Assembly: GCA_028532855.1 (NCBI GenBank) | Contig: JAQQAL010000022.1 | Span: 4,844 to 68,843, forward strand | Direction: 5' to 3' | Source: Candidatus Thalassospirochaeta sargassi | Lineage (GTDB): Bacteria; Spirochaetota; Spirochaetia; UBA9216 | Length of the DNA stretch: 64,000 bases | Shown: positions 1 through 64,000 of the stretch, piece after piece | How positions within the stretch are numbered: the first letter of the stretch is position 1 | How the letters are laid out: each line of letters opens with the position of its first letter | The notes under the pieces: model-generated | What the model was told of the DNA's origin: nothing | The model's database searches: none | Seen by the model: only the letters and a program-made list of their open reading frames with translations | Program-made: the position numbers and the translations under genes

Positions 1-555
1 TTTGCGATTTTACCATTCTATATCCCAATGTTAATTGCGGTTGATTTGAGATTTCTAAGAATTTTACGATTAACAAGACTGTTACGAGTATTAAAAATAA
101 ATCGATACACAAATTCCCTCAAGTTAATTGTAAAGGTGTTAAAAAGAAAAAAGGAAGAACTGATTGTTACCATCTTTGTAATGGTGATAATGTTATTATT
201 GTCTGCTTCGATAATGTATTATTTAGAAACAGATGCACAGCCGGAAGCTTTCCCAAATATAATAGCCGCATTCTGGTGGGCTATAGCAACCTTAACGACT
301 GTTGGTTATGGAGATGTATATCCAGTAACAGTTTTGGGAAAAGTTTTAAGTGCAATTATTGCTGTTATAGGAATTGGAATAGTTGCATTGCCTACAGGAA
401 TCATAAGTTCTGGATTTATTGAAGAGATAAATAAAGAAAATATAAGAAGTAGAAAAAATAGAAGGAAAAAGAATATTAGGAATTTAGAGAGAAGGAAACA
501 GAAAAGAAGATACAATACTAAAATAAAGAAAATAAATGGTTTTAAGGGTGAATAA
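1..555 (+). CDS. Voltage-gated K+ channel (6TM Kv-like), 5'-truncated at the window edge
   Basis: The reading frame is open from nt 1. It has an S4-like RxxRxxR segment (LRILRLTRLLRVLK), a pore helix with the K+ selectivity filter TTVGYGD, and a basic C-terminal tail. Confidence 0.8.
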   Translation, partial: FAILPFYIPMLIAVDLRFLRILRLTRLLRVLKINRYTNSLKLIVKVLKRKKEELIVTIFVMVIMLLLSASIMYYLETDAQPEAFPNIIAAFWWAIATLTTVGYGDVYPVTVLGKVLSAIIAVIGIGIVALPTGIISSGFIEEINKENIRSRKNRRKKNIRNLERRKQKRRYNTKIKKINGFKGE

Positions 556-575
556 TTAAAATACTTGGAGAAGAG

Positions 576-1382
576 ATGAATATATTTGAAGAAATTGGAG
601 AAATATTCCCCGAATTAGATGTGCTCTCTTTTTTGTTGCCAACTACTGATGATGAATTATTGAAAAAATATAGTTCGACTATTGATAATTATAATAATCT
701 AAAAACACTGCCAGTAAAATTTAATGAAATATTCGCCTCGAATGGGTGGATAGCTACTGATGATCTATCAGTACCAGTAATGAAAGAATCTATAGAAATA
801 TATAAAAAAGAAGGTATAGGAAAAGCAGAAGACTTTTTGGTTAATGAATTTACTGAAGATTATTTTTATAATAATTTAAGAAGAATGTGTGCTGTATGGG
901 TTTTTGAAGATAGAAAAGATTTAATAGAACTAGCATATAAAGACCATTCTAAAGAAAGATATCACGCCTCTGTGCCGGTAGTTTTAGCACAAATTGATGG
1001 AATAATTCATGATATTGCGAATCAAAGTTTTTATGAATTAGATAAGAAATTAGATATATTTAAAATAGATAGCGCAATAACCGGATTAAAAAATGAATTG
1101 CATACGATAGCTAAAAAGATGAATAAAACAAGGAATGAGACGAAGAACTCTCCATTATCATTTCCGTATCGTAATGGAATAATACATGGGCGTGATTTAA
1201 ATTATAGTAATAAATATGTCTCTACAAAATGTTTTTTTAATTTATTTGCAATTAGACCATGGGCTTTATTTATTCAGCAAAATGAGATGAAAAAAAGGCA
1301 AGGCGCTGAGTTTATAGATATACCTAAGTTGAAAATAGGAAAAAAATTGGATGAAAAGATTGAAAAATTATTAAAGGATTAG
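576..1382 (+). CDS. Hypothetical cassette protein carrying a possible HEPN-like Rx4H motif (RNGIIHGRD)
   Basis: 268-aa ORF followed directly by attC1. The motif SFPYRNGIIHGRDLNY resembles the HEPN R-x4-6-H signature (HepT/Abi-like). There is no other recognisable domain. Confidence 0.5.
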   Translation: MNIFEEIGEIFPELDVLSFLLPTTDDELLKKYSSTIDNYNNLKTLPVKFNEIFASNGWIATDDLSVPVMKESIEIYKKEGIGKAEDFLVNEFTEDYFYNNLRRMCAVWVFEDRKDLIELAYKDHSKERYHASVPVVLAQIDGIIHDIANQSFYELDKKLDIFKIDSAITGLKNELHTIAKKMNKTRNETKNSPLSFPYRNGIIHGRDLNYSNKYVSTKCFFNLFAIRPWALFIQQNEMKKRQGAEFIDIPKLKIGKKLDEKIEKLLKD

Positions 1383-1403
1383 TTTGCTTTGAAGAAAAAT
1401 CTT

Positions 1404-1534
1404 CATAACAAGCAGTTGGAGCAGTCCTGACTATTGTCACGATTCTGGCAAAGACGTTCGCTGATCGCTCACTCCAGAATCGCGCCAATACCTCGGAAGA
1501 CCTCGGCCGTCAGGCAGCTCAACTGGTCGTTATA
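1404..1534 (+). repeat. Integron attC site 1
   Basis: R''-like cATAACAa at about 1405, an internal gattctgg...ccagaatc hairpin, and the conserved 3' arm cgccaatacctcggaagacctcggccgtcaggcagctcaactggtcGTTATAA. Confidence 0.8.
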
Positions 1535-1592
1535 AATAATAAAGACTTGCGTGTTATAGTAATATATGTTACAGTAAAATATATTACGTTAT

Positions 1593-2939
1593 TTGAGGTT
1601 TTTTATGAAGTTCTATGCAAGAGAACGTGAGTTGGAGCTACTCGAGAAACAATACACCCAGGTTAAAGATAAATCGATCATGACTGTGATAACTGGAAGA
1701 AGGCGAATAGGGAAAACATCACTGTCAAAATTATACGCTAAGAATAAGAAAACTCTCTATCTGTTCATTTCAAAGAAGGATGAAGTGCTCCTTTGTGAAG
1801 AATTTATAGAAAGAATCAAAGCAGAATTTAATATACCCGTAATTGGGGATATAAGAAAGTTTCGTGACCTATTCAAATTAATAATGGAAATAGGTAAGAA
1901 AGAGAAAATTGTAGTAATTATTGACGAGTTTCAGGAATTCTTTCAGATTAATGAATCAGTATATTCAGAAATACAAAATTTATGGGATGAATATAAAAAC
2001 CAAGCGAAAGTACATCTAATTTTTATAGGATCAATTTATTCATTGATGCATAAAATATTTAAGAATAGTAAAGAACCACTATTTGGAAGAGCTGACAGGA
2101 TATTATATCTAAAGGCTTTTCCTCCAAAAGTTATAAAAGAAATTTTATCAGATAATAAGAAGTATAGTGTAAATAATTTATTTGTAAATTATTTATTGAC
2201 TGGAGGTGTCCCAAGATATCAAGAGATATTGTTGGATAATGAAAAATATTCTGAAGAAGAAATACTGGATTTCTACTTTGAAGTAGATTCTCCGTTTATT
2301 GAAGAGGGACGGACGATTCTGATTGAAGAATTTGGAAAAGAATATGGAACATATTTTTCGATATTAGAACTAATGTCAGATGGAAGAACATCACGAAGTG
2401 AAATAGAATCAATCTTAGAAAAAGATATTGGTGGATATTTAGAAAAATTAGTTACAGATTACGATATAGTGGGAAAGATAAAACCTATAGGTTCAAAACC
2501 GACTGGAAGAATACAGAAGTATTATATAAAAGATAATTTTTTGAAATTCTGGTTTAGATTTGTTTATAAATATCGTTCTGCAATAGAGAATAATAATTAT
2601 TTATATATAAGAAAGAATATAGAAGAAAATTTAAGAACCTATAGCGGTCCGATACTTGAAAGACTATATCATGAAATATATCGAAACTCTGGAAATTATA
2701 ATGAAATAGGAAATTATTGGGAGAAGGGTAATCAAAATGAAATTGATTTAGTCTGTATAGATGAGATGAATAAGAGAATGATTATTGGTGAAATTAAAAT
2801 GAATAAAGATAAAGTAAATATGAAGAAGTTGAATGAAAAATCTAAGAAATTGATCAAGAAATATAAAGAATATGAAATTGAAGAAGTAGGGCTCGGATTG
2901 CAGGATTTAGATGAGGTATTAGAAGAAAAATATTTATAA
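1593..2939 (+). CDS. AAA+ ATPase (Arch_ATPase/DUF234-type ATP-binding protein)
   Basis: Walker A ITGRRRIGKTSL and Walker B VVIIDEFQEF; 448 aa; followed by attC2. Confidence 0.7.
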   Translation: MRFFMKFYARERELELLEKQYTQVKDKSIMTVITGRRRIGKTSLSKLYAKNKKTLYLFISKKDEVLLCEEFIERIKAEFNIPVIGDIRKFRDLFKLIMEIGKKEKIVVIIDEFQEFFQINESVYSEIQNLWDEYKNQAKVHLIFIGSIYSLMHKIFKNSKEPLFGRADRILYLKAFPPKVIKEILSDNKKYSVNNLFVNYLLTGGVPRYQEILLDNEKYSEEEILDFYFEVDSPFIEEGRTILIEEFGKEYGTYFSILELMSDGRTSRSEIESILEKDIGGYLEKLVTDYDIVGKIKPIGSKPTGRIQKYYIKDNFLKFWFRFVYKYRSAIENNNYLYIRKNIEENLRTYSGPILERLYHEIYRNSGNYNEIGNYWEKGNQNEIDLVCIDEMNKRMIIGEIKMNKDKVNMKKLNEKSKKLIKKYKEYEIEEVGLGLQDLDEVLEEKYL

Positions 2940-3048
2940 CAAAAGATTTGGAGCAGTCTTAGCTATTGTCACGAAGTTTGCTAATGCAAACTTCCCGCCA
3001 ATGCCCTCGAAGACTCGGGCCGCTAAGCAGCTCAAATCGTCGTTATGT
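2935..3048 (+). repeat. Integron attC site 2
   Basis: TATAACAaaagatttggagcagtcttagc ... gctaagcagctcaaatcgtcGTTATGT. The 5' and 3' arms are reverse complements with bulged bases. The ORF stop TAA overlaps R''. Confidence 0.85.
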
Positions 3049-3079
3049 TTATCGAAAATTTTGGAGAAATTAAAAGTAA

Positions 3080-4153
3080 GTGAATAATACCGATTGGGAT
3101 GAATATGAAAATATAAAAGACAATATCATTTATCTGGATTGGAACATCATTTCTTATTTAAATAAGGGATTGGATCTTCATAATGAAATGGATAGAAAAA
3201 TATATTGTTTATCTTATGTTATGAATAATATTCTTAACCGAAGGAAATGTGTATTCCCGTATAGTAATGGACATTTTTTAGATATAAAAATGGGTTCTGA
3301 TGAATTAATTGATAATTGCTTGCAACAGCTTTTCGATATATCCGGTGGTTGGGAAATATATGAAAACCCAAGAAATCAAGATGAATTAATGATTATTAAA
3401 ACTAATATCCGAGAAAGATATAGGGAATATTCAGACTATCTTGATAAACAGAATGAATATGCAAATAAGAATAAAGTGAATTTAGAAAAATTGATTCAAC
3501 CTTATCGGGATAATGCTAATGTAATTATTGCAAATAATAATCTTAAGAATACAGATGTTGATATGGTGAATAAAGTATTTGATGCATTAATGTACGGTGA
3601 AGATCAATCTCCACAAATTGAAGTCATGAAATTAAACAAGTTTTTAAGAAATATTAAGGGCGAGAAGAAAATCAAATATCCAAATTCATAAAAATGTATA
3701 GAGGATTTTGAAGAAAATAATATAGAAAAAGAATTTGATAAGATGTTTGAAGAAAGTGATTTGCCTTATAGCACATGTGATGATTTTCTTAAGATCATTG
3801 TTGATGTTCCGATATTATCTGAATTTAAGAATAAAATAATTAAATTATGTGCATTGTCAGATATGTTAGGGTTTACATCTGAAAAGACTAAAAAGAAGAC
3901 TTCATTTCAGAGTACAATTAACGATCAGTGTCATCTCTCATATGGATTAAAAACAAAATATTTTGTAACAGAAGATAAGAATCTATATAAAAAGGGGCTT
4001 TTAATAAAAAAATACTTAAAATTAAATGTTGAAGTATTTAAAATTGATGATTTTATAATAAAAATATTAAGATTAATGAAGAAAGATAAGAAAAAAATCG
4101 AGTTGATTGTTAAAAGTGAAAATGGAGATGAAATTTATAGATATGAAGCATGA
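3080..4153 (+). pseudogene. Cassette ORF interrupted by a single in-frame TAA (3689-3691); ORFs 3080..3691 and 3743..4153 share one frame
   Basis: Both ORFs are in frame 2 with no other stop between 3692 and 3743. No attC lies between them. A single attC3 follows the second ORF. Confidence 0.45.
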
Positions 4154-4155
4154 AA

Positions 4156-4272
4156 ACATAACAAGAGATTTGGAGCAGTCTTAGCTATTGTCACGGAAAT
4201 TTTGCTTGCGCAAAATCCGCGCCAATGCCCTCGAAGACTCGGGCCGCTAAGCAGCTCAAATCGTCGTTAAAT
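4156..4272 (+). repeat. Integron attC site 3
   Basis: cATAACAagagatttggagcagtcttagctattgtcacg...cgccaatgccctcgaagactcgggccgctaagcagctcaaatcgtcGTTAAAT. Confidence 0.85.
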
Positions 4273-4370
4273 ACACGAAAAGGGTAAATTATAAAAATGT
4301 TAGGATATTTTTGTTGATGGGTGTAAAATAAAAGGAAGAAATCGCCCGGACCTCCGGCCGACGGGCGATA

Positions 4371-5195
4371 ATGGAATGCTACAATATCTATAGGATTTTA
4401 TATAAAATGTTTTATTTAGGGATAATATTTATTTTCACAATGGCAATATTCTTTAGGATTAAAATTAAAAGGAATAAAACTGTTGATAGTTTTGAGGAAA
4501 AGAACAAATACGATCCTAATTTTTTTACTGAAGATGGGAAGGAGAAGCATATTTTTGAATATATCTTTATTCAGGATAAGTTTCCTGATGAAGGTTCAAT
4601 ATTGATAGAATATAATGAACAAAAAAATCAAATTTATAAAGAGAATAAAGCACGTTATAAGAATATACCAGATGATGAATTACAGTATATAAGTATATTT
4701 GATCTGGAGAAAAATAGTGTAAATGAATTAAAGAATGAAGGAATTGTAAATCCTACATTTATTGGGCGAAAGTATAAAATAGTTAAGAATAAACTACTTA
4801 TTAACGTTTGGGAAATACCATCATTAACCGATTCATTCATCAATGGAAGAAAAGAAAAAGATTTAAAAATTGCTTTAGGAAATCTTATACATAAAAAGTT
4901 GAATATTGATATAGGATTTATTGATGATTTTAGAGGTCCTCTTAGGAAGTATCTTTACTTTCATCAATCAATCCAGACGACTTTTCAGAGTGAATATGGT
5001 ACGCCAATGTTTATTGAGATATTTGGAATAGTTGTGCATGTTAATGGAAAGGATATTATTGATCCTGATATAAAAGAAAATGGATTTCGAAGATCTCTTG
5101 AAGAAGAACTTCCAGGGCCAATTATTATAAGAGTCTTGCAAGCCAATTGGTCAAAAATTAGTTATCCAGGGGTTAATGTTCCATGTTATATGTAA
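4371..5195 (+). CDS. Hypothetical cassette protein with an N-terminal transmembrane anchor
   Basis: 274-aa ORF with a hydrophobic N-terminus (LGIIFIFTMAIFF); followed by attC4. No recognisable domain. Confidence 0.5.
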   Translation: MECYNIYRILYKMFYLGIIFIFTMAIFFRIKIKRNKTVDSFEEKNKYDPNFFTEDGKEKHIFEYIFIQDKFPDEGSILIEYNEQKNQIYKENKARYKNIPDDELQYISIFDLEKNSVNELKNEGIVNPTFIGRKYKIVKNKLLINVWEIPSLTDSFINGRKEKDLKIALGNLIHKKLNIDIGFIDDFRGPLRKYLYFHQSIQTTFQSEYGTPMFIEIFGIVVHVNGKDIIDPDIKENGFRRSLEEELPGPIIIRVLQANWSKISYPGVNVPCYM

Positions 5196-5307
5196 ATACA
5201 ATTGAATATGAAAAATTATAAATATTTAATTTGAATTAATTATATTAGGATATTATTTAAGAAAGAAATCAAGCTTTGACTCCGTCGTACAGCTTGATAA
5301 GAAACGG

Positions 5308-5444
5308 TATTTAACAAGAGATTTGGAGCAGTCTTAGCTATTGTTCACGATTCTGGCGGAGACGTTCGGCTGATCGCCTCTCTCCAGAATCGCGCCAATG
5401 CCCTCGAAGACTCGGGTCGCTAAGCAGCTCAAATCGTCGTTATA
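5308..5444 (+). repeat. Integron attC site 4
   Basis: ATTTAACaagagatttggagcagtcttagctattgttcacgattctggcggagacgttcggctgatcgcc...cgccaatgccctcgaagactcgggtcgctaagcagctcaaatcgtcGTTATAA. Confidence 0.85.
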
Positions 5445-5664
5445 AGTAACCAAGGAATGGGTTTACAAAAGTCTAAGGACATCGTTTACATTTAAGGATG
5501 GAAATGTTTAAGAAGAGATATCAAAAATTATTAATACAGTTGTAATGTTTGTATTGCTTGTAATAGAAATCATTCGTTGTGAGATCTACTTGAGCAAGAA
5601 TAAAGGATAATACAATTATGGGAATCGAGACTTCGTAAAAAAAGATAAGGTTTTGGGTTAGAAA

Positions 5665-6240
5665 ATGATAAGTATAAAATGGGAAGAGATAAAGACAATA
5701 GACCATTCAAAGTATAGGGACTTTGAACGTTTTAGGAATTTTACATTAGCTGAATATGAAAAAGTTAAGAAGGGCTATGTAAACAATGAATGGGTTCTGG
5801 ATTGGAGTAATGATAAACTGAATTGTATTAAAAAAACTGGAGAAATAATATATGAAATAAAATTTACCCATGATGAAAATACTGTTCACATTGAAACAAC
5901 TGATGTAAAAGTGAAGTATGAAGAGGATAAGACAGTATTAAATAATGATAAAGAATACCACCATAGTTTGATACATGATCTTTTTGGATATTTATTAATG
6001 TTTAAAGGTAAAATAAAATTTACTGAAGTAGAAAATATGGTAAAATTTTTCAAAAAATTTGTACTTTTGTATAGAGGTCAAAAGATATTAAAAGTAACTG
6101 ATTTAATGAAGGTTTCTAAAGAAATTACTTGGAAATATCAAATTAATGGAATCGCGTTTTCTGAACCTATTAATCTTAATGGTTATATTAGTGATGAGAC
6201 TAACGAGATTATGTTTACAGCTGAATATCATTTATTATGA
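5665..6240 (+). CDS. Hypothetical cassette protein
   Basis: 191-aa ORF between attC4 and attC5. No recognisable motif. Confidence 0.5.
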   Translation: MISIKWEEIKTIDHSKYRDFERFRNFTLAEYEKVKKGYVNNEWVLDWSNDKLNCIKKTGEIIYEIKFTHDENTVHIETTDVKVKYEEDKTVLNNDKEYHHSLIHDLFGYLLMFKGKIKFTEVENMVKFFKKFVLLYRGQKILKVTDLMKVSKEITWKYQINGIAFSEPINLNGYISDETNEIMFTAEYHLL

Positions 6241-6357
6241 AGAGATGATTATTATGGGGAAGCACAATCTGATGAATGATATTAGTAATGTTAATTGAGA
6301 GAAAAGAAAAGGATAGTTTCAATGATGAAAGAGGTCTATCCTATTTTGGAGAAGTAC

Positions 6358-6497
6358 TTATAACAAGAGATTTGGAGCAGTCTTAGCTATTGTCATGATT
6401 CTGGCAGAGACGTTCCGCGCTGATCGCGCTCCACTCCAGAATCGCGCCAATGCCGCTGAAGACAGCGGCCGCTAAGCAGCTCAAATCGTCGTTATGC
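6358..6497 (+). repeat. Integron attC site 5
   Basis: TTATAACaagagatttggagcagtcttagctattgtcatgattctggcagagacg...cgccaatgccgctgaagacagcggccgctaagcagctcaaatcgtcGTTATGC. Confidence 0.85.
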
Positions 6498-6512
6498 ACC
6501 CGCAGAGCGGGT

Positions 6513-7397
6513 ATGGAAAAAATATCTTTAATAAATTTAATGTTTCAGGTTGCAATAACTGTAAATTTTAAAGATATAGGAGCTAATGGTAATAAAGGTA
6601 AAATAGATTTGGTGAATAAAATGATAAAGTGTACAAATGAAAATAAAAATGAATTACTTACTTTTTTAAAACATAATCCTGCAGAGAATTGTTTCATTAT
6701 AGGTGATTTAGAGAATTACAGTATGGATGAAGAATTCATTGAAATATGGATGATAAGAAAAAAGAAAAATATAACAACCGTATTATTGAGGTTTTATAAT
6801 TACTATACTGTTTCCACCCATGATGAAGATGATATAGAAGAAATTATTAATCATCTAAATGCTGAAAAAGAATTAATAACATTAACTGGCGTAGAATCCG
6901 TGATCGATAAAATCTCGAAAGGAATGGAATTCTCTAAAATTAAAAGAGCAAATTTTGCGGAATTAATAGAAATAAAGAATTATAAAGAAAATTTGCTAAT
7001 TGATATTAAAAAAGCAAATATTGAAGAGATTAATGAATTATTTGAATTCCATAAGAGTATAAAAGAATTTGAAGTAAAAGAAGAAAGCAAAGAAAATTTT
7101 GGAAAAGAATTATTGGATAATACTGGAAGAATTTATTATACAAGAGAAAATAAAAAAATTGTATCGATGGCAATGATAACAGCAGAGAATAGCGTAAATG
7201 GGATGATAATGGGTGTGGCAACAGCCCAAAAATATAGAAGAAAAGGATATGCGAGAGCAATAGTTCAAGAAATATGCAAAAGTATGATTGATAATGGGAA
7301 ATCTGTAGTATTATTTTATGATAATCCAGAAGCAGGGAAAATGTATAAGGAAATTGGATTTGAAGATATAAATCGCCAAGCGACAATATATGCATAA
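6513..7397 (+). CDS. GNAT family N-acetyltransferase, cassette-borne
   Basis: C-terminal GNAT motif A (QKYRRKGYARAIVQEI) with a following YDNPEAGKMYKEIGFE. The track ORF starts at 6450 inside attC5. The start was moved to the ATG at 6513 (MEKISLINL). Confidence 0.7.
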   Translation: MEKISLINLMFQVAITVNFKDIGANGNKGKIDLVNKMIKCTNENKNELLTFLKHNPAENCFIIGDLENYSMDEEFIEIWMIRKKKNITTVLLRFYNYYTVSTHDEDDIEEIINHLNAEKELITLTGVESVIDKISKGMEFSKIKRANFAELIEIKNYKENLLIDIKKANIEEINELFEFHKSIKEFEVKEESKENFGKELLDNTGRIYYTRENKKIVSMAMITAENSVNGMIMGVATAQKYRRKGYARAIVQEICKSMIDNGKSVVLFYDNPEAGKMYKEIGFEDINRQATIYA

Positions 7398-7507
7398 CAA
7401 GCAGTTGGAGCTGTCTTATCTATTGTCACGGAAATTTTGCTTGCGCAAAATCCGCGCCAATACCCTCGAAGACTCGGGCCGCTAAGCAGCTCAACTGGTC
7501 GTTATGT
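7393..7507 (+). repeat. Integron attC site 6
   Basis: cATAACAagcagttggagctgtcttatctattgtcacggaaattttgcttgcgcaaaatccgcgccaataccctcgaagactcgggccgctaagcagctcaactggtcGTTATGT. Confidence 0.85.
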
Positions 7508-7579
7508 TTACATGGAATATATACTATAGTAACGTATAAAAAGCTTGTGAATTATATGATTTACTGGTAAAATGATCAA

Positions 7580-8758
7580 ATGGAAGAATTACTATATCAA
7601 TACAACCCTTGGTGGTCAGACGAATTCGATGTTGAGGATCTAATAATTAGAACCAATTACTTCAACAAATTAAAAAGGAATGTAGAAAATAAATCAATTA
7701 TCTTTCTGACTGGATTAAGAAGAGTTGGGAAGACAACTCTTATGAAATTGTTGATACAAGATTTAATAGAGTCAGGGATAGAAACTAAAAATATATTCTA
7801 TATAAGTTTAGATGATTACGTTTTGATAGATAAACCGTTAAGAGATATTCTTACGGAATATAGAAAGATTCATAAATTATCAATGAAAGATAAGGTGTAT
7901 ATCTTCTTTGATGAAATAACATATTCAAAGGATTATCATCAGCAATTAAAAAATATTTATGATACTCAGAACACTAAAGTGTTTGCTACATCTTCGTCAA
8001 GTTCTTTGTTAAAGGATAAAAAAGCATTTTTAACTGGTAGAGCGATTACATATGAAGTTAAACCACTTGATTTTAATGAATATTTAAAATTTAAGAATAT
8101 AAAAGTGAAAAAGAGTGAAGGATATTTATTAGAAACATATTTTAAAGATTATATGCGAGAAGGCGGAATGCCAGAAAATGTTCTTAATCCTAGTAGAGAA
8201 TATTTAATGAATTTGATAGATGATATAATCCAAAAAGATATAACAGCCTATAATGGTTTAAGAAACCATCAGATTGTCAGGGATTATTATACTTTGTTAA
8301 TGGAGAGAAGTGGAAAGCAATTAAGCATAAATAAAATAGGAAATATTCTGAAACTGTCAGTAGATACAGCACGAAGATATTTGGGGTATTTTGAAGAAAC
8401 TTATTTAATACATTTGTTATCACGGTATGGAAAAACAAATGAAAAATTGCTATCGGCAAAAAAAATATATGCATGTGATCTAGGGATAAAACATCTTTTC
8501 ATAGGTGAAAGAGATTTAGGAAGCTATTTAGAAAATTATATATATCTCAAGATGAGGAATAATAAAGACTTATTTTATTTATATGAAAATGGGAATGAAA
8601 TAGATTTTATTACAAGAGATGGGATATTAATAGAATCAAAATATTTTTCAGAGATGAATGAGAAACAAAAGAAACTATTTGAAGAAACAGAAGCAACTGC
8701 AAAGTATGTTATAGACAATATTAAAAAGCTTGAAATCCTAGAAGAATTCGAAACATAA
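7580..8758 (+). CDS. AAA+ ATPase (COG1373-like, DUF4143-type ATP-binding protein)
   Basis: Walker A FLTGLRRVGKTTL and Walker B VYIFFDEITY; 392 aa; followed by attC7. Confidence 0.7.
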   Translation: MEELLYQYNPWWSDEFDVEDLIIRTNYFNKLKRNVENKSIIFLTGLRRVGKTTLMKLLIQDLIESGIETKNIFYISLDDYVLIDKPLRDILTEYRKIHKLSMKDKVYIFFDEITYSKDYHQQLKNIYDTQNTKVFATSSSSSLLKDKKAFLTGRAITYEVKPLDFNEYLKFKNIKVKKSEGYLLETYFKDYMREGGMPENVLNPSREYLMNLIDDIIQKDITAYNGLRNHQIVRDYYTLLMERSGKQLSINKIGNILKLSVDTARRYLGYFEETYLIHLLSRYGKTNEKLLSAKKIYACDLGIKHLFIGERDLGSYLENYIYLKMRNNKDLFYLYENGNEIDFITRDGILIESKYFSEMNEKQKKLFEETEATAKYVIDNIKKLEILEEFET

Positions 8759-8869
8759 CAAGAGATTTGGAGCAGTCTTAGCTATTGTCATGGAAATTTT
8801 GCTTACGCAAAATCCGCGCCAATGCCCTCGAAGACTCGGGTCGCTAAGCAGCTCAAATCGTCGTTAAAC
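8754..8869 (+). repeat. Integron attC site 7 (last complete site)
   Basis: ACATAACAagagatttggagcagtcttagctattgtcatggaaattttgcttacgcaaaatccgcgccaatgccctcgaagactcgggtcgctaagcagctcaaatcgtcGTTAAAC. Confidence 0.85.
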
Positions 8870-9094
8870 CGCTCAATTCTGTAGATTGCTGTCTATTACT
8901 TTATATTACTTCTATATAAGAAATTAGTCAAATCTTATTGCTCCTGGTTAAGTTGGATTCGGTCTGGTCGCAACTAATTCCTATCACTAACTGCTGTCAT
9001 ATATGTATACACTAATAAGCTTTATTGCTACTTTCTTGTTGGTGCCTATTTTATCATCCTGTTAATGTCTTGTCTTAAAATCATTATATCTTTT

Positions 9095-9122
9095 GGAGGT
9101 TATTTGGCCACCTCTTTTTTTT
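9095..9122 (+). terminator. Putative rho-independent terminator downstream of the cassette array
   Basis: Hairpin GGAGGT-tatttggcc-ACCTCT followed by a T8 run. Confidence 0.35.
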
Positions 9123-9257
9123 CTCAACTGTCAGGTTAATAACCTCACTGTAAACTATTATAACTGTTAAATATTAAAACTATTTTTGTACTAACTAATT
9201 GAATAGTTTCTAATATAACAAAAAAGTATATTTTATTCTTTCTACGTCGGGAATTTT

Positions 9258-10523
9258 TTAAGTATAGGTTTTTACTTTTACTTCATCTATTGTTTCATTT
9301 GTAAAAGGTATTTTAATACTTACTTCAAATCCATTCGATTTTGAAAAAAATATAACATCACCTCTAAGTTGATATTTTACAATATTTTTTACTAATGGTA
9401 ATCCTAATGTTTTAGATTTATCTAAGCTAATAGTGTCTTCACCTCCTTTCCCATTATCAATTATACTAATATATATTTTTTCATCATTCTGATAGCTACA
9501 TTCTATTCTGATATGTATAATTTCTTGACCATAATCAGAGTGCTCAATAGCGTTTAGAATAATTTCATTCATGATAAGTCCAATAGGTATTGATATTTCA
9601 AAAGGGATTTTAATATCAACAACATCTAAAGTCACCAAGACTCTATCACTATTAAGAACATAAGAGCTGTAAATTTCTTTTGTCAAATCATATATATAAT
9701 CTTTCAACGAAATAAATCTCAGATCATTAGCAGCATATAGTTTCTTATGCACAATAGACATTGCGTCCAATCGAGATATTGATTTTTTTAATACTGATTT
9801 AACTTCAGTATTTTCGCTATTCATAATCTGAATGTTTGTTAATGAAGAAATTATTTGCATATTATTTTTTGTTCTGTGATAAAGTTCTTTTAATAAAACA
9901 TCTTTTTCATCTAAAGCTTTTTTTAAAATTTTATTTCTATTAAAAACTTTTTTTTCTAATATAGCGTTATTATTTTCTAATTCCTGCTGTCGTTTATCAA
10001 GAATAAATCTTGTGAATAAATTTGTAATTATAAAAAAAATATTTATAATAAACCATGATATAAAGATATCTTTTGTAATATTTGTTGAAAATATGAATAA
10101 TAGAGATGCAAAAGTAATTTGTAAAATTGTATAAATTATAACTTGTTTTAATTTTAGAAATAAACTTGCAATAAAGATCGTTACGGTAATCCAAACTAAA
10201 GCAGTCATAGAGTTTTTACCAGTTACATCATATTTAAAAACAACTAAATAGCAAACTAGTAAAGTTCCAAAGATTGACATTAAACCACCAATTTTAAAAT
10301 TACGTAGTTTAGCTATTAAGTAACTTATAAAAAAGATTGGCGATCCAATTGTAAGTACTTCAGTTATTCCTGGTGGTGAATGAAATATTCCAATAGTACA
10401 AATAATTGTGTATAGCAATAAGAATAACAAAAGTCCCTTTACTTTATCATATTCTAAAGAACTGTTTGATGAAATATTTGGATAAATTAAAGATTTTATC
10501 AAGTGTAACTTTCGTAGCCTCAT
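9258..10523 (-). CDS. Membrane sensor histidine kinase of HisKA_2 type; orphan, with no adjacent response regulator
   Basis: Five to six N-terminal transmembrane helices. H-box HRTKNNMQIISSL (HisKA_2 family). C-terminal HATPase-like region (NAIEHS...DNGKG). Very AT-rich, like the cassettes. Confidence 0.7.
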   Translation of the reverse strand: MRLRKLHLIKSLIYPNISSNSSLEYDKVKGLLLFLLLYTIICTIGIFHSPPGITEVLTIGSPIFFISYLIAKLRNFKIGGLMSIFGTLLVCYLVVFKYDVTGKNSMTALVWITVTIFIASLFLKLKQVIIYTILQITFASLLFIFSTNITKDIFISWFIINIFFIITNLFTRFILDKRQQELENNNAILEKKVFNRNKILKKALDEKDVLLKELYHRTKNNMQIISSLTNIQIMNSENTEVKSVLKKSISRLDAMSIVHKKLYAANDLRFISLKDYIYDLTKEIYSSYVLNSDRVLVTLDVVDIKIPFEISIPIGLIMNEIILNAIEHSDYGQEIIHIRIECSYQNDEKIYISIIDNGKGGEDTISLDKSKTLGLPLVKNIVKYQLRGDVIFFSKSNGFEVSIKIPFTNETIDEVKVKTYT

Positions 10524-10684
10524 TCTAATTCCTTAGCAGAGTTTATAGGACTTCTTCTTGTTTTTAAAATAATTAAGAAACTATCTGTGTGACTGTAAGA
10601 CTGACATACAAATAGTTTCACATAGAAAAATGCTTTCGTCAAGAAAAATGTTATGTTTTAAAAGATAATAAAAACCTTCTCTTT

Positions 10685-11335
10685 ACCGGCTACCGCCCAT
10701 GAACCTTCTTCCGCATCCAGCCTATAACCCGGCTCACGGACTGCTACCGCAGACCGTCGGCTTCTATCCCGGCAGGGTTGCAAAAACCCGCGCCGAGGAC
10801 GTCGCTCCTGTTTTTGCTCTGCGGCCAATCGCTCCTGTTTCCGGCAACCGCGCTGCCACGCTCTCTTTGCCGGGCCTGCTAATAAAGCCTCTGCCGGCAC
10901 GTGCAGCTGCCGCGCATCCATGCGCGGCAATAAGGGTAAACTTTTCATGTAACTTTACCGGTCCTCATCAAACAGCCGTCCAGTAGAAATCGGGCAGGGT
11001 AGGTAATCTCTTCGTCTTTTCGGGAAGCACAATCAGTGCACTTGTATTAGAGAACCGGAACAGACTACCGGCCGGCTGCTATCTTCGGCCCGATTTTTAC
11101 GGCTTCCATCCGGACCAGCGCTGTTAAGGTAATTTATTGTATTTCTCCCCCCTCCCGTCCCCCCGTTGGGGGGAGCGTCCGGACTCCAGCCGTAAAAAAG
11201 GCCCGCGCAGCCGCCGTGTTTCACACCGCGGCCCCTATACATCATCATAAACCTATTCCCCGATTTGGATTCTTCATCATTGCCCGTCTCCGGCAAAACC
11301 GAAGGCTGTGCCTTCAGTTCAACCTCTGCCACTAA
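10685..11335. other. ~650 bp GC-rich island (~60% GC by eye) in an AT-rich context; probably non-coding, function unknown
   Basis: Composition shifts abruptly. The only ORFs are three mutually overlapping ones on both strands with Arg/Ala/Pro/Gly-rich low-complexity translations. It contains C/G-tract hairpins (tccccccgttgggggga; ggccgcggtgtgaaacacggcggc on the minus strand). Confidence 0.3.
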
Positions 11336-11403
11336 TTCTACACTGATTTATATAATTATCTATGTTTGTGGTATGTTGTAATTAAGAATTTATAATACAT
11401 AAA

Positions 11404-12120
11404 TTAAATCAATCTAACTTCGATATTTTCATTAAGGTAATCTCGCCATCTTTTCCAGTCGGGGTAAACCTTTGTCAGCAGCTTAAAAAAGCGGAGGCTG
11501 TGGTTATGTTCAATTATGTGGCATAGTTCATGGAATATAACGTAATCGATGCATGGTTTCGGTGCTGCTACGAGTTCGGGATTCAGATATATTCTTCCTT
11601 CTTTTGTACAGCTTCCCCAGCGCTTCGGCATTGTTTTAACTTTCAATTCAGGGATATTTATCACTTCGATTACAGAAAATGAGTTAACGCATTTCTGCAT
11701 TCTTTCATAGAATATCTGTCGCCCCTTTTCTTTATACCAATCAAGAAGAAGTTTTTCTTTTTTTTCAATAGTAAAATCTTCAGGTGTTGAAAGGTGGAAT
11801 CTTCCATTTTTTAATTTTACTTCAGGAGGACCGTTAAAAACTTTAAGCCTATATTGTTTCCCGAGATATCTGAACGTTTCTCCGTTATTATATTTTGGTT
11901 TAGGTTGAGCCGGCTGTATACGATCAAATTTGAGTTGTTGTTTATATATCCAGGAAGAACGTTTTCTGACTTTTTCCATTATTTTATCGATCGAAGCATC
12001 TTCCGGTGCTATGACTTCAACATGCTTATCCGGATAAACATGAATTGCAAGCGTTTTCCTGTTCCTGCGGTCGAGATCGAACCGGATTTCAGTTTTACCG
12101 TATCGGACGTTATAGTTCAC
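11404..12120 (-). CDS. YgjP-like (DUF45/M48-like) zinc metallopeptidase; last gene of the type I R-M operon
   Basis: WGSCTKEGRIYLNPELV...DYVIFHELCHIIEHNHS (HExxH). It overlaps the hsdR stop by 11 nt. Confidence 0.85.
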   Translation of the reverse strand: MNYNVRYGKTEIRFDLDRRNRKTLAIHVYPDKHVEVIAPEDASIDKIMEKVRKRSSWIYKQQLKFDRIQPAQPKPKYNNGETFRYLGKQYRLKVFNGPPEVKLKNGRFHLSTPEDFTIEKKEKLLLDWYKEKGRQIFYERMQKCVNSFSVIEVINIPELKVKTMPKRWGSCTKEGRIYLNPELVAAPKPCIDYVIFHELCHIIEHNHSLRFFKLLTKVYPDWKRWRDYLNENIEVRLI

Positions 12121-15100
12121 GATGTTTGGCTATCTCCAGAGATTGTTCGATGATTCGGTCTATTGCGTCATAATCCCATGAAAGGTCATAACGCCCCTTT
12201 ATCTGGAAAAGGTAGTCCTCAATGTCATTAAAAATTTTATTATGCACACTTGAATCATTTATCCAATCCCGCTTCTTGTGTTTATAAATTATATCATCAA
12301 CCTGTTTGGCTACATCCGAAGCAATATAAGCAGGAGTTTTTTCGCAAACCATATCATTCGGTAGTTCTTCAGCAATTAAGCGATAGTAAGGTCTTGCCGA
12401 TTCATGTTTTTTCAGCTCATCGGGAACATCGCTTCCGCCGCTTTCTCTCATCTCGTTCATTGCTTCACGTACTCTATTCAGATACTCGGCGTCCGATAAC
12501 CTCTTCGCTCTATGTTCGGCTATAGCCTCACTTATGATTTCTGATAACCGTTTATAGAGCAGGGGATCTTCCTGCATTTTTTCATGGATGGTTTTCTTCA
12601 TTCTGGAAGCAATTGTATCCGCTTTAGCTGCGTCTCCCTCAATACCTTCAAGTTCTCTTTCAAAGTCATCAATATTAAACAGATCAACGGGCTCTATTAT
12701 ATTTTTCACTTCATCGGCACCGATATATTTATTTACCATATTACGTATTTGTATTTCGTATGAAGAATAATCGACGGTTTCACCGAATCGTTGTTTGATA
12801 GTGTTTCTTAATGAGATGAACATTTTGAGATCGCTTTTATATCTCTCGATTGTATCAGATGAAGTATGTTCAAGAAATGCGGCATTAGAAAGGGCAAGGC
12901 GAAGCGTGTTGAAAAAAATTCTTAATGTTTCATAGAAACGATGCCGCACATCCTCTGGTTCAAGATGAAGCTGCATTGCTTCTGTATCTGTTTTATTGGC
13001 TATTTCAGAAAATATTGCCCAGAGATTGGTATGATACTCATGCAGTTTCGTGATTTCATCGGTTGTAGTAGTTAGTGTTCCGATGATATCTTCACGATCA
13101 AATCCTTTCTCTTCGAGGGTGTTGTAAAGCTCGATGGCCTCGTTGAGCTGTCCGAAAATACCCCTGTAATCAATAATTAAACCGTATTCCTTTCCGTCGT
13201 ATAATCGGTTGACGCGGGCTATAGCCTGTAAAATGTTATGTTCCTTGAGTCTTTTATCAATATAGAGGACCCCGTTTCTCGGTTCATCAAAACCGGTAAG
13301 GAGCTTGTGTATAACAATAATAATTTCAGGATCATCAGAATTGTGAAATCTGTCTATTATCGTATCCTGATAGGCTTTCGGAGTTCCGAATCTGTCCATC
13401 ATTGATTTCCAGAATCTCTGTACTTCAGGTATATTTGATTCGTCAACCTCGCTATGATCGGTTCTTGTATCAGGCGGAGACATAACTATTTCTGTGCTTA
13501 TATCACCAAGCTCATCAAAGCAGTTTTTGTATTTTACCGCCTCCAGTCGTGAAGATACGGCAAATTGTCCTTTCAAACCCGATTTACGAAATTGGCTGTA
13601 GTGCTGAATAATATCATATGTAATCTCTTTAAGCCTATCGTCGGATTTGGTAAGTTCCTCCTCTCGTCTGAACCTTTTTTTCAGATCCAGCTTCTGATCT
13701 TCGGTGAGATCTGATGTTATTCGTTCAAACCATTTGTCTATCTGATTGCGATCCCCCCGCAGTTCGCTCATTCTTCCTTCGTAAATAAGGGGAGTAACCG
13801 CCCGGTCGGCTATAGCCTGATTCATTGTATATGAATGAATAAATCCCCCGAACTTTCTTGCCGTACTTTTTTCATTCCTTAAAAGCGGTGTTCCGGTAAA
13901 ACCGATATAACATGCATTCGGGAAAACCCGTTTCATATTTGCATGTGCAGAACCGTATTGCGAACGATGACTTTCATCCACAAGTACAAATATATTTCTG
14001 CTTTCCGATTTCAGTTTGTTCTTTCTGAGTCCCGCTTCAAATTTATCGATTATTGTCGTGATAATACTTGCCTTGTTCTCTTCAATCAATTTAAAGAGGT
14101 TTTCGCCGCTGGTTGCCCGCTTTACAGCTTTTCCACAGTTCTTGAAGGTTTTATATATCTGATCATCGAGATCAACTCTGTCCGTTACGAGTATAATCCT
14201 CGGATCAATTATCGAACTTTCAAGGCTGATTGCCTTTGCCAGAAGCACCATCGTAATTGATTTGCCAGAACCGGTTGTATGCCATATAACTCCGCCCTGT
14301 CTCGGTAAATCTCCTTTCGCCTTCGTTATTTTTGAAACAGTTTCCTTTACTGCAAAGTATTGCTGGTAGCGGGGAACCTTCTTTATTTTGTTGTCGAAAA
14401 CGACGAATGATTGCGTCAATTCCAGAATACGTTCAATCCGTAATAGGCTGTATATAGTTCTATCCTGCTCAGAAGGTTTTCTGTCGCCGGCATTCCAAAT
14501 CTCCAACATCTTTTGTTTTTGCCAATCAGGTCTTTCGGAAAAAAGATGCGTCAGTGTTGATTCATCAAGTTTTTTATTAATCGAATGATTTAACTTTGTC
14601 TCATCTGTAGAATCGTATTCCTCTCTCCATATGGACCAGAATTTTTCAGGGGTTCCTGCAGTTGCATATGATGCCTGGTTCTGAGCAATGGAAAAAAGGA
14701 GCTGGCTATACACAAAAAGGTGGGGGATTTCATCAACACCCTGATTGCGTATATGCTGGCTGATACCTTCTTTTATAGAATCGGGTTTATCGGGTCTCTT
14801 TGCTTCTATTACGGCGAGCGGAATACCGTTTACAAAAAGCACAATATCGGGCTTTCTTGTTCTCCGGCTGTGTCGCTGTTCGATAATAAACTCATCGCAA
14901 ACATGGAAAACATTATTTTCCGGATTGTCCCAGTCGATGTAATTAAGTGAAAAGCTTTTTGTATATCCTTCAATTGTCTGCTCAAAACTCTTGCCGAGTG
15001 TTATCAGATCATAAATGAGTTCATTCGTAGTAATCAGACTGTCAAACGGAACCTCGCGTATCTCCTGAACTGCCTTTTCAATATTTGATTCAGTAAATTT

Positions 15101-15301
15101 GTGATTTTTTCCTTTAAATGAAAAAGAGTTTATTTTATGAAGCTGTTCTCTGAGTATTTTATCCAGTATCGGTTGATGAAGCCTGCCTCCCCGCATGGAT
15201 TCGCATTCAGAAGGTGTAATATATTCATATCCAAGATTGATAAGCTGTTTGAGTGCCGGGATAAGTGAAATTAGATCTTCCTGATATTCAGAAATTGACA
15301 T
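12110..15301 (-). CDS. hsdR: Type I restriction enzyme R subunit
   Basis: 1063 aa. Helicase motif I TTGSGKS and DEAH-like VLVDESHRSQ. N-terminal nuclease region. Sits in an operon with hsdM and hsdS. Confidence 0.9.
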   Translation of the reverse strand: MSISEYQEDLISLIPALKQLINLGYEYITPSECESMRGGRLHQPILDKILREQLHKINSFSFKGKNHKFTESNIEKAVQEIREVPFDSLITTNELIYDLITLGKSFEQTIEGYTKSFSLNYIDWDNPENNVFHVCDEFIIEQRHSRRTRKPDIVLFVNGIPLAVIEAKRPDKPDSIKEGISQHIRNQGVDEIPHLFVYSQLLFSIAQNQASYATAGTPEKFWSIWREEYDSTDETKLNHSINKKLDESTLTHLFSERPDWQKQKMLEIWNAGDRKPSEQDRTIYSLLRIERILELTQSFVVFDNKIKKVPRYQQYFAVKETVSKITKAKGDLPRQGGVIWHTTGSGKSITMVLLAKAISLESSIIDPRIILVTDRVDLDDQIYKTFKNCGKAVKRATSGENLFKLIEENKASIITTIIDKFEAGLRKNKLKSESRNIFVLVDESHRSQYGSAHANMKRVFPNACYIGFTGTPLLRNEKSTARKFGGFIHSYTMNQAIADRAVTPLIYEGRMSELRGDRNQIDKWFERITSDLTEDQKLDLKKRFRREEELTKSDDRLKEITYDIIQHYSQFRKSGLKGQFAVSSRLEAVKYKNCFDELGDISTEIVMSPPDTRTDHSEVDESNIPEVQRFWKSMMDRFGTPKAYQDTIIDRFHNSDDPEIIIVIHKLLTGFDEPRNGVLYIDKRLKEHNILQAIARVNRLYDGKEYGLIIDYRGIFGQLNEAIELYNTLEEKGFDREDIIGTLTTTTDEITKLHEYHTNLWAIFSEIANKTDTEAMQLHLEPEDVRHRFYETLRIFFNTLRLALSNAAFLEHTSSDTIERYKSDLKMFISLRNTIKQRFGETVDYSSYEIQIRNMVNKYIGADEVKNIIEPVDLFNIDDFERELEGIEGDAAKADTIASRMKKTIHEKMQEDPLLYKRLSEIISEAIAEHRAKRLSDAEYLNRVREAMNEMRESGGSDVPDELKKHESARPYYRLIAEELPNDMVCEKTPAYIASDVAKQVDDIIYKHKKRDWINDSSVHNKIFNDIEDYLFQIKGRYDLSWDYDAIDRIIEQSLEIAKHREL

Positions 15302-15310
15302 TAAAAACTC

Positions 15311-16705
15311 CTATTTATCAATACCATATTTTCTTGCCTTTTCCCAGAATGACCTCTTGCGGCCGTGTTCTGCCTTTATCCTACTGAAATAATCGGCATG
15401 AGATTCGAGATTGTCCGGATACTGAGTAATTCGTTCATCGAGAATAATCAGTTCTCTCAGGTACCCGATGCCGTATTTATATGCTTTAGAATAAGCTCGC
15501 CTTAAAATGTCGTTCAGAAGCGCCCGGTACAATACTACCTGTCCGCATAACGCATTATCTGGTCCGAGCTGCTCGAGGATGTTTAGGATGGATGTGTAGC
15601 CTAATGTCTCGAAATCCGCAGCATCATTTATCAGTCTTTGTTCTGCCTCTGCAATTTTATTCAAATAGAGAAGAACCGGAACTGCCCGCTCAGGCTGGGG
15701 ATCATTAAGGGCTGTTTTTACAGCTTCTGCAAGAATCTTTTTGTGGGTGCCCGGTTCCGCAATTGAATGGTATTCTTTTAAATAATACAGACACGGATTT
15801 TCTTTCCATTTTCTCTCCTGCAAAATACGTAGTTGTTCCGTATCTCCCGTCAACTCAAACAGCTTTTTATATAATTCATCCCTGTCGGAATTAAATCTGA
15901 TTTGCCAGGTTGTTTCCTCGAGTAATTCCCTGGCTTTTTTGAAGTCAGAGAATTGTAGATAGATTTGAATAAGTCTTTTTATCTGAAGATTATTCGGTTC
16001 AGGATTACGAATACGTAAAGCCTCTTCGTAAGCTGCCGGATTATGCATGGCGATAGCGATTTGTTCCATATTTATTTCAAAACCGGCGGCGGTATGATCA
16101 TAGCCTTCGATATTGGAGCAGTCCCAATCAAGCAGTCGGTTTTTATAGATATAGTAAATTTTCTGCAATGAATCAGGAGTAAACAAAATATCCGCAGAGT
16201 TAAGTATCAGCTCCCGGCAGCCGTAATCATTGCCGTCTGCTATATCCATGATTAAGGGAATCCAGTATTCGTCCGCTTTTTTCGTTCCGGCTGCTGCTTC
16301 GAGCCAGAGAATGCAGAATTGATTGAGTTCAGTACCGACTGCGCCTCCACTGTCGTCGACATTTTCGATGATGCTTCCGTCGTTGCGCAATACAAAGTCG
16401 GCCAAGCGCCACGCTTCATCAGGGGCTGAAGGTAGTAGTGTTTCGGTAATTTCTTCGCGAAGGTCTGCAATCTCTTCAGCGAAATCAAAACTGCTGTTGT
16501 AATTTATAAACTGATTTGACTCAATCCAGTTGTTGATCCTTTTTTTAAAGAATGCGGCAACAGTGCTGTAATCATCTTTGTTAAGGCGGTTATCAATGTA
16601 ACTGCTGATTCTTTCATCCTGCTTTTGGTAGATACTCATTATTAGTTCAATGAGTTCGTTTTTTGTCATATCCTCAAGCTTGTTTTTTACTTCTTCAAAA
16701 TCCAT
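15311..16705 (-). CDS. Hypothetical protein embedded between hsdS and hsdR
   Basis: 464-aa ORF, 10-14 nt from each neighbour on the same strand. No recognisable catalytic or NTP-binding motif. Probably helical. Confidence 0.6.
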   Translation of the reverse strand: MDFEEVKNKLEDMTKNELIELIMSIYQKQDERISSYIDNRLNKDDYSTVAAFFKKRINNWIESNQFINYNSSFDFAEEIADLREEITETLLPSAPDEAWRLADFVLRNDGSIIENVDDSGGAVGTELNQFCILWLEAAAGTKKADEYWIPLIMDIADGNDYGCRELILNSADILFTPDSLQKIYYIYKNRLLDWDCSNIEGYDHTAAGFEINMEQIAIAMHNPAAYEEALRIRNPEPNNLQIKRLIQIYLQFSDFKKARELLEETTWQIRFNSDRDELYKKLFELTGDTEQLRILQERKWKENPCLYYLKEYHSIAEPGTHKKILAEAVKTALNDPQPERAVPVLLYLNKIAEAEQRLINDAADFETLGYTSILNILEQLGPDNALCGQVVLYRALLNDILRRAYSKAYKYGIGYLRELIILDERITQYPDNLESHADYFSRIKAEHGRKRSFWEKARKYGIDK

Positions 16706-16719
16706 AAGAATAACCCTGC

Positions 16720-18009
16720 CTAAACCTTCACCCGGATTTCGCCGGTTAGCAGTTTCTGCATAAGGCCGCGTTTTTGGGATTTTATATTCTCTAATGTTTT
16801 TTTTAGGTAACTCAAATCAGCACGGAAGGTTTTTATTATATTTACTATCTCTTGCTGTTCTTTCAAAGGGGGGATTATCAAATTAATTCCATAAAAATCT
16901 GCTTTTGAAATATTAAGCAAGCCATGTGCTCTTGCACCGACCTGAACTCTACCGTTTAGTTCTATATTACAAAGACCAGACTCAAAATACTCATCAATAT
17001 ATGCTAAATTTACATTTGATTCATCTATCGCAAAACATATATATAATGTGGATAAGACACCGGCATCATATTTATCAAGAATCTTTATAGCACCAAAAGG
17101 ATATCCTTTCATTGAACTTCTGTTATATGCAAATTCATTTTTCTTTAATAAATAATAGTTTGAAAGATTTTCTCCGGATACGTTTCTTTTAAAATATTCT
17201 TTCTGGTCTACAAGACCGTTTGTTCCAGATGCCGTTAGTACATGGGAAGATTCGCCATTATTTTTACGTGTGATATCAATAGCAATATCTTTGAGTTTAA
17301 TTTTCTTCCATCCATCTAAAATTATATTATTACTGTTTGTAGGAAAACCAAAACCAGGTAATCTTCTCTTTCCGGTAAAAAGCTCATTCATTAACCCTTT
17401 TTTTCGTTTTTCTTTAAGTTCAATCAGCTTTTCAAGCTTCTCTATTGCCTCATCCCAGGTTGAGAGGATTTCGGCGATCTTTTTCTGTTCGGAGAGAGGC
17501 GGGATTGCTATAATGAAAGCTCTAACATCACCTTTCGTAATATTTGGATCTTTTCTACTGCTTGCGGCATAATTTCTCCAGCGATTTATTTCACCATTTA
17601 GATAATGAAGGAGATACTCTGAATGATGATTTTTACTTGGAAACATTGCCGACAGAGCTTGATTGCATGATGCTCTTTTCTTTAAAATCCCAGTCCGGCC
17701 GATTTGTTTGAATCCACCATACATTGCCACAAAAACAGTATCTATTGGTAAAAGTTTACAAGAACATTCAATTAGAGCAATATCAGTGATGCACTCTTCT
17801 GTATTTACGATTTCACGATTATTTAGATCTGTAGTTTTTACCCATGGATGAATACCATCTTTAAAATAGCGAACGTATTCTCCTCTATAAGGAGTTGTTC
17901 CACTCACAATTTTTGTAACATCCTTTAGTCGTTTTGTATTCCACTCTTCAGGTATCCAGCCAATCTTTGTTTCTTTATACCCGGGGCGTCCTTCGTTTAC
18001 TTTCGTCAT
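16720..18009 (-). CDS. hsdS: Type I restriction-modification specificity subunit with two target-recognition domains (TRDs)
   Basis: 429 aa. Conserved central and C-terminal coiled repeats (SEQKKIAEILS...LMNELFTG ; KEQQEIVNII...LMQKLLTG). Directly abuts hsdM. Confidence 0.85.
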   Translation of the reverse strand: MTKVNEGRPGYKETKIGWIPEEWNTKRLKDVTKIVSGTTPYRGEYVRYFKDGIHPWVKTTDLNNREIVNTEECITDIALIECSCKLLPIDTVFVAMYGGFKQIGRTGILKKRASCNQALSAMFPSKNHHSEYLLHYLNGEINRWRNYAASSRKDPNITKGDVRAFIIAIPPLSEQKKIAEILSTWDEAIEKLEKLIELKEKRKKGLMNELFTGKRRLPGFGFPTNSNNIILDGWKKIKLKDIAIDITRKNNGESSHVLTASGTNGLVDQKEYFKRNVSGENLSNYYLLKKNEFAYNRSSMKGYPFGAIKILDKYDAGVLSTLYICFAIDESNVNLAYIDEYFESGLCNIELNGRVQVGARAHGLLNISKADFYGINLIIPPLKEQQEIVNIIKTFRADLSYLKKTLENIKSQKRGLMQKLLTGEIRVKV

Positions 18010-19554
18010 CTAAAATCCCAACTCTTTCAAATATCCGTTCATCTTTGTTCTTAGCTCGCTGAGTTCTCCCTCAAGCTGCTCTATCTCTTTCTGAACGGCG
18101 GGGATGTCGACCGGTTCTTCCTCTTCGAAGGTATCAACGTAGCGGGGGATGTTCAGGTTGTAATCATTCTCCTGAATCTCTTCCTGTGAGGCAAGGTAGC
18201 TGTATTTATCTTTTGTTTCTCTATTCTTGAAGGTTGAAACGATCTTGTCGATATTTTCGCTTGTTAACCTGTTCTGATTCTTGCTGTTCTGAAATTCTCG
18301 GCTGGCATCAATGAAAAGTATATCCGTTGATTTTCGGTTTCTCTTGAAAACAAGAACGGCTGTTGGAATTCCGGTGCCGTAGAAGAGATTTCCCGGAAGT
18401 CCTATCACGGCGTCGAGCAGGTTCTCTTCAATTAGCTTCTGTCGTATCTTGCCTTCGCTTGCACCCCTGAAAAGTACCCCGTGCGGAACTACGACTCCGA
18501 TTCTGCCGTTTCCCATTGTTATAGTTTCAATCATGTGGCTGATGAATGCATAATCACCCTTTGATTTCGGCGGCAGTCCGCGGTGAAAGCGGTTGTAGGT
18601 ATCAGTCTGTGCTTCTTCAATTCCCCATTTATCAAGAGAGAAGGGCGGATTCGCAACGACAACCTCAAACTTCATGGTTGTATCGTTTTCAAGCAGCTTG
18701 GGACTTCTTATTGTATCTCCCCATTCAATTCTGGCTGAATCCATACCGTGAAGGAACATATTCATCTTGGCAAGTGCCCATGTTGAACCGGTTATTTCCT
18801 GTCCGTACAGAGCGAAATCGTTAGAATCCTTGTTTTTTACCTGATTGCCGCATTTGATAAGTAGGGAGCCTGACCCACAGGCCGGATCGCATATACGCTC
18901 GCCCGGTTTCGGATCAAGCAGTTCCGCGAGCAATTCCGACACCTCCGCAGGCGTATAGAACTCGCCAGCCTTTTTGCCGGCGCCGGCTGCAAATCTTGCA
19001 ATTAAGTACTCATAGGCATTGCCGATAACATCCATGTTACCGGTTTTTGAGGGCCTCAAATCAAGTTTCGGATTATTAAAATCCTCCAACAGGTGCTTTA
19101 ACCTCGCATTACGGTCTTTTGTCTGTCCGAGTGCTGCCTCAGAGTTGAAATCGATATTACGGAAAACCCCCTGAAGCTTCTCCCTGTTGCCTTCTTCTAT
19201 TTGTTCAAGCGCAACATTGATTATTTCTCCAAGGTTGTTTGCCTGACGTTGGGAATACAAATCGTTAAAACTGCACCCTTTGGGAAGTTTGAAGCGTTCG
19301 CGATCCAGTCTACGCCTGATTCGTTCTTCATCATTACTGAATTCTTCTATTAGGCTGTTATAGTGTTCGGTCCAGACATCGGAAATATACTTTAGAAAGA
19401 GCATTACAAGGATGTAGTTTTTATATTCAGAGGCTTCTACAACGCCCCTGAAGGTATCGCATGCCGCCCATAATACTGCCTCGATTTCCTGTTGCTTTGT
19501 TTGTGAATTGTTCTGCATATTATTCCTCATGTCCATAATTTTGATTGCTGCCAA
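18010..19554 (-). CDS. hsdM: Type I R-M N6-adenine DNA methyltransferase subunit
   Basis: Motif I DPACGSGSLL and motif IV VVANPPFS; HsdM N-terminal domain. Confidence 0.9.
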   Translation of the reverse strand: MAAIKIMDMRNNMQNNSQTKQQEIEAVLWAACDTFRGVVEASEYKNYILVMLFLKYISDVWTEHYNSLIEEFSNDEERIRRRLDRERFKLPKGCSFNDLYSQRQANNLGEIINVALEQIEEGNREKLQGVFRNIDFNSEAALGQTKDRNARLKHLLEDFNNPKLDLRPSKTGNMDVIGNAYEYLIARFAAGAGKKAGEFYTPAEVSELLAELLDPKPGERICDPACGSGSLLIKCGNQVKNKDSNDFALYGQEITGSTWALAKMNMFLHGMDSARIEWGDTIRSPKLLENDTTMKFEVVVANPPFSLDKWGIEEAQTDTYNRFHRGLPPKSKGDYAFISHMIETITMGNGRIGVVVPHGVLFRGASEGKIRQKLIEENLLDAVIGLPGNLFYGTGIPTAVLVFKRNRKSTDILFIDASREFQNSKNQNRLTSENIDKIVSTFKNRETKDKYSYLASQEEIQENDYNLNIPRYVDTFEEEEPVDIPAVQKEIEQLEGELSELRTKMNGYLKELGF

Positions 19555-20417
19555 TTGCGCGGGAATGTATTCTTTATTTCCGGTACTGATTCATACTTAT
19601 CGAATAGATCCTTTATTTCAGAGCTCCATGAACTTCCGGCACCAATTACTGATAATAGATAGTTACATATAGTTAATGCCGTAAAAACGTTGCTGTTCGA
19701 TATTCTCACAGGGCTGAACCATTCCGGATGTTTCCTTTCTCTCGGAAGTTTAAAGCTGTAACCCAGGCGTCTGTTATATAATCTTGAATGATGTGCGCAG
19801 ATATTCCGGATGCTGTTTATGCCTACTATCCATGATGACAGAACCTGATCAGGAACACCGAAGTCTTTGGCGATTGTCTGTTTCAGGCTATTGGATACGC
19901 CCCGGTATAGACTTACTATTGAGCCGAATGTCATGATTTCAACGGCCATCCATAAAGGCGGTTCTTTATGTATGTCGCCGTATTTATTCATGAAATGCCG
20001 GATAAACTCTTCACGACTTCTTTCAGTTTCTTTATGGATATTCTCTATTAGTTGTATACGCCTATAGTCTTCAAGTTCAGGTAATGCGGATTTATCAGTA
20101 TAGGCAAAGGGTCCGTTAGCCATGCTGAAGTGATAGGCTATTACTGATCTGAACGATACTTCAATCTTGTCTATGGCTGAAAGAAGATGATTTCTGAGTT
20201 TCTGATCATATTCACATATTGTGAGGATTTTTTCCAAATTAATAGATGAACTATATCTTTCATCCGGTCTTCTGAATGGATATAGATAACCGGTTAGTCG
20301 GTAGTAATTGTTATATCTCAAATATTCAAGCAACTTTTCTTTATCCGCTATAAATCCGCGGGAAATGAGTAAATCTGCTTGATCATTGATGGTTAACGGA
20401 GGTTTTGAATAGATCAT
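19527..20417 (-). CDS. Abi_2 (AbiD/AbiF-like) abortive-infection protein with a HEPN motif
   Basis: N-terminus KPPLTINDQADLLISRGF...YNNYYRLTGYLYPF and HEPN signature RNICAHHSRLYN (R-x4-H-H-x-R-L-[WY]-N). It overlaps the hsdM start by 28 nt. Confidence 0.75.
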   Translation of the reverse strand: MIYSKPPLTINDQADLLISRGFIADKEKLLEYLRYNNYYRLTGYLYPFRRPDERYSSSINLEKILTICEYDQKLRNHLLSAIDKIEVSFRSVIAYHFSMANGPFAYTDKSALPELEDYRRIQLIENIHKETERSREEFIRHFMNKYGDIHKEPPLWMAVEIMTFGSIVSLYRGVSNSLKQTIAKDFGVPDQVLSSWIVGINSIRNICAHHSRLYNRRLGYSFKLPRERKHPEWFSPVRISNSNVFTALTICNYLLSVIGAGSSWSSEIKDLFDKYESVPEIKNTFPRNWQQSKLWT

Positions 20418-20490
20418 GATAAACCTCCGGATAAAAAAACACCCGCCGAATTACGCTTGCAAAGCAGAGGCGCGGCAGGTTTGCTATAAT

Positions 20491-20519
20491 TAATATAATC
20501 CGAAAACGAGCGACTGTCA
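20491..20519 (-). promoter_or_regulatory. Putative sigma70-like promoter for the abi-hsdM-hsdS-orf-hsdR-ygjP operon
   Basis: On the minus strand: TTGACA, a 17-nt spacer, then TATATT. It lies ~75 nt upstream of the Abi ATG. Confidence 0.4.
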
Positions 20520-20558
20520 ACTTTTGGTAAGCTGAAATTAAGTAATAATCCTGTCATT

Positions 20559-21137
20559 TTAACTGTTTAATCCTTTTAAGATAATACTTTCAAGTAATTG
20601 TTGTTTTTTAGCATACAATTCATCCATAATCTGTTTTTCATGATTAACCGATTTTACTAATTCGGCAAAAATGTGAATGTCATTATCATTCGGCAATGGA
20701 ATTGTACAATTTTCCAGTACTCTCCGATTTACATTTATGAGTAAACTCGCTCCTGCATTCTTCCTGAAGTAATGTTGACCGGGCGACGAATTAATATACC
20801 ATGCTATGTATTCGGCAGGTAGATTGCTTTGGGGTGTTAAAACGGAAAATTGTTGTCCTGCAGCTGTATTCTTATCAACAGTTGATATCGGAACTGCAAA
20901 AATCCTTGTTCCCCGGCCGCAGAAGACGACATCGTTAGGTTTTAAAAAATCAGGCAAGCTTAAACCGACTTGGTTTATGCGAACCAGTTCTCCCCAATTT
21001 ATGCCTTCGGGGCTTGCATCTTTCATTTGAATGATGGAAAAGGCACCGTCAGGATCTTCGATTAATCTTCCCCTCACTGCATATCCGGTACGAATTTTGG
21101 TAATTTCTTTGAGTGGAACGTGTTTTAATTCCTTCAT
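20559..21137 (-). CDS. Orphan half-HsdS (single target-recognition domain plus conserved C-terminal helix)
   Basis: 192 aa with TRD-like LKEITKIRTGYAVRG...VVFCGRGTRIFAV and a C-terminus HEKQIMDELYAKKQQLLESIILKGL resembling the HsdS conserved repeat. Confidence 0.65.
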   Translation of the reverse strand: MKELKHVPLKEITKIRTGYAVRGRLIEDPDGAFSIIQMKDASPEGINWGELVRINQVGLSLPDFLKPNDVVFCGRGTRIFAVPISTVDKNTAAGQQFSVLTPQSNLPAEYIAWYINSSPGQHYFRKNAGASLLINVNRRVLENCTIPLPNDNDIHIFAELVKSVNHEKQIMDELYAKKQQLLESIILKGLNS

Positions 21138-21269
21138 TTATACTGATTTTACTCATGTTAATGCATTATGTCAATGAATAAGTGTTTTATTACATAATTT
21201 ATGCTTGACGTTTGAATTGTTTGGAATTATATTCCAATCATAAGATTTGTCATTGTAAAAAACGTAATC

Positions 21270-21949
21270 ATGCAGCTTCCAGACATTCAATCAAAAAATA
21301 TCCGGAGAAGGAGAATATTGATGGATATCTCAAAACAAGAATATTTAGAAAATGTACTTTCCTCATACAGAATGAGGCACATTAGTCGGCTTGTAGAAAA
21401 GCATAGAACCAGACGCGACGAGATTAAGGAGTATCTTGAAGCACATTATGGAGGGAAAATCTACAATCCGATGAATTCAGGCTCTTTTGCAAAGCATACT
21501 GCAATAAACAGTAAATTTGATCTGGATCTCGTTGTTCCTTTTAAGCGTGATTCATTTGATACTTTGGAGGGGATGTTCAAAGACATATTCAAATTGTTGA
21601 ATGCTGCCTACAAAAATCGTGCTGTTGTCAGAAAGCAAAAGGTTTCCATTGGTATTGAATTTTATGCAGATAATGACGGTGATGAAATCAGTATCGATGT
21701 AGTACCGGGGAGAGAACTGGAACAGGATAAATATCCCGATAACTATAATTTAAATCTATTTGTGAATTCCCGCTACGGAACTATAGAAGAGAAGAATTTT
21801 CTGAAAACTAACATTAAGGCTCAAATTGAATATATCAAGGCTCGTGACAATGAAAGAAAAGTAATCAGATTGCTTAAAGTCTGGAAAAACAGGCATAATC
21901 GCCCGTATAAATCATTTTTATTGGAACTGCTCACGATTAAGGCTTTTGA
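21270..21949 (+). pseudogene. Pol-beta superfamily nucleotidyltransferase (cGAS/DncV/SMODS-like, or ANT-like), N-terminal 226 codons, disrupted by IS3 insertion; the C-terminal piece resumes in frame at 23148-23226
   Basis: Motifs GSFAKHTAINSKFDLDLVVPF (GS...DxD) and LKVWKNRHN...FLLELLTIKAF. Joining 21949 to 23148 restores the frame (..TIKAF-E-NDKTINKF...GG*). Confidence 0.6.
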
Positions 21950-21966
21950 TGACCTTACCCCCAGAT

Positions 21967-22794
21967 TCATCCACTTACACTTAGAGGTTCCGGCATTTTT
22001 CCTGCTTCAAACTTATCCCGAAATTCATTCGGTGACAAGTTCCCTAATGAACTATGCGGCCTAATTGTGTTATATTCATGCCGCCAATTTTCAATAATTT
22101 TCCTGGCTTCATTTAGGTTTGGAAACCAATTCATATTTAAACAATCATCCCTAAACCGACCATTGAAACTTTCTATGAAACAGTTTTCAATCGGCTTTCC
22201 GGGAGTGATAAAAGTTAATTTAATCCCTTTTGAATAACACCAGCTATCAAGGATTCTGCTTATAAATTCCGGTCCATTATCACATAATATAAAATCTGGA
22301 AATCCTCGCAATAAACCTATTCTTTCCAATGTTGCTGCTACTCTTCTTCCTGGCAATGATGAATCAACTTCGATAGCGAGTGCTTCTCTTGTAAACTCAT
22401 CAATCACATTAAAAGTACGAAATCTTCTACCACCGGCAATACTATCTGATACAAAATCCATTGACCATTTTTCATTCGGTCGAACAGGAGCATCCGGCCG
22501 TTCCCTGTTCTCAGAGCGAATCCTTCTTTTTCGTTTGCGACGCAGGCTTAATTCTTCTTCACGATAGATTCTCTCAACTTTCTTGTGATTTACTTTTACG
22601 CCTTCACGTCTTAAAAGAACATGAATTCTTGGGCTTCCATATCTCGGATATCTTCTTGCAAGAAATTTAATCCGTTCTCTGAGTTCTGTTTCTTCATGTC
22701 CTTTCTTTTCGTATCTGAAAGTGCTGCGATTAAGATGCGAGAGTTTGCATGCTCGTCGTTCAGATAGCCCGAAGTTATTGATTAGACGGTTCAC
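21967..22794 (-). CDS. IS3 transposase OrfB (DDE/rve integrase core)
   Basis: WSMDFVSDS...NVIDEFTREAL...CDNGPEF...NCFIESFNGRFRDDCLN; typical IS3 catalytic domain. Confidence 0.85.
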   Translation of the reverse strand: MNRLINNFGLSERRACKLSHLNRSTFRYEKKGHEETELRERIKFLARRYPRYGSPRIHVLLRREGVKVNHKKVERIYREEELSLRRKRKRRIRSENRERPDAPVRPNEKWSMDFVSDSIAGGRRFRTFNVIDEFTREALAIEVDSSLPGRRVAATLERIGLLRGFPDFILCDNGPEFISRILDSWCYSKGIKLTFITPGKPIENCFIESFNGRFRDDCLNMNWFPNLNEARKIIENWRHEYNTIRPHSSLGNLSPNEFRDKFEAGKMPEPLSVSG

Positions 22795-22805
22795 CGCTGT
22801 TCGTT

Positions 22806-23078
22806 TTACTTCGGGCTGCAGTAGTTTTTTACTAAATCATTTAAAGCAAGAATATCAAGAGCCTGATCTGCTACCAGCCGTTTTAGTTTCTGGTTTTCAG
22901 ATTCCAGTTCTTTAAGCCTTTTAACATCGCTGATCTGCATCCCACCATATTTACTTTTCCAATTGTAATAGGTTGCATCGCTTATTTCATACTTGCGACA
23001 GACATCAAGAACCTTCGCTCCTGCGATTACCTCATTCAAAATCTGGACAATTTTCTCTTCTGAATACTTTGTTTTCAT
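22806..23078 (-). CDS. IS3 transposase OrfA (HTH plus leucine zipper)
   Basis: MKTKYSEEKIVQILNE...ATYYNWKSKY...LKELESENQKLKRLVADQ; ends at the frameshift site. Confidence 0.85.
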   Translation of the reverse strand: MKTKYSEEKIVQILNEVIAGAKVLDVCRKYEISDATYYNWKSKYGGMQISDVKRLKELESENQKLKRLVADQALDILALNDLVKNYCSPK

Positions 23079-23147
23079 CCTGACCTCTCCTTAATTTTCG
23101 GCCGGATTACTAAGCTGCTTTTGGACTAATTTTAAGGGGAAAGGTCA

Positions 23148-23226
23148 GAATGATAAGACAATCAATAAATTTCTAATATATGAGTGTACAATTAATGGCA
23201 TATGTAAATCATGGAAAGGAGGATAA
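23148..23226 (+). pseudogene. C-terminal remnant of the IS-disrupted nucleotidyltransferase
   Basis: In-frame continuation NDKTINKFLIYECTINGICKSWKGG* immediately after the IS right end. Confidence 0.5.
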
Positions 23227-23337
23227 TTTGCCAGCGATGGAGATGACCGCAATGGATCAGAAGAAAGAATTTATTCTACTCTGGAAATCCGGGCAGTATA
23301 GTTTCAGTCGGAAAACACAAAAGATAAATTCCGAATA

Positions 23338-23398
23338 TCAATAGACTTGGAGCAGTCTTAGCTATTGTTGCGAAAAATTTGCTTGCGAAAATCTGCGT
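23338..23398 (+). repeat. Truncated attC (5' half only)
   Basis: acttggagcagtcttagctattgttgcgaaaaatttgcttgcgaaaatctgcg matches the 5' arm and variable hairpin of attC3/6/7. It lacks the conserved 3' arm cgccaatgccc...gtcGTTA. Confidence 0.75.
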
Positions 23399-23418
23399 GA
23401 ATAATATGTAGAAAATTA

Positions 23419-24249
23419 CTATATGGGCTTTTTGACATTCTTCAGCTTAATCTTGCGAATAAGAATGCAGATTAGAAATTCAGCAGTTAATGCCAGAACA
23501 ATAGACGGACCGGAAGATAGATCTATATAGAAGGATACATAGAATCCTATTATAGTCGCTAAACCAGCCAAAAGTAGAGAAAGGCCAATTATGCTCGGTA
23601 GACGCCTGGATACTAAAGAGGCTGAGGCGCCTGGGGTTACCAAAAGTGCCAAAACCAGTACAACACCAACCGTTTGAATAGCCACCACCGTTGTTAGTGC
23701 AAGCATAATCAATACGATATACCGCACTAACGCCGGCGACAAACCAATGGCTGTAGAATGAGCCGGATCAAATGATGCTGTGACAATTTCTTTAAAGGAT
23801 AGAAACGTACCTGCGATAACTATTACCGTTACGACAGCCATCATAATCAGATCCTGAGTTGAAACTCCAAGAATATTCCCGAAAAGGATATGAGAAAGAT
23901 CTGAGAAGGTTGCTACTCGGCTCAGCATTAAAATCCCTAACGCAAAGAATCCGGTAAAAACAACTCCTATTGCAGTGTCCTCCCGCAGATTACCTTTTGA
24001 AGAGATTAGACCTATACCTATAACGACGAAAGAAGCAGCACCCAATGCTCCCCATAGCAGCGATATCCCAAGTATATAGGCTACTACTATACCCGGCAGA
24101 ACTGAGTGAGCGAGTGCATCTCCCATAAAAGACATGCCACGCCATACAACAAAGGCGCTTAAAGTAGCGCAGGCTGCTGCGGTAAACAGGCCGCCAATTA
24201 ATCCTCGGAGAATGAATCCGTACTGGAGAGGCTCAATTATGAATTCCAT
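23419..24249 (-). CDS. Metal (Zn/Mn) ABC transporter permease
   Basis: 276-aa polytopic membrane protein of ZnuB/TroC-D type; overlaps the upstream ATPase gene. Confidence 0.8.
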   Translation of the reverse strand: MEFIIEPLQYGFILRGLIGGLFTAAACATLSAFVVWRGMSFMGDALAHSVLPGIVVAYILGISLLWGALGAASFVVIGIGLISSKGNLREDTAIGVVFTGFFALGILMLSRVATFSDLSHILFGNILGVSTQDLIMMAVVTVIVIAGTFLSFKEIVTASFDPAHSTAIGLSPALVRYIVLIMLALTTVVAIQTVGVVLVLALLVTPGASASLVSRRLPSIIGLSLLLAGLATIIGFYVSFYIDLSSGPSIVLALTAEFLICILIRKIKLKNVKKPI

Positions 24250-25049
24250 GGTTGGTAGTCCTTGTGAAACTCAAAGCCGTAGGCTTTGGCAATAGTATCT
24301 GGAGTAAGAACATCTTTAGGTGTTCCATCTGCAATAATTTTTTTATCAAGGAATATGGCCCGGCTGAAATGAACAGTCAGAACACCCAGATCGTGGGTAC
24401 TGACAATGACGGCCTTCTTATCCTGAACTGTGATTTTTTCCAGTGTATGGAAAATCAGTTCCTGGGTCTTGATATCTACATGGTTTAATGGTTCATCCAG
24501 AAGCATTAAATCTGCATCATGGGCCAAGGTGCGTGCAAGCATAACCCTCTGCTGTTGGCCGCCGGATAATTCACCGACCTGCCGGTCTGCCAGATTAGTT
24601 ATTTCCATTGTCTCCATAGCCGAATCAACTGCTTCATGATCTATCTTTCCTGGTCTTTTGAACCATCCCAGGTGGACGAACCGCCCCATCATAACAACTT
24701 GTCGAACAGTAACAGGAAAATTCCAGTCTACTGTTGATCGCTGTGGAACAATTGCCACCCGGTGAAGACACTGGGTGGCAGGATGACCATATACAACGAT
24801 ATTACCCCGTTCTAGTTTTTCTATACCGAGGATTAATTTAAGGAGGGTTGATTTCCCTGCTCCGTTTGGTCCTACCAGAGCAACCCGCTCACCCGGCTGA
24901 ACCTCCAGTGAAACATTTTGAAGAACATCCGCCTGATTCCCCGGATATCGGTGATAGAGATTATTGCAGCTCAATGCCGTGCTATGACTTTCAGCGGGAA
25001 GGTTACAAACTCCTCCGTAACCGAATCTGGAAAATATGGATGAAATCAT
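24237..25049 (-). CDS. Metal ABC transporter ATP-binding protein
   Basis: Walker A GPNGAGKSTLLK, signature LSGGQQQRV, Walker B LMLLDEP. Confidence 0.85.
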   Translation of the reverse strand: MISSIFSRFGYGGVCNLPAESHSTALSCNNLYHRYPGNQADVLQNVSLEVQPGERVALVGPNGAGKSTLLKLILGIEKLERGNIVVYGHPATQCLHRVAIVPQRSTVDWNFPVTVRQVVMMGRFVHLGWFKRPGKIDHEAVDSAMETMEITNLADRQVGELSGGQQQRVMLARTLAHDADLMLLDEPLNHVDIKTQELIFHTLEKITVQDKKAVIVSTHDLGVLTVHFSRAIFLDKKIIADGTPKDVLTPDTIAKAYGFEFHKDYQPWNS

Positions 25050-25061
25050 CGTATTCCTCTG

Positions 25062-26051
25062 TTACCTTGCTAAAGCTTCGACAATCTGCTCTGTGTTATA
25101 ACGGGCAAAGTCAAGATAGTCGGTTCCGCGTCCGTCCGCGGCCAGTGAACCGGTCAACAGACTAACAACCGGCAAAGGTCGGCTGGTTTCCTCCGCTACC
25201 GCATCTGCCATTTTTATCACATTTTGTCCTGCGGTTCCGCCGACAAAAATAGCACGTATATCATTTACCTCAACAATTTTTACCACTTCAGCGATATGCT
25301 TTGCCGAAGGATCAGCCTGATCGCTCATATGGGGCAGAAGATTTGCCATAATCGTGAAACCGTAATCATCTGCGAAATATTCAAACGATTCATGATCCAT
25401 CACAAGTTTGCGATCTTCAGGTTCTACTCGCTCAATAAGTTCCCGCATTTCAGCATCAAGAGCAAGAATCTTAGCTTCATAAGCCTCTCCATTTTCATGA
25501 TATAATTCAGCATTATCCGAATCTACGTCCTCAAGTGTTTCGACGATTTCATGAACCCAATGTACAACCTTTAGCGGCGAGAACCAGAAATGAGGATTCC
25601 CATCATGGTGATGATGGTCTGCTTCGTGTTCATCGTGATGGTCTGCTTCATGTTCATCGTGATGGTCTGCTTCGTGCTCATCATGATGGTCGGCTTCAGC
25701 AATAAGGCCGTGAGAAACTTCGACTATAATTGGTCCATCAAGATTTTCAAGAACCGGCAACAGCTCTTCTTCTAAACCCAGACCATTAACAAAAATAATA
25801 TCCGCTGACTCCATCGCCGCTATATTACGCGGGGTAGGGGTATAAGAGTGGGGGTTCTGCCCCAACGGCATCAGGACCGTTAACTCACCGTTATCCTGAA
25901 GAACCTGTTTCACAACGTCTCCGATGATATTTGTTGTTGCTACTACCTTTACTCCAGCCTGATCCTGCGAAGTACTCTCAGCATTCCCGTTTGCGAATAC
26001 CGTCAATGTTACAATCAGTAACAAAAATAAACCGAGGGATGCTTTTTTCAT
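25062..26051 (-). CDS. Periplasmic metal-binding protein (TroA/ZnuA cluster A-I) with a His-rich loop
   Basis: Signal peptide. His/Asp/Glu-rich insert HDEHEADHHDEHEADHHDEHEADHHHHDGNPH typical of ZnuA. Confidence 0.85.
   Translation of the reverse strand: MKKASLGLFLLLIVTLTVFANGNAESTSQDQAGVKVVATTNIIGDVVKQVLQDNGELTVLMPLGQNPHSYTPTPRNIAAMESADIIFVNGLGLEEELLPVLENLDGPIIVEVSHGLIAEADHHDEHEADHHDEHEADHHDEHEADHHHHDGNPHFWFSPLKVVHWVHEIVETLEDVDSDNAELYHENGEAYEAKILALDAEMRELIERVEPEDRKLVMDHESFEYFADDYGFTIMANLLPHMSDQADPSAKHIAEVVKIVEVNDIRAIFVGGTAGQNVIKMADAVAEETSRPLPVVSLLTGSLAADGRGTDYLDFARYNTEQIVEALAR
25603..25700 (-). repeat. 24-bp coding tandem repeat (~3.5 copies) encoding the (HEADHHDE)n His-rich loop
   Basis: gtgatggtctgcttcgtgttcatc repeated with minor variation. 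Confidence 0.8.
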
Positions 26052-26098
26052 TTTAAACTCCTATAAAGATTTTCTCACCACGAAGGGAGAGTATAAAA

Positions 26099-26126
26099 TT
26101 TGAAGTTTGACTTTTCAAACTTCAAA
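26099..26126. promoter_or_regulatory. 12-4-12 perfect palindrome, a candidate metalloregulator operator (or bidirectional hairpin), between the regulator gene and the metal-uptake operon
   Basis: TTTGAAGTTTGA-cttt-TCAAACTTCAAA, located ~50-75 nt upstream of the troA/znuA-like start. Confidence 0.5.
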
Positions 26127-26184
26127 ATGATAAAAATATAATGGAAAATATTTTTATCATTCCTACAATATAAATTCAGTTTTT

Positions 26185-26454
26185 TTACTGCACTTCATGG
26201 TCGCATACCAAATGTGTATTATTGCATTCGGTGCAGGTTTGAAGATGGTGATGTCGTGTGAATTCCTCCCAATGTTTCCGTTGTGCCGGATTCATCGTAC
26301 CCGTACCATTGCAGAGAGGACAGACATTACCCAATGCGGACAGTATTGCACCTCGAATAAAACTCGACCGGTTAGATATCCCGGACATTGCCTCTGACAA
26401 AGCCTCATCTACTTTAAAAGTAATGACTTCTGCTTTTGGTCCTTCACCCTTCAT
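26185..26454 (-). CDS. Small ribbon-helix-helix protein with a Cys/His-rich C-terminus; putative metal-responsive regulator
   Basis: RHH-like EVITFKVDEALSEAMSGISNRSSFIRGAILSAL, then CPLCNGTG...HHHLQTCTECNNTHLVCDH. It sits immediately upstream of the Zn/Mn uptake operon on the same strand. Confidence 0.55.
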   Translation of the reverse strand: MKGEGPKAEVITFKVDEALSEAMSGISNRSSFIRGAILSALGNVCPLCNGTGTMNPAQRKHWEEFTRHHHLQTCTECNNTHLVCDHEVQ

Positions 26455-26686
26455 AATTACCTGCCGTATTACTTAATATTGTAATAACATAATACTAAGT
26501 AATACCAAGGTCAAGAGTATTCGTGAATTTTAATATAGAAAAACTGCACAGTGCGGTATCGAACAGTTAATGGTTGCATGGATATGTAATTAGATTTATT
26601 ATTAAACATAAGTGTTCTATCGCAGGAAATGGAGCAGTGTCATTCTATATCCTTTGACAACAGACATTATTGAGCAGGAGATTTAA

Positions 26687-28327
26687 ATGAACTATTCCAA
26701 CATAAAAACTATACCGGATTTTTTTTATGAGTGCACGGCAAGATATTCAAAACGTGATTCGCTCTCGTTCATCGATGAAACGCCTCTAACATATAAAGAT
26801 GTTTTTAATCATGCAACATTTTTATCAAAAAAGCTTAAACAGGACGGATTGAAAACAGGAGAGAAGGTCGCTATTTTAAGTGAGAATTCACCAAGCTGGG
26901 TAATTGCATATTTCAGCATTTCATGTGCAGGTGGGGTTATGGTTCCTATTCTTCCGGATTTTCATCAAAAAGAAGTCTTAAATATTCTTGAACATGCTGA
27001 AGTTTCAGGAATTTTTATTTCTAAAAAACATCTGCCCAAAATTAAAGATGTTGAAGATAAATATAAAGTTATGATTCTTGAAGAATTATTCCAGAATGTA
27101 GATTTTTCATCTATTGAAGAAGAATCGCTTAAAGAGAGAGAAGTATTAGCACAACCTGAAGACCTTGCCTGTATCATTTACACGTCAGGAACAACCGGTT
27201 CATCTAAAGGAGTAATGCTTTCTCACCGGAATATTATCAGTAATGTCCTCGGAAGCAGACATATACCTCCGCTCAGACATTATGACAGAGCCCTTTCAGT
27301 CTTACCTCTGGCCCACACCTATGAGGGAACGCTGGGTCTTTATGTTCCTTTTTTAAGGGGAACAACTATTTTTTATCTAAAAAGACCGCCATCAACAAGT
27401 GTACTCCTTCCGGCACTTAAAAAAATCAGGCCGGGAATGATGCTCACAGTGCCTCTCTTAATGGAGAAGATTTATGCGGGAATAAAAACAACAAAAATTC
27501 AAAAAAGCAAATTGTTGTCGTTCATGTATAAAAAAGATTTTACCAGATTTATAGCAAACAGACTGATTGGAATTAGTTTGAAAAAGACATTCGGCGGAAA
27601 ACTTAGATTCTACGGAATAGGAGGAGCACCTCTTACCGAAGAAACTGAGGTGTTTTTAAGACAGGCTAAATTCCCATACGCAATTGGTTACGGTCTCACC
27701 GAAACCTCTCCCCTCTTAGCTGGAGATAACGCAAAAAATACAAAATTCCGTTCCACCGGTCGTTTTCTTTCTGAGGTAGAACATAAACTTGATCTTTCGA
27801 AAGGAAAAGACGGAGCCGGTGAAATACTTGTGCGTGGTCCCAACATAATGATGGGGTACTATAAAGATCCCGAAAAAACAAAAGACGTACTGTCGAAAGA
27901 CGGATGGTTCCGTACCGGAGACCTGGGGGCTGTTAAAAACGGATATCTCACAATAAAAGGCCGTATTAAAAATATGATTCTCGGTGCGAACGGGGAAAAT
28001 ATTTATCCGGAAAACATTGAGAATTTAATTAACAAAGAAACTTTTGTCGAAGAATGTCTGGTTTTTCACGATGAAGAAACAAAAACTCTTGTTGCTAAAA
28101 TCCATTTAAACTATGACAATTTCAGCGAGCATATTAAAAATCTTCCTAAGAGCGCAGGAGTCTTTCAGGAAGATATAAGTAATTATCTCAGTGAGATTAA
28201 AGAAAGAATCAACAATGAATTGGGACGTTTTTCTAAGGTTAATGAGGTAATGGAACAGAAAGAACCATTTATAAAAACCCCAACATTAAAGATTAAAAGA
28301 TTTCTTCACTCAAAACGCAAGGAGTAA
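26687..28327 (+). CDS. Long-chain fatty acid--CoA ligase (AMP-binding family)
   Basis: AMP-binding motif IYTSGTTGSSKGVMLSHRN; GYGLTETS; 546 aa. Confidence 0.85.
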   Translation: MNYSNIKTIPDFFYECTARYSKRDSLSFIDETPLTYKDVFNHATFLSKKLKQDGLKTGEKVAILSENSPSWVIAYFSISCAGGVMVPILPDFHQKEVLNILEHAEVSGIFISKKHLPKIKDVEDKYKVMILEELFQNVDFSSIEEESLKEREVLAQPEDLACIIYTSGTTGSSKGVMLSHRNIISNVLGSRHIPPLRHYDRALSVLPLAHTYEGTLGLYVPFLRGTTIFYLKRPPSTSVLLPALKKIRPGMMLTVPLLMEKIYAGIKTTKIQKSKLLSFMYKKDFTRFIANRLIGISLKKTFGGKLRFYGIGGAPLTEETEVFLRQAKFPYAIGYGLTETSPLLAGDNAKNTKFRSTGRFLSEVEHKLDLSKGKDGAGEILVRGPNIMMGYYKDPEKTKDVLSKDGWFRTGDLGAVKNGYLTIKGRIKNMILGANGENIYPENIENLINKETFVEECLVFHDEETKTLVAKIHLNYDNFSEHIKNLPKSAGVFQEDISNYLSEIKERINNELGRFSKVNEVMEQKEPFIKTPTLKIKRFLHSKRKE

Positions 28328-28906
28328 ATGACTATTCAGTAATTAAAAATAATCTACTCATCAGTGATATTCCTTTTATTCAGTGTAAAAAAATTTCGCA
28401 GACAGTGAGCTCCTCGGAGCCGGACTGTACTCGATTATCGGCAGCGGCAGTGCAATGACATTAAAAAAAATATTATTCTGATGACTAGCTTTTCTCCTGG
28501 GTGCTATCTGATTGTATAAGAGACGGGTATCAGATAAACAATAAATTGTAGTTCCGACGTTAATGTAAGTGCATATCGCCTATGTGCAGTTATTATTCAT
28601 CTGTTAGAAACAAGTTTGGTTATATACAAAAATAAAAAAATTTACTTTTGCAGCTCTGCCGATATTTATATTAGCAGTGTGTTCTATTTTTCTGAACCTA
28701 GTGGTAAAATGAAGAAAATCTGTTCAATTTTGAGGAAGATTCAGCAGATCCGATAGTATTGGTCAGAGTCATTAAATCTGTAACATGAGCGTCAGGTTTA
28801 AATGCTCCACAATCTACCAAATGAGCGCCATTAAACAGCTGAATCATCTAATGAATCCTTTTTCCTATTGTCATATTCTCATTCAGAGGCTTCTTCATCC
28901 GGTTGC

Positions 28907-29023
28907 AGCATTCAGATAAGTTCCGAAAATGCTGCTGCAGAAGCGTTCTTCAAAAGCTTGAAACTTGAACAAATTTGGAAGAATAAATACAAGCTCCTTG
29001 CTGAAACTTGTATTAGAGGATAG
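28907..29023 (+). pseudogene. Remnant of an IS3-family transposase (OrfB C-terminal fragment)
   Basis: The translation ..SENAAAEAFFKSLKLEQIWKNKYKLLAETCIRG* matches the IS3 OrfB C-terminal ..DNAxAESFFxxLKxE.. block. The upstream frame is degenerate. Confidence 0.5.
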
Positions 29024-29193
29024 ACCTTTGTCTAATTAAAGGTATCCATAAATCTGAGAGGGTTCTAACTTGATGAAGTCTGAAGTGAAAATTTTACCTT
29101 CTTCAGGTGTTTTTATAGTTTTATAAGTATCTTTTTAAATAGCCGTTTTATAATTCAAATATTACTTTATAAATAAGATACAGGGGGTAAATA

Positions 29194-29865
29194 ATGAAAA
29201 ATGAATTTACAAGCAAACGGCTATTGAGTGATGATTTAAATAAAAAGAAAGCTGATTTCACAGCTACAGCTTCGACTGAAATAAAAAAAATCTATGCTGA
29301 TGGACTTAAATCTGTTAGAGATGATAAAATTGTTGAAAAAGCACTGAAGGTAGGTGATACTGCAATTAATTTTACTCTGAAGAATGCTGTAGGTGATTCT
29401 GTCACTTTATATGAAAAACTTGCAGAAGGACCAGTTATTCTCATGTGGTATCGAGGGGGCTGGTGCCCATATTGTAATTTTACACTTCATCATATGCAGG
29501 AGTATCTATCAGAGTTTTCTAAATATAACGCTGCATTAATTGCGCTAACCCCTGAGGTACCTGATAAATCAATGTCATCTATAGAAAAACACGATCTGAA
29601 ATTTGAAGTTTTGAGTGATCTAGACAATAATATTGCATCTGAATATAAGGTCGTTTTTAAATTAACCGATGATGTAGCAGGTGTATATGAGGATAAATTC
29701 GGGCTAAGTGCTTATAATGGAAATAATAAAGCTGAATTACCGCTGGCTGCTACATATGTAATAGATACAGATAAAATAATTAAATATGCTTTTTTAGATG
29801 CTGATTATAGAAAGAGGGCTGAACCATCAGATATTGTTAAGTTCCTTAAAAATAATCTTCAGTAA
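29194..29865 (+). CDS. Thioredoxin-fold redoxin/peroxiredoxin-like protein
   Basis: WYRGGWCPYCN (CxxC) in an AhpC/TSA-redoxin-like context; 223 aa. Confidence 0.55.
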   Translation: MKNEFTSKRLLSDDLNKKKADFTATASTEIKKIYADGLKSVRDDKIVEKALKVGDTAINFTLKNAVGDSVTLYEKLAEGPVILMWYRGGWCPYCNFTLHHMQEYLSEFSKYNAALIALTPEVPDKSMSSIEKHDLKFEVLSDLDNNIASEYKVVFKLTDDVAGVYEDKFGLSAYNGNNKAELPLAATYVIDTDKIIKYAFLDADYRKRAEPSDIVKFLKNNLQ

Positions 29866-29986
29866 AAAGCGACAAAACTTTGATGCTTTAAATCCTGTGT
29901 TCGAGATATAGTCAGGAAAAAATAGTCTTTAATATTTTTAACTGGTATAATTAATAGTTATCATTTTTTTTGTAAGAGGAGATATA

Positions 29987-30988
29987 GTGAAAAATAAGGA
30001 ATATAAAGCTTACGTAGTGAATGAAGAAGAGCATAATTACATTGGTAAAATTACCAAGAAGAAAATTGATAGTCTGCAGGAGGGAGAGCTTCTGGTTAAG
30101 GTATATTACTCCTCCTTAAATTATAAAGATGCTTTATCTGCTTCTGGAAACAAGGGGGTTACCAAAGAATATCCTCATACTCCCGGTATAGATGCTGCGG
30201 GAGTAGTCGTAAGTTCAAAAGATAAAAGCTTCAGTATAGACGACAAGGTAATAGTTACAAGTTACGACCTCGGTATGAATACTAATGGAGGATTTGCTGA
30301 ATACATACAGGTCCCTTCAAAATGGGCTTTAAAATTGCCTGAAAAATTATCCATGAAGGAAGCAATGATTTTTGGAACTGCAGGGTTGACAGCGGGAATA
30401 TCAGTATTGAGACTTACAGAATTAGTTAAGCCTGAAGAAGGGAGTATTATAGTTTCCGGCGCAACAGGAGGAGTCGGTAGCCTGAGTATAGCTATTCTGA
30501 ATAAGCTAGGCTATTCAGTCACGGCTATTACAGGAAAAGAAATAGAAGAGAAATATTTATTAGAACTTGGTGCAAATGAAATCATATTGAGAAAAGATTT
30601 TGAAGGTTTAGATAAAAAGCCATTATTAAAGCCACTGTATGCAGGTGCGATTGATACAGTAGGCGGATTGATTCTGGAAAATATAATTAAGTCCATCAAG
30701 CAAAATGGTGCAGTTACATGCTGTGGTAATGTTGCCTCTGCAAAATTGGATTTAACAGTTTTTCCTTTTATTCTACGGGGAGTAACATTGATAGGTGTTG
30801 ACTCACAGAATTTACCAATGATATCCAGAGAGAAGGTATGGGAAAAATTAGCATCAGATTGGAAGCCTCTCAGCTTACTGGATTCTTACGATGAGATTTC
30901 TCTTGATGATATTGATCAAAAAATATCATTGATGCTTCAAGGAAAGCTTAAGGGGCGAACCATTATAAACGTGAATAAAAAAGCATAA
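29987..30988 (+). CDS. MDR-family NADPH:quinone/acrylyl-CoA reductase (YhdH/AcuI type)
   Basis: Hallmark VYYSSLNYKDALSASGNKGVTKEYPHTPGIDAAG; GATGGVGS Rossmann motif. Confidence 0.8.
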   Translation: MKNKEYKAYVVNEEEHNYIGKITKKKIDSLQEGELLVKVYYSSLNYKDALSASGNKGVTKEYPHTPGIDAAGVVVSSKDKSFSIDDKVIVTSYDLGMNTNGGFAEYIQVPSKWALKLPEKLSMKEAMIFGTAGLTAGISVLRLTELVKPEEGSIIVSGATGGVGSLSIAILNKLGYSVTAITGKEIEEKYLLELGANEIILRKDFEGLDKKPLLKPLYAGAIDTVGGLILENIIKSIKQNGAVTCCGNVASAKLDLTVFPFILRGVTLIGVDSQNLPMISREKVWEKLASDWKPLSLLDSYDEISLDDIDQKISLMLQGKLKGRTIINVNKKA

Positions 30989-31201
30989 TTATACATCTGG
31001 TAGATAATGCTCAGGAGTGAAATAGTAAAAGCTATATATAGGCATAGTATAATGTTGGACGTTGTTTTAATCTAATGATAAATTGTGGGTGAATACAGTC
31101 AAAAACCATGTTATGATATTATTGAAAAAAATGGAGCTTTAAAAGTTAAATTATCAGAATACTTATAGAGTGTCCCAAATAGTAAAGGACAGGGGGTAAT
31201 T

Positions 31202-31585
31202 ATGCCTGAATTTGGAAATCCATTCAGTGTAATGGATAGTGAGAGAAAATTGAATGATGAGGAACTTGTTCGAGCCATCAGAATGATGATAGCAGCCGAG
31301 TATGAGGCGATACAGCTATATCAACAATTAGCAGCTTCCACCGATAATACTCTTGCAAAGAATGTTCTCATCGATATAGCGGACGAGGAAAAAGTTCATG
31401 CTGGTGAATTCCTGAGATTACTCAGAGAGTTGGATCCAGAGGAAGAGGGCTTCTATAATGAAGGAGCACAGGAAGTGGAGGAAGAATTTCTGGGAGCAGC
31501 GGCTGTTGATGGAGGAGCTTCTACAACTGAAGTTGGTAACGGAACTTTTTCCGGAGGTTTAGGAATAGGAAGTCTTAAGAAATAA
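31202..31585 (+). CDS. Encapsulated ferritin-like protein (EncFtn/Flp cargo) with a C-terminal encapsulin targeting peptide
   Basis: Ferritin-like EYEAIQLYQQL...EEKVHAGEF. C-terminus GGLGIGSLKK matches the family-1 cargo-loading peptide (LGIGSLK). Directly upstream of the shell gene. Confidence 0.8.
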   Translation: MPEFGNPFSVMDSERKLNDEELVRAIRMMIAAEYEAIQLYQQLAASTDNTLAKNVLIDIADEEKVHAGEFLRLLRELDPEEEGFYNEGAQEVEEEFLGAAAVDGGASTTEVGNGTFSGGLGIGSLKK

Positions 31586-31601
31586 GGCAAAGGAAAAAAA
31601 G

Positions 31602-32399
31602 ATGGATATATTGAAAAAAAATCTAGCTCCAATCAGCGATTTGGCGTGGAGTGAGATAGATGAGATGGCAAAGAATACACTGGTCGCAAATCTTTCGGCA
31701 CGTAAATTCCTTGATTTTGACGGCCCCCATGGGTTCAGCTATACAAGCATCAACCTTGGTAGACTATCAATGGGGGAGAGTCCTGATAAAAATGGCGTCA
31801 AATATGGTATTTATAATATTCAGCCCCTAGTTGAATCTAGAGTGAATTTTTCACTTAAAACCTGGGAATTGGATAATATTGAACGGGGTGCCAAGGATAT
31901 TTCACTGGATTCATTGGTTGAAGCGACTAAAAAGATTGCATCCTTTGAAGAAAGTGCTATTTATAATGGATTCGAAGTCGGAGGCATTAAAGGAATACAC
32001 GAATTATCCGGTGGTAACACTATTAAGATGGATTTAGATAATGATTCGATACTTGACTCTCTGACCGAGGCTCAAACACGAATGCAATCAGAGGGCGTGG
32101 ATGGTAACTGTAATTTAATTGTGAATCCAGCACTCTGGAAATTCCTTGGTCGCGTAAGTCCCGGCGGTTCTCTAAAAACACTTGTGGAGAAACAGATTGG
32201 CGGTAGTGTTATTTATTCTGATGCCGTGACTGGAGCTTTGCTTATGTCTTCTCGCGGTGGAGATGCGGAAATTATAGTAGGACAGGATATGTCAATTGGT
32301 TATGATCATCATACATCTGATGAAGTTTTTCTATTTTTAACGGAATCTTTTACTTTCAGAGTGATATCACCTGAAGCAATAGTTTCATTTAAAATTTAA
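31602..32399 (+). CDS. Family 1 encapsulin nanocompartment shell protein (linocin M18-like)
   Basis: Collinear with T. maritima encapsulin: LAPISD..W.EID, DFDGPHG, TWELDNIERG, SSRGGDAEIIVGQDMSIGY, FLTESFTFRVISPEAIV. Confidence 0.9.
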   Translation: MDILKKNLAPISDLAWSEIDEMAKNTLVANLSARKFLDFDGPHGFSYTSINLGRLSMGESPDKNGVKYGIYNIQPLVESRVNFSLKTWELDNIERGAKDISLDSLVEATKKIASFEESAIYNGFEVGGIKGIHELSGGNTIKMDLDNDSILDSLTEAQTRMQSEGVDGNCNLIVNPALWKFLGRVSPGGSLKTLVEKQIGGSVIYSDAVTGALLMSSRGGDAEIIVGQDMSIGYDHHTSDEVFLFLTESFTFRVISPEAIVSFKI

Positions 32400-32452
32400 G
32401 CAATAAGCAGTATTTTAAAGGGCTGCTATTATTGTGGCCTTTTTTTCTAAAA

Positions 32453-32483
32453 TATAAAAAAGCCCGGGATTTAACACCGGGCT
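32453..32483 (-). terminator. Rho-independent terminator of the ilvBN-leuA-cimA operon
   Basis: On the minus strand: AAAGCCCGG-tgttaaatc-CCGGGCTTTTTT. Confidence 0.7.
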
Positions 32484-32512
32484 TTAACAATTAGTATTGT
32501 ATAATCTGAGAA

Positions 32513-34072
32513 TCAATCATCAATCTTGTTGTAATAATACTCAAAACTGTCTATCAGGGCTTCCCATGAAGCCTCAACGATATTTTCGGATACGCCTACC
32601 GTATCCCAGGTGTGCTCATGATCAGAGGATGTTATAAAAACCCTTACCTTTGCGGCAGACGCCTGCTCCGGATTTAAAACACGTACCTTATAGTCTACCA
32701 GAGTAATCCGGTTAATAAATGGGTGAAAGGGCAGTAGTGCATCTCTGAGTGCCATATCAAGCGTACCGACAGGCCCTATATCGTTGCCGGCCCCCATAAT
32801 CCGTTTACCGTCGGCTTCAAGGAAAATACGCCCTGTGGTCTTTGATGCGAATCCGCCGGTTTTAAATGATTCAAGATGATAATTATTAAGTTCGGCGATT
32901 CTCTTATATTTACCCAGCTGTTTTCGGACAAGAAGATCGAAGGATGCTTCGGCTGCCTCGTATTCGTAACCGGCATTTTCTTTTTGTTTGAGTTCTTCGA
33001 TAATTGCCTTAACCTCGGGTGATTTTTTATCATATGAGCCGTATTTATCAAGCTTCTTTACGATGGTAGATTTACCGGCAAGCTCAGATACCAGGATCCT
33101 TCTGGTATTTCCAATAGCCTCACCGGATAAATGCTCCATAAGTTCCGGGGCTTTGGATATAACATCGGCATGCTGGCCGGCTTTATGACTGAATGCTGCC
33201 TCGCCGACGTAGGGAGCCCTCTTGTTTGGAATGATGTTGGCCTTTTCCGCGACAAAGCGAGAGAGGGATGTGAGCTCGGTAAGTTTCGGAGAAATCGCAA
33301 CATCAAAATCTGTTTTAAAGGCAATATTAGGAGCAATTGAGCAGAGGTTGGCGTTTCCGCATCTTTCACCCCAGCCATTAATTGTTCCCTGAATATGTAC
33401 AGCCCCCCTATCAAGGCTGCAGACCGAATTAGCAACAGCAGTGCCGCAGTCATCGTGAAAATGAACACCAAGGGGAGCCAGCTCAGCCTGTGGCAGTTCG
33501 CCAATAATCTTCATGACCTCGCCCGGAAGGGTCCCGCCGTTTGTGTCACAGAGAATCAGTCCATCTGCGCCTGCCTCAGTTCCGGCTTTCATTATTTCAA
33601 GGACAAACTCAGGTGCATCCTTGTAGCCGTCGAAGAAGTGCTCAAGGTCAAGGAATACCTCGTCCGTATGCTTCTTACAGAATGCTACGGATTCGATAAT
33701 CATTCGCAGATTTTCCTTTTCACTGGTATTAATAACCTTTTCAACATGTGCTTTCCAGGATTTGCCGACAATTGTGATGGCGGGCATTTCTGTTTTGATC
33801 ATGGCGTTAAGGGCCGGATCAGTCTCAGCATTACCTCCCGGAGCCATTGTAGATCCGAAGGCGACTACCTTGGCATGTTCGAGGTTTTCTTTTTTGATAG
33901 CTTCGAAAAATGCAGCTTCCTTTTCATTCGAGTAGGGGAAACCACCCTCAATGTAATCTATTCCAATATCATCAAGCGCTTTCGCAATCTGTATTTTATC
34001 TTCAAGAGTGAAATTAACCTCTATTCCCTGCATTCCGTCGCGCAGGGTGGTATCGTATAAATCTACTTTCAT
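32513..34072 (-). CDS. cimA: (R)-citramalate synthase / 2-isopropylmalate synthase family (CimA-type with LeuA-dimer C-terminus)
   Basis: MKVDLYDTTLRDGMQG...; HFHDDCGTAVANS. Start set at Met23 of the track ORF (RBS GGAG upstream). Confidence 0.8.
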   Translation of the reverse strand: MKVDLYDTTLRDGMQGIEVNFTLEDKIQIAKALDDIGIDYIEGGFPYSNEKEAAFFEAIKKENLEHAKVVAFGSTMAPGGNAETDPALNAMIKTEMPAITIVGKSWKAHVEKVINTSEKENLRMIIESVAFCKKHTDEVFLDLEHFFDGYKDAPEFVLEIMKAGTEAGADGLILCDTNGGTLPGEVMKIIGELPQAELAPLGVHFHDDCGTAVANSVCSLDRGAVHIQGTINGWGERCGNANLCSIAPNIAFKTDFDVAISPKLTELTSLSRFVAEKANIIPNKRAPYVGEAAFSHKAGQHADVISKAPELMEHLSGEAIGNTRRILVSELAGKSTIVKKLDKYGSYDKKSPEVKAIIEELKQKENAGYEYEAAEASFDLLVRKQLGKYKRIAELNNYHLESFKTGGFASKTTGRIFLEADGKRIMGAGNDIGPVGTLDMALRDALLPFHPFINRITLVDYKVRVLNPEQASAAKVRVFITSSDHEHTWDTVGVSENIVEASWEALIDSFEYYYNKIDD

Positions 34073-34073
34073 T

Positions 34074-35594
34074 CTAAGCTCCGGCGTTTTCCAAAGCGAG
34101 CTTATAACGGTTAAGCGCGCTGATATAGGCTCTGGCACTGGCTTTCAGTATGTCAGTAGACGAGCCTTTTCCGTTGTAAACATTGCCCTTGATATTGACA
34201 ACAACAGATACCTCACCAATTGCCTGCTTACCGGCGGTTATTGCATTTACATGGAATTCTTCGAGCCTGCCGGTTAGACCTGTCGCCTTGTCGATAGCCT
34301 GGAAAATAGCTGAAATAGGCCCGTCACCGGTGGCCGCTTCTTCAGTAGCCTCATCTTTGAATTTAATTCTGACAGTAGCTGTGGGAATTGCAGCGTTTCC
34401 TGAGGTTACGTTGAAGTAATCGAGTTCAAAGAATAATGATTTTTTACCCAGAACAGAACCGGCAATCTGGAGAATATCCTCATCAAACACCTCTTTCTTC
34501 CGGTCAGCAAGGCTCAGAAAAACCTTGAACGCGTTTCCAATCTGCTCCTCATTAAGTGTAAGACCGAGCTCTTTGACTCTCTTTGAGAAGCCATGAAGGC
34601 CTGAATGACGACCGAGGATAATCTCGGAATCTTCACGACCAACAGACTCCGGAGTCATAATCTCATATGTTTCTCTGTGAGAAAGCATTCCGTGCTGATG
34701 AATACCTGATTCATGTGAGAAAGCATTGGCTCCGGTAATAGGTTTATTTCTAGGAATAGGGGATGCGATAATAGTTGAGAGCATCTTGGACGTGTAGAAA
34801 AGCTGTTTCGTATCTATGTTTGTCTCAATTTCATGAAGATCTTTTCTTACCTCAAGAGCCATTACAAGTTCTTCAAGTGCAGCATTTCCAGCACGTTCGC
34901 CTATACCATTCATTGAAACCTCAGCCTGTCCGGCTCCGTTCTTAATAGCCGAAAGAGTATTTGCAACACCCATACCGAGGTCATTGTGGTTGTGCGTACT
35001 TAAGATGGCTTTATCAATATTGGGAACGTTATTCATGATTGATGAAAAAATATGACCTATTTCATCCGGCATTGTGTATCCAACTGTATCGGGAACATTA
35101 ATAACGGTTGCACCGGCATCAATAACGGCCTCAATGATTCTATAGAGGAACTCAAGCTCGGACCTTGTCCCGTCCTCGGGGGAAAACTCTACCTGTGCAA
35201 ATTTATTCCTTGCATAAGTTACCGCCTTGACTGCATTTTCAACAACCTGGTCGGGAGTCATTTTAAGTTTGTATTCCATATGAATGGGTGATGTTGCAAT
35301 AAAGGTATGCAGTCTTGAGGTTTCAGCGCCTTTTAACGCACCATGAACAGCATCTATATCTTTTTCAACAGCTCGTGCAAGCCCTGCAATTACAGATCCC
35401 TTAACATTGTCCGCAATTAGTTTGCATGCTTCAAACTGCTGTGGTGAAGAAACAGGGAAACCTGCTTCAATGACATCAACACCTAGTCTTGAGAGCTGAA
35501 GCCCAAACTCGTATTTTTGCTCAATAGTCATCGATGCGCCGGGCGCCTGTTCTCCATCCCTGAGGGTAGTATCGAATATCTCAATTTTTCTCAT
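34074..35594 (-). CDS. leuA: 2-isopropylmalate synthase
   Basis: [23 protein letters not shown]...; [12 protein letters not shown]. Start set at the internal Met 14 nt downstream of the ilvN stop. Confidence 0.85.
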
Positions 35595-35607
35595 ATTTGT
35601 CTCCTGT

Positions 35608-36111
35608 TTAGTCTTTGTGAGTTTTCTGCGTGGAAGATTTTTTACCCCGCTCCATTGAAACAAGACCGCTTCGCGCAATCTCGATGATATTTCCATTTAA
35701 TAGCTCAACAAAATCCTCTATTTTTTTCTCGCCGCCGGTAACCTCAAGGATCATGGTATTGTTTCCTACGTCCATTACGCTTGCTCCGAAAACCTCCGCG
35801 AGCTGGATTATCTCGCCGCGATTACCGTGAACAACTGAAATTTTGATAAGTGCAAATTGGCGGTCAAGTGTTGGTTTATGGGTAAGATCCGTTACCTTGA
35901 TCACCTCAATCAATTTGTTAAGTTGTTTTTTTATCTGATCAATTATTTCATCTTCTCCCTTGCAGACGAGGGTAATTCTTGTTATTTCAGGATCAAGGGT
36001 CGGGCCTGACGAGAAGCTTTCAACGTTATAGCCCCGGCCGGAAAGAAGCCCTGAAACTCTCGAAAGAACTCCGGCATTGTTTTCTACCAACAGTGATATT
36101 GTATGATTCAT
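35608..36111 (-). CDS. ilvN: Acetolactate synthase small (regulatory) subunit
   Basis: ACT domain ISLLVENNAGVLSRVSGLLSGRGYNVES; 167 aa. Confidence 0.85.
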   Translation of the reverse strand: MNHTISLLVENNAGVLSRVSGLLSGRGYNVESFSSGPTLDPEITRITLVCKGEDEIIDQIKKQLNKLIEVIKVTDLTHKPTLDRQFALIKISVVHGNRGEIIQLAEVFGASVMDVGNNTMILEVTGGEKKIEDFVELLNGNIIEIARSGLVSMERGKKSSTQKTHKD

Positions 36112-36114
36112 TTT

Positions 36115-37872
36115 TTACTCCTCATCCTCATTGGTACAGAAAACCATTTCTTCGAGCCCGGCCCCCGGAGGAACCATGGGGAAGACATTGGCTTCCGGTT
36201 CAATTATACAGTCTATTATAGTCGGTCCGCTTGTGTTTGCGGAGGCTTTCTCAATAGCTTCTGAAAGATCGTTGCTGTTATAGACCCTGTAGCCTGCGGC
36301 GCCGTAGGCATCGGCCAGTTTAATAAAGTCCGGAGTACCGTCGGGGGTTACTTCTGGCTGTTTTTCAAGTGTCTCAACATCGTTAAGATGGGTGGAGGAA
36401 TAGCGTTTACCATAAAACATCTCCTGCCACTGACGAACCATTCCCAGATATCCGTTGTTCAGGATGACAATTACAATTGACAACTTATTTTTTACAGCAG
36501 TAGCAAGTTCCTGAAGATTCATCTGAAATGAACCGTCGCCGGAGACTGCAATTACACGCTTATCAGGATTTGCTATCGCAGCTCCAACAGCAGCGGGGAA
36601 TCCGTACCCCATCGTGCCCAGACCGCCTGAGGTTATGAATGTCCGTGATTTTTTGAACTCCCAGTAAAGGGCCGTCCACATCTGGTTTTGGCCAACCTCA
36701 GTTGTTACAATTGCTTCCGGGAATTTTCTGTTAACTTTATTAATCACTTCAAGAGGCATCAACCGAGCCGTGGGTATTTCTGGAAGGTCTTTTCCCTCAG
36801 TCGCGTTTTTACATTTCGCAGCCTTTTTCCAATCTGCGATGATGCTGTGCCATTCGCTTCGTTCCGGTGTATCTAATAGAGGTAAAAGCTCTTCTAAAAC
36901 AAGACCGGCGTCGCCTACTATAGGAATTTCAACCGGGACATTTCGCGCAATTGCAGAGGGATCAATATCAAGATGGACTATTTTCGCATGCGGCGCGAAT
37001 TTGGCAAGATCGCCTGTAACCCTGTCGTCAAAACGAACTCCGATCCCGAAAATGAGGTCACAGCTTGAAACAGCCATATTGGCAGCATAGGTGCCGTGCA
37101 TACCGAGCATGCCGAGATTATTTTCATTATTAGTGTCTATCGCGCCGATTCCCATAAGAGAAGTGACGACGGGGATTTTTGTCTTTTTAACAATTTTTCT
37201 GAAAATATCAGAAGAATCACCTACGTTTATACCGCCGCCTGCGAATAACAGGGGTTTCTGGGCTTCATTGATTGCCGCTGCGGCTCTTTTAACCTGCCCC
37301 TTGTGTCCCTTACCGGGGGTCGAATAACCAATCAGACTGACCTTACTGGGATATGAATCCTCTATAGGCTGGGTAAAAACATCTTTTGGAACATCTATAA
37401 CGACGGGGCCTGGACGTCCGGTAGATGCAATGTGAAATGATTCCTTTAGAGTCTTGGATAGTTTTTCTCTTTCGGTAACAATATAGTTATGTTTGGTGAC
37501 GGGGCGGGTAATACCTACGACATCCGCTTCCTGAAAAGCATCATTCCCAATCATGTTGCGGGGAACCTGACCGGATATGCAGACAAGGGGCACCGAATCA
37601 AAATTGGCAGTTGCCAGTCCTGTAACGGTATTTGTGGCGCCTGGGCCGCTGGTAACAAGACATACCCCTGTTTTTCCGCTAGAACGCGCATACGCATCTG
37701 CTGCGTGAACTGCGGCCTGCTCATGCCGGGTAAGAATAACATTGATGTCGTTCGCATGAAATAGAGTATCGAATACAGGGATAACAACTCCACCGGGATA
37801 CCCGAAAATAGTATCAACACCTTCTTTGCGGAGGCATTCAATTACCATCTCTGCGCCTGTATAAACCATCAT
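36115..37872 (-). CDS. ilvB: Acetolactate synthase large subunit (TPP-dependent)
   Basis: 585 aa; GYPGG; TPP motif GDGSFQMNLQELAT; FAD/TPP domains. Confidence 0.9.
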   Translation of the reverse strand: MMVYTGAEMVIECLRKEGVDTIFGYPGGVVIPVFDTLFHANDINVILTRHEQAAVHAADAYARSSGKTGVCLVTSGPGATNTVTGLATANFDSVPLVCISGQVPRNMIGNDAFQEADVVGITRPVTKHNYIVTEREKLSKTLKESFHIASTGRPGPVVIDVPKDVFTQPIEDSYPSKVSLIGYSTPGKGHKGQVKRAAAAINEAQKPLLFAGGGINVGDSSDIFRKIVKKTKIPVVTSLMGIGAIDTNNENNLGMLGMHGTYAANMAVSSCDLIFGIGVRFDDRVTGDLAKFAPHAKIVHLDIDPSAIARNVPVEIPIVGDAGLVLEELLPLLDTPERSEWHSIIADWKKAAKCKNATEGKDLPEIPTARLMPLEVINKVNRKFPEAIVTTEVGQNQMWTALYWEFKKSRTFITSGGLGTMGYGFPAAVGAAIANPDKRVIAVSGDGSFQMNLQELATAVKNKLSIVIVILNNGYLGMVRQWQEMFYGKRYSSTHLNDVETLEKQPEVTPDGTPDFIKLADAYGAAGYRVYNSNDLSEAIEKASANTSGPTIIDCIIEPEANVFPMVPPGAGLEEMVFCTNEDEE

Positions 37873-37897
37873 TTTCTCCTTGTGTCAAAGTCAATAT

Positions 37898-37930
37898 AAA
37901 AAAAACCGTTCTTCCTGAAAGGAAGAACGG
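37898..37930 (-). terminator. Attenuator terminator in the ilvB leader
   Basis: On the minus strand: CCGTTCTTCC-tttca-GGAAGAACGG followed by T8. It ends ~25 nt before the ilvB RBS. Confidence 0.75.
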
Positions 37931-37954
37931 TCCGTTTAACAAATTACCGGTAAA

Positions 37955-38041
37955 TCAATCTCCCTGTTCAGAGTGCTTATTGAGTAGAATAATAATGCTT
38001 AGAATAGAGATTAGGGATTTACCTGAAACTGGTCTTTTCAT
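37955..38041 (-). CDS. ilv leader peptide (28 aa, Ile/Leu-rich)
   Basis: MKRPVSGKSLISILSIIILLNKHSEQGD*. It is preceded by TTGACA/TTGACT-like -35 boxes and followed by the attenuator hairpin. Confidence 0.55.
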   Translation of the reverse strand: MKRPVSGKSLISILSIIILLNKHSEQGD

Positions 38042-38153
38042 AGTCAAGAGGTTAAAAGAGAAATGGTGTTTTGTCAAGCTGCTTTAATGATTTTTAAACT
38101 AATGAAGTAATATTAAAGTTTGATGTTTTATTCAAAAGGTATATAATATTAAG

Positions 38154-38771
38154 ATGGACTTTTATATAGAATATTTCGGCACTGCAGCATCAGTTATAGT
38201 TGCAATATCGCTGACACAGAAAAATATCAAAAAGCTGAGGATCCTCAACCTGATTGGTGCCGCAGCCTTCGCTGTTTACGGACTCTTTATCCGTGCATGG
38301 CCGGTACTTGGATTGAATGCTTTTATAGCGGTAATAGATATCTACTACCTAATTGAAATGAAAAGGCTGAAAAATTATTTTGAGCTGATGCAAATTGATA
38401 ATCCTCTTGACTCAATATATCTCAAAAGATTTCTTGAGTTTTATGGTGATGATATAAACGGCTTTATTCCTTCATGGAAGGTTGAAAGCCTAAATAAATA
38501 TAAAGCGGTTTTTGTATTGAGGAATCTGCTACCGGTATCACTTGTTCTTTATGTGGAGAAGGATGACGAGGTGGAAATAGCGGTTGATTATGCAATACCG
38601 GCTTACAGAGATATGAAAAATGCAAGCTATTTTTTTGGTGAAATTACCGAAATATTCAAAGAAGTAAAAGTGTTTACCGCCATGTCGGGAAGCAGAAAGC
38701 ATAACAAGTATCTTGAAAAGATAGGGTTTCGTTTTTCTGATAAACTAAAGAAGTATCAATATCAAAGATAG
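38154..38771 (+). CDS. Hypothetical protein with an N-terminal YgjV-like 3-TM membrane domain
   Basis: 205-aa ORF; hydrophobic N-terminal third. Confidence 0.5.
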   Translation: MDFYIEYFGTAASVIVAISLTQKNIKKLRILNLIGAAAFAVYGLFIRAWPVLGLNAFIAVIDIYYLIEMKRLKNYFELMQIDNPLDSIYLKRFLEFYGDDINGFIPSWKVESLNKYKAVFVLRNLLPVSLVLYVEKDDEVEIAVDYAIPAYRDMKNASYFFGEITEIFKEVKVFTAMSGSRKHNKYLEKIGFRFSDKLKKYQYQR

Positions 38772-38792
38772 AAAGGGGCTGTTCTCCAACAT

Positions 38793-40469
38793 ATGGAAAA
38801 TTCTGAAGTATTTGAAAGACTGGTAAAAGAGCTTGATCCGATTGAACGAAAGGAACTTCTTGAAAAACTGACCTCTGATAAGGTTCTGGAAGCGGAACCC
38901 ATGATTAGAAATGAGGGGGAGGTGGAAGTAGATCTTGAAAAAGAATATTATTCATTAGGCATTTTTCGCAGATTCGTTATCTTTTTAATGGTTATTTTCA
39001 GAGGGGAGGATAAATTTCAGATAACCGAAGAGCTGATTCTTAAGGATATTGAGAGGGATCTTAAAAGGACTGCCGGCAACATTATTTCTTATGACAAGGG
39101 ACAGCTTCTGATAGATTTTCTTGATGAGGTAGATAAACTGCATGAGGCTGTAATGTTCTTCTCATCAGTACTTGAATCCGCCGGAGGAGCATCAAGAGAT
39201 GAGTTCCTGAACTTTCTGGGGAGTCTGCAGATACCCGTTATACATCATCAGCTGATTATCGATACGGATTTTCAGCGGGCTGAGAAGAAGACAGGTTTCA
39301 GTAATCCCAATGATGTTCGAAAGGATGTGCTGCTGAATGTTGAAGCCAACCTTGCCAAGATAACGGGGGATCTTAGAAAAAGAATGTACATGCATTCAAA
39401 AACAATTGCCGTAATGAGTGAACTTGTACATTATGATTTTAATGAATTTGCAAATTTATTTACAAAGATGAGCGGTCAGGATGACAAAAGCTGCTATTTC
39501 GGTGATGCGAGGAACAGGCTCGAAAAACTGACGGAGATTTTATCAGCATTTAAATTCTCCCCTGATAAGCAGCTGCTGGAAGCTATGTATCTTTTTCATA
39601 ACAGTTCTCTGAAGGTGAAGGATCAGGAAGCTATAAGTGATGAACTGAAATCATTCATCGATGAATCCTCAAAGAATCTGAAAGTGATAAGGAAGTTTAA
39701 TCTTAAAATGCAGCTGCCTAAGGTAATGAGACTGGTTACGGGAAACATAGAATACAAGCCCAAGCCTGTTTCAGGTGGTGAAGACTGGTTTAACTTGTAC
39801 ACAAGATACTGGAATAATATAGCCGAGATGAAATTCAAGTATTACAGTGCTGAGAAACGCAAACAGAAGATATACCAGGATATGCAGATGTATTTTAATA
39901 AGAATAATCTTCCGGTTCTTGAGTTCTACCGCCATAAGTTCAGATACAGCTGCGGTTTCCTGAGTCTTTTTCTCCGTGAACAGTTTACGGCTGGTATGAA
40001 TGATGTGCTTAAAAAGATACTTGTTGACGGCAAGTTTTACAAGAAAAGTAATAAGGAAGATTTTACAGATTCATACAGTGCCCTTCTAGGCCTTTATGAA
40101 AAACTGAGAATATTTGATGAAAAGAATTCTGCCAAGGGCGAGTTCGGGATGAAGATTACTAATGTAAACGAGGAAGTTATAGGTGAATCAAGGAAGGCGG
40201 GTAAAATTTCAGCAATCATAGAAGCCGCAGATTTGGAGGCCCTTGATATCATTAAAATCGGACTCGAAGGTCTTAAAACGATGAAGAACGTTCTATATGG
40301 AATCCTTCATGGTAAGGCCGGAGGGCAATATGACAGCCTGTCTAACCTGAATAAACTTATAACGATAGAAAGCCGTGATTTCATCATCGATCTTAATACT
40401 GTTTACTCAAATATCGATGATGCGGACAGGATTTTATGTGATATTCTAACTCTTGAAGAATCTGACTGA
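38793..40469 (+). CDS. Hypothetical protein
   Basis: 558-aa ORF; no recognisable motif. Confidence 0.5.
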   Translation: MENSEVFERLVKELDPIERKELLEKLTSDKVLEAEPMIRNEGEVEVDLEKEYYSLGIFRRFVIFLMVIFRGEDKFQITEELILKDIERDLKRTAGNIISYDKGQLLIDFLDEVDKLHEAVMFFSSVLESAGGASRDEFLNFLGSLQIPVIHHQLIIDTDFQRAEKKTGFSNPNDVRKDVLLNVEANLAKITGDLRKRMYMHSKTIAVMSELVHYDFNEFANLFTKMSGQDDKSCYFGDARNRLEKLTEILSAFKFSPDKQLLEAMYLFHNSSLKVKDQEAISDELKSFIDESSKNLKVIRKFNLKMQLPKVMRLVTGNIEYKPKPVSGGEDWFNLYTRYWNNIAEMKFKYYSAEKRKQKIYQDMQMYFNKNNLPVLEFYRHKFRYSCGFLSLFLREQFTAGMNDVLKKILVDGKFYKKSNKEDFTDSYSALLGLYEKLRIFDEKNSAKGEFGMKITNVNEEVIGESRKAGKISAIIEAADLEALDIIKIGLEGLKTMKNVLYGILHGKAGGQYDSLSNLNKLITIESRDFIIDLNTVYSNIDDADRILCDILTLEESD

Positions 40470-40483
40470 GCAGAGGGCAGACA

Positions 40484-41179
40484 TTGGTTAATATAGATGA
40501 ACTCCTTGAAATTAATGGCTACCGCCTTGTGATGACCAATCTTGATGCCGGTCCAATGGGTCCCTCATGGGACAGGTTTAACCCTAACCGGGTTAATGCT
40601 CTTAAGGGAATTGGTCTTGAGGCATCTGAAGTTTATTTTGTAAGGCAGCAGCATACAAAAGAGATTGTTTCTACCGAAGAATGGTTGGCCCACCCCCTGA
40701 CAGAAGCCGACGGCCTGATAAGCCGGAGGAGTCCGGACTCTATAGCCGTTACGGTAGCTGACTGTATGCCTGTATATCTTCATGACAGAAAAAAAGATGT
40801 ACGGGCAATCCTGCACAGCGGCTGGAAGGGGACGGGTATCGCCGAAAAGGCCCTTGAGCGAATGGTTCGGGAATACGGCTGCATGGCGGCAGATGTCACT
40901 GCGGTTCTGGGGCCTGCAATAGGCGCCTGCTGCTACAATGTCGATAACGATCGTGCCGATTTTTTCCGAAACACCTGGGGTGCGGACTCGGTAGAAAAAC
41001 GCGGTGGAAAAAACTACATTTCACTGCGGAAGGCAAATATTGCAATGCTTGAGAAAGCCGGTATAAGTGAGATAGTTTCAGTAGATAAATGTACTGCCTG
41101 CAGCAGTGCACTCGGTTCATTTCGACGCGAGGGCGCAGGGACGTTTACGCAGATGTTTTGTCTGAGCTATCGAAAGTAA
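40484..41179 (+). CDS. pgeF: Peptidoglycan editing factor / purine nucleoside phosphorylase YfiH (DUF152)
   Basis: ADCMPVYL, AILHSGWKGT, LGPAIGACCY. Confidence 0.8.
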   Translation: MVNIDELLEINGYRLVMTNLDAGPMGPSWDRFNPNRVNALKGIGLEASEVYFVRQQHTKEIVSTEEWLAHPLTEADGLISRRSPDSIAVTVADCMPVYLHDRKKDVRAILHSGWKGTGIAEKALERMVREYGCMAADVTAVLGPAIGACCYNVDNDRADFFRNTWGADSVEKRGGKNYISLRKANIAMLEKAGISEIVSVDKCTACSSALGSFRREGAGTFTQMFCLSYRK

Positions 41180-41262
41180 AATGAGCTTTCAGTTACTTGC
41201 ATGAGTACTGATTATGTGTAATTATAAAAAATCGTTTCTAAAAACATCCGGAGGAAATAACA

Positions 41263-43032
41263 ATGACTGCTTTAAAAGGTAAATGGCAGAGCTATATATT
41301 TAACGCAATAATTTCAGCCGCAGAAAAGGCCGGTGTCGATGCCGGTGTTGAATCGCCTGAGAAAATAATAGTCGGAAACCCTCCGAAGCCGGAGATGGGT
41401 GATTTTGCTTTTGCCATGTTTCCATTTGCCAAAGCGTTTAAAACTGCACCTCCGGCAATAGCAGGCATGGTTATAGCAGAGCTGGAGAATGACGCAGAAG
41501 CGGCGGCATCAGGCAGTTTTACGACGGCCGGACCATACGTTAATGTTAAGGTTGATATGTCTGATACAGCATCCGAAGTCCTTGACGATATTATTTCAAG
41601 AGGTGAGGATTACGGTCGAGTAGAAAGCCTTGCGGGCAAAAAAATCATGGTCGAGTTTTCATGTCCGAATACCAATAAGCCGCTGCATCTCGGGCATCTT
41701 CGTAACGATTCCATCGGGGCCTGTATTTCAAGGATTCTCGACGCAGCAGGAGCCGAGGTAATGAAGGTTAACCTTATAAACGATCGCGGTATACACATCT
41801 GCAAATCAATGCTCGCATATGAAAAATTCGGTGAAGGCTCAACCCCCGAATCAACCGGGGTAAAAAGCGACCATTTTGTCGGTGATTACTATGTTAAATT
41901 TAACAAATGGTCTAAAGAAGATGATACCGCCATAGAGGGGGCAAGAAAGATGCTCCAGGACTGGGAAGCCGGTGATAAGGACACTGTTGAACTCTGGAAG
42001 CAGATGAATAAGTGGACAATTGACGGTATCGAAGAAACTTACCAGGCTACGGGAATCAGTTTTGATAAGGTTTATTATGAGAGCAATACCTATTCAAGCG
42101 GTAAAGAAGAAGTTCTTAAAGGGCTTGAAGACGGTGTTTTTTATAAGGAAGAGGATAATTCTATATGGATTGATCTATCTGAAATTAAACTGGATAAAAA
42201 AGTACTCCTCCGGGGAGACGGAACATCGCTGTACATGACTCAGGATCTTGGAACCGCAATTGCCCGTCAATCCGACTGGCCGTTTGATCAGTTGATTTAT
42301 GTAGTAGGATCTGAGCAACAGTATCATTTCAGGGTTCTGTTTCACATACTGCAGAAACTCGGTTACACATGGGCGGAAGATTTAAAACATCTTTCGTACG
42401 GGATGGTAAATCTGCCTGATGGAAAAATGAAATCACGCGAGGGAACTGTTGTCGATGCTGATGACCTTGTAAAACAGCTTACTGAGCTTGCACGCGAAGA
42501 AATTATCGGCAAGGAAAGAGCGGAAGAAGTCGATAATCTTGATTATACTTCGCATGCAATTGCATTAGGCGCGCTTAATTATTATCTGCTGCAGGTTAGC
42601 CCCTCGAAGGATATGATTTTTAATCCTTCGGAGTCTCTGTCTTTTAACGGCAACACAGGACCGTACCTGCAGTATATGGGAGCGCGTATTTCGAGCATGA
42701 TAAGGAAATATGATGAGCGAAAACCGGATTTTGCCGGAATTGAGGCGGATGCATCGCTGCTTCAGGTAGAAGAGGAGAAGGAACTCATTAAAATGCTGAT
42801 TTCCTGGCCTGAAATGGTCAGTCAGGCAGCTTCGGACTATAATCCGTCGATTATTACTGCTTTTATGTATGATCTTGCGAAAACCTTTTCAAGGTTCTAT
42901 CATGATAATCCTGTTTTGAATAATGATGATAAGATTCTTGCGGTTACGAGGATGAAATTATCAGCCGCAGTATTGAACGTGTTGAAAAGCGGCTTCAAAT
43001 TAATAGGAATTCCTTATCTGGAAAAGATGTAA
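41263..43032 (+). CDS. argS: Arginine--tRNA ligase
   Basis: Class I HIGH motif PNTNKPLHLGHLRN; 589 aa; DALR-type anticodon-binding C-terminus. Confidence 0.9.
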   Translation: MTALKGKWQSYIFNAIISAAEKAGVDAGVESPEKIIVGNPPKPEMGDFAFAMFPFAKAFKTAPPAIAGMVIAELENDAEAAASGSFTTAGPYVNVKVDMSDTASEVLDDIISRGEDYGRVESLAGKKIMVEFSCPNTNKPLHLGHLRNDSIGACISRILDAAGAEVMKVNLINDRGIHICKSMLAYEKFGEGSTPESTGVKSDHFVGDYYVKFNKWSKEDDTAIEGARKMLQDWEAGDKDTVELWKQMNKWTIDGIEETYQATGISFDKVYYESNTYSSGKEEVLKGLEDGVFYKEEDNSIWIDLSEIKLDKKVLLRGDGTSLYMTQDLGTAIARQSDWPFDQLIYVVGSEQQYHFRVLFHILQKLGYTWAEDLKHLSYGMVNLPDGKMKSREGTVVDADDLVKQLTELAREEIIGKERAEEVDNLDYTSHAIALGALNYYLLQVSPSKDMIFNPSESLSFNGNTGPYLQYMGARISSMIRKYDERKPDFAGIEADASLLQVEEEKELIKMLISWPEMVSQAASDYNPSIITAFMYDLAKTFSRFYHDNPVLNNDDKILAVTRMKLSAAVLNVLKSGFKLIGIPYLEKM

Positions 43033-43045
43033 ACATTGGTACGGC

Positions 43046-43077
43046 TTGACTTTAAGCCGCTGATTATGGTATATAAT
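43046..43077 (+). promoter_or_regulatory. Putative sigma70 promoter for the rplU-prp-rpmA-obgE operon
   Basis: TTGACT, an 18-nt spacer, then TATATAAT; ~35 nt upstream of rplU. Confidence 0.45.
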
Positions 43078-43108
43078 GTTTCACTATATTTGTATTAAGG
43101 TTGGATAA

Positions 43109-43420
43109 ATGTACGCACTGGTTGAAATTAAAGGTAAACAGTACAAAGCCGAAAAGGGCAGCCTGCTTGAGGTTGATAAGATAGAGGGTGAAAAAGGCGA
43201 CAAAATGGAGTTTGATTCTGTGCTTATGCTCAGTGGAGACGACGTTAAGGTTGGAACCCCTTATGTAGACGGCGCGAAAGTAAAGGTTACTCTTGAAGAG
43301 CAGACAAAAGGCAAAAAAGTTAAAATCTTTAAGTATAAGAGAAGAAAAAACTATAGTCTTAGAAAAGGTCACAGACAGAAGTACACTACAGTACGTGTCG
43401 AGGAAATAATCGGAGCCTGA
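43109..43420 (+). CDS. rplU: 50S ribosomal protein L21
   Basis: MYALVEIKGKQYKAEKG... Confidence 0.9.
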   Translation: MYALVEIKGKQYKAEKGSLLEVDKIEGEKGDKMEFDSVLMLSGDDVKVGTPYVDGAKVKVTLEEQTKGKKVKIFKYKRRKNYSLRKGHRQKYTTVRVEEIIGA

Positions 43421-43421
43421 T

Positions 43422-43754
43422 TTGATTGATATTATGATTGCCGTTGATTTGAACGGTAATCTTCGATCAATAAAGTCTGAAGGGCATTCAATGTCCGCCG
43501 CAAAGGGCGGTAACATCATCTGTGCGGCTGTGTCTGCACAGATCAGAAGCGTTGTAAGGGTGCTTGATAAGGGCACCGGATGTATCAGTCGTGTTAAGGC
43601 TGATCAAGACGGATATCTGGAGCTTTCGGTAGAAGCTGGTGAAGGGGAAAACCGATGGCTGAAGGGTGTTACTGATGTACTTGTGGCGGGGCTGTTGGAA
43701 ACAGAACGGGACTATCCCGATGAATGCAGCGTAAAACTGATTAAATTGAGTTGA
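43422..43754 (+). CDS. prp: Ribosomal-processing cysteine protease Prp (DUF464)
   Basis: Located between rplU and rpmA; catalytic-region CAAVSA; 110 aa. Confidence 0.75.
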   Translation: MIDIMIAVDLNGNLRSIKSEGHSMSAAKGGNIICAAVSAQIRSVVRVLDKGTGCISRVKADQDGYLELSVEAGEGENRWLKGVTDVLVAGLLETERDYPDECSVKLIKLS

Positions 43755-43768
43755 ATAGGAGCTAATAG

Positions 43769-44023
43769 ATGGCACATAAAAAGGGCGGCGGAAGCAGTAA
43801 AAACGGAAGAGATTCAAACGCTCAAAGACTTGGCGTTAAAAGATTCGGCGGACAGGTAGTCAAAGCCGGCGAAATCCTTGTTAGACAGAGAGGAACAAAA
43901 ATCCACCCTGGTCTTAATGTTGGAAAGGGTAAAGATGATACTCTTTTTGCAAAGATTGAAGGATCTGTTGAATATAACAAAAGGATGGGAAGAAACTTCG
44001 TTTCTATCGTTCCGGGTGAATAA
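43769..44023 (+). CDS. rpmA: 50S ribosomal protein L27
   Basis: [29 protein letters not shown]. Confidence 0.9.
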
Positions 44024-44030
44024 ATAAATA

Positions 44031-45026
44031 ATGACAGGTTTTGCTGACGAGACCTATATAGACGTCTCATCCGGTAAGGGTGGTGATGGATGTGTCTCGT
44101 TCAGACGTGAAAAATATGTTCCCAAGGGCGGACCGGACGGCGGAGACGGCGGACGGGGCGGAGATATAGTCTTCGTTGTACGTGATAACCTTAAAACCCT
44201 TATGCATCTTAGAAACAGAAGGGTTTATAAGGCTGAAAACGGCCGCCCGGGTATGGGACGGAGAAAGCACGGACGTAATGGTAATGATGCTATTATTGAA
44301 GTCCCGCCCGGAACCCTCATTAAAAATGCCGAAACTGGCGAACTTCTCAAAGATTTAACTGAAATCAACGACAGCTGGACAGCCTTGAAAGGTGGAGCCG
44401 GTGGCAACGGGAACTGGCACTATAAATCGTCGGTAAAACAGACTCCTAGACATGCCCAGGCAGGTGTTCCGGGTGAAGAATGTCGTCTGCATATTGAACT
44501 GAATGTTATTGCCGATGCGGGGCTTGTAGGTTTTCCTAATGCCGGAAAATCAAGTCTGCTGAAAAAAATAACAAATGCTGATCCCAAAATCGGTGCATAT
44601 GCTTTTACTACAAAGATTCCCAACCTTGGTGTGATAAATTACGGATACGGAACTGCTGTAATTGCTGATATACCCGGCATTATAGAAGGTGCATCTCAGG
44701 GCGCCGGTCTTGGTATTAAATTTTTAAAACATATCTCCAGGACCTCCGTTCTTGTCTTTCTAATAGATCTTTTAGATGAAAATTATCTTGAAGCTTTTGA
44801 CCTTCTGCTTGATGAGCTTGAGGCGTTTTCTCCTGTGCTGGCCGGTAAAAGAAGGCTGGTTGTAGGGACTAAGCTTGATCTTGAAGGCGCAACTGATAAT
44901 TTAGAAGAACTTAGAGAAAAACTCAGCGGTGAAGAGGTTATAGGAATCTCAACCTTCAGTCATATCGGAATGGAAGAATTCAATAAAAAACTTGCGGAAC
45001 TTATTAACTGGAAAAATGCAGACTGA
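44031..45026 (+). CDS. obgE: GTPase Obg/CgtA (short form without the C-terminal extension)
   Basis: Gly-rich Obg fold (GGDGG..GGRGGD), G1 GFPNAGKSSLL, G4 TKLD. Confidence 0.9.
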   Translation: MTGFADETYIDVSSGKGGDGCVSFRREKYVPKGGPDGGDGGRGGDIVFVVRDNLKTLMHLRNRRVYKAENGRPGMGRRKHGRNGNDAIIEVPPGTLIKNAETGELLKDLTEINDSWTALKGGAGGNGNWHYKSSVKQTPRHAQAGVPGEECRLHIELNVIADAGLVGFPNAGKSSLLKKITNADPKIGAYAFTTKIPNLGVINYGYGTAVIADIPGIIEGASQGAGLGIKFLKHISRTSVLVFLIDLLDENYLEAFDLLLDELEAFSPVLAGKRRLVVGTKLDLEGATDNLEELREKLSGEEVIGISTFSHIGMEEFNKKLAELINWKNAD

Positions 45027-45597
45027 TATAGATACAGTTATAATGGGCGGCACCTTCAACCCTGTTCACATAGGCCACCTGCATCTTGCTGAAGAGGTAA
45101 GGCACACATTTAACCCGAAAAGAATTTTCTTAGTTCCGGCATTTATATCAGCACACAAACAGGGTGACCCCGTTATTTCTGCCAGGCACAGGCTTGAGAT
45201 GCTGAGAATTGCCTGCAGTGAATCTGTTTTTGAAATCGAAACATGTGAAATTGAAAGGAAAGGTGTATCATATTCAATTGACACCCTTAGATATATAAAA
45301 GAAAAGTACGGTTTAAAAACAAAACCCGGTCTGATTATCGGTGATGATCTTGTGAAAGGATTTAAGGACTGGAAAAACGCTTCGGCTGTTGCCGAGGAGG
45401 CAAATCTGATTTTGGGCTGCCGTCAGTCGGATGATGAAGTATTCGCATACAGACATCTGAAGATTGATAATCTTATCATCGATATTTCATCAAGTGAAAT
45501 AAGGAAAAGGATTGCAGAAGGCAGAGCTTTCAGATATTTGATACCGGCAGGTGTATATGATTACATTGTCAGGAACAAACTGTACGGAGAAGGTTAA
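45016..45597 (+). CDS. nadD: Nicotinate-nucleotide adenylyltransferase
   Basis: GGTFNPVHIGHL. Start placed at MQTDID (the track ORF starts at 44992, overlapping obgE). Confidence 0.8.
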   Translation: MQTDIDTVIMGGTFNPVHIGHLHLAEEVRHTFNPKRIFLVPAFISAHKQGDPVISARHRLEMLRIACSESVFEIETCEIERKGVSYSIDTLRYIKEKYGLKTKPGLIIGDDLVKGFKDWKNASAVAEEANLILGCRQSDDEVFAYRHLKIDNLIIDISSSEIRKRIAEGRAFRYLIPAGVYDYIVRNKLYGEG

Positions 45598-46166
45598 TGT
45601 CTGAAAACAGAGATATTGAACTATACCTGAAAAAAAATCTTAGTGAAAAACGTTTTATGCATTCCAGAAGGACGGCTGAAACTGCAGAGAAACTTTGTAT
45701 GCTCTACGGTTACAGTCCTGAAAAAGGACGAACTGCCGGTCTGCTTCACGATATAGCCAGAGAGATTTCAAATGAAGAAATTTTCAGTCTTGTTGCTGAA
45801 GACGGATTTGGAATAAGCAAGATTGAAAAAGATTATCCAGTGCTCCTTCACGGCAGAGCAGGTGCTGTTATTTCTATAAGGGAGCTCGGGATAAACGATG
45901 AAGAGATTCTCGAGGCTGTAAGATGGCATACAACCGGCAGACGGCGTATGAACGGCATCACATCAATTCTTTATGTTGCTGACTATATTGAACCCGGCCG
46001 GATGCATATTGACAATGAATTCAGAAAAAAAATTCGTGAAATGAATCTTGATCAGCTTGTGATGGAGGTTGTTCGAAGCAGCATCACTTACTGCAGATCC
46101 AAGGGGTATTCTGTTGCTGAACAGACATTTATGTTATATCATGACCTTGAAAAGAAGGTGAGCTGA
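45597..46166 (+). CDS. yqeK: HD-domain protein YqeK (bis(5'-nucleosyl)-tetraphosphatase)
   Basis: HS..T...L.HDIAR. HD motif. Located downstream of nadD. Confidence 0.8.
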   Translation: MSENRDIELYLKKNLSEKRFMHSRRTAETAEKLCMLYGYSPEKGRTAGLLHDIAREISNEEIFSLVAEDGFGISKIEKDYPVLLHGRAGAVISIRELGINDEEILEAVRWHTTGRRRMNGITSILYVADYIEPGRMHIDNEFRKKIREMNLDQLVMEVVRSSITYCRSKGYSVAEQTFMLYHDLEKKVS

Positions 46167-46168
46167 AA

Positions 46169-47377
46169 TTGAAATCAAGAATCGAATTTGATAAAAGTCT
46201 TATTCTTATAGCTGCAATTATTCTTGTTGTTGCAGCGGCAGTTTTTCTGATTATAAGAAACACGAGAACTGATAGTATTACAGAGATGATTGAAAACGGT
46301 AAAGACATTAATTCCGTATTTCTTATTCATGATGGTGAAGAACTGCTTTTTACGGAAATACTGTTTTATAATACCTCTACAGCAAAAGGGGCGCTTCTTG
46401 ATGTTCCCGGAGAGACAGGTATTATTATCAAGAAGCTCGGTAAATTCGATAGAATCGACCAGCTGTATAATCAGCAGGATCCGCTGGAATATATAAGAGC
46501 TGTTGAGAATATGATAAAGCAGGAGATTGAGTATTATTATCAGATAAACCTGAAGGATTTTGTTTCTCTTGTTGATATTGTCGGTGGTCTTGAGATGTTT
46601 ATTGATAATCCGATAGAGATAATCGACAATGAGCAAATTGTTTTGCTGCCCTCAGGAAGCATTGTTCTTGATGGAGATAAGGTTGAAACTTATATATCAT
46701 ATCATGATCCGGATGAAAGCGAAACAGAGGCAAGCGGAAGGCGTGAGAAAACTATCCAGTCTTTACTTAAGGCCTTTCAGCAGCAGAGTGATGTACTGCT
46801 TAATGACAAAATGTTCAATTATTTTAAGAGAACACTGGATACGAATGTTGATGATTCATCGCTTGAAGCATTTATAGCGGAGTTGGAAAACCTTGATACT
46901 GGACGCATCGTCTTTCAGCGTGTATTGGGAACAAGACGTACTGTAGATGAACAGGAGCTGCTGTTCAGCCACTATGACGGAACACTTCTGCGCGAGACCG
47001 TGAGACAGACAGTGACCTCACTGGCCAATGTTGATGTTGTGAGTGATGATGAGCTCAATGTTACTATTGAGATTCTGAATGGAACTGCCGTCAACGGTAT
47101 GGCGTCAAGAACCTCACAGGTTTTTCAGAGTTTCGGTTATGATGTTGCCCATATAGGAAATTATGAAAGCAGCGATGTAGAAAAAACATTTGTTATAGAC
47201 AAACGCGGCGATATAGTGCAAGCTCAGCGGGTTGCAAATGTTATTCAATGTTCAAATGTAGAATCCCAGGCTCCTGAAAACGGAGATTTTGAGCTTTTTT
47301 CAGGTGAACCGGGTGAAGATATAGATTTGATTATAGTACTTGGAAAGGATTTTGATGGAAGATACTGCAAAGAATGA
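46169..47377 (+). CDS. LytR-CpsA-Psr (LCP) family cell-envelope phosphotransferase
   Basis: N-terminal TM anchor plus LCP domain (NSVFLIHDGEE...VDIVGGLE). Conserved yqeK-LCP-rsfS order. Confidence 0.75.
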   Translation: MKSRIEFDKSLILIAAIILVVAAAVFLIIRNTRTDSITEMIENGKDINSVFLIHDGEELLFTEILFYNTSTAKGALLDVPGETGIIIKKLGKFDRIDQLYNQQDPLEYIRAVENMIKQEIEYYYQINLKDFVSLVDIVGGLEMFIDNPIEIIDNEQIVLLPSGSIVLDGDKVETYISYHDPDESETEASGRREKTIQSLLKAFQQQSDVLLNDKMFNYFKRTLDTNVDDSSLEAFIAELENLDTGRIVFQRVLGTRRTVDEQELLFSHYDGTLLRETVRQTVTSLANVDVVSDDELNVTIEILNGTAVNGMASRTSQVFQSFGYDVAHIGNYESSDVEKTFVIDKRGDIVQAQRVANVIQCSNVESQAPENGDFELFSGEPGEDIDLIIVLGKDFDGRYCKE

Positions 47378-47726
47378 TAAAGATAAGCTGATACTGGAAA
47401 CAGCTAAATTATTAGAAGAACATAAAGCCAGAGATGTTGCCGCGATTGATGTGCAGGGACAGAACAGCTGGACTGATTATTTTATTCTGGCTACCGCCAA
47501 CAGTCAGGGGCATATGAGAGGACTGCTTAAAAATGTAAGGAGCTTTCTTGTTGAACAAAACGTAGAGTTTAAGAATAAATATAAGCATATTGATGATTTT
47601 ACCTGGCTTTTCATTGACTGCGGTTTTATGGTGATCCACCTGATGGATGATGAAACCAGAGAATTCTATGATTTAGAAAAACTCTGGTTCAATGGACGAA
47701 GTATTTACTCCTCTAAATCCTCGTAA
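47340..47726 (+). CDS. rsfS: Ribosome silencing factor RsfS (iojap)
   Basis: DVAAIDVQGQNSWTDYFILATANSQGHMRGL. Confidence 0.8.
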   Translation: MERILMEDTAKNDKDKLILETAKLLEEHKARDVAAIDVQGQNSWTDYFILATANSQGHMRGLLKNVRSFLVEQNVEFKNKYKHIDDFTWLFIDCGFMVIHLMDDETREFYDLEKLWFNGRSIYSSKSS

Positions 47727-48004
47727 TCAAAACCGCTGTCGTAATCCAGTTCGTCTTCCTCTTCTGAATACTCGTCAAAATCCTCTTCTTCGATTTCGAA
47801 TGACTCACTGAGGGCATCGTCAATTACTTCCTCTTCTTCGTCAATCTCATCATCATCTTCAAATTCGTCCAACTCTTCGTCGTATTCGGAATCGTAGTTG
47901 TCGAAGTTATCTTCATAGAAGTCATCATCATCGTGATACCGATCATCAAAATCATCATCACCGGCGTAAAAATAACCTTTTCCTCCCGACATTATCCTCT
48001 CCAA
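47705..48004 (-). CDS. Highly acidic small protein (Asp/Glu/Tyr/Phe-rich, 99 aa)
   Basis: The ORF carries GAA/GAT codon periodicity. About 60% of residues are D/E. No overlapping + strand gene except a 22-nt convergent overlap with rsfS. Confidence 0.5.
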   Translation of the reverse strand: MERIMSGGKGYFYAGDDDFDDRYHDDDDFYEDNFDNYDSEYDEELDEFEDDDEIDEEEEVIDDALSESFEIEEEDFDEYSEEEDELDYDSGFDYEDLEE

Positions 48005-48077
48005 AAAAAGTATATTATATAAACAATTTACGTAGATGATTTACCAGTTGTCAATAGTTTTTTCAACTTCGATAGAA

Positions 48078-48545
48078 TTAATTTGTAAGACCGACAAATA
48101 AGCCTATTTCTCCAAATTCTCCAGAGATACTTATGATAGCCGTAGAACCGTATGTACTGGTATTTATGTAGATGTTGTTTCCTTTGATGATTGTCGGCGG
48201 TGTTATATCGCTATCAATACCGTTCTCAGATAGTTTAATTGTAGTTCTACCGCCAAGCTGGTTGAGGAGTTCTGCAAAAGTTTCTTTAAACATAGGATCG
48301 CTGTCGGAAATCTCCTGATCCATACCCATGTTTCTGAAAAGCTCTTCTACGAGTTTGACCGCCGTATCGAGTTTAGAATATAGAATCAAGTGGCCCTGTA
48401 TTTCACCTGCCATTCCGATGGTTGCCGTTATATTTGTTGCGTCAAAAGAAACGCTGCTGGAATCTGTATTAATGCTGCTGAGTCCGTTTTCTTTAAATAC
48501 TTCTTCGCATGCTTTCTCAATAAGATTTATGTTGCTTTCACTCAT
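48078..48545 (-). CDS. CheX/CheC-like chemotaxis phosphatase (tentative)
   Basis: 155 aa; N-terminus INLIEKACEEVFKENG..; size and pattern resemble spirochaete CheX. Confidence 0.45.
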   Translation of the reverse strand: MSESNINLIEKACEEVFKENGLSSINTDSSSVSFDATNITATIGMAGEIQGHLILYSKLDTAVKLVEELFRNMGMDQEISDSDPMFKETFAELLNQLGGRTTIKLSENGIDSDITPPTIIKGNNIYINTSTYGSTAIISISGEFGEIGLFVGLTN

Positions 48546-48663
48546 TCATAAAGTATAGGTAAATCTTTCATTCTATGCAAGAAAATTAGTATTAAAATCA
48601 GCTTTTCACATATAACGCGTCTCATTGACAGTATTAATTTTATCAGTATAATATTCTGACATT

Positions 48664-49542
48664 ATGCAAAAGCGGTGTATCCTGAAAGCTCCTGCCAAAC
48701 TTAATCTTCATCTACAGATTGGAGGGAAGCGGGCGGACGGATTTCATGATATTAATTCGCTGTTCATAATGGTCGATCTCTTTGATGAGTTTGACGCAAG
48801 TTCTTTGAAAACAGGTAATGATTGCAGAATAATCGGAGACTTTAACTGTAAAACTGAGCAAAACCTGATATACAAAGCCTGGCAGCTTTTCTGCCTTGAA
48901 GCCGGTAGCAAATACGGTATCGAATTCAGGGTAAGAAAGAATATACCCAGCTTTGCCGGTTTGGGCGGTGGATCATCGGATGCCGCTGCTGCTCTGAAGA
49001 TAATGAATAATATCTTTGATGTAGGATTCTCTGACGACCAGTTAATTGAAATCGGATGCAGGCTTGGAAGTGATGTTCCCTTTTTTTTGACTTCACCAGC
49101 CGCCTTGATAAGCGGAAGGGGTGAGGATGTGAAGGAGATTGATACTGAAGAACTGCACTTTGTGGTTGTACAACCGGATGTAGAGATTTCTACAGCTGAG
49201 GCATACGGATGGATTGATTCTTCTGAAATTAGTCGAAAGCCTTTTTTAACACAAGGTGAAATAATAGACATTTTCAGAGGGCCCGCGGGTGGATATACAG
49301 CTTACTCGAATGATTTTGAAGACGAATTGAATGCGAGATTTGATGAGTTTTTGAAGGCAGAGTCTTTGCTTTATAATGAAGGTGCGCTTTACAGCACTGT
49401 GACAGGAAGCGGTTCGGCCGTTTTGGGACTCTTTGAAAGCCCTGAAAAGGCAGAAAAAGCGAAAAATTCACTCCAAAACAGCTATAAATTCGTTCAAAAA
49501 ATAAAATCGCTTGATAGAATTCCATATGCCATATTAGAATAA
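48664..49542 (+). CDS. ispE: 4-diphosphocytidyl-2-C-methyl-D-erythritol kinase
   Basis: KAPAKLNLHLQIGGKRADGFH; GHMP motif AGLGGGSSDAAAAL. Confidence 0.9.
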   Translation: MQKRCILKAPAKLNLHLQIGGKRADGFHDINSLFIMVDLFDEFDASSLKTGNDCRIIGDFNCKTEQNLIYKAWQLFCLEAGSKYGIEFRVRKNIPSFAGLGGGSSDAAAALKIMNNIFDVGFSDDQLIEIGCRLGSDVPFFLTSPAALISGRGEDVKEIDTEELHFVVVQPDVEISTAEAYGWIDSSEISRKPFLTQGEIIDIFRGPAGGYTAYSNDFEDELNARFDEFLKAESLLYNEGALYSTVTGSGSAVLGLFESPEKAEKAKNSLQNSYKFVQKIKSLDRIPYAILE

Positions 49543-49579
49543 CTATGCCTGAATAATGTACAAGCAAGGAGAGAGGTAT

Positions 49580-49870
49580 ATGGACATTACAGATATCCGT
49601 ATTCGGAGGGTCAGCGCTGATGGTAAACTTCGCGCTTATGTAACTGTAACTTTTGAGGATTGTTTTGTTGTGCACAACGTAAAGGTTATAGAAGGAAAGA
49701 ATGGAGCTTTTATAGCAATGCCCAGCAGAAAAACGAAGACCGGAGAATACAAAGATGTAGCTCATCCTATAAACTCCGAATTTCGCGGACTTCTCCAGAA
49801 AAAAATTCTCGAGGAGTACGAGAAGGCGCTTGAAGATGATTCAACCGTTATGATCTCGTCCGACGAGTAG
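49580..49870 (+). CDS. spoVG: Septation protein SpoVG
   Basis: [51 protein letters not shown]. Start moved to the internal Met. Confidence 0.9.
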
Positions 49871-49937
49871 AACGTTAAAAAACAATATAGTTAAATTCTC
49901 GCAAACAGGCTTTTCTGTTACATTACCTGATAGACAT

Positions 49938-50010
49938 TGGGACGTCGGCAAGCGGTTAAGCCTCCGGTTTTTGGAGCCGGTATGCGCAGGTTCGAATCCT
50001 GCCGTCCCAG
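49938..50010 (+). tRNA. tRNA-Gln (anticodon UUG)
   Basis: Manually folded: acceptor TGGGACG/CGTCCCA, D-arm GGC..GCC, anticodon stem CCGGT/GCCGG with loop TTTTGGA (anticodon TTG), T-arm GCAGG-TTCGAAT-CCTGC, discriminator G. Confidence 0.8.
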
Positions 50011-50053
50011 GATAGTAGTAAGAATAATAATAGACGGGAAAGGAGTGCCTTAA

Positions 50054-50680
50054 ATGGACAACAAAACGCTAAGCGCGGAAATAAGAACCGACCTTAAAAA
50101 AAGCGGTGCAAAAAAAGTTAGAGGCAGCGGTAGAATACCAGCTGTAATCTACGGACATAACGAACCGGTTGTTATATCTGTAGATGAGAGAGAATTTACA
50201 AATAAGTTTGAGAAAATCTCTGAAAATACAATTATAACAATCAATGTAGATAAAAACAGCTACAGTGTGCTTGTAAAGGATTTTCAGGATGATATTCTTA
50301 CATCGAAGATTCAGCACATCGATTTTTATGAAATTGAGAAGGGCAAGACTCTTAAGACAAATGTTCCTGTTCATGTGGAAGGAAGTGCAAAGGGTGTTCG
50401 CGAAGGCGGTCTCCTTGACGTCAGACTCCATGAACTTGAAGTTGAATGTCTGCCTAAGGATATTCCCGAGTCAGTTACTGTTGATGTCAGCGACCTTGAA
50501 GCCGGTGATGCTATCCACGTTGCTGATGTGCCAGTTCCGGACGGAGTTAAGGTTCTGAATATGCCTGAACAGACTGTTGTTTCTGTAACTCTCGTTAAGG
50601 CGGAAGTTGAAGAAGCTGAGGGTGAAGAGGAACTTGAAGAAGGTGAAGCATCCGCTGAAACCGAACAGGCTGAAGAATAA
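50054..50680 (+). CDS. rplY: 50S ribosomal protein L25 / general stress protein Ctc
   Basis: IPAVIYGHNEPVVISVDEREF; acidic C-terminal tail. Confidence 0.85.
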   Translation: MDNKTLSAEIRTDLKKSGAKKVRGSGRIPAVIYGHNEPVVISVDEREFTNKFEKISENTIITINVDKNSYSVLVKDFQDDILTSKIQHIDFYEIEKGKTLKTNVPVHVEGSAKGVREGGLLDVRLHELEVECLPKDIPESVTVDVSDLEAGDAIHVADVPVPDGVKVLNMPEQTVVSVTLVKAEVEEAEGEEELEEGEASAETEQAEE

Positions 50681-51254
50681 AAACTTAATCTTAATCGGCC
50701 TTGGTAATCCGGGCGATAAATACCGCGAAACCAGGCATAATGCGGGCTTCGCGGTTATTGATTACTTATCTGAAAAATTTGAAGCACCTCTTAATAAAGC
50801 TTTTTTAAGACCCGTTAGCTACGGGTCTTTTGCTTTCTCGGAATATAATGTGTATTTGGTAAAGCCGTTAACCTTCATGAATCGTTCAGGTGATGTACTG
50901 CCGTATATTCTCCGGAAAACAGCTTGTTCGGCTGATGATGTTGTTCTTGTCTGTGATAATATGGATCTTGTTCCCGGGATGATCAGATTGAAGAAAAAAG
51001 GCTCTTCAGCAGGCCACAATGGGATAAAATCGGTTATAGAAAGTCTGCAGACTGATAAATTCAAGCGGATGTATATTGGTGTAGGACGCAGTAAAACCGG
51101 AGAATCCGTAGTTGACCATGTCCTGGGCTGTTTTAATGAATCGGACAGGCAGGAATTCAATAAAGCGGTTAAAGCAGCAGCTGATGCCCTTATAGGGCTT
51201 ACTGTAAAAGATGAAAACCTGGTGATGAATGAAATCAATAAAAAACAGGATTGA
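50607..51254 (+). CDS. pth: Peptidyl-tRNA hydrolase (start uncertain)
   Basis: LILIGLGNPGDKYRETRHNAGF..HNGIKS. The only in-frame ATG (50607) overlaps rplY by 74 nt, so the real start may be a non-ATG codon near 50670-50690. Confidence 0.8.
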   Translation: MKKLRVKRNLKKVKHPLKPNRLKNKNLILIGLGNPGDKYRETRHNAGFAVIDYLSEKFEAPLNKAFLRPVSYGSFAFSEYNVYLVKPLTFMNRSGDVLPYILRKTACSADDVVLVCDNMDLVPGMIRLKKKGSSAGHNGIKSVIESLQTDKFKRMYIGVGRSKTGESVVDHVLGCFNESDRQEFNKAVKAAADALIGLTVKDENLVMNEINKKQD

Positions 51255-52632
51255 TGAACAGGTAAAACAATATCTCAAAGATTACGGAATAAAACCCGGA
51301 GCCAGAATTATTGCTGCATGGTCAGGCGGAACCGATTCGACGGCTATGCTGTCAATTCTGAAGAACCTCGATGGATTCAATTTTGATATAACTGCAGCCT
51401 GGTATAATCACTGTCTTCGTGATGAGGCCGATATGTTGTCCGAAGAACAGCTTGTAAACAGGCTCGCAGCAGAATTCGAAGTACATTTGGTGAAAGGTTA
51501 TGCTGGTAAAGGTGTGCTTAAGAAGATGGCTCAGCAGGAATCTTTAAGTCTCGAGGAAGCGGCCCGAAATGCACGTTATTCATTCCTGGAAGAAACGCTG
51601 AAAACACGTAACGCTGATTTTATTTCTCTTGGACATAATCTGAATGATAATACCGAAACTATGCTGATGAGAATTATGCAGAATGCAGGCTTGAGGGGCT
51701 TATCGGGCATACCTGAAAAACGAGGTGTAATTATAAGACCTATGTGCAGGTTAAGTCGCGGCGAGATAGAGGAATATCTCGATTCTGTGCGATTATCATT
51801 CAGTACTGACAGAACAAATCTTGAAAACGAATTTCTTAGAAACAGGCTTCGAAACAAGGTGATACCGGCAGCCAGGGAGATTTTCCCTGTGCTGGACAGA
51901 AGTATGTATGAACTTTCAGGAAAAATAAAAGAGCAGAATGATTTTATTGACAATGAGACCGTAAAACGTCTGAAATGGACTGAAGACCTGGGTGTGTGGA
52001 AGATAGAGCAGAGTATTTTTTATGCACAGCCCCTTATTTTAAGAATTAACAGCATATTCATGATACTGAACAGAATAGGTATAGGTTCGCGTATCAGGTA
52101 TAAAGCTATAGAGCAGGCTGTCGATGGAAATTTTCCCGGAAACGGGAAGACTCTACTTAGAACATCATCCTTTGAGATTGCGGCACGAAGCGGCTATATT
52201 TTCATTCAGAGACTTGTAAATCAGGCTGAAAAAAGTTATTTTATATACTTGGAACCGGGTATGCACAGGATGTTCGCAGGGCAGAGTTTAACCGTATATG
52301 AATCTGACGGTTATAAAAACTCTGAACCTCCGGCTCTTAATCGAATGACGGTGTCATCGAACGGCGATTTGATAATACGCTCTTATCGGGAGGGTGATTA
52401 TATATACACCGAAAACGGTAAAAAAAGCGTGAAGAAAATATTTAATGAGTGGAAGGTAGTATCGGCCGACAGGTCACGTCTGCCGCTTGTTGAAAGCTGC
52501 GGTATTATTATAGCAGTTGCCGGCAAGCACCTCGGTTATGAAAACAGATTCAGCGTTGATTCCAATAAGAATCAGTGCAGAAAGAAAATCCTGTTAATTT
52601 TTAACAGTGATACGGAGACTATTTGTGAGTGA
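51229..52632 (+). CDS. tilS: tRNA(Ile)-lysidine synthetase
   Basis: PP-loop SGGTDSTAML. Confidence 0.85.
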   Translation: MKSIKNRIDEQVKQYLKDYGIKPGARIIAAWSGGTDSTAMLSILKNLDGFNFDITAAWYNHCLRDEADMLSEEQLVNRLAAEFEVHLVKGYAGKGVLKKMAQQESLSLEEAARNARYSFLEETLKTRNADFISLGHNLNDNTETMLMRIMQNAGLRGLSGIPEKRGVIIRPMCRLSRGEIEEYLDSVRLSFSTDRTNLENEFLRNRLRNKVIPAAREIFPVLDRSMYELSGKIKEQNDFIDNETVKRLKWTEDLGVWKIEQSIFYAQPLILRINSIFMILNRIGIGSRIRYKAIEQAVDGNFPGNGKTLLRTSSFEIAARSGYIFIQRLVNQAEKSYFIYLEPGMHRMFAGQSLTVYESDGYKNSEPPALNRMTVSSNGDLIIRSYREGDYIYTENGKKSVKKIFNEWKVVSADRSRLPLVESCGIIIAVAGKHLGYENRFSVDSNKNQCRKKILLIFNSDTETICE

Positions 52633-54508
52633 TAACAACCAAGAACCTGGAAGAAATAATGACAATAAACCCGGGTTTGATCTGAACAGAAATAATAAAT
52701 TTGCATTATTTTTTCTGGTTTCATTAATAATAATGTTTTTTGTCTTATTTCTTCTAAACGACAGGACTGCGGGAACAGAGATCCCCTATTCAACCTTTAT
52801 GAATTATCTCGAAAGTGGACAGATAACCGCGGTTAAGATTTACGACAACAAAACGATTCAGGGAACCATGACTGGTCCTACCGGAATGGCTACTGTGTTT
52901 GAAACAGACATCCCGTACTTTGACGATTACCTGATGGAGAAGCTGCGGGATAATAACGTAATAATCGAAGGGGCCGAAAGCAATGCCGGAGCGGCAACCA
53001 TATTCATTCAGATTATTCCCTGGATTATTGGTTTTGGATTTATCTGGTTTATGCTGAGGCAGATGCAGGGGGGGGGGAACAAAGCCTTCTCATTTGGCAA
53101 GAGCCGGGCAAAAAGGTATACCCAGAGTGATAAAAAGATTACCTTCAATGATGTTGCCGGTCAGGAAGAAGCCAAATATGAGCTTCAGGAAGTTGTAGAC
53201 TTTCTGAAGAACCCCGGAAAATTCCAGAAACTAGGAGCACGGGTTCCGAAGGGCGTTCTGCTTGTCGGCATGCCCGGAACCGGTAAAACTCTGCTTGCAA
53301 AAGCAGCAGCCGGAGAAGCCGGTGTGAACTTTTTTCATATGTCCGGTTCGGATTTTGTTGAGATGTTTGTCGGTGTAGGTGCAAGCCGGGTTAGAGACCT
53401 CTTTGATCAGGGCCGAAAAAACGCTCCCTGTATTCTCTTTATAGATGAGCTTGATGCTGTGGGACGTACCAGAGGCGCCGGATACGGAGGCGGGCATGAT
53501 GAGCGAGAACAGACGCTTAATCAGATGCTTGTTGAGATGGACGGCTTTGATACCAAAGATGGTGTTATGATACTTGCTGCAACAAACCGGCCTGATGTAC
53601 TCGACCCTGCCTTACTTAGACCGGGCCGTTTTGACCGGCAGGTTGTTGTTGATATGCCGGATCTTAAAGAAAGGCATGCAATACTTAAAATACATGTCCA
53701 GAAGATTAAGATGCAGGAAGATGTGGAATTAGGGAAAATAGCAAGATCGACCCCTGGCACCTCCGGTGCTGATCTGGCCAATCTTGTAAATGAAGCTGCC
53801 CTTTTTGCGGGACGTCACGGACGTGATATAGTTACGAGCTCGGATTTCGAAGAGGCTCGCGACAAGATACTTCTTGGTGTGGCAAGAACCTCAAGAATGA
53901 TTTCACCGGAAGAAAAACTTGCGACATCATGGCATGAGGCTGGACACGCTCTTCTTCATTATCATCTGGAGTATGCTGATCCCCTGCATAAGGTAACTGT
54001 TATACCCCACGGTCAGGCTTTAGGGCTTGCGCTGTCACTTCCTGAGAAAGATTCATACTCTATGAGAAGAGGCTGGATACTGGACAGGATAAAGATAACC
54101 ATGGGCGGTTATGTTGCTGAGAAGATAAAATACGGCGAAACAACTACAGGTACCAAAAACGATATTGAGCAGGCTACCATGCTCGCACGAAGGATGATTA
54201 CCGAATGGGGTATGTCGGATAAAATCGGCTTTGTATCATACGGTGCTGAAGATGAACCAATTTTTATCGGGAAAGAGATTGCGCAGCATAAGGATTATTC
54301 AGAAGAGACGGCAAAGCTTATTGACTCTGAAATTAACAATGTTCTCAGTACCTGTCTAAGTGATACAGAGAGAATTCTTACTGACAACAAAAAGCAGCTC
54401 GAAAAACTGGCGCAGGAACTGTTTGAAAAAGAAACACTTGACGACGATCAGATAAGAGAGCTGCTGAATCTTGGACCGGCAGTAAAACATATAGATACTG
54501 AAGAATAA
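52607..54508 (+). CDS. ftsH: ATP-dependent zinc metalloprotease FtsH
   Basis: AAA module [23 protein letters not shown]; HEAGHAL zinc motif; N-terminal TM helices. Confidence 0.95.
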
Positions 54509-54528
54509 ATTTATTTCCGTCTCAGGTA

Positions 54529-54567
54529 AAAGCCCCCTTTGCGCCGATAATCAAAGGGGGTTTTTTT
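54529..54567 (+). terminator. Rho-independent terminator after ftsH
   Basis: AAAGCCCCCTTTG-cgccgataat-CAAAGGGGGTTTTTTT. Confidence 0.8.
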
Positions 54568-56235
54568 ATGAAGAAATCAATGTTGCTCACTGCGGCTTTT
54601 ATTTTCATTGCAGTATTTAGAATATATTCTTTTGACGATATGAACCGCAGGATAGGTATTATCTATCTGAAGAATGCTGCTGCTTATTATCTGAATGAAC
54701 AGTATGATGAGGCGGAAAGATTTCTTGAAAAAACCAGCGAATTCCATGACACATCATCTGATTATGAATACCTCTACGGATTAATAAGGCTTGAAAAAGA
54801 AAATAGAATCAATGACGCTGCTGATTATTTTGAGAGAGCGATTGATAATGGCAACTGGATTCTCCTTGATAAAAAGGACTGTGTTACAGATTTATCTTTG
54901 ATTCTTTTCAGAAAAAAAGAATACCTGAAACTCATCAATATAGTTGAGCAGGAAGCTTACCCCGATTATAACGACAATGATTTGATGTATCTATATCTTC
55001 TAAGTCTTAAATACGCCGGACGTTCTAATGATTTCAGCGTGGTATTGAATAGAGCTGTAAGCAGATATTCAGATGATTACAGATTTGCACTTCTATTCGT
55101 CCATGAAAACATCAACTACAGAAACCGAGTCCTGTCCGGTATGCAGGTTTTCAGGAATGAAGAAGGGCAGGCTGCGGTAATGTTTGAGGCTGCAATGACT
55201 CTTGAGGACAGCGGAGAAAAGCTTGCTGCAATTAAGAAGTATCACTCTGCAGGAGGAAAGGATGTTTCTTCATATATTGAATATTACAGACTGCGCGGTA
55301 ATATAACCGATGAAGAGCTTGAGGGTCTTTTGAGCAAAAAGATTTTTGAAAATCCAGCCAATATAAAAAGACTAGAATCTATTCTTCCGAGAATCGAACA
55401 GCGAAGAAGGCTTGAAGAAGCCTGGCAGAGCTATACCGGGAATGTATATTATGATTTCAATGACGACGGATATTTTGAAGAACTTCATTTATACGAAAAC
55501 GGTATTCCGGTAGGTGTAAGCATTGATGAAAATCAGGACGGGATAATAGAGGTGATGCTAATTTTTGATGGTGAGAATCCTGCAGAGGTAATTATATCAG
55601 GAGAAACATTCAGTGTGATTTCTTTTGAAGACTATCCTTATGTAAAAGAACTCAGTGTCTCAGAAGGGAGCGAACGGGAGGTTTATACGTTTTTGAAGGC
55701 TAAACTCAGCCTTCCGGTTTATGAGATAAGATCTGCAGATAATAAACTTGTTTTTAATAAAGATAATGTTGAACAGTTTCTTAGTGACCTCGAAGTTTTG
55801 AAAAATTCGGCGGTAAGAATCTCCAGTTATACAGGCGGGGGGGCAAAGGATAATTATGTTTATCTGAAGAAAGAACTTGAACGTCGGGACGAGTTATATT
55901 CTGTACTGAAAATTTACAATAAAATTATAGGAAACTATGTATATCAGCAGGTGAATGACAAGAGAACAACAGGTTTTGCAGATATAGATTATGATAATCT
56001 TATAGACCTAAAGGAAAATTATAAGGATGGACGGATAATTTCAATCGAGGCTGATGATAATAAAAACGGTATTTTTGATTTCAAAATAACCTTTGATGAA
56101 GACAAGTCTGTTTCATGGTGGGATTTTAATGAAGACGGCCTCTATGACTGTAGGCAGTATTCGGAAAATGGTGTAATAATTAATGAGTATTCTTCAAATT
56201 TTGATGGAAATTTTGACATTATTGAAAGGAATTAA
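54568..56235 (+). CDS. Hypothetical secreted protein (signal peptide, TPR-like helical N-terminus)
   Basis: 555-aa ORF; N-terminus MKKSMLLTAAFIFIAVFRIYS. Confidence 0.5.
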   Translation: MKKSMLLTAAFIFIAVFRIYSFDDMNRRIGIIYLKNAAAYYLNEQYDEAERFLEKTSEFHDTSSDYEYLYGLIRLEKENRINDAADYFERAIDNGNWILLDKKDCVTDLSLILFRKKEYLKLINIVEQEAYPDYNDNDLMYLYLLSLKYAGRSNDFSVVLNRAVSRYSDDYRFALLFVHENINYRNRVLSGMQVFRNEEGQAAVMFEAAMTLEDSGEKLAAIKKYHSAGGKDVSSYIEYYRLRGNITDEELEGLLSKKIFENPANIKRLESILPRIEQRRRLEEAWQSYTGNVYYDFNDDGYFEELHLYENGIPVGVSIDENQDGIIEVMLIFDGENPAEVIISGETFSVISFEDYPYVKELSVSEGSEREVYTFLKAKLSLPVYEIRSADNKLVFNKDNVEQFLSDLEVLKNSAVRISSYTGGGAKDNYVYLKKELERRDELYSVLKIYNKIIGNYVYQQVNDKRTTGFADIDYDNLIDLKENYKDGRIISIEADDNKNGIFDFKITFDEDKSVSWWDFNEDGLYDCRQYSENGVIINEYSSNFDGNFDIIERN

Positions 56236-56237
56236 AA

Positions 56238-58004
56238 GTGCAACGCAGTATCCAAATATTAATCTCATTTTTTTTACTTATGCTTATCTTCTCATGTGCT
56301 ACAGATACCGATGCTGTTCGTGAAATACCTGAATACAGTGAAGCTTTCATAGATAAGATCAACGAATATATAGATGCTGGAGAATACGGACGGGCAATAT
56401 CACTCTGCCGTACCGTAGAGGACGAAAGAATTGCCAAGCTTGAAAAAAAAGCAGTTGCCGGCATACATAAAGCCCTTGCGGTAGCTATAGTAGAGAAAAA
56501 ATTTATAGAGGCTGCGGAATTTCTAAAATCATTAGATGCAGCAGGAGCTGAACACGAATATAATCTGGCTGAAATATATATTTCCAGTATTGAAAAGGCT
56601 TTGGACGATGATGCCGAAGCACTTGCGCTAGCAGTTTTTCAACGGGATATTATTAACCGTGATTCTGACTACAGTATGACTGCTGAAACTGAATCTCTAC
56701 TTTTCGATGCATCACTTGAAAACCGGAATGAAATTGTTCTGGATTATCTGTTGGAGCGTAATTCTGAATTGTCTGAAAACCGTGAAGATGAAATAGCTGC
56801 GGCACGTAAAACTCCGGAAAAAAATGAGATGATAAGCGGTACGGTGACAGTCTGGATAGACAGGGGCATAAAACTTGAAGGCGGTTTGGGTTATCCGGAC
56901 AGGGTAATCGGAAGCGGTTTTTATATAGACAGACGTGGATATGTTCTGACTAATTATCATGTTATATCAAGCGAAGTGGATCCTGAATATGAGGGGTTTT
57001 CGAGGCTGTATATTAAATACGACAAGAATGAAGAAAAAATACCAGCTACTGTTGTCGGCTGGGATGAATCATTGGATATCGCTTTACTGAAAGCCGCAAT
57101 TACGCCGGAATATATATACAACTTTCCTGAACTCAGAGAATATAAACCAGGTGAATCAATATTTGCTATTGGATCACCTGGCGGTCTGGATAAAACAATA
57201 ACCTCAGGGATAATATCTGCTACCGGTGACAGACGGCTTTTACCGCTGGGTGATACCATACAGGTGGATGTCCCCATAAACAGCGGAAACAGCGGGGGAC
57301 CTGTTGTCGACGAAGATGGAAAGCTTGTAGGGGTTGTCTTCGCCGGCATCGAGCAGTTTGAGGGCGTAAACTTCATAATTCCTGTGAAATGGATTATGAA
57401 CAGTTTGTCTGAGCTGTACGTTGAGGGACGAAACAGGCAGTCATGGCTGGGTTTGTCGGTTCACGAGAGTAATGACGGGCTGGAGATAATCTATGTGATG
57501 CCGGGGACTTCGGGCTTCATAGCGGGTGTAGGCGCCGGAGACAGGATTGTGAGTATAGGCGGCAGAGCTGCTGAGGAAATTACAGATGCTCAGGAAGTAA
57601 TGCTGTCATATCGTCCCGGCACGCTCGTGAATCTTGTTGTAGAGAGGGACGAAGAAGAGCTTGAGTTCCTGCTTATTGCCGAAGAAAGAAAAAACATGCC
57701 TATGAAGAAAGCTCTGCAGCTGGACAGCAGAAAAAATCTAATGGCGCCTTTTCTTGGCATGGCTGTGGAAAGGGGTAATGAGGATGTCATGGGACAGCAG
57801 TACATTATTAAAAGAGTCTACCGCGGAATGAGTGCAGATGAAACTGGTTTATCGGTTGACGATCCGTTCTCGATAGTCAACTGGGAAGTCGATGAAAAAA
57901 ACGGTGTAATATATGCAGGAATCAGAATAAAGAAACGAAAAGCCGGATTTCTTGAAACGGCAATTCAGCTAGGCAGTTATATAGATATAAATAATACAAT
58001 ATGA
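56238..58004 (+). CDS. Trypsin-like serine protease with PDZ domain (HtrA/DegP family), probable lipoprotein
   Basis: Lipobox LIFSC; catalytic GNSGGPVVD; PDZ GDRIVSIGG. Confidence 0.8.
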   Translation: MQRSIQILISFFLLMLIFSCATDTDAVREIPEYSEAFIDKINEYIDAGEYGRAISLCRTVEDERIAKLEKKAVAGIHKALAVAIVEKKFIEAAEFLKSLDAAGAEHEYNLAEIYISSIEKALDDDAEALALAVFQRDIINRDSDYSMTAETESLLFDASLENRNEIVLDYLLERNSELSENREDEIAAARKTPEKNEMISGTVTVWIDRGIKLEGGLGYPDRVIGSGFYIDRRGYVLTNYHVISSEVDPEYEGFSRLYIKYDKNEEKIPATVVGWDESLDIALLKAAITPEYIYNFPELREYKPGESIFAIGSPGGLDKTITSGIISATGDRRLLPLGDTIQVDVPINSGNSGGPVVDEDGKLVGVVFAGIEQFEGVNFIIPVKWIMNSLSELYVEGRNRQSWLGLSVHESNDGLEIIYVMPGTSGFIAGVGAGDRIVSIGGRAAEEITDAQEVMLSYRPGTLVNLVVERDEEELEFLLIAEERKNMPMKKALQLDSRKNLMAPFLGMAVERGNEDVMGQQYIIKRVYRGMSADETGLSVDDPFSIVNWEVDEKNGVIYAGIRIKKRKAGFLETAIQLGSYIDINNTI

Positions 58005-59770
58005 AAAAAACACGTATACTGATAGTAGAAGACGAAGTCATTCTCTCAATGGATATGACAAGCAGTCTTGAATCCATGGGGTATGAGGTTGTTGATGCAG
58101 TTCCCTCCGGAGAGGAAGCATTGAGCCTTGTGGAAACCGACCCTCCTGATCTGGTCTTGATGGATGTACAGCTTGAAGGGGAACTTGATGGCATCCAGAC
58201 TGCAGAAAAAATAAATAATCGAGACTTTATTCCGATTATCTATATATCAGGGCATACAGATGAACTGACTCTGTCGAGAGCCAAAATAACCGGTCCGTAC
58301 GGGTATATATCTAAATCCTTTAATTACAACGAGCTTCGGACTGCCATTGACATGGCTATTTATAAAAATGAGATGCAGCGAAAGGTTGTTGAGAATGAGA
58401 CCCTTCTTGATATAACACTGGAAAATATTGAAGACGCAGTGATAAACATAGATGAGGAAGGATTTATAAAATATCTGAATTTGACAGCAGCCAAGCTGCT
58501 GGGTATTAGTAAAAAACAGGCAGAGTATACACGAATTGACAGGATAGGCATTATCTGGAAGCGTCCTGATGGAACTGAACTAGTACATCCCTATAACAGT
58601 AAAAAGAAAAAGAAGTTTGAAAAGTCCGAGTATATACTCTACAACGCAGCATCAGGAATTTCCATCCCAGTCGAATGCTCCATAAATGTTCTTCATAATA
58701 CGAAGCAAAAGGTGATAGGGTGGGTTTACCTGATCCAGAATATAGTCGAAAGAAAAAAGATTGACGCCGTTCAGTCTAGACTGGCGTCTATTGTTGAGTC
58801 TTCGCAGGATGCGATTATTGGAATAGATATTAACGGAATAATAAGATCCTGGAACAGCGGCGCTGTTGAAATATTCGGTTACAGTTTTGACGAGGTTGTC
58901 GGACAGAATATAAGCTTGCTTCATCCGCCTAACTATCCGAATGAAATGCCGGAGAAAATTGAATTGCTTCGCTCCGGAGAAATAGTTCCTCATTATGAGG
59001 GTGTCAGGCAGCGCAAGAACGGCGAACTGATTGAAATGTCGATTCTGCCGTCACCTATTAAAGATCCAAATGGAATAATCACAGGAATTTCTTTCATCGC
59101 ACGAGATGTGACCGAGAATAAAAACCTTGAAAAAGAGGTTATAGAAATAGGAGAGAAGGAGCGAGAGAGGATAGGACAGGACCTTCACGACAGCCTTGGG
59201 CAACAGCTTACTGGTATTCTGCTGAATATGAAAACATTGGAAAATCTAGTCAGGAATAAACTTGATAAGGATGAAATGCAACATTTGCTGGATACTGAAT
59301 CGCTTTTGAAAGAAACAATACAGCAGACCCGGACGATGGCTAAGAATTTGATACCTGTAAAGCTTCAAACAGAAGGATTGCCTCACGCCCTTGAGGATCT
59401 TGCTAATTTTGCAAGGACAGTTTACAAAACAAGAGTTATTACCGATATAAAAGAAGGGATAAAAAATGTAGGGGTTATGGTTGAGACCCAGCTTTATCAC
59501 ATCGCTCAGGAAGCTGTTAATAATTCAGTGAAGCACAGCAGGGGCGATACTCTCAGTATTAGTTTGGAAATTGTAAATGCTGAATTAATCTTATCGGTAA
59601 AGGATAATGGGACCGGTATAAAAGAGACAGCGGCCAACGGGATAGGCATGAGTATTATGAACTACAGATCCAATCTTATAAATGGCAACCTTTTCATACA
59701 CAGCGAAAAGGATGAGGGGACGTTAATACTCTGCCGTGTTCCGTTGCCGGAATTGGAGACTTCTGAATGA
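58001..59770 (+). CDS. Hybrid sensor histidine kinase: REC - 2xPAS - HisKA_3 - HATPase
   Basis: Receiver ILIVEDE..DLVLMDVQL; H-box DLHDSLGQQLTGI (HisKA_3); C-terminal ATPase G-boxes. Confidence 0.8.
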   Translation: MKKTRILIVEDEVILSMDMTSSLESMGYEVVDAVPSGEEALSLVETDPPDLVLMDVQLEGELDGIQTAEKINNRDFIPIIYISGHTDELTLSRAKITGPYGYISKSFNYNELRTAIDMAIYKNEMQRKVVENETLLDITLENIEDAVINIDEEGFIKYLNLTAAKLLGISKKQAEYTRIDRIGIIWKRPDGTELVHPYNSKKKKKFEKSEYILYNAASGISIPVECSINVLHNTKQKVIGWVYLIQNIVERKKIDAVQSRLASIVESSQDAIIGIDINGIIRSWNSGAVEIFGYSFDEVVGQNISLLHPPNYPNEMPEKIELLRSGEIVPHYEGVRQRKNGELIEMSILPSPIKDPNGIITGISFIARDVTENKNLEKEVIEIGEKERERIGQDLHDSLGQQLTGILLNMKTLENLVRNKLDKDEMQHLLDTESLLKETIQQTRTMAKNLIPVKLQTEGLPHALEDLANFARTVYKTRVITDIKEGIKNVGVMVETQLYHIAQEAVNNSVKHSRGDTLSISLEIVNAELILSVKDNGTGIKETAANGIGMSIMNYRSNLINGNLFIHSEKDEGTLILCRVPLPELETSE

Positions 59771-60417
59771 TGAATGTTGTAATTGTTGATGATCATCCTA
59801 TTGTAAGAGAAGGTTTTAAGAAACTGATAGACGGTGAAGATGATTTCAATGTTGTAGGAACTGCAGAAACAGCGGCTGATGCTGTTGATATTATAACATC
59901 AACGAAGCCTGACATTGCTATGGTTGATCTTTCGTTGAAAGAGAGCAGCGGGATTGAGCTTATAAAGGACCTTGTGGTCATCTGTCCAGATGTCCGAATA
60001 CTGGTAGTGTCCCTGCATGATGAAGATATCTATGCTGAAAGGGTTCTGCGGGCTGGAGCGAAGGGCTTCATAATGAAGGCGGAGGCTGTGGATGACATTA
60101 TCACAGCGGTGAGAAAGGTAGCTGCAGGTGAGATTTATCTTAGCCCCGGAATGCAGTCAAAAATGATTGAAATAATGACATCAGGCAGGAAAAATACAAA
60201 TCTTAATCCCATCAATATCCTCAGTGATCGCGAATTGGAAGTTTTCCAGCTGATAGGACAGGGCGTGAAGACAAAAAATATCGCGGAACAGCTTAAACTC
60301 AGTGTAAAAACTATTGAAACATATAAATCTCATTTAAAGTTAAAGCTTCAACTAAAAGACGGTATCGAGCTGATACAGCGAGCAATTGAATGGGAAATGA
60401 AGCAGAATGTACGATAG
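59767..60417 (+). CDS. NarL/FixJ-family response regulator (REC + LuxR HTH)
   Basis: IAMVDLSLK receiver; HTH LSDRELEVFQLIGQGVKTKNIAEQLKLSVKTIETYKSHL. Confidence 0.85.
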   Translation: MMNVVIVDDHPIVREGFKKLIDGEDDFNVVGTAETAADAVDIITSTKPDIAMVDLSLKESSGIELIKDLVVICPDVRILVVSLHDEDIYAERVLRAGAKGFIMKAEAVDDIITAVRKVAAGEIYLSPGMQSKMIEIMTSGRKNTNLNPINILSDRELEVFQLIGQGVKTKNIAEQLKLSVKTIETYKSHLKLKLQLKDGIELIQRAIEWEMKQNVR

Positions 60418-60464
60418 CTTGAATTTAGTCATTAAATAGTTATAATAACACCATATCAGTTCAG

Positions 60465-62285
60465 TTGGAGAATCACACACAAATGAGCGCACCCGAAAAT
60501 ATCAGAAATTTCTGTATAATTGCACATATAGACCACGGTAAATCCACACTAGCAGACAGATTCATTGAAAAAGCGATGATCATCTCAGAAAGAGAATATA
60601 AGGATCAGATCCTCGACAGTATGGATATTGAGAGGGAGCGGGGGATTACTATAAAATCTCAAGCGGTTACAATTCCTTTCAAGGCTAAGGACGGTACAGA
60701 GTATACGCTTAACCTTGTAGACACACCGGGCCACGTAGACTTTGCATATGAAGTATCGAGGGCTATCTCTTCATGTGAGGGGGCATTGCTGCTTATTGAT
60801 GCCAGTCAGGGTGTTGAGGCACAGACTCTCGCAAATCTTTATATGGCGCTTGAATATGATCTGGAAATAATACCGGTTATAAATAAGATAGATCTGCCGA
60901 GTGCGGATATTCCAATGGTAAAACATCAGATTGATAACGAGCTCGGTCTTGATTCAGAAATGACCAGCCTTGTGTCAGCGAAGACAGGAGAGGGGGTGGG
61001 TGAGCTTTTTGAAGCAATAGTCGACTTTATTCCCGGACCTAAAGGTGAAAAAAAGAATCCCCTTAAGGCTTTGATATTTGACTCGCATTATGACCCTTAT
61101 CGCGGCGTCATAGTTCATGTCAGGATAATTGACGGTGAACTTAAAGCAGGTGAGACCATAAAGCTCTGGGCAGGCGGATCAACATACAAGGTTGAAGAAA
61201 CCGGGATTTTCAGGGTAGGGCTTGATAAGGTTAATAAGCTTTCAGCCGGTGACGTAGGTTACTTCATAGCCGGTATTAAAACCATTTCCGATATCAGGGT
61301 TGGTGATACCGTTACAAACGCCTCAATGCCCTGCAGCAGCCCCCTGGATGGATTCAGAGAGGTGAAACCAGTTGTTTTCTCATCGATTTATCCGGTTGAC
61401 TCTAACGATTACAATGAACTTCTCAGTGCGATGGAGAAACTCAAGCTGAATGATGCATCTTTAATCTACGAGAAAGATGCATCAGTTGCCCTGGGCTTCG
61501 GTTTCAGGTGCGGATTTCTAGGACTCCTTCATCTGGAGGTTGTGCAGGAGAGGCTGGAGCGGGAATTCGGACTCTCAATTGTGCTTACCGCACCCTCGGT
61601 AGCATATAAAATTGAGATGAACAACGGAGAACGTGTCGTAATCGATAATCCATCCGAATATCCTGACCCTGTACAAATCGCGTCCACCGAAGAACCCTAT
61701 ATCAGGGCTGAGATAATCTGTCCACAGGAATATATAGGCCCCATCATCAACCTCTGCCTCGAAAAGAGGGGAGTCCAGACCTCGCTGAACTATCTTGATG
61801 AAAAGCGGGTTGAATTGGTTTATGAAATGCCGCTAGCCGATGTTCTGTTTGACTTCTACGATAGACTAAAATCGGTAAGCCGCGGCTACGCATCATTTGA
61901 CTATGAAACAACAGATTACAGGGCGACCGACCTGGTAAAGCTTGAAATACTCATAAACGGTGACAAGGTAGACGCCCTGTCCCAGCTCGTCTTCCGTGAG
62001 AGCGCCACAGCGCGTGCCAGACTGGCCTGCAGGCGCCTAAAGGATGAGATACCCCGGCATCAGTTTAAAATTGCGCTGCAGGGCTCTATCGGCTCTCAGA
62101 TAATCGCAAGGGAAACAATCTCTGCGCTTAGAAAGGACGTTACCGCTAAATGTTACGGCGGCGATATCTCGCGTAAGAGAAAACTCCTTGAGAAGCAGAA
62201 AGAGGGAAAAAAGCGGATGAAAATGGTTGGAAACGTCGAGCTGCCTCAGAAGGCTTTTCTTTCGGTTCTCAAGACTGAAGATTAA
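60465..62285 (+). CDS. lepA: Elongation factor 4
   Basis: [18 protein letters not shown]; DTPGHVDF; LepA C-terminal domain. Confidence 0.95.
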
Positions 62286-62289
62286 TCTT

Positions 62290-63951
62290 TTAATCAATTA
62301 TGCTCAGGGCGTTTGAAATCTGCGACGACATCCAGGCCGCCGAGAATAGAAAACGCCTTATGAAACTCGGATCTGAGGACGGAAGGGGCTTCCGGTCCGG
62401 GAAAAAAATCCAGCAGTAGTCGACGCTTTTCAGCAGGGCTTCAAGGTCCTCCGGCAGCCGGCTTCCTCTACCCTCCATAGAATCAGTTCTGGTATTTTGA
62501 AAATCAACAGCCGCAGAAATTGCAGCATTAAGTCTATCCAGCTGCTGCTTCAGAAAAGCAGTGGAAGCCGATCTGCCGGCCGGACCGGAGAAAGCGTCAG
62601 GTAGTTCTCTGATCCTTTTATAGTTTACAGCCGCTTCAAAGTCTGGTTTGCCGCTGATTTCTGCAGACATATTATCGAAAAGAGCGTCACTGTATTTAGG
62701 TGCCGGATTATCAAGACCGTAAACACCCATGTCTATAAGCCTGCCCGAATGTTCAATCAGCTCGGACAGGGTATCCGAATACGACGACATGATAATGTCC
62801 GTATAGACAATACGACCAGCCTTATCTACAGTTTTTGTCCTTCCGTCGCGGAAAGCCGCCGCAAAGAAACTGCTCCTGTGAAGTCTGTTTTCACTCATCT
62901 GGGTAATAATGTGAGAAGGCGAACCGGATGCGTGGTATTTATCAGGTGTGAATGAGAAATCAAGACCCGAAAAAAGAATCGGCTGGTCAGTAATCATAAG
63001 TGAAATCATGATGGAGGTAAGACCTACGGATCCAAGCGGAGGCAGCAGGGGCGGAAGAATTCCGGAATTATCAAGAAGTCTGAATATACATGAAAAATCA
63101 AACTCAGATATGAAAAGGTACAGGGGCCCGCGGATCTTTCGAAGAAGTTCTGGGGATGATGTCATGTCTGCTGCAACAGGCAGGTTTAGAGATTCATCCT
63201 CATAGAAATCATATAAATTAGCATGCTGTGATTCGACTGCAACGACAAGGTCGGGCTTGATACCGCCCAGCAGCAGGCTTGTGACCGCAGTATCGGCGGC
63301 CACGACAAAAAAGCCGCCTCGGCGCCGTTTTATGAAAGCAAGGCTTTCTTCCAGGCTTTCGCCTGCGCCAAGGCATATAACCGGTTTGTCGGTCGAGATA
63401 TCGGTTATAAAGCCGGCGCGGTAAATCTCCACCGTGTTCAGAAAAATATTCCTGCACCATAATCTGCCCATATGAATGGTTGTCATTCTGTTTTTCCAGA
63501 ATGACGCAAGTCCGTTCTCAAGCTTATTCAGCATATCGTCGTAAAACGCACGCTCAATCATATATCCGCGATTCAGTTTAACGGGAATAATACGGCGAAA
63601 CCAGCTATCCGTAAGGCTGCGTAAAAGAGTTGCGGCAGAGTCTTCATCAACATAGATATAACGGAAATTTTTAACGCCTGATTGTTTATGAAAGCTCAGG
63701 GTAGCATTGTAAATATCATGATTATGTTCAACAGCAATACAGGATGAACCCTCAGGAATGATCTCAAGTAATTCATCCACGCCATAGAACAGAAGTGGCG
63801 AAACTACAATATAAAGGGCATCAGACGCATGAGGGAGGCCTCTGACGCGTTTTTCGGGCGGTGAGCCATCAGAATAGAGCGGCTTCCCGTTAAAGCTTAT
63901 GCCGGGGCGATTTACGCCCCTTGTAACCTCAACCGGAAACCTTTTTTTCAT
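62290..63951 (-). CDS. MptE-like/DUF115 (Maf, motility-accessory-factor-like) protein
   Basis: VICLGAGESLEE..FVVAADTAVTSLLLGGIKPDLVVAVESQ resembles the 6-hydroxymethylpterin diphosphokinase MptE-like fold of Maf proteins. Confidence 0.5.
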   Translation of the reverse strand: MKKRFPVEVTRGVNRPGISFNGKPLYSDGSPPEKRVRGLPHASDALYIVVSPLLFYGVDELLEIIPEGSSCIAVEHNHDIYNATLSFHKQSGVKNFRYIYVDEDSAATLLRSLTDSWFRRIIPVKLNRGYMIERAFYDDMLNKLENGLASFWKNRMTTIHMGRLWCRNIFLNTVEIYRAGFITDISTDKPVICLGAGESLEESLAFIKRRRGGFFVVAADTAVTSLLLGGIKPDLVVAVESQHANLYDFYEDESLNLPVAADMTSSPELLRKIRGPLYLFISEFDFSCIFRLLDNSGILPPLLPPLGSVGLTSIMISLMITDQPILFSGLDFSFTPDKYHASGSPSHIITQMSENRLHRSSFFAAAFRDGRTKTVDKAGRIVYTDIIMSSYSDTLSELIEHSGRLIDMGVYGLDNPAPKYSDALFDNMSAEISGKPDFEAAVNYKRIRELPDAFSGPAGRSASTAFLKQQLDRLNAAISAAVDFQNTRTDSMEGRGSRLPEDLEALLKSVDYCWIFFPDRKPLPSSDPSFIRRFLFSAAWMSSQISNALSIID

Positions 63952-64000
63952 TCCTAATTAAGTGAAAAGATTTGTGAAAAGACCTCAGCGAAGTTGTCCT

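Follow-up and report, generated by a model that had tools for sequence, protein, structure and literature searches.

An integron-type gene cassette array in Candidatus Thalassospirochaeta sargassi and a candidate recombinase without the IntI insert

In the marine spirochete Candidatus Thalassospirochaeta sargassi, the beginning of a 64-kb stretch of DNA (referred to here as the window, and meaning the whole stretch that was analyzed) carries seven + strand repeats of 115 to 140 nt, which span positions 1403 to 8869 and are each located 3' of + strand open reading frames (ORFs). An earlier reading of the letters alone (here, the sequence-only reading) had described seven such elements in one orientation, and all seven were recovered. 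They divide the region into + strand cassettes of uniform layout, in which TTAnnn is followed by a leader, one or two ORFs, and an attC-type site of 115 to 140 nt ending in G. Cassette 1 (1 to 1529) is cut at its 5' end by the window, its true start lying 364 nt upstream; it contains an ion-channel ORF (1 to 555; 291 aa at full length in Logan contig L001), a 268-aa ORF without family (576 to 1382), and the 133-nt site attC1 (1403 to 1535; R'' TCATAAC, R' GTTATAA). Cassette 2 (1530 to 3042), also present in another genome (L030) with 86% nucleotide identity, encodes a 444-aa protein with ATPase_2 and DUF234 domains (1605 to 2939) and contains attC2 (2934 to 3048; 115 nt). Cassette 3 (3043 to 4266) consists of one 357-codon frame without family (3080 to 4153), interrupted by a single in-frame TAA at 3689 to 3691, and attC3 (4156 to 4272; 117 nt). 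In cassette 4 (4267 to 5439), a leader of ∼100 nt with a conserved hairpin at 4343 to 4368 precedes a 274-aa ORF without family (4371 to 5195) and attC4 (5309 to 5445; 137 nt). A 191-aa ORF, again without family (5665 to 6240), occupies cassette 5 (5440 to 6491), whose site attC5 (6358 to 6497; 140 nt) has a side hairpin with the perfect stem GCCGCTG-AAGA-CAGCGGC. Cassette 6 (6492 to 7501) encodes a GNAT acetyltransferase (probable start at 6513, end at 7397); in attC6 (7392 to 7507; 116 nt) a T-A pair replaces the A·A mismatch, so that the two bulges are separated by exactly 6 bp. Finally, cassette 7 (7502 to 8863) encodes an ATPase with AAA_14 and DUF4143 domains (7580 to 8758) and ends in attC7 (8753 to 8869; 117 nt), the last site of the array.

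Two of the cassette products matched candidate families in PADLOC, namely, the cassette 2 protein (PDC-S27; 2e-48) and the cassette 7 ATPase (PDC-S01; 1.4e-73), while PADLOC and Pfam returned nothing for five cassette ORFs. The suggestion that the cassettes hold defense modules thus found partial support, in the matches of two of the seven cassettes to candidate families; as for the rest, one carries the GNAT protein, one an ion channel and an unknown ORF, and three carry unknown ORFs only. Toxin-antitoxin and defense-type cassettes are present in related arrays, and the array adjoins a defense island with a type I restriction-modification system, AbiD, and a CBASS-like cyclase.

Since an eighth site ends 364 nt upstream of nucleotide 1 on L001, which is 100% identical to the window, the array does not start at nucleotide 1. 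At the other end, attC7, placed 3' of the last ORF, is followed by 390 nt of noncoding DNA and then by a histidine kinase gene on the − strand. The window repeats share 78% mean column identity, with arms almost identical between copies, and the 24-mer GCTAAGCAGCTCAAATCGTCGTTA occurred six times at up to 3 mismatches (expected from 100 shuffles, 0.00). A covariance model built from the seven window sites matched only those seven in the 64 kb, with 115 to 142 bits on the + strand, whereas scores on the reverse strand did not exceed 13.7 bits. Besides the array copies, the window contained one truncated remnant (23336 to 23395, + strand), which keeps the 5' arm and central hairpin without R'' and the 3' arm and adjoins an IS3-family transposase. 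All copies in the 64 kb are therefore on the + strand, and the pattern proposed as evidence against cassettes, copies scattered in both orientations as in a REP or MITE element, was not observed there. No Rfam family (gathering threshold, and E values up to 1) matched the sites, the leader hairpin, or a GC-rich segment; Rfam contains no attC family. Promoter prediction in the array gave no useful signal (47 promoter-like sites versus 57 expected), and a terminator scan listed no + strand terminator at the repeat sites. Logan unitigs carrying the window proteins were shorter than 2 kb, each repeat being a break point. Among eight loci from a scan of the genome collection with the 3'-arm pattern, L003, L008, and L009 were discarded as chance 19-mer matches with no wider similarity; in the metagenome scan, L018 was a bare 20-nt match and was likewise rejected, and L016 gave weak matches only (20.3 and 18.5 bits) to model R1. 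A look-up of P0116 found nothing on record.

The boundaries of the cassettes follow a strict phase. Read as its reverse complement, the 7-nt R'' of a site was identical to the end of the preceding site in 21 of 23 consecutive pairs overall, in 6/6 pairs within the window, and in 7/7 when L001 is included (GTTATGA versus R'' of attC1). Compared with the R' of its own site, R'' matched on average at only 5.4 of 7 positions, and within one element only TAAC and GTTA are inverse complements. The sequence-only reading had treated the two ends of each element as inverse complements and had quoted TTATAAC/GTTATAA and ATTTAAC/GTTAAAT; this is correct for TAAC/GTTA, but in the quoted 7-mers the partner of an element's start is the end of the element before it, which is stronger evidence for cassettes than pairing within the same element. 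Moreover, R'' pairs without mismatch with a 7-mer made of G and the opening six bases of the cassette to which the site belongs, which indicated that cassettes move as circles, with the crossover between G and TT. A Fic ORF keeps its matched downstream site in two genomes, and among the genomes compared the gene content between sites was wholly different while the sites persisted. The alternative that the site stands at the 5' end of its cassette, hinted at by L030, in which homology to the window stops just past R'', was rejected in view of the arm that carries the bulges, the linkage of ORF and site, the phase rule, the strand fold, and the end of the array in the window.

Each of the seven window sites is a stable imperfect hairpin (fold z-scores, −4.2 to −7.7). 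Eight compensated pairs were found in these seven alone, and in attC1 both variant arms (CAGTTG/CAACTG and CCTGAC/GTCAGG) are compensated. Complementarity of the arms is kept by selection, as shown by 37 family members: 93.6% of cells were paired, and double changes affected 19/33 pairs (133 cells), a value reached in 0/500 shuffles and compared with at most 21 cells in slid controls. Pairing of the arms around bulged bases, as described from the sequence, was confirmed, with a bulged G (33/37 sites), a bulged T (34/37 sites), and an A·A mismatch on the 5' arm of the top strand. The bulges lie at positions 16 to 18 and 23 to 24 from R'', on the arm that canonically carries extrahelical bases at a distance of about 6 bp. 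The bottom (noncoding) strand folds more stably in 35/37 type-A sites (mean, −26.9 versus −22.1 kcal/mol) and in 6/6 sites of types B and C. On this strand the bulged bases are C and A, conserved in 33 to 34 of 37 sites, whereas those of canonical attC sites are usually G and T (PMC5027507; PMC7439510). Folding of the bottom strand, proposed as a check for extrahelical bases, hence returned the favored fold, position, and spacing of the bulges, but not the identity of the bases. In the R boxes, TAAC and GTTA show no or almost no variation among the sites (37/37, with 36/37 at two positions), and positions four to six are A/T rich (GTTATAA, GTTATGT, GTTAAAT), looser than RRRY. The sites thus combine R''/R' boxes, an imperfect hairpin conserved in structure, and a favored bottom-strand fold, as attC sites do; atypical for attC are a conserved side hairpin at a three-way junction and a short unpaired spacer (3 to 4 nt versus 5 to 6 nt). 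The + strand, whose bulges are G and T, was rejected as the recombining strand because these bulges share an arm with its 5'-AAC, and because the − strand folds better, ORF and site are linked in the canonical manner, and the crossover falls at R' under the phase rule.

Across the 64 kb, no tyrosine recombinase was detected by tblastn with an IntI1 query or by Pfam searches of the ORFs in 1 to 28 kb, which agreed with the sequence-only reading that no integrase was in view. The same IntI1 query found no recombinase in any fetched locus, and none of the fetched arrays showed an IntI within 10 kb. A second contig of the Ca. Thalassospirochaeta sargassi metagenome-assembled genome (MAG), however, carries cassettes and an attI-like site together with an IntI/Xer-like recombinase in the same orientation, and six related platforms are alike. 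Seven window proteins and this recombinase (P0024) shared one taxonomic assignment, the contigs that carry them being 249,762 and 203,281 bp long, and run SRR22388478 was the source of both a P0024-bearing contig and window fragments with 100% identity. Cassettes downstream of the recombinase were co-oriented with it in 7/7 platforms examined. Near the platform, sites of several types are intermingled, and type-A sites occur inside recombinase-headed arrays in L024 and L028. Following the stop codon of the recombinase gene, an attI-like region ending in GTTAT is conserved across four aligned lineages, and R'' of the first cassette matches the attI-like junction at 7/7 (L028), 6/7 (L025), and 5/7 (L029) positions.

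The platform recombinase best matched VchIntIA in structure, followed by XerA, and its best NCBIfam match was the XerA-type model. The insert specific to IntI was absent: the alignment with VchIntIA was split, with 11 residues against 56 in IntIA, that with IntI1 had a 49-residue gap, and the distance between KGxKxR and HxLRH was 65 to 68 aa in all 36 members in which both motifs were located (106 in IntI1). Scores against TIGR02249 were 173 to 192 bits (cutoff, 265). The enzyme from the same MAG retains its full catalytic set. Matches to an N-terminal HARP-like domain were found in 28/37 members of the recombinase family; forked DNA is the ligand of the HARP fold in eukaryotic annealing helicases. 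The I2 helix, i.e., the IntI insert, is regarded in published work as essential for attC recombination (PMC7790495; PMC8138268).

Our analysis revealed that the first 8.9 kb of the window are a genuine integron-type gene cassette array. Covarying structure, strand asymmetry, the G|TT phase rule, and chromosomal context support the view that the repeats are attC-type sites bounding discrete, co-oriented cassettes. With high confidence, we explain positions 1 to 8869 as the distal end of a chromosomal integron-type array of at least eight cassettes. Recombination would take place on the folded bottom strand, as in integrons. The enzyme is probably not a canonical IntI but the co-oriented, insert-less IntI/Xer-like tyrosine recombinase that heads such arrays. 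The platform would comprise this recombinase with its HARP-like N terminus, directly followed by the attI-like GTTAT site and then by the cassettes. Since a related 5.38-Mb genome (ERZ21831104 ctg97539l) has its type-A array 1 Mb away from the recombinase, the window array may be an orphan cluster away from its platform. Part of the array may be decaying, as suggested by sites with reassorted, mismatched arms in related loci and by the stop codon in one cassette. The sequence-only assignment to an integron cassette array stood with respect to attC-type sites, cassettes, and an integrase out of view. Membership among integrons in the strict sense is not established, because the sites are noncanonical and the platform recombinase lacks the insert: no IntI was present in the window, and the recombinases of the same MAG and of related platforms were devoid of the IntI-specific insert and below the TIGR02249 cutoff. 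Its further assignment to a sedentary chromosomal integron fits the homogeneous sites and the chromosomal context, but only eight cassettes were seen.

GC-rich palindromes 3' of ORFs in AT-rich surroundings might also be dispersed REP- or MITE-like elements or transcription terminators that accumulated between genes. We consider this extremely improbable, since the sites are confined to the array in one orientation, the terminator scan revealed no T-run after the stem, the phase rule couples every site with the beginning of the cassette to which it belongs, and the same sites persist between completely different genes and in arrays that begin with a recombinase and an attI-like site. More serious is the view that the array is a fossil CALIN, left behind by rearrangement or insertion at a secondary site and no longer mobile. 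Absence of a recombinase over 55 kb downstream, the site remnant beside the IS3 element at 23.3 kb, the in-frame stop in cassette 3, and the comparable orphan array of the related genome all point in this direction. Against this, none of the seven sites is damaged, their R''/R' phase is perfect and their arms are compensated, the same MAG encodes a platform recombinase with an intact catalytic set, and orphan clusters can still serve as substrates in trans; we regard a fossil as unlikely.

A canonical IntI with an I2 insert could alternatively be encoded elsewhere or upstream of nucleotide 1, making this an ordinary integron in which the HARP-bearing recombinase is a neighbor with another job, e.g., a Xer-like resolvase. 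Cassette anatomy and G|TT phase rule are exactly as in integrons, intI genes of Treponema are co-oriented with their cassettes and encode IntI with the insert (PMC3607928), and the essential role accorded to I2 (PMC8138268) favors this explanation as well. We nevertheless judge it rather doubtful, given that the insert-less recombinase lies directly upstream of the first cassette in 7/7 platforms and, in the four aligned ones, precedes a conserved attI-like GTTAT junction, and that no fetched array had an IntI within 10 kb. In addition, conservation of the noncanonical bulge bases suggests that the site has a different reader.

There is also a broader proposal, for and against which we find the case evenly balanced. 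Arrays of this kind may form a distinct, widespread integron-like class of gene capture, with an integrase that lacks the I2 insert, carries an N-terminal HARP-like domain, and would read the conserved C/A bulges and the three-way junction; it could be a natural intermediate between Xer and IntI or an independent solution to the recombination of folded single-stranded hairpins. Here, such arrays were found in marine Spirochaetales and in one Clostridia genome (Marinisporobacter balticus). An extra helix defines integron integrases and is held to let a Xer-like enzyme recombine folded single-stranded attC sites, and to our knowledge all genome surveys for integrons rely on this extra domain of IntI. 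If an insert-less recombinase builds such arrays, a whole class of gene-capture platforms escapes current surveys, also in phyla thought to be almost free of integrons, and the step from Xer to IntI would become approachable experimentally through a natural enzyme. The cassettes themselves provide a stock of compact genes without a known function, of which some are related to candidate phage defense families.

Among known systems, the array resembles sedentary chromosomal integrons, such as the Vibrio cholerae superintegron with its VCR sites, in its chromosomal location, co-oriented cassettes, and G|TT crossover, in sites that are homogeneous, longer than 110 nt, and equipped with R boxes, extrahelical bases, and complex terminal structures, and in the toxin-antitoxin and defense-type cassettes of related arrays. 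In contrast to the superintegron, there is no IntI, the platform recombinase is insert-less and co-oriented with the cassettes, and the sites have C/A bottom-strand bulges, a 3- to 4-nt spacer, a side hairpin, and mixed types near the platform. The "inverted" integrons of Treponema (T. denticola, T. succinifaciens) share a spirochete host and a recombinase gene oriented with the cassettes, and the sites in T. succinifaciens as well as T. brennaborense are similarly long (115 to 132 bp) (PMC3607928). Their IntI, however, carries the IntI-specific motif (supplementary alignment in PMC3607928), and T. denticola sites have a protruding G. Published Treponema attC sequences showed no sequence similarity to the window sites. 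By itself, the window would be reported by a scanner as a CALIN, having two or more attC-type sites and no integrase close by, but differs in that the same genome contains a candidate platform. CALIN is an operational label of IntegronFinder for attC clusters without an integrase and does not denote a mechanism. Similarity to Xer recombinases (XerA/XerC/XerD) lies in the enzyme, which best matched the XerA-type NCBIfam model and has no IntI insert. The dif and pdif sites, as in the pdif modules of Acinetobacter plasmids, are double-stranded cores of ∼28 bp in alternating orientation, whereas the sites described here are structured palindromes of 115 to 140 nt in a single orientation, with hairpin covariation and strand bias.

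The repeats were located as seven elements of 115 to 140 nt, all on the + strand, on which a repeat finder, a regular-expression scan and alignment agreed: attC1 (1403-1535), attC2 (2934-3048), attC3 (4156-4272), attC4 (5309-5445), attC5 (6358-6497), attC6 (7392-7507) and attC7 (8753-8869). As the sequence-only reading had described, every element was preceded by + strand open reading frames (ORFs), one or two in each case. Six matches to a 24-nt stretch of the 3' arm occurred in the window (0.00 expected from shuffles). G+C content was 28 to 32% in the array, 45 to 52% in the sites and mostly 35 to 48% in the remaining window. A covariance model of these seven sites scored them at 115 to 142 bits on the forward strand and gave at most 13.7 bits on the reverse strand. 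No further full copy was found with it in the 64 kb; copies in both orientations and away from ORFs, the pattern named beforehand as speaking against an array, were not seen there, all being on the + strand. A truncated site remnant (23336-23395) adjoined an IS3-family transposase. The array continues beyond nt 1, since L001, a Logan contig with 100% identity to the window that reaches 390 nt further upstream, contained the full 291-aa ion-channel gene and, 5' of it, the end of an eighth site. At the other side, the last ORF of the array had a site 3' of it, which marks the array end.

Integron crossover takes place between the G and TT of a site, leaving the final six bases of an arrayed site to the next cassette. 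The expectation is thus that the 5' terminal box (R'') is fully complementary to the 3' terminal box (R') that borders its own cassette on the upstream side. Among the R'' 7-mers of the window, 6/6 were exactly reverse complementary to the R' of the preceding site, or 7/7 if the L001 site end GTTATGA is compared with R'' of attC1, and they matched the R' of their own site at only 4 to 6 of 7 positions. Across all fetched arrays this phase rule held in 21 of 23 cases; it was also kept where sites of other types follow one another in two related loci, L029 and L032, as well as at one attI junction. A Fic cassette present in two genomes had kept its matched downstream site, while the upstream sites differed. 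By phase rule, Fic linkage and terminal site, the units between sites are canonical cassettes (TTAnnn, leader, one or more ORFs, site, G). The same cassette units exclude a reading of the repeats as REP/MITE elements or terminators.

Folding the - strand of all seven elements as single-stranded DNA revealed one common architecture: a terminal R box of 6 to 7 bp (nnnTAAC/GTTAnnn), then a short spacer without pairing, a conserved stem interrupted by two bulged bases and a single mismatch, and a three-way junction from which a conserved side hairpin and one of three types of variable hairpin project. The z-scores of the folds ranged from -4.2 to -7.7. Among the seven window sites alone, eight pairs showed compensatory change, including GATTTG/CAAATC to CAGTTG/CAACTG in attC1 and attC6 and CTTAGC/GCTAAG to CCTGAC/GTCAGG in attC1. 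The covariance model gathered 37 full-length family members from related loci, and in their alignment 93.6% of cells were paired. Both sides had changed in 19 of 33 pairs (133 cells), a level reached by 0 of 500 shuffles and compared with at most 21 cells in slid controls; being fitted to the model, the alignment favours the structure, and the margin over controls is very large. The top-strand 5' arm bulges were conserved (G in 33/37, T in 34/37), and the - strand fold was the more stable one in 35/37 sites (mean, -26.9 versus -22.1 kcal/mol). Some sites in related loci were chimeric, with poorly pairing arms from different subtypes (L007 2314-2453, L002 2040-2174 and L030 9791-9932), which points to gene conversion or homologous exchange among the sites of an array.

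Pfam and PADLOC assigned no family to the 268-aa ORF that accompanies the ion channel in cassette 1, nor to the 274-aa and 191-aa ORFs of cassettes 4 and 5. Cassette 2 (ATPase_2 and DUF234) and cassette 7 (AAA_14 and DUF4143) matched the PADLOC candidates PDC-S27 (2e-48) and PDC-S01 (1.4e-73), respectively, and cassette 6 encoded a GNAT acetyltransferase. In cassette 3, ORFs 3080-3691 and 3743-4153 form a single frame of 357 codons, broken by one in-frame TAA (3689-3691), and its gene is probably nonsense mutated. Published work ties defence to chromosomal integrons (bioRxiv 10.1101/2024.07.02.601686), and this underlies the earlier idea that the cassettes are a defence reservoir; this idea is plausible for cassettes 2 and 7, and the rest lacked such a match. 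Inside the ion-channel ORF, a weak Rfam match to a eukaryotic potassium-channel RNA editing signal (301-415; 25.9 bits, E 0.13, far under the gathering score) most likely reflects conserved pore-coding sequence.

Two hairpins recurred among the arrays. The first, a leader hairpin, is conserved as (G)CCCGGACCTCCGGCCGRCGGGCG, in most cases with AAGAG after it, and was found in the window (4329-4368) and in L024 (3768-3789, 6626-6647), L025 (11629-11650), L028 (11149-11170, 16713-16734, 18890-18911) and L031 (18522-18543), always on the cassette strand, shortly 3' of an attC R' or attI-like site and before differing ORFs. In the window it lies within a leader of ~100 nt (4267-4370) with 82 to 87% identity to leaders in L015 and L028 that precede unrelated ORFs; it had no match in Rfam. 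A second hairpin, CCAGACC-N-CTCCG-N-GGTCTGG, stood immediately upstream of R'' in many sites (L024 6420-6470; L028 12240-12300, 18720-18780; L025 12810-12870; and, on the reverse strand, upstream of the L002 sites), and in L024 the second and the leader motif appeared fused at places that lack a site.

Past attC7, a G+C-rich segment (10658-11332) with overlapping ORFs on both strands had no match in Pfam or Rfam. It was 76% identical to positions 159-705 of a metagenome contig (L013) that ends in the 3' end of a site of the window's family (type A), so the segment is conserved beside an array end in a relative. A defence island directly past the array (11404-23078) holds a YgjP-like peptidase, a type I restriction-modification system (HsdR, 12110-15301; DUF6880; HsdS; HsdM, 18010-19554), AbiD (19527-20417), a 192-aa ORF with no assigned function, a CBASS-like cyclase (21270-22064) and an IS3 transposase (21967-23078) overlapped by the cyclase's 3' end. 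Because the site remnant (23336-23395) lies beyond it, the island may have been inserted into a formerly longer array.

No integrase was detected by tblastn with IntI1 across the window or by Pfam on the ORFs of 1 to 28 kb, which bore out the remark that none was in view. Exact protein look-ups placed seven window proteins on a 249,762-bp contig of the 'Candidatus Thalassospirochaeta sargassi' (Spirochaetales) MAG. Type-A sites also occurred at the end of a 330-kb contig of another Spirochaetales MAG, where the 10 kb fetched upstream held an aldo-keto reductase gene (-) and then a 358-aa tyrosine recombinase (+), followed after 446 bp by co-oriented cassettes to the contig end, with one type-A site among them. 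A recombinase with 56% identity to it (P0024, MDC7225961.1) was assigned to the window's taxon, where it lies on a 203-kb contig, and was also found on a 9.8-kb contig of SRR22388478, the run that gave the 100% identical window fragments; on the latter contig it has the reductase gene on its 5' side and, on its 3' side, an Mrr_N ORF as well as three cassette sites. In five further platforms, 40 to 66% identical and including one from Marinisporobacter balticus (Clostridia), the recombinase precedes small co-oriented accessory ORFs between TAAC...GTTA palindromes. Platform cassettes included MazEF, HigBA, Mrr, OLD/AAA_15 and AAA_13. Directly 3' of the recombinase stop codon, four lineages shared an attI-like block (GGTTAT..CATG..ATAAA..GAGTTAT), with divergence beginning right after the second GTTAT. 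ORF-less cassettes of ~400 to 450 nt adjoining the attI-like site (L029 8456-9258, L025 11150-11480 and L028 12400-12640) had AATAAAATAAAGCGGATTGATTTGTTCG as a common motif and may serve a regulatory or promoter role. In M. balticus (L032 10001-14906), the family member is 418 aa long and heads cassettes with short sites (74 to 83 nt, TAAC...GTTA) that keep to the phase rule; for Firmicutes, an absence of complete integrons has been reported (PMC4889954).

Judged by its sequence, the platform recombinase is not a canonical IntI. Its alignment with VchIntIA fell into two pieces, with 11 residues against IntIA's 56, and a 49-residue gap to IntI1 spanned the IntI-specific region. In the 36 family members with both motifs located, the distance from KGxKxR to HxLRH was 65 to 68 residues (36/36), versus 106 in IntI1. 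The TIGR02249 score was 173 to 192 bits (cutoff, 265), and an XerA-type model gave about 205 to 222. The R, K, HxxR, H and Y of the catalytic set were invariant, and the best structural match was VchIntIA (E 4e-15), with XerA close behind. The first ~60 residues formed a confident beta-beta-alpha-beta-beta-alpha domain, which the Pfam HARP model matched in 28/37 members (best E, 4e-8); P0024 scored 18.8 bits, under the 25-bit cutoff. The chance that this HARP-recombinase is the cognate enzyme of the window's array seems about even or slightly better.

Orphan clusters do exist, and the window's array may be another: in a related 5.38-Mb genome, a type-A array without integrase (L030 3647-11337) lies 1 Mb from the genome's recombinase. 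It contains deaminase, Fic, RelB-PIN, Phd-ParE and ATPase cassettes, the last of which is 86% identical to window cassette 2 and lacks a site; homology with the window breaks off exactly past R'' TTATAAC. Spirochaete-type sites also occurred on contigs of 2 to 8 kb that one study had placed in MAGs of unrelated phyla, namely, L002, L004, L005 (Bacteroidales MAG12) and L007 (Mycoplasmatota MAG22); array contigs fragmented at the repeats were probably assigned to wrong bins here, and sharing across phyla is the less likely explanation. That the window carries a genuine integron-type cassette array, taken alone, is highly probable, and the explanation as a whole, inferred steps included, is the best available and likely to hold.

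In a literature search with most subscription journals outside its coverage, no paper was found that deals with a HARP-tyrosine recombinase or with arrays that have an insert-less enzyme at their head; the authors of IntegronFinder noted only a handful of non-IntI recombinases beside attC sites (PMC4889954). The platform recombinase ends in a C-terminal SPLD, as IntIs do. Extrahelical bases had been anticipated on the folded bottom strands, and two bulges were present there, sharing the position and spacing described for canonical attC sites (PMC5027507, PMC7439510); the bulged - strand bases are C and A, in contrast to the usual G and T. The array's sites depart from the canonical family, and its recombinase probably does likewise.

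Follow-up and report, generated by a model that had tools for sequence, protein, structure and literature searches.

The distal part of an integron-type cassette array in Candidatus Thalassospirochaeta sargassi has probably been overwritten by a mosaic block of mostly anti-phage genes, with joins scarred by two insertion sequences (IS) and at least three deletions. Throughout, the window is the whole 64,000-nucleotide stretch of DNA that was analyzed. Past the last complete attC site, attC7, it carries 14.3 kb of non-cassette DNA comprising at least five unrelated modules, and GC content shifts from 29.6% in the array to 24% in a kinase segment, 55% in a GC-rich piece, 35–45% in the type I R-M genes and 41% in the core. 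The array itself is probably what erosion has left of the distal end of a chromosomal, integron-type array of an uncultured member of the Spirochaetales; because intI and the array start lie outside the window, it fits either an integron or an integrase-less attC cluster.

The cassette array and its attC sites

Repeat families, a covariance model and predicted folds delimit the regular array.

1-8868, + strand: integron-type array of seven cassettes, each closed by a full attC
1404-1534, 2935-3047, 4157-4271 and 5310-5444, + strand: full attC sites 1-4
6359-6496, 7393-7506 and 8754-8868, + strand: full attC sites 5-7, the last being attC7, the final complete site (134 bits; fold -23.1 kcal/mol, z = -4.35)

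In a covariance model of the seven full sites each scores 110–137 bits, and the predicted bottom-strand folds of all seven (z = -4.4 to -6.3) show the expected R/L-box stem, with a three-way junction and extrahelical bases. With filters off, the model found no eighth full attC in the whole 64 kb and no attC in 8869-23333, in agreement with a sequence-only reading of this DNA that had called the stretch from attC7 to a remnant further right attC-free. All cassette ORFs lie on the + strand and include an ion channel, AAA/DUF234, GNAT and AAA_14/DUF4143 proteins and hypotheticals. Members of this attC family are also present in five JGI metagenome contigs and an ENA contig, L060. The block starts directly 3′ of the attC7 R′ box (GTTAA/AC).

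The right end of the block

21321-21949, + strand: CBASS-type oligonucleotide cyclase, 5′ two-thirds (PADLOC Cyclase, 4e-64; NCBIfam CBASS_cyclase_a)
21950-23147, - strand: IS3-family IS of 1198 bp, apparently intact (Pfam rve, HTH_Tnp_1; NCBIfam transpos_IS3, 1e-73)
23148-23311, + strand: 5′ end of an IS481-family transposase gene, with leader, ribosome-binding site and first 27 codons (phmmer match P0365)
23312-23333, + strand: 22 nt, presumably the final bases of the cassette body that owned the eighth attC (homology to L060 stops at about 23311 and the attC match starts at 23334)
23334-23398, + strand: eighth attC reduced to a decayed 5′ half that keeps R″, L″ and the central stem, by alignment
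23419-26454, - strand: complete metal (Zn/Mn) ABC transporter operon (NCBIfam AztB/AztC-like)

The half-attC is 82–85% identical to attC3 and attC7 and diverges after ...AAAATCTGCG. It scores only 11 bits, does not fold beyond the level of shuffled sequence (z = +0.5), and is changed at five of the 35 columns invariant across the seven full sites, the R″ core included; with L′ and R′ missing, it is predicted not to be recombinogenic. The sequence-only reading, which had placed a half-attC at 23338-23398 with its 3′ arm gone and had core chromosome resuming right after the block, was borne out on both points. The permease stop codon follows 20 nt past the remnant, and the metal-ABC operon, which comprises the first core genes beyond the block, has all four of its genes (an 89-aa regulator, binding protein, ATPase and permease), with housekeeping genes beyond. 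These four are syntenic across 40 spirochaete loci with the permease last, and the permease shares only 59–83% identity with its counterparts in Spirochaeta, Salinispira and Alkalispirochaeta MAGs. When synteny was compared through this operon, the nearest genomes had 60–83% protein identity and shared the operon only.

The cyclase fragment covers residues 1-210 of about 320, and homology stops (210-211) at the first base of the IS3 element. Positions 1-211 alone were matched by tblastn and by a profile built from 115 full-length homologues, and the missing 110 or so residues were found nowhere in the window, with no match in any frame past the IS. Full-length relatives head three- or four-gene operons of cyclase, ThiF (E1-like) and JAB genes with SAVED-domain fragments nearby; Cap2, Cap3 (the ThiF and JAB genes) and an effector are absent from the window. 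The kinase, GC-rich segment, type I R-M/Abi genes and IS of the sequence-only inventory all stand, but its “IS-split nucleotidyltransferase” does not, being this cyclase, truncated rather than split.

An alternative explanation could be that the nucleotidyltransferase is the gene of the eighth cassette, simply split by the IS, and that the half-attC is its own recombination site. It does lie on the array strand upstream of the half-attC, and past the IS a reading of ...AFD-K-TINKFL is possible, faintly like the homologues’ AFDKKDISGNLW. Yet the homologue profile finds nothing past the IS, the 110 missing residues would have to fit into just 183 bp, and those 183 bp are 76% identical to the start of an IS481 transposase gene. 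As a cassette gene the nucleotidyltransferase was ruled out, its relatives opening CBASS-type cyclase/ThiF/JAB operons and not cassettes, and we find the account as a whole hardly credible.

The 183 bp ahead of the half-attC were likewise rejected as a nucleotidyltransferase tail. They come from the start of a transposase gene of the IS481 family, and the right end therefore holds two IS elements and at least three breakpoints. Of the 27 residues encoded, 21 are identical to P0365, and 23165-23308 corresponds to L060 7885-8029 at 76% nucleotide identity, the L060 gene matching transpos_IS481 at profile positions 2-70 and 210-283.

Between its ends TGACCTTACCCC and TGACCTTTCCCC (TGACCTT...AAGGTCA) the IS3 element carries orfA (22806-23078), a slippery AAAAAAC and orfB (21967-22794, DDE rve domain). 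Unrelated flanking DNA together with mismatched triplets is the classical signature of two-copy IS recombination or adjacent deletion. Here likewise the DNA on either side of the element is mutually unrelated and the flanking triplets are unequal (TGA vs GAA), the latter a soft argument because both flanks read TGA if the element is taken as 21950-23150. The window holds no second copy of the element, and its flanks fit two-copy recombination and adjacent deletion alike.

The interior of the block

8869-10659, - strand: AT-rich segment with an orphan HisKA_2/HATPase_c histidine kinase (kinase 9258-10523; Pfam)
10660-11340, no strand: GC-rich segment of 0.7 kb without a credible ORF, a compositional outlier against both core and cassettes
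11404-12120, - strand: YgjP-like zinc metallopeptidase, final gene of the R-M operon (PF01863, 9e-59)
12110-15301, - strand: HsdR, 1063 aa (Pfam HSDR_N, SWI2_SNF2, T1R_D3; PADLOC REase_I, 7e-236)
15311-16705, - strand: DUF6880 passenger between hsdS and hsdR (Pfam)
16720-18009, - strand: HsdS specificity subunit (Pfam Methylase_S; PADLOC Specificity_I, 8e-105)
18010-19554, - strand: HsdM methyltransferase (Pfam N6_Mtase, 2e-110; PADLOC MTase_I)
19527-20417, - strand: AbiD/Abi_2 abortive-infection gene, first long gene of the operon (Pfam Abi_2, 2e-55; PADLOC AbiD, 1e-72)
20559-21137, - strand: half-size HsdS-like protein of 192 aa with a single target-recognition domain (PADLOC Specificity_I, 4e-12)

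The kinase segment has a GC3 of 15%, and its tetranucleotide usage correlates at r = 0.94 with the array vs 0.78 with the core. Going by this composition, the attC-less segment may once have been the front of an eighth cassette that was later interrupted. The kinase has only three full-length homologues (37–46% identity), and the two whose neighbourhoods were looked up sit in ordinary chromosomal surroundings, not in cassettes, one of them adjoining a response regulator. The GC-rich segment has strong predicted structure (fold z = -4.1 and -3.7), is flanked by a 13/15 direct repeat (TAATTAAGAA.. at 10570 and 11379) and is followed on the - strand by a hairpin with a U-rich tail (10619-10577); it had no Rfam match and no match among plasmids, phages and viral contigs.

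The type I R-M operon with AbiD and DUF6880 spans 9.7 kb. Its identity to related contigs (L052-L055; 69–77% at the nucleotide level, 69–71% in hsdR) ends at the YgjP stop codon, and on such comparison the operon is a self-contained module. Related operons have DUF3800 or SocA_Panacea instead of DUF6880 in the passenger slot. In L055 a 199-aa Methylase_S gene holds the position equivalent to that of the 192-aa HsdS-like protein, and the pre-hsdM leader of L055 is 89% identical to a 73-nt leader (about 20420-20492) ahead of the AbiD gene.

Comparison with a related contig

Positions 4338-5645 of L060 correspond to 7516-8821 of the window, that is, they are the homologue of cassette 7 with attC7, at 73.5% over 1324 nt. 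L060 itself has attC sites at 5580-5677 and 6546-6651 and a degenerate third near 7756-7853. From cassette 7/attC7 to the IS481 remnant the distance is 2.2 kb in L060 vs 14.3 kb in the window, with order and orientation equal, and between these landmarks L060 has two or three ordinary cassettes where the window has non-cassette DNA, which argues that the 14-kb block replaced distal cassettes. To its right L060 has DeoR/FecCD in place of znu. That the two array ends share ancestry is likely rather than proven, because this is a single metagenomic relative with two mobile-type sequences in common and a different right flank. The comparison supports two further suggestions of the sequence-only reading, namely that a composite block had replaced the distal array and that the IS and half-attC mark deletion scars.

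It could also be that the array natively ends at attC7, that the 14 kb are a flanking chromosomal defence hotspot, and that the half-attC and IS481 remnant stem from a separate solitary cassette or small attC cluster near znuB. Cassette insertion at secondary sites by the integrase and stray attC clusters are both documented (PMC4889954), the R-M, Abi and IS DNA is core-like in GC, and none of the marks of island entry (integrase, tRNA, att repeats) was found at the block. Against this, a single continuous array in L060 carries both the IS481 remnant and the cassette-7/attC7 homologue, the half site lies on the array strand, and the kinase segment beside attC7 is cassette-like, not core-like, in composition, so that a native end at attC7 seems improbable. 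Less probable again, and very unlikely in our judgment, is capture by the integrase, in which the whole block entered as a circle at the attC7 crossover point as a giant “cassette” with the half site as its own attC. The block does start exactly past the attC7 R′ box and an attC remnant of equal orientation does lie at its far end, but any attC is followed by the start of the next cassette, and the sharp left edge therefore needs no special event. Moreover, the IS3 element and the IS481 fragment common to L060 lie between block and half site, and the half site therefore belongs to older array DNA; its breakpoint is also mid-site and not at the G/TT crossover.

Assembly support

Independent Logan contigs of run SRR22388478 match the junctions at 100% identity: L061 (8837-10596) spans the attC7 3′ end into the kinase, and L042 (21331-23416) spans the cyclase, the IS3 element, the IS481 fragment and the half-attC plus 18 nt. 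The links from the kinase to the GC-rich segment and from the half-attC to znuB are unspanned by Logan contigs, and the latter rests on the MAG assembly because L042 and the znu contig L001 overlap by 3 nt only. A MAG contig misjoined at an attC or IS repeat or at a sharp GC shift, such that the block is not contiguous with the array or with znu, would be compatible with a MAG source, with the breaks in Logan contigs of the same run at 10596 and 23414-23416 and the 3-nt overlap, and with a 55% GC piece lying between 24% GC and 37% GC DNA. However, the other critical joins are spanned as given above, other Logan ends fall in unique sequence (e.g. 21331), as expected from low coverage and not from graph branching, and a chimera formed at a repeat would have kept the attC whole. 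We therefore regard an assembly artefact as very unlikely.

Proposed history and known systems

In the preferred explanation, replacement of the distal array by a mosaic block, we infer the order and number of events as follows. The ancestral array would have run beyond attC7, with an IS481-family element just after one attC, inside the cassette whose own attC is the present half site. Foreign DNA would then have entered a distal cassette, bringing a defence island (R-M and CBASS operons) plus the GC-rich piece, with the kinase segment possibly the front of the interrupted cassette. An IS3-family element would next have inserted into the island region, and recombination or deletion at its end would have removed the 3′ third of the cyclase, the Cap2-like and Cap3-like genes and the effector, together with the remaining cassettes and the attC ahead of the IS481 element. 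A second deletion would have removed the greater part of the IS481 element and of the cassette hosting it, and a third would have run from the middle of attC8, taking its 3′ half, to 20 nt beyond znuB.

The window resembles sedentary chromosomal integrons and CALIN (PMC4889954) in its same-strand attC sites 1.0–1.5 kb apart, in promoterless + strand ORFs mostly of unknown function, in IS within the array and in an array end broken by rearrangement. It differs in that the interruption is a 12-kb multi-module defence island, not a lone IS, and the last site is cut mid-site; with the integrase outside the window, the array could belong to either class. Chromosomal integrons whose attC types are conserved are known from the spirochaete phylum (Ghaly et al. 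2021, PMC8352920). The window shares its host phylum with these Treponema-type integrons and differs in that its host is a free-living Spirochaetales MAG.

As in defence-island type I R-M operons, the architecture is hsdM-hsdS-X-hsdR-ygjP with a variable passenger slot X; AbiD lies inside the operon and the CBASS cyclase adjoins it, and the cyclase operon of another contig (L044) also abuts methyltransferase genes. In contrast to such islands, this one lies inside a cassette array yet does not itself consist of cassettes, and its CBASS part is a dead remnant. The cyclase matches PADLOC and NCBIfam models and its relatives’ partners are ThiF and Prok-JAB, consistent with type II CBASS (Cap2 E1/E2-like, Cap3 JAB), from which the window differs in keeping cyclase residues 1-210 and no Cap2, Cap3 or effector. 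As non-cassette DNA, the island is also unlike the streamlined defence cassettes of chromosomal integrons (bioRxiv 10.1101/2024.07.02.601686).

Cury et al. (2016, PMC4889954) reported that roughly one in four complete integrons contains IS and that rearrangement splits arrays. The kind of event proposed here is already known, and the window is a clear but ordinary case of cassette-array decay. If the explanation is true, the integrase can no longer excise anything to the right of attC7, the R-M/AbiD operon would be fixed in place, and the CBASS system would be dead.

The cassette array and its last site

Seven full attC copies of 113-138 nt were found in the window by repeat search and alignment, all on a single strand and spaced 1010-1513 nt apart.

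Full attC sites of the array
1404-1534, + strand, attC1
2935-3047, + strand, attC2
4157-4271, + strand, attC3
5310-5444, + strand, attC4
6359-6496, + strand, attC5
7393-7506, + strand, attC6
8754-8868, + strand, attC7

An attC is recognized by R''/R' boxes (RYYYAAC...GTTRRRY) and L''/L' boxes in an imperfect palindrome, with extrahelical bases in the folded bottom strand, and the window sites have this architecture. All seven begin with ATAACAA (R'') and end with GTTAT or GTTAA (R'), and the bottom strands tested, as ssDNA, are predicted to form a long, imperfectly paired stem that has bulged bases and a three-way junction (-23 to -35 kcal/mol, z = -4.4 to -6.3). The sites score 110-137 bits with R1, a covariance model built from the seven, which with all filters off detects no eighth full attC on either strand of the 64 kb. 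By the IntegronFinder rule (at least two sites, one strand, less than 4 kb apart; PMC4889954) they form an attC cluster. Complete integrons and CALINs are set apart by intI and attI at the proximal end, and the array continues past the window start, so the window alone fits an integron or an integrase-less cluster alike; there was no integron integrase among the window ORFs scanned, a subset of all ORFs.

The sequence-only reading held that the DNA beyond attC7 is free of attC as far as a half site deprived of its 3' arm, and both points stand. R1 with filters off finds no site between the two, and at 23338 alignment and R1 show only the first half of an attC. The remnant at 23334-23398 is 82-85% identical to attC3 and attC7 in alignment, with the similarity stopping past the central stem, after ...AAAATCTGCG. 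It scores 11 bits by R1, compared with at least 110 for full sites, shows no folding (z = +0.5) and has 5 of the 35 columns invariant in full sites altered, the R'' core among them. A functional attC has both halves, with R''/R' and L''/L' pairing; the remnant has one.

Scanning metagenomes with the attC core turned up this attC family in five short arrays, on JGI contigs Ga0070729_10018350, Ga0272441_10035542, Ga0209633_10025094, Ga0209633_10108011 and Ga0272441_10315946 (L047-L051 in that order), with sites up to 98% identical to attC3. Their presence on five environmental contigs shows that this integron lineage occurs in several of the communities sampled. None of these contigs matches window 8869-9257 or the tail before the half-attC. 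A conserved leader of about 95 nt lies directly 3' of the attC3 R' box (4272-4369) and follows three further attC (L049 3155-3292 and 4215-4356, both -; L048 2210-2348, -). It has long invariant runs ATAAAAATGTTAGAA and GGGTGTAAAAT and, just 5' of the start codon, a terminal 8-bp hairpin ATCGCCCG...CGGGCGAT in which one pair is compensatory. Rfam gives no hit for the leader, and the ORFs downstream show no detectable relatedness.

Make-up of the block beyond attC7

Between attC7 and the half-attC lie about 14 kb of non-cassette DNA, its genes identified with Pfam, PADLOC and NCBIfam.

Features of the block
9258-10523, - strand, orphan HisKA_2/HATPase_c histidine kinase
10660-11340, ORF-less stretch
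ending at 11404, - strand, YgjP-like peptidase
19527-20417, - strand, AbiD/Abi_2
20559-21137, - strand, half-size HsdS
from 21321, + strand, CBASS-type oligonucleotide cyclase
21950-23147, IS3-family element

The operon is on the - strand and reads, in transcription order, half-size HsdS, AbiD/Abi_2, HsdM, HsdS, DUF6880, HsdR and the YgjP-like peptidase. Composition segmentation agrees with the proposal that the block is composite. The cassette array has 29.6% GC (GC3 22-24%) and the core to the right of the block 41% (GC3 31-48%); the kinase gene has 24% GC and 15% GC3, with a tetranucleotide correlation of r = 0.94 to the array and 0.78 to the core, the ORF-less stretch has 55% GC (r = 0.25 to core, 0.06 to array), and the R-M genes range over 35-45% GC. 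With such differences among its segments, the block is a mosaic.

The block fits neither of two familiar units. A gene cassette is one unit between the upstream attC crossover and its own downstream attC, usually a single promoterless ORF on the array strand; the block has no attC within it or at its end, and nine of its ten genes are on the strand opposite to the array. An integrative genomic island would have an integrase, a tRNA or att site and flanking repeats; Pfam finds no integrase gene in the block, the only tRNA in the window is at 49937, and no long direct repeats flank the block. The whole block has no match to plasmids.

Comparison with a related array supports the claim that the block was inserted into, or replaced, the distal array. 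The 13.3-kb metagenomic contig L060 (ENA ERZ21831104 ctg75172l) aligns at 4338-5645 with window 7516-8821, covering cassette 7 in full and the first part of attC7 (73.5% over 1324 nt), with the cassette-7 homologue ORF broken in L060. From there it carries an attC (5580-5677, 52 bits), an RHH/ParE cassette, a second attC (6546-6651, 57 bits), SnoaL_2 and Phd/YoeB-like genes, a degenerate attC near 7756-7853, below model threshold and identified visually by its R'' and R' termini, and, about 12-30 nt later, an IS481 remnant. Cassette 7/attC7 and the IS481 remnant have matching order and orientation in both sequences, but the 2.2 kb between them in L060 holds ordinary cassettes, whereas in the window they are separated by 14.3 kb that contains no cassette.

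The right flanks differ, being DeoR and FecCD in L060 and znu in the window. With this difference, and with IS fragments throughout L060, the distal end of the array is unstable in both lineages. L060 is a decayed array too: between its attC sites, in 1-8900, lie pieces of transposase genes of IS256 type (Transposase_mut) and IS21 type (IstB). A 16/17-nt match of window 23309-23324 to the L060 DeoR gene was discarded as not significant, 23 of 300 shuffles scoring as well.

Core chromosome resumes after the remnant, as proposed, with a complete znu-type operon (regulator, binding protein, ATPase, permease) followed by LeuA-type synthases, acetolactate synthase, ArgRS and FtsH. Synteny in relatives, suggested as a check, said nothing about the flanks: in a genome contig scan 40 spirochaete loci, at only 59-83% protein identity, share the four genes and no more, the permease being last in all 40. 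None of the 40 carries the window attC type. The metal-binding protein gene contains three tandem 24-nt repeats (25612-25698) encoding a His/Asp/Glu-rich loop (HDEHEADH x3), a loop usual for ZnuA/AztC-type zinc-binding proteins.

A truncated cyclase, an IS3 element and a probable IS481 fragment

The nucleotidyltransferase described from sequence alone as split by an IS proved instead to be truncated. Its homologues are about 320 aa long; tblastn with four homologues and a profile of 115 find positions 1-210/211 only, with the match ending at 21950, the first base of the IS, and neither tblastn (word size 2) nor the 115-sequence profile, run over all frames, locates a C-terminus in 23100-23460 or in the rest of the window. 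A continuation after the IS (AFDK-TINKFL) was ruled out, those bases being IS481 leader. Two homologue loci were examined, and in each the cyclase gene comes first in an operon, followed by ThiF (E1-like, 514-556 aa) and Prok-JAB; SAVED fragments or DUF6602 lie close by. Such loci encode a type II CBASS-like system; the defining set is a complete cyclase, Cap2 (E1/E2), Cap3 (JAB) and an effector. The window has cyclase residues 1-210 and no ThiF or JAB partner gene; its CBASS system is a fossil. As a member of a multi-gene operon family with no attC of its own, the gene is not a cassette.

IS3 elements have orfA/orfB, a programmed -1 frameshift, a DDE (rve) transposase and terminal inverted repeats ending TG...CA. 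The element at 21950-23147 has an HTH_Tnp_1 orfA with slippery AAAAAAC at its end, an orfB with rve/rve_3 (DDE), a transpos_IS3 match at 1e-73 and termini TGACCTTACCCC / TGACCTTTCCCC; it can be assigned to the family by these features, and looks intact. It is single-copy in the window, and there is no second IS3 end near the boundary of the kinase and GC-rich segments. A simple insertion is expected to show a 3-4 bp target duplication. The flanks read TGA and GAA with ends at 21950/23147, and both read TGA if the right end is moved 3 nt to 23150; the two sides are nonetheless unrelated DNA, cyclase and IS481, which argues against simple insertion and points to deletion or recombination between two copies.

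The bases preceding the half-attC appear to be the 5' end of a second IS, of the IS481 family. A 54-aa ORF at 23180-23344 led by phmmer to an 83-aa HTH_28 protein (P0365) identical at 21 of 27 positions (78%) over ORF residues 17-43. P0365 is the N-terminus of a degraded transposase gene on L060 that matches the transpos_IS481 profile at positions 2-70 and 210-283 (5.7e-22) and is itself a pseudogene, lacking about 140 internal codons. At the DNA level window 23165-23308 is 76% identical to L060 7885-8029, and by eye the alignment runs from about 23150 to 23311 and then breaks off. This similarity indicates IS481 leader plus the first 27 codons rather than the end of a cassette gene; an IS481 transposase has an N-terminal HTH and a DDE rve domain, of which the window keeps those 27 codons only. 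Annotation pipelines would report the cyclase fragment and the 54-aa ORF as ordinary genes.

The R-M operon and the GC-rich segment

HsdR, HsdM and HsdS, which together define a type I R-M system, are all predicted in the operon (7e-236, 8e-141 and 8e-105; Pfam, PADLOC). It is collinear with four relatives' loci (L052-L055) as hsdM-hsdS-X-hsdR-ygjP, with a different passenger gene at X; their YgjP proteins are 70-71% identical to the window's, and nucleotide similarity (69-77%) ends exactly at the ygjP stop codon. The operon is thus a self-contained module. The slot between hsdS and hsdR holds DUF6880 in the window and DUF3800 or SocA_Panacea in the relatives. A 73-nt leader 5' of abiD (20420-20492) is 89% identical to L055 2447-2518, which lies 5' of hsdM, suggesting that abiD was slotted between a conserved promoter/leader and hsdM. 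The predicted R-M/AbiD operon looks intact.

The 0.7-kb segment at 10660-11340 (55% GC, without a credible ORF) lies between DNA of 24% and 37% GC. Both strands fold much better than shuffles (z = -4.1 and -3.7), and a 13/15 direct repeat, TAATTAAGAAaCTAT / TAATTAAGAAtTTAT (10570-10584, 11379-11393), brackets it. On the - strand it is preceded by promoter-like hexamers (11382-11335) and followed by a hairpin that has a U-rich tail (10577-10619). Rfam finds tRNA only across the window and chance-level matches at relaxed E-values on 8800-11500; there was no plasmid or phage match, nor any in exact-motif scans of viral contigs. Candidate identities for the segment are a large structured RNA, a small mobile element and foreign junk. 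That it is anything but junk, whether a large structured RNA not yet described or a non-autonomous small mobile element travelling with defence islands, seems to us an unlikely reading.

Assembly support

The window comes from a MAG (Spirochaetales bacterium, locus tags PQJ61_; contig of 249,762 bp). Logan contigs of run SRR22388478 match the window at 100% identity over 8837-10596 (L061) and 21331-23416 (L042), so that the joins of attC7 to block, cyclase to IS3, IS3 to IS481 and IS481 to half-attC, with 18 nt beyond, are independently assembled. Outside these spans are 10596-10660, joining the kinase to the GC-rich piece, and the znu side, where L042 overlaps contig L001 (23414-25656) by only 3 nt (23414-23416). 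Contig ends elsewhere fall in unique sequence, so low coverage is the likely cause of both breaks; population heterogeneity at the half-attC/znuB join is a less likely one.

Discussion

Most likely, the distal array was eroded in steps. The cassette to which today's half site belonged would have carried an IS481 element close behind the preceding attC, and a defence island would have entered a more proximal cassette. Arrival of IS3, followed by deletion or recombination at its end, would have removed the remainder of the CBASS system, the remaining cassettes and the attC before IS481. A second deletion would have brought codon 27 of IS481 up against the final 22 nt of the host cassette, and a third would have cut attC8 mid-site, with its other end 20 nt past the stop codon of znuB. 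The breakpoint of the half-attC is mid-site and not at the G|TT crossover, which suggests that the third deletion was an illegitimate event and did not involve the integrase.

The kinase segment adjoining attC7 may represent the 5' part of the interrupted cassette. Both kinase homologues whose contexts were obtained sit in ordinary chromosome and not as cassettes, so composition is the evidence for this reading. It is unlikely that the entire block came in through the integrase at the crossover point of attC7; if it did, integrons would be able to take up entire defence islands.

Spirochaetes are known to carry integrons, about a quarter of complete integrons contain IS elements, and array-splitting rearrangements are documented (PMC4889954, PMC8352920). 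Erosion by IS and rearrangement is thus already documented for integrons generally, and no new question is opened here. A preprint on chromosomal integrons describes their defence genes as cassettes (bioRxiv 10.1101/2024.07.02.601686); unlike those, the defence DNA in the window is not in cassette form. The window offers a worked example of distal decay of a chromosomal cassette array in a phylum with few integron studies: defence DNA not in cassette form settles in the array, both island and array are then pruned by two IS families, the last site is left as a dead half, and everything to the right of attC7 is frozen as regards the integrase.

Follow-up and report, generated by a model that had tools for sequence, protein, structure and literature searches.

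A GC-rich, hairpin-rich non-coding island between an orphan kinase and a type I R-M module in "Candidatus Thalassospirochaeta sargassi"

What is the origin, and what is the role, if any, of a short GC-rich stretch lodged in AT-rich DNA between two genes of a "Candidatus Thalassospirochaeta sargassi" MAG? We examined this stretch within the piece of DNA that contains it (64,000 nt in all, hereafter the 64-kb window). A preliminary description made from the sequence had offered several readings, namely a structured non-coding RNA, a group II intron or retron-type remnant, foreign DNA debris, or an assembly chimera. We tentatively read it, with a probability of about 0.45, as foreign non-coding DNA that was recently acquired at a seam of recombination and may supply terminators.

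Composition and surroundings of the island

The island is 651 nt long (A129, C220, G149, T153), and when all 651-nt windows of the 64 kb were ranked by GC content, exactly this one came first (0.567); the runner-up, at 0.513, was coding, the mean for the whole 64 kb was 0.392 (sd 0.060), and the remaining intergenic gaps had GC contents of 0.30–0.44. The existence of a GC-rich island between the orphan kinase and the R-M operon was thereby confirmed. The value of roughly 60% GC given for it in the preliminary description applies to its peaks (61–65%; the highest 150-nt window reached 0.647, and 200-nt windows across the island ranged from 0.51 to 0.615), but not to its mean of 57%, and the neighborhood of ~30–42% GC does not hold on the left, where the GC content is 25–30%. 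The left flank (10400–10699) had GC contents of 0.26–0.32 and the right flank (11300–11899) of 0.31–0.39, and at both edges the composition changed within ~30 nt. At the same position, the GC content of the surrounding DNA steps from ~0.30 on the left to ~0.40 on the right. The sequence CCGG occurs 13 times in the island against 3.8 times expected, and the minus strand contains more G (34%) than C (23%). No second copy of the island was found in the 64-kb window or in 174 kb of related loci.

Table 1. Features in and around the GC-rich island (positions in the 64-kb window)
Feature	Position	Strand	Remarks
Final attC-like repeat, integron cassette array	8753–8870	-	Array end, 1.8 kb left of the island
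Membrane HisKA_2/HATPase histidine kinase	9258–10523	-	Left neighbor; 25% GC
AT-rich spacer, island to kinase start codon	10524–10684	.	Contains a 43-nt imperfect hairpin (10577–10619) and the kinase ribosome-binding site
ORF, 96 aa	10658–10948	-	One of the overlapping set of three
GC-rich non-coding island	10685–11335	.	56.7% GC, sharp edges, single copy in the 64-kb window
ORF, 95 aa	10699–10986	+	MDC7227008.1, PQJ61_09615, hypothetical protein in the source MAG; 1-member cluster
Perfect 10+10 nt palindrome, TGCCGCGCAT-CC-ATGCGCGGCA	10908–10929	.	Possible hairpin or protein-binding site
ORF, 99 aa	11033–11332	-	One of the overlapping set of three
Extended 147-nt hairpin	11070–11216	-	~36–39 bp, almost purely Watson–Crick; chief folding signal
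GC-rich hairpin GGCCGCGGUGUGAAACACGGCGGCUGCGCGGGCC, directly followed by U6	11194–11233	-	Second terminator-like site; stem 11233–11200
Hairpin AACUGAAGGC-ACA-GCCUUCGGUU, followed by UUUUG	11290–11319 (stem 11319–11297)	-	85 nt after the YgjP stop; intrinsic-terminator-like for the R-M operon
Sigma-70-like promoter match (TAGATA, 16 nt, TAGAAT)	11335–11362	-	In the AT-rich spacer, directed into the island; weak
AT-rich 68-nt spacer, YgjP stop codon to island	11336–11403	.	Not common to the closest YgjP relatives
YgjP-like metallopeptidase	11404–12120	-	Terminal gene, type I R-M/Abi module; relatives' similarity ends at the stop codon

To the left, an integron-type array with seven attC repeats fills positions 1–8870, and to the right of the island lies a type I R-M/Abi_2/DUF6880/YgjP operon, in a defense cluster that also carries an IS3-family element. 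The boundary of this module was shown to be the YgjP stop codon: in the closest fetched YgjP relatives (76%, 72%, and 70% amino acid identity), nucleotide similarity ended no more than 2 nt from the stop codon, and downstream there were IS elements (DDE_Tnp_1_4 and IS21, just 3′ of YgjP) or unrelated genes, with no island. The island was also absent from 14 distant YgjP loci from JGI and from the region upstream of the closest kinase relative (46% identical). A related module was present on an 18,979-bp Logan contig, with a YgjP 97% identical and HsdR, Abi_2, and half-HsdS at least 90% identical, and it occurred there without the kinase, ZnuA/B, and AAA_14, indicating that the module moves between contexts and that the island lies outside it.

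The kinase and the island taken together as an extra integron cassette were considered and rejected, there being no attC to bound them. A covariance model of the attC repeats (R1), built from the seven copies, recovered those seven at 115–141 bits and no other in the window, and with the filters off its best match in 8880–11600 scored 9 bits. The island resembles ORF-less integron cassettes in being a non-coding segment that adjoins a cassette array, but differs from them in lying 1.8 kb past the last attC, with an opposite-strand gene between.

Coding potential and known RNA families

The three mutually overlapping ORFs on both strands, with Arg/Ala/Pro/Gly-rich translations, that were listed in the preliminary description do exist (Table 1) and, as it also stated, lack a ribosome-binding site, since no Shine–Dalgarno sequence stands at a usable distance from any of them. 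None of the six open frames of the island matched Pfam, NCBIfam, or PADLOC; the minus-strand frames were compared with profile libraries only. For the annotated ORF (plus frame 10672–10983), a full HMMER search of 1.84 billion representatives returned no homologue except the ORF itself and P0242 from the actinomycete Actinophytocola, a weak match (E = 1.7e−4; 14/37 identities). P0242 is a tandem-repeat ORF of 46 aa, and we rejected this match as compositional. Among 15 billion proteins, the annotated ORF forms a cluster of its own. A concatenated six-frame query against 5.8 billion proteins also had no match, but this query missed the known self-match P0241 as well and is unreliable. The codon-phase GC of the island (0.55/0.54/0.61) showed weak periodicity. 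The profile and HMMER searches thus yielded no family and none of the conserved homologues that, according to the preliminary description, would refute its reading, and the island lacks the attributes of a protein-coding gene (homologues or a family, a ribosome-binding site, and codon periodicity). We judge the annotated 95-aa ORF PQJ61_09615 to be a spurious call and probably no gene. It is highly improbable that the island codes for any small orphan protein, such as this ORF, or is a decayed minus-strand pseudogene. NCBI annotates 10699–10986 as a hypothetical protein, some phase-specific GC runs along 10685–10865, and the minus frame 10661–11347, whose third positions are its most GC-rich (0.61), is interrupted by only two stops in 229 codons; however, at 57% GC both strands are expected to have long open frames, one stop is a TGA and the other a TAA, so that a single recoding could not rescue the frame, and the translations, rich in Arg, Gly, Pro, and Ala, are like low-complexity sequence.

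To look for known RNA families, the 4,227 models of Rfam 15 were run with a cutoff of E ≤ 10 against both a 1.2-kb stretch and the isolated island; for the whole window, the gathering thresholds were applied. This cmscan comparison, which the preliminary description had recommended, matched no family at its gathering threshold in the island: the best scores there were 10–23 bits against thresholds of 31–100 (E = 0.15–7), the top sub-threshold families (mir-3126, Xoo1, Atu_L1, and CRISPR-DR29) were all unrelated, and the whole window yielded tRNA-Gln at 49937 alone. ARAGORN detected no tRNA or tmRNA in the island. The suggestions of a group II intron and of a retron-type remnant were not supported. 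Relaxing the cutoff to E ≤ 10 still gave no RF00029 domain V/VI match and no D1–D4 match, the minus-strand 5′ end of the island is GUGGC where a group II intron has GUGYG, no msr model came near its threshold, and the Pfam annotation of every large ORF in 28–32399 contained no reverse transcriptase domain. Although the island is about as long as an ORF-less group II intron and its long near-perfect hairpin resembles the msd stem of a retron msr–msd RNA, it differs from both in having no nearby reverse transcriptase, domain V/VI, D1–D4, or msr match.

DNA relatives were equally absent from the collections searched. With blastn (word size 11), the island had no relative among PLSDB plasmids or INPHARED phages, four exact 22–23-mers of the island were not found in IMG/VR, and one exact 26-mer was not found in JGI metagenomes. 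A 22-mer scan of GTDB genomes gave one match, in a Novosphingobium MAG, which was rejected as a 25-nt chance match in DNA with 63.5% GC. The characterization of the island as non-coding, GC-rich, and hairpin-rich, and as explained by no annotation-level feature, was thus supported.

Hairpins, terminator-like sites, and promoter-like sites

The strong G/C-tract hairpins reported for the island are present, and include the CTCCCCCC/GGGGGGAG hairpin at 11145–11175, the palindrome at 10908–10929, and a 22-nt inverted repeat in which 11094–11115 pairs with 11177–11198. The palindrome could form a hairpin or serve as a binding site for a dimeric protein. The folding signal comes mostly from one 147-nt hairpin and a few palindromes. 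In the 147-nt hairpin, the helices GGCTGC/GCAGCC, GGCC/GGCC, TTTTTACGGCT/AGCCGTAAAAA, TCCGGAC/GTCCGGA, and CTCCCCCC/GGGGGGAG are stacked, with an AT-rich bulge of 29 nt (11116–11144); its z-score was lower on the minus strand (−5.5) than on the plus strand (−4.5), and none of 200 shuffles folded as well. The U-run 5′ and the A-run 3′ of this hairpin are in the wrong orientation for a terminator. A single-sequence covariance model of the hairpin retrieved only itself from 174 kb of related DNA.

The island as a whole gave z-scores of about −5.3 and −5.4 on the two strands, with no shuffle as good, and 21 length-matched high-GC control pieces had a mean z of −0.38 (sd 1.6) and a minimum of −4.6 against −5.3 for the island. 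Measured by the stability expected of a structured RNA, the island thus lies beyond both the shuffled and the genomic controls. The leftmost 150 nt had no significant structure (z = −0.6 and −1.1). In three of the four sub-segments, the minus strand folded better than the plus strand (−5.5 vs −4.5, −2.7 vs −2.3, and −3.4 vs −1.9), and several long-range helices in the left half require G-U pairs that are available on the minus strand only; the helices of the right half have zero or one G-U pair each. Folding that is nearly pure Watson–Crick and equal overall on both strands is expected from palindromes at the DNA level, and we read the island as a patchwork of Watson–Crick palindromes that encodes no protein and no known RNA. 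It has long palindromes in common with REP/BIME-like palindromic units but is far longer than REP units. Sub-terminal hairpins lie near both ends (10736–10757 and 11297–11319). A CsrA-type GGA-motif sponge was considered and rejected, with 18 GGA observed on the minus strand against 17.8 expected.

The two terminator-like stems (Table 1) are on the same strand as the R-M operon, no more than 210 nt past its last stop codon, and the one at 11194–11233 overlaps the base of the 147-nt hairpin, resulting in alternative pairings. Two GC-rich stems followed by U4 and U6 are what the island has in common with intrinsic (Rho-independent) terminators and the hairpin-rich 3′ spacers of mobile operons, whereas intrinsic terminators are 30–60 nt long and the island is 650 nt. 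A consensus terminator scan flagged neither of the minus-strand candidates, of which the site at 11290–11319 has only four U, and indicated a single weak plus-strand site (11074–11090). In the relative L027, YgjP is likewise followed by a GC-rich hairpin spacer, one unrelated to the island. Five promoter-like sites were found against 2.1 ± 1.4 expected. Such matches are frequent in AT-rich DNA, and the match at 11335–11362 therefore carries little weight.

Possible origins of the island

We propose that DNA from a more GC-rich source became lodged in an AT-rich spacer where two mobile modules would meet, namely the distal end of the integron array with the low-GC kinase on the left and the type I R-M/Abi defense module on the right. 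Any function of the island would probably be incidental, at the level of DNA or of transcription: the first two minus-strand hairpins, each with its U-run, may end transcription of the R-M operon and insulate the kinase that lies downstream. Because no donor was found in the collections searched, the presumed foreign origin is argued from composition; the acquisition would have been recent, and the terminator role of the hairpins is likewise putative. The context favors the "foreign DNA debris" of the preliminary description. If this ordinary reading holds, the island is another foreign non-coding scrap trapped at the seam of mobile modules, a marker for the junction of integron array, orphan kinase, and R-M module, and a warning about the annotated "hypothetical protein" PQJ61_09615. 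Several observations sit poorly with debris, namely that the island folds better than the 21 high-GC controls, that the minus strand shows a folding bias, G-U pairs of its own, an excess of G over C, and a promoter-like site, and that 650 nt exceeds the need of two terminators. The points on folding, strand bias, and promoter fit an RNA gene equally well or better.

A lineage-restricted, new structured RNA gene, of ~650 nt or shorter around the 147-nt hairpin, is nevertheless unlikely. Transcription of such a gene would begin at the promoter-like site (11362–11335) and follow the minus strand, parallel to the R-M operon and the kinase. In AT-rich genomes, GC-rich islands reportedly mark structural RNA genes, an observation attributed to Klein, Misulovin and Eddy in 2002, and structured RNAs usually contain more G than C. 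The island is similar to such RNA islands in its sharp GC peak in AT-rich intergenic DNA, the absence of a coding signal, folding more stable than that of shuffles (and, at the whole-island level, beyond all 21 high-GC controls), and the excess of G over C on one strand; furthermore, the local z-scores are more negative on the minus strand, the helices with minus-strand-only G-U pairs close a multi-branch left domain, and −35/−10-like elements are found at the right edge. However, Klein-type islands reportedly proved to be conserved RNA genes, whereas this island matched none of the 4,227 Rfam families and had no homologue in the sequence collections searched, and hence neither covariation nor conservation evidence; neither the closest R-M relatives nor the closest kinase relative carries it, 3′ of the module or upstream of the kinase, respectively. 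The setting of Klein-type islands is AT-rich, whereas the host here has ~40% GC and is presumably mesophilic. The first 140 nt of the putative transcript would contain two terminator-like hairpins, the left 150 nt are not significantly structured, the overall strand asymmetry is small, most helices are pure Watson–Crick, and one of the 21 control pieces reached a z of −4.6. At present, the RNA reading is an argument from predicted thermodynamics. Its more specific form, a new, narrowly distributed ~650-nt minus-strand RNA around a rod-like 147-nt hairpin, possibly associated with defense or mobility, is more unlikely still; the putative gene would lie at the 3′ flank of the mobile type I R-M/Abi module, next to the integron array. 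If true, the RNA reading would mean a new large non-coding RNA class in Spirochaetota, linked to a defense island.

It is distinctly unlikely that the island is the relic or a non-autonomous derivative of a mobile element without TIRs or target duplications at an insertion hotspot, such as a palindrome-associated element of the IS200/IS605 type or the non-coding end of an element of the IS91/ISCR or IS110 type. Like IS200/IS605-derived elements, the island has no TIRs or TSD, sub-terminal hairpins by both ends, and long palindromes, and it occupies an IS-prone site, just 3′ of YgjP, where relatives hold IS elements; its edges are sharp in spite of the missing repeats, an IS3-family element belongs to the same defense cluster, and CCGG is over-represented. 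In contrast to such elements, it has no second copy in the window or in any fetched locus, no frame contains a transposase or a fragment of one, no IS605- or omega-RNA-type Rfam family matched, and its annotated ORF, alone among 15 billion proteins, is unlike a widespread multi-copy element. A MITE or classical IS with TIRs and TSD was rejected, as the terminal-repeat scores were within the shuffled range (best TIR alignment 15 and best direct repeat 17, against 15.9 on average and at most 25 in shuffles).

An assembly artefact, in which a GC-rich fragment from another member of the enrichment culture was joined into the contig of the MAG, is very unlikely. The source is a MAG, the island is located at a GC step, and independent Logan contigs of run SRR22388478 matched both flanks at 100% but ended at 10596 and 11579, so that 10597–11578 is outside their coverage and the island junctions are neither confirmed nor refuted there; exact searches likewise found no record, from any Logan contig, of the three ORFs of the island or of the 67-aa tail fragment predicted for YgjP. 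However, an artefact would require two false junctions, both leading back to adjacent positions of the same genome, and De Bruijn assemblers traverse only k-mers present in reads, from which both junctions should be real molecules. The window contains no N. Positions 11404–11578 code for a correct YgjP C-terminus, 97% identical to P0243, which shows that the right-hand continuation is genuine. The Logan contigs also break at 21280, where no repeat explains it, indicating that such breaks are not specific to the island.

Composition and coding potential of the island

The island (10685–11335), lying between the orphan histidine kinase and the type I restriction-modification (R-M) operon, is 651 nt long (A129, C220, G149, T153), with a GC content of 56.7% by base count. 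When all 651-nt windows of the 64 kb were ranked by GC content (mean 0.392, sd 0.060), exactly this interval came first (0.567), bearing out its initial recognition as a GC-rich island; the second-ranked window (0.513) was coding. GC ranged from 0.51 to 0.615 in 200-nt windows of the island and reached 0.647 in the top 150-nt window; it was 0.26–0.32 in the left flank, 0.31–0.39 in the right flank, and 0.30–0.44 in intergenic gaps elsewhere in the window. The shift at each edge was complete within about 30 nt, and across the island the average GC stepped up from roughly 0.30 on its left to roughly 0.40 on its right. CCGG occurred 13 times versus 3.8 expected, mostly within stem-forming GCCGG/CCGGC, and observed and expected counts of GGA motifs in the island revealed no enrichment.

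The three overlapping ORFs noticed previously (95–99 aa, with Arg/Ala/Pro/Gly-rich products) were present and, as had been claimed, had no usable Shine-Dalgarno sequence. Searches of Pfam, NCBIfam, and PADLOC with the six open island frames were negative, including at permissive cutoffs of E ≤ 1–10; the minus-strand frames were searched against profile libraries only. When the 104-aa plus frame was run through full HMMER against 1.84 billion cluster representatives, the annotated ORF itself was recovered along with a single weak match, to a hypothetical protein of the actinomycete Actinophytocola oryzae (TDV48889.1; E 1.7e-4, 14/37 identities). That protein is built of 46-aa units in tandem and probably reflects the calling of an ORF over a tandem DNA repeat of 138 nt; the match was regarded as compositional and rejected as a homologue. 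The annotated ORF forms a one-member cluster among approximately 15 billion proteins, and the phase-specific GC of the island is almost flat (0.55/0.54/0.61). One minus frame is open across 229 codons except for one TGA and one TAA, and the product it would give resembles a translation of GC-rich noise. With no family match, near-flat phase GC, and a singleton ORF, the description of the island as non-coding holds up, and we consider it very unlikely to be a small orphan protein gene or pseudogene.

Folding and comparison with known RNAs and mobile elements

The G/C-tract hairpins reported for the island were present as described, and the structured character ascribed to it was upheld: folding of the whole island gave z-scores of −5.3 (plus strand) and −5.4 (minus strand), and none of 20 shuffles per strand was as good. 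This folding is unusual, yet not uniquely so, because 21 length-matched pieces of truly high-GC DNA gave z-scores of −0.38 ± 1.6, the lowest being −4.6. According to base-pair probabilities, the helices in the right half contain 0–1 G-U pair each, and the left half has a few long-range helices that occur on the minus strand only and depend on G-U pairs. Two minus-strand GC stems followed by U-runs, 85–210 nt past the stop codon of YgjP (the metallopeptidase-like last gene of the R-M module), look like terminators in the predicted structures, and the palindromes of the island may incidentally terminate the R-M operon. At the locus of a 72%-identical YgjP relative (L027:4718–4950; GCA_054000495.1, JBMXTO010000317.1), a 233-nt GC-rich spacer with strong hairpins lies right after the stop codon; it has C5/G-tract stems, and its sequence is unrelated to the island. 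Spacers of this kind, rich in hairpins, may recur at the YgjP end of the R-M module.

The preliminary description had considered a group II intron or retron remnant and had proposed cmscan against Rfam as a check. No Rfam 15 family came near threshold, whether 1.2 kb, the island alone, or the whole window was searched. The intron or retron reading is not supported, since no group II intron domains or msr were found in the island (Rfam 15) and no reverse transcriptase is encoded by the large ORFs within 28–32399. ARAGORN detected neither a tRNA nor a tmRNA in the island, candidate terminal inverted repeats and target duplications did not exceed chance expectation, and neither an attC site within the island nor a second copy in the 64-kb window was present. 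The island differs from group II introns, retrons, integron cassettes, and classical IS/MITEs in having none of their defining features; its behaviour resembles that of the GC-rich islands marking RNA genes in AT-rich genomes and that of the hairpin-rich terminator spacers that end mobile operons.

Features of the island and its neighbourhood (window coordinates)
Feature	Position	Strand	Remarks
attC-like repeats	1403–1536, 2934–3049, 4156–4273, 5309–5446, 6358–6498, 7392–7508, 8753–8870		
Membrane HisKA_2 kinase	9258–10523	−	25% GC
Annotated hypothetical protein MDC7227008.1	10699–10986	+	between kinase MDC7227007.1 and YgjP-like MDC7227009.1
Island segment	10705–10854		z −0.6 (−), −1.1 (+); not significant
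Island segment	10850–10965		perfect 10+10 palindrome at 10908–10929; z −2.7 (−), −2.3 (+)
147-nt hairpin	11070–11216		~36–39 bp, nearly pure Watson-Crick; z −5.5 (−), −4.5 (+); 0/200 shuffles as good
Island segment	11190–11335		z −3.4 (−), −1.9 (+)
GC stem, then U6	11233–11200	−	terminator-like
GC stem, then UUUU	11319–11297	−	terminator-like
Sigma-70-like match (TAGATA, 16 nt, TAGAAT)	11362–11335		directed into island; such matches frequent in AT-rich DNA
Defence operon	11404–22794 (cluster)	−	YgjP-like peptidase, HsdR, DUF6880, HsdS, HsdM, Abi_2, 192-aa half-HsdS
SMODS-domain ORF	21270–22064	+	3' end overlapped by IS3-family transposase ORF (21967–22794)

Relatives and origin of the island

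Searches by blastn in PLSDB plasmids and INPHARED phages, with four exact patterns in IMG/VR, and with one exact 26-mer in JGI metagenomes yielded no copy of the island, although diverged homologues would escape such exact-word searches. One exact 22-mer searched against one genome per GTDB species gave a single match, in a Novosphingobium MAG, which was rejected as a 25-nt chance match. The island was absent from all 14 distant YgjP loci. For the closest fetched YgjP relatives (76%, 72%, and 70% amino acid identity; 68–76% nucleotide identity), the nucleotide alignment broke off no more than 2 nt from the stop codon in the 76% and 70% relatives, and approximately 10 nt short of it in the 72% relative; beyond YgjP, these three loci carry IS elements, a dehydrogenase gene, or unrelated ORFs. 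The closest kinase relative (46%) has a spacer of 198 nt and a chemoreceptor gene in divergent orientation. A near-identical copy of the R-M module lies in another assembly, on a Logan contig of 18,979 bp (proteins P0243, P0245, P0250, and P0252) that encodes YgjP at 97% identity and HsdR, Abi_2, and half-HsdS at identities of at least 90%, and has no copies at ≥90% of the HsdS, HsdM, DUF6880, kinase, ZnuA/B, or AAA_14 of the window. Because the kinase, ZnuA/B, and AAA_14 are missing at this level, the R-M module is found in another context elsewhere, and this gene content points to mobility of the module and swapping of its specificity and methylase genes.

The most likely reading, to which we assign a probability of roughly 0.45, is that the island represents non-coding DNA acquired recently from a GC-richer source and situated in the AT-rich spacer between two mobile modules. 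Foreign debris was among the options initially listed, and it is favoured here because the edges are sharp, the site coincides with a module boundary and a GC step, the island is absent from relatives of either neighbour among the fetched loci, the folding is mostly Watson-Crick and almost strand-symmetric, and the left third is without significant structure. The main rival, a structured RNA confined to this lineage and encoded on the minus strand, would fit the z-scores, which are large relative to the high-GC controls, the modest but consistent folding advantage of the minus strand, its excess of G over C, and the promoter-like site; we nevertheless regard it as unlikely. That the island is a new large RNA linked to the defence island seems improbable, and a relic of a mobile element without terminal inverted repeats and target site duplications, quite improbable. 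We file the island under orphan non-coding DNA of foreign origin located at a recombination seam.

An assembly artefact, in the form of an inserted chimera, was weighed against Logan contigs of SRR22388478, which match 7465–8780, 8837–10596, and 11579–21280 at 100% identity, so both flanks of the island are real and coexist in one sample. The interval 10597–11578 (the island and the last 58 ygjP codons) lies outside all matching Logan contigs. An inserted chimera requires two false joins back to adjacent positions, and 11404–11578 encodes the correct YgjP C-terminus. The breaks at 7465, 8780, and 8837 are accounted for by attC k-mers that recur within the window, whereas no repeated window k-mer explains the contig ends at 10596, 11579, and 21280 (L001 and L003, which match the flanks); the unexplained break at 21280 indicates that such ends also occur away from the island. 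We consider an artefact very unlikely.

Flanking integron array and defence cluster

The most valuable by-product of the analysis is an unannotated integron-type cassette array just to the left (1–8870), with seven attC-like repeats of 115–140 nt, each 3' of a plus-strand ORF or ORF pair and running from a motif like TAACAAG to one like CGTCGTTA. Compensatory changes occur between copies, the bottom strand folds better (z −3.1 vs −1.3), and a covariance model built from the seven repeats recovers exactly those seven and nothing else. The cassettes encode an ion-channel fragment, a DUF234 ATPase, a GNAT protein, an AAA_14/DUF4143 protein, and several unknowns. Since the window contains no integrase gene, the integrase would lie left of position 1, or the array would be a CALIN (attC cluster without integrase). 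The array accounts for the GC content of 30% in the leftmost 10 kb. Rightward from the kinase, the island is bordered by AT-rich spacers of 160 nt on its left and 68 nt on its right, and this setting of array, kinase, and defence operon explains much of the oddity of the island. The sequence GTTATGTTT at 10650–10658, 30 nt left of the island, equals the R'-core with the bases downstream of it in two attC copies (near 3045 and 7504); as neither an attC-like fold nor an R'' partner is present nearby, it is probably a chance occurrence in AT-rich DNA.

To the right, the overlap of the SMODS-domain ORF with the IS3-family transposase ORF suggests an IS-disrupted CBASS-like gene. Farther along, an EncFtn-like/rubrerythrin ORF followed by a Linocin_M18 encapsulin shell gene (31202–32399) constitutes a ferritin-type encapsulin nanocompartment pair and adjoins peroxiredoxin and alcohol dehydrogenase genes.

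Follow-up and report, generated by a model that had tools for sequence, protein, structure and literature searches.

A DUF6880-family gene between hsdS and hsdR of a spirochaetal type I restriction-modification operon: a candidate accessory of anti-phage defence

The type I restriction-modification (R-M) operon in the 64,000-nucleotide stretch of Candidatus Thalassospirochaeta sargassi DNA analysed here (the window) holds, between hsdS and hsdR, a gene of the DUF6880 family (PF21810). Here it is tentatively proposed, with a little less than even confidence, that its product serves anti-phage defence as a binding-type accessory (a sensor, an adaptor or a sequestering protein), a TPR-like solenoid of non-enzymatic appearance that is carried as mobile cargo of R-M operons. 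It is reasonable to consider the gene a candidate for an anti-phage accessory; the kind of system is not new.

The gene and its operon

The 464-amino acid open reading frame reported between hsdS and hsdR in a preliminary description of this DNA was found exactly as stated, on the minus strand (Table 1). The same description listed seven genes on one strand separated by 14 nt or less, or overlapping; the gene order and strand stood, backed by Pfam and PADLOC scans, but not the spacing, as the half-hsdS and abiD are 141 nt apart, with an 11/12 promoter-like site (20520-20492) between them. Two other promoter-like sites were found upstream of the half-hsdS, at 21253-21226 and 21174-21146, and promoter-like matches in the region were not more frequent than in shuffled sequence. 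The true start of hsdM is likely at 19518, following the call in the orthologous locus on Logan contig L001.

Table 1. Features of the minus-strand gene string and of the DUF6880 gene, in window coordinates
Feature	Position	Strand	Basis
YgjP-like metallopeptidase gene	11404..12120	-	PF01863, 9e-59
hsdR, type I restriction subunit, 1063 aa	12110..15301	-	HSDR_N, SWI2_SNF2, T1R_D3-like, T1RH-like_C
AGGAG Shine-Dalgarno of hsdR, overlapping the TAG stop of the DUF6880 gene	15308..15312	-	Junction sequence
DUF6880-family gene, 464 aa, ATG start	15311..16705	-	PF21810, 91 bits
HxRKxSFW C-terminal signature, codons H447-G-R-K-R-S-F-W454	15344..15367	-	H 100/101, R449 94, K450 100, F453 101, W454 99
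DDSxG loop, codons D117-D118-S119-G120-G121	16343..16357	-	D117 97/101, D118 99/101, S119 97/101, G121 97/101
hsdS, specificity subunit, 429 aa	16720..18009	-	Pfam
hsdM, methyltransferase subunit	18010..19554	-	Pfam
Abi_2/AbiD-family gene, between half-hsdS and hsdM	19527..20417	-	Pfam; PADLOC AbiD 1.1e-72
Orphan half-HsdS, 192 aa, single TRD, first in string	20559..21137	-	PADLOC

The DUF6880 gene starts 14 nt after the stop of hsdS and ends 9 nt before the ATG of hsdR, with no minus-strand terminator-like site at either of its junctions. The overlap of the hsdR Shine-Dalgarno sequence with the stop of the DUF6880 gene suggests coupled translation, so that the DUF6880 gene is probably translationally coupled to hsdR. 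At the other end of hsdR, the YgjP-like gene overlaps it by 11 nt; in unrelated type I systems of the survey (L063, L075, L085, L154) a YgjP-like gene also overlaps or directly follows hsdR, making the HsdR-YgjP pairing recurrent across the surveyed type I systems.

The ORF is a real gene, and a chance ORF is excluded. A Spirochaetales MAG encodes the exact 464-amino acid protein, deposited as hypothetical, the family numbers more than 2,000 cluster representatives, and an orthologue with 89% identity occupies the same operon position on contig L001. Comparison with this orthologue gave a dN of 0.057 and a dS of 0.50, and the resulting dN/dS of ~0.11 indicates purifying selection. In the same comparison, the dN of the operon partners was lower (0.009 for hsdR and 0.014 for hsdM), that of the DUF6880 gene being 4-6 times higher. 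The clade to which the window protein belongs is rare and divergent, with only 7 proteins recovered by word search, and its best match in the genome collection has 32% identity.

The two operons differ in hsdS, as the window gene and its counterpart in L001 (8745-9986) can be aligned only at both ends and over 117 nt in the centre (429 vs 413 aa), while the flanking DNA has 94-95% identity on both sides. This looks like a swap of the target-recognition domain, i.e., a change of specificity. Divergent from the R-M string, the 21270-23078 region of the window has a CBASS-type cyclase gene (SMODS; PADLOC Cyclase 6e-65), broken at ~21950 by an IS3-family transposase (rve; 21967-22794, with the ORF 22806-23078); L001 (1-5433) has an intact SMODS-ThiF(E1)-JAB-DUF6602 operon, and the synteny between window and L001 stops exactly at 21950. 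The first ~10 kb of the window have a G+C of 0.28-0.31 (0.23-0.27 at ~9000-10500) and a strong positive GC skew, and the rest ~0.40-0.45, with the switch near 10500, just past a histidine-kinase gene (9258-10523); the low-G+C part, 1-10500, may be a separate acquired region.

Family, signature residues and predicted fold

The gene had been described as unknown, and its product as a possible new factor. Although DUF6880 is uncharacterised, the family exists: the window protein matches PF21810 far above the gathering cutoff (91 vs 27.3 bits, E = 1.1e-25), as do 101/101 of its aligned relatives, and homologues on RefSeq plasmids are annotated as "DUF6880 family protein". Nor does the term new apply, with DUF6880 already in Pfam and a distant, SWIM-fused branch already listed in PADLOC as the candidate PDC-S62. 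When 1.84 billion cluster representatives were searched with a profile of the seven closest homologues, 2,165 matched at E <= 1e-3 (440 of them at E <= 1e-30), and almost all were single-domain proteins of 440-480 aa matching end-to-end (query profile positions 1-458). The window protein and DUF6880 are collinear over their full length, belong to the same ~450-470 aa class and have the motifs DDSxG, SKAY and HGRKxSFW in common; the window protein has no feature that sets it apart from the family.

The signature residues were derived here from the 101-member alignment (~25% pairwise identity to the window protein) and not from a published definition. These include the DDSxG loop, the C-terminal consensus H447-x-R449-K450-x-[SA]-F453-W454 (Table 1), R394 (101), Y409 (101) and Y415 (99), with Y161 also conserved (93); the window protein carries the whole signature: DDSxG, R394, Y409, Y415 and HxRKxSFW. 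The invariance of the polar residues suggests one specific binding (or catalytic) site.

The AlphaFold model, built on a shallow alignment of 7 sequences, has a pLDDT of 89.7 and corresponds to an all-alpha solenoid with a TPR-like centre, the central third of the protein being also the place of its TPR matches and its sub-threshold Pfam TPR matches. Like binding proteins of the TPR/HEAT alpha-solenoid type, the window protein is predicted to be an all-helical solenoid, and the proteins nearest to it in structure are TPR/HEAT scaffolds (APC/C subunits, LGN/Pins, Ctr9 and Get4, among others); the structure search gave no specific solved or viral relative, and PDB chains searched with the single protein and with the 101-sequence profile returned noise or generic TPR segments only. 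With a pI of 4.86 and a net charge of -23 over its 464 aa, the protein has an acidic body and a basic C-terminal tail. A relationship to DNA-mimic anti-restriction proteins (ArdA/Ocr-like) was rejected because the acidity is moderate, homology is lacking, phage records and PHROGs gave no match, and the gene is chromosomal, in a host R-M operon.

The preliminary description saw no P-loop, nuclease or HEPN motif, and this was confirmed, since neither a Walker A motif nor an ATPase or nuclease domain was found in the window protein by motif, Pfam or PADLOC searches. A HEPN RNase was likewise rejected, as the sole R-x4-H string, RIKAEH (R442-H447), has its R kept in 13/101 relatives and there is no HEPN match in Pfam. 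Pfam, PDB and the structure search gave no enzyme family related in sequence or fold. NCBIfam and PHROGs had no family match.

The textbook example of a back-up defence that is nested in an R-M operon and checked by the R-M complex is PrrC (Payne et al., bioRxiv 10.1101/2024.01.29.577857). Like PrrC and RloC, both encoded within type I R-M operons, the window gene is a non-R-M gene nested in an hsd operon in the same orientation as its neighbours. However, PrrC and RloC are anticodon nucleases, whereas the window protein has no ABC/P-loop ATPase or nuclease domain and no similarity to them in sequence or fold; also, unlike DUF6880, PrrC is nearly confined to R-M operons, where its place is between hsdM and hsdS.

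Three distant relatives (P0158, P0159 and P0160) have an N-terminal SWIM zinc finger (PF04434) ahead of a DUF6880-like body, the finger being found in P0159 and P0160 and sub-threshold in P0158. P0158 and P0159 match PF21810, and P0159 (6e-35, 118.9 bits) and P0160 (3e-20) match PDC-S62, a single-gene phage defence candidate. PDC-S62 proteins have, as does the window family, a DDSxG-type loop in a DUF6880-like body and a basic C-terminal H/YGR[KR]; however, they are of ~550-640 aa with an N-terminal SWIM, and the 464-aa window protein lacks it (no PF04434 match). The match of the window protein to the PDC-S62 HMM (566 positions) is weak and partial, with 29.7 bits for aa 4-122 aligned to profile positions 106-223. 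PDC candidates were nominated for their embedding in type I R-M, BREX or DISARM systems (Payne et al., bioRxiv 10.1101/2024.01.29.577857), and the window gene, between hsdS and hsdR of a type I R-M operon, is embedded in this way. The gene for P0159 (L089 656-3728) comes after a VWA_CoxE gene, and from this context the SWIM-fused branch may belong to another operon type than the R-M-linked one. Literature searches for DUF6880 and PDC-S62 found no mention of them, those for PRiA4 with defence and for the SWIM zinc finger with defence found nothing relevant, and the accessible part of the supplementary files of Payne et al. had no entries for PDC-S62, SWIM or DUF6880.

Genomic contexts of DUF6880 genes

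The context survey included 80 loci from GTDB species representatives, a biased sample taken with a 22-sequence alignment and seeded only on HGRKRSFW, and 80 metagenome contigs seeded on HGRKRSFW and a second motif. One horizontally transferred clade dominates the locus samples, and with this and the motif seeding the percentages are not unbiased family-wide estimates. Genes for type I hsdM/S/R or type III mod/res were present within 10 kb in 21/80 genome loci, and R-M or typical R-M-accessory genes in 41/80, almost always co-oriented with the DUF6880 gene; a random gene would be expected within 10 kb of an R-M gene in roughly 1% of cases. Similar fractions were observed in the metagenome contigs, where R-M subunits were found in 12/80 (8/38 of those of at least 6 kb) and any accessory in 36/80 (20/38). 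Counted by clades at 60% identity (n = 25), R-M subunits were nearby in 5 and any labelled accessory in 8, and 17 had no labelled R-M or accessory family within 10 kb. The proposal of an R-M-linked factor therefore holds in that the linkage recurs in both collections and in several clades, but not for the 17 of 25 clades without labelled R-M or accessory genes, whose neighbours include defence and mobilome genes (PDC-S01, AbiE, NERD-UvrD, type IV restriction, TOTE, transposases) as well as housekeeping genes. Housekeeping neighbours of family members include trmE, yidC, panB and maf.

The place between hsdS and hsdR had been regarded as characteristic of defence accessories, and the neighbours agree with the accessory part of this claim. 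RhuM (PADLOC PDC-S05), YhcG/DUF1016 and AlbA_2/Schlafen-like proteins are recurrent direct neighbours, Fic lies directly upstream of DUF6880 in a gammaproteobacterial clade, and AAA_13 (PDC-S06, PrrC-like), SbcD and SbcC-like genes form a recurrent neighbouring trio. The place itself did not recur: among the loci surveyed, strict embedding between hsdS and hsdR was found only in the window and in its 89% orthologue. R-M-linked DUF6880 genes are usually located after the operon, amid cargo such as RhuM, PRiA4_ORF3 and Fic, and not between the subunits. Additionally, an AlbA_2-DUF6880-mod(-res) architecture ties DUF6880 to type III systems (L022, L110, L175). The HsdR proteins near DUF6880 in the genome loci are only 25-47% identical to that of the window and thus do not reflect one inherited arrangement.

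The dominant clade, of ~45-50 loci, has a median identity of 77% across phyla (Desulfobacterota, Gamma- and Alphaproteobacteria, Calditrichota, Spirochaetota, Nitrospirota and others), a sign that DUF6880 has been transferred horizontally. In PLSDB, homologues were found on 66 plasmids, and in the two that were examined the gene is solitary among IS and toxin-antitoxin (TA) genes. The family is nearly absent from the phage and viral collections, with no match among 50,697 phage records and one locus in IMG/VR, in an SbcD-SbcC-like-DUF6880-PRiA4-RhuM cassette.

Several gene combinations recur in the surveyed loci. PRiA4_ORF3 (PF07929) is immediately downstream of DUF6880 in 16 loci (e.g., L064 11206-11796, 196 aa), with a 4-nt overlap in 15 of them, and the pair looks like a two-gene operon; a PRiA4_ORF3 protein of 444 aa adjoins a SWIM-fused DUF6880 relative (L090). 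A cassette of AAA_13 (PDC-S06, PrrC-like, with a CxxC motif), SbcD-like, SbcC-like and DUF6880 genes was found in L042 (2469-11200), L071, L083, L086, L093, L155 and L158, followed by PRiA4_ORF3 and RhuM in about half of these loci. Its SbcC-like protein is of ~1,090 aa with weak LmuB matches, and the cassette, present in several phyla and one IMG/VR contig, is widely transferred. A 417-aa protein with no Pfam match adjoins DUF6880 in L007 (1362-2615), L067, L081, L138 and L139, immediately upstream in the first three. This protein is a distant DUF6880 paralogue (hhalign probability 95%, end-to-end) in which DSKG and RRPAF replace DDSxG and RKxSF, so that the two genes form tandem paralogue pairs. 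The 64 kb of the window have no PRiA4_ORF3, RhuM, Fic, YhcG, AlbA_2, AAA_13 or paralogue c24.

Possible functions and their meaning

As a binding-type accessory of defence, the DUF6880 gene would share a transcript with the hsd genes and be coupled to hsdR in translation, and its product would recognise a phage or host protein, or a ligand, via a putative conserved pocket. The product would then act autonomously or pass the recognition on to neighbouring effectors, itself neither cutting nor modifying nucleic acid. As most relatives do not occur in R-M operons, the product probably acts autonomously or through a widely available partner, and not through the R-M complex of the window. Since it has no effector domain, a partner or a sequestration mechanism is needed, and none was found for the clade of the window protein.

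A related R-M backbone bears on how such genes are kept. Two metagenome contigs (L096 1-5224 and L097 1-3373) combine into the order half-hsdS, hsdM, DUF6880 (408 aa), hsdS, DUF3800, a 163-aa ORF, an MqsA-like gene and hsdR, and their R-M proteins are orthologues of those in the window (84.5% identity for HsdM, 77% for the HsdR N-terminus and 53% for the half-HsdS). Their DUF6880 protein, without the first ~47 residues, is 36-37% identical to that of the window, and its gene lies between hsdM and hsdS with a 1-nt gap, whereas that of the window lies between hsdS and hsdR, a slot filled in L096/L097 by the DUF3800, 163-aa and MqsA-like genes. There is also no AbiD between the half-hsdS and hsdM in this backbone. 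This R-M lineage thus offers three or more slots for cargo, two of which hold divergent DUF6880 alleles. DUF6880 was either acquired on two occasions or changed its place while diverging far more quickly than the R-M genes; under each of these histories, a random passenger is less plausible, and some functional affinity with R-M operons more so. A bolder form of the defence reading, possible but on the unlikely side, is that DUF6880 is a widespread, mobile, single-gene anti-phage or R-M-guarding family with no enzymatic domain, which would sense or sequester a phage factor, e.g., an anti-restriction protein, via a putative DDSxG/HxRKxSFW pocket, and whose divergent alleles would have been repeatedly recruited by R-M lineages into different slots.

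The gene could also be a passenger with no role in defence, R-M operons and defence islands acting as sinks for mobile cargo and DUF6880 serving a mobile element or an unrelated function. The extensive horizontal transfer is consistent with this, and so are the mixed contexts, which also speak against the defence reading: the 17/25 clades with no labelled R-M or accessory genes, the housekeeping neighbours, and the IS and TA genes around the plasmid copies. However, a passenger is unlikely, given that the gene is under purifying selection, that operon members are strictly co-oriented with almost no intergenic gap, that the R-M association recurs in several clades and two independent collections, and that DUF6880 occurs twice in one R-M lineage, and Pfam scans found no transposase, integrase or replication domain.

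Less probable is an R-M-specific modulator, binding HsdR or the M2S core and controlling the assembly or activity of the complex, for instance by alleviating restriction upon establishment or by acting as a guard that signals when the R-M complex has been inactivated, as EcoprrI does for PrrC. The position immediately upstream of hsdR, with the Shine-Dalgarno sequence over the stop, would fit this role, as would the retention of a DUF6880 allele by the R-M lineage despite a different slot and sequence, and a dN ~4-6 times that of HsdR and HsdM. The SWIM domain was first described partly in bacterial SWI2/SNF2 ATPases, and the SWIM finger of some relatives would be in line with the SWI2/SNF2-type motor of HsdR. 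However, most family members are not beside an R-M gene, many being solitary on plasmids or chromosomes; those that are R-M-linked usually follow the operon among cargo, and the associated HsdR proteins are very diverse, with type III systems also represented.

It is more doubtful still that DUF6880 belongs to a two-component module (toxin-antitoxin-like or sensor-effector), in which it is usually paired with PRiA4_ORF3, Fic or a DUF6880 paralogue, and that the window copy derives from such a module without its partner and works with the R-M or AbiD proteins instead. The 4-nt overlap with PRiA4_ORF3 and the presence of another such gene beside a SWIM-fused relative point to a module of this kind, together with the genes directly upstream, Fic in the gammaproteobacterial clade and the paralogue in three loci; against it, many members are solitary and the window has none of these partners, nor RhuM. 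Lastly, a cryptic all-alpha enzyme or small-molecule sensor (putative site D117, D118, S119, R394, Y409, Y415, H447, R449, K450) is improbable. In its favour, these polar residues are 94-100% conserved at ~25% overall identity, which is unusual for a pure scaffold and might point to an active site that the searches did not recognise; against it, there is no match to an enzyme family in either sequence or fold.

The preferred reading stays that of a binding-type defence accessory, and as such the DUF6880 gene is a well-documented candidate of a type already listed in bulk by guilt-by-embedding surveys, unsurprising for specialists. The related R-M backbones, with alleles 36-37% identical in different slots, are a natural experiment on why R-M systems keep cargo. 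If the reading is true, a non-enzymatic TPR-like player would be added to the genes nested in type I R-M operons, and if DUF6880 is a defence or R-M-modulating factor, this would be the first function assigned to its more than 2,000 sequence clusters.
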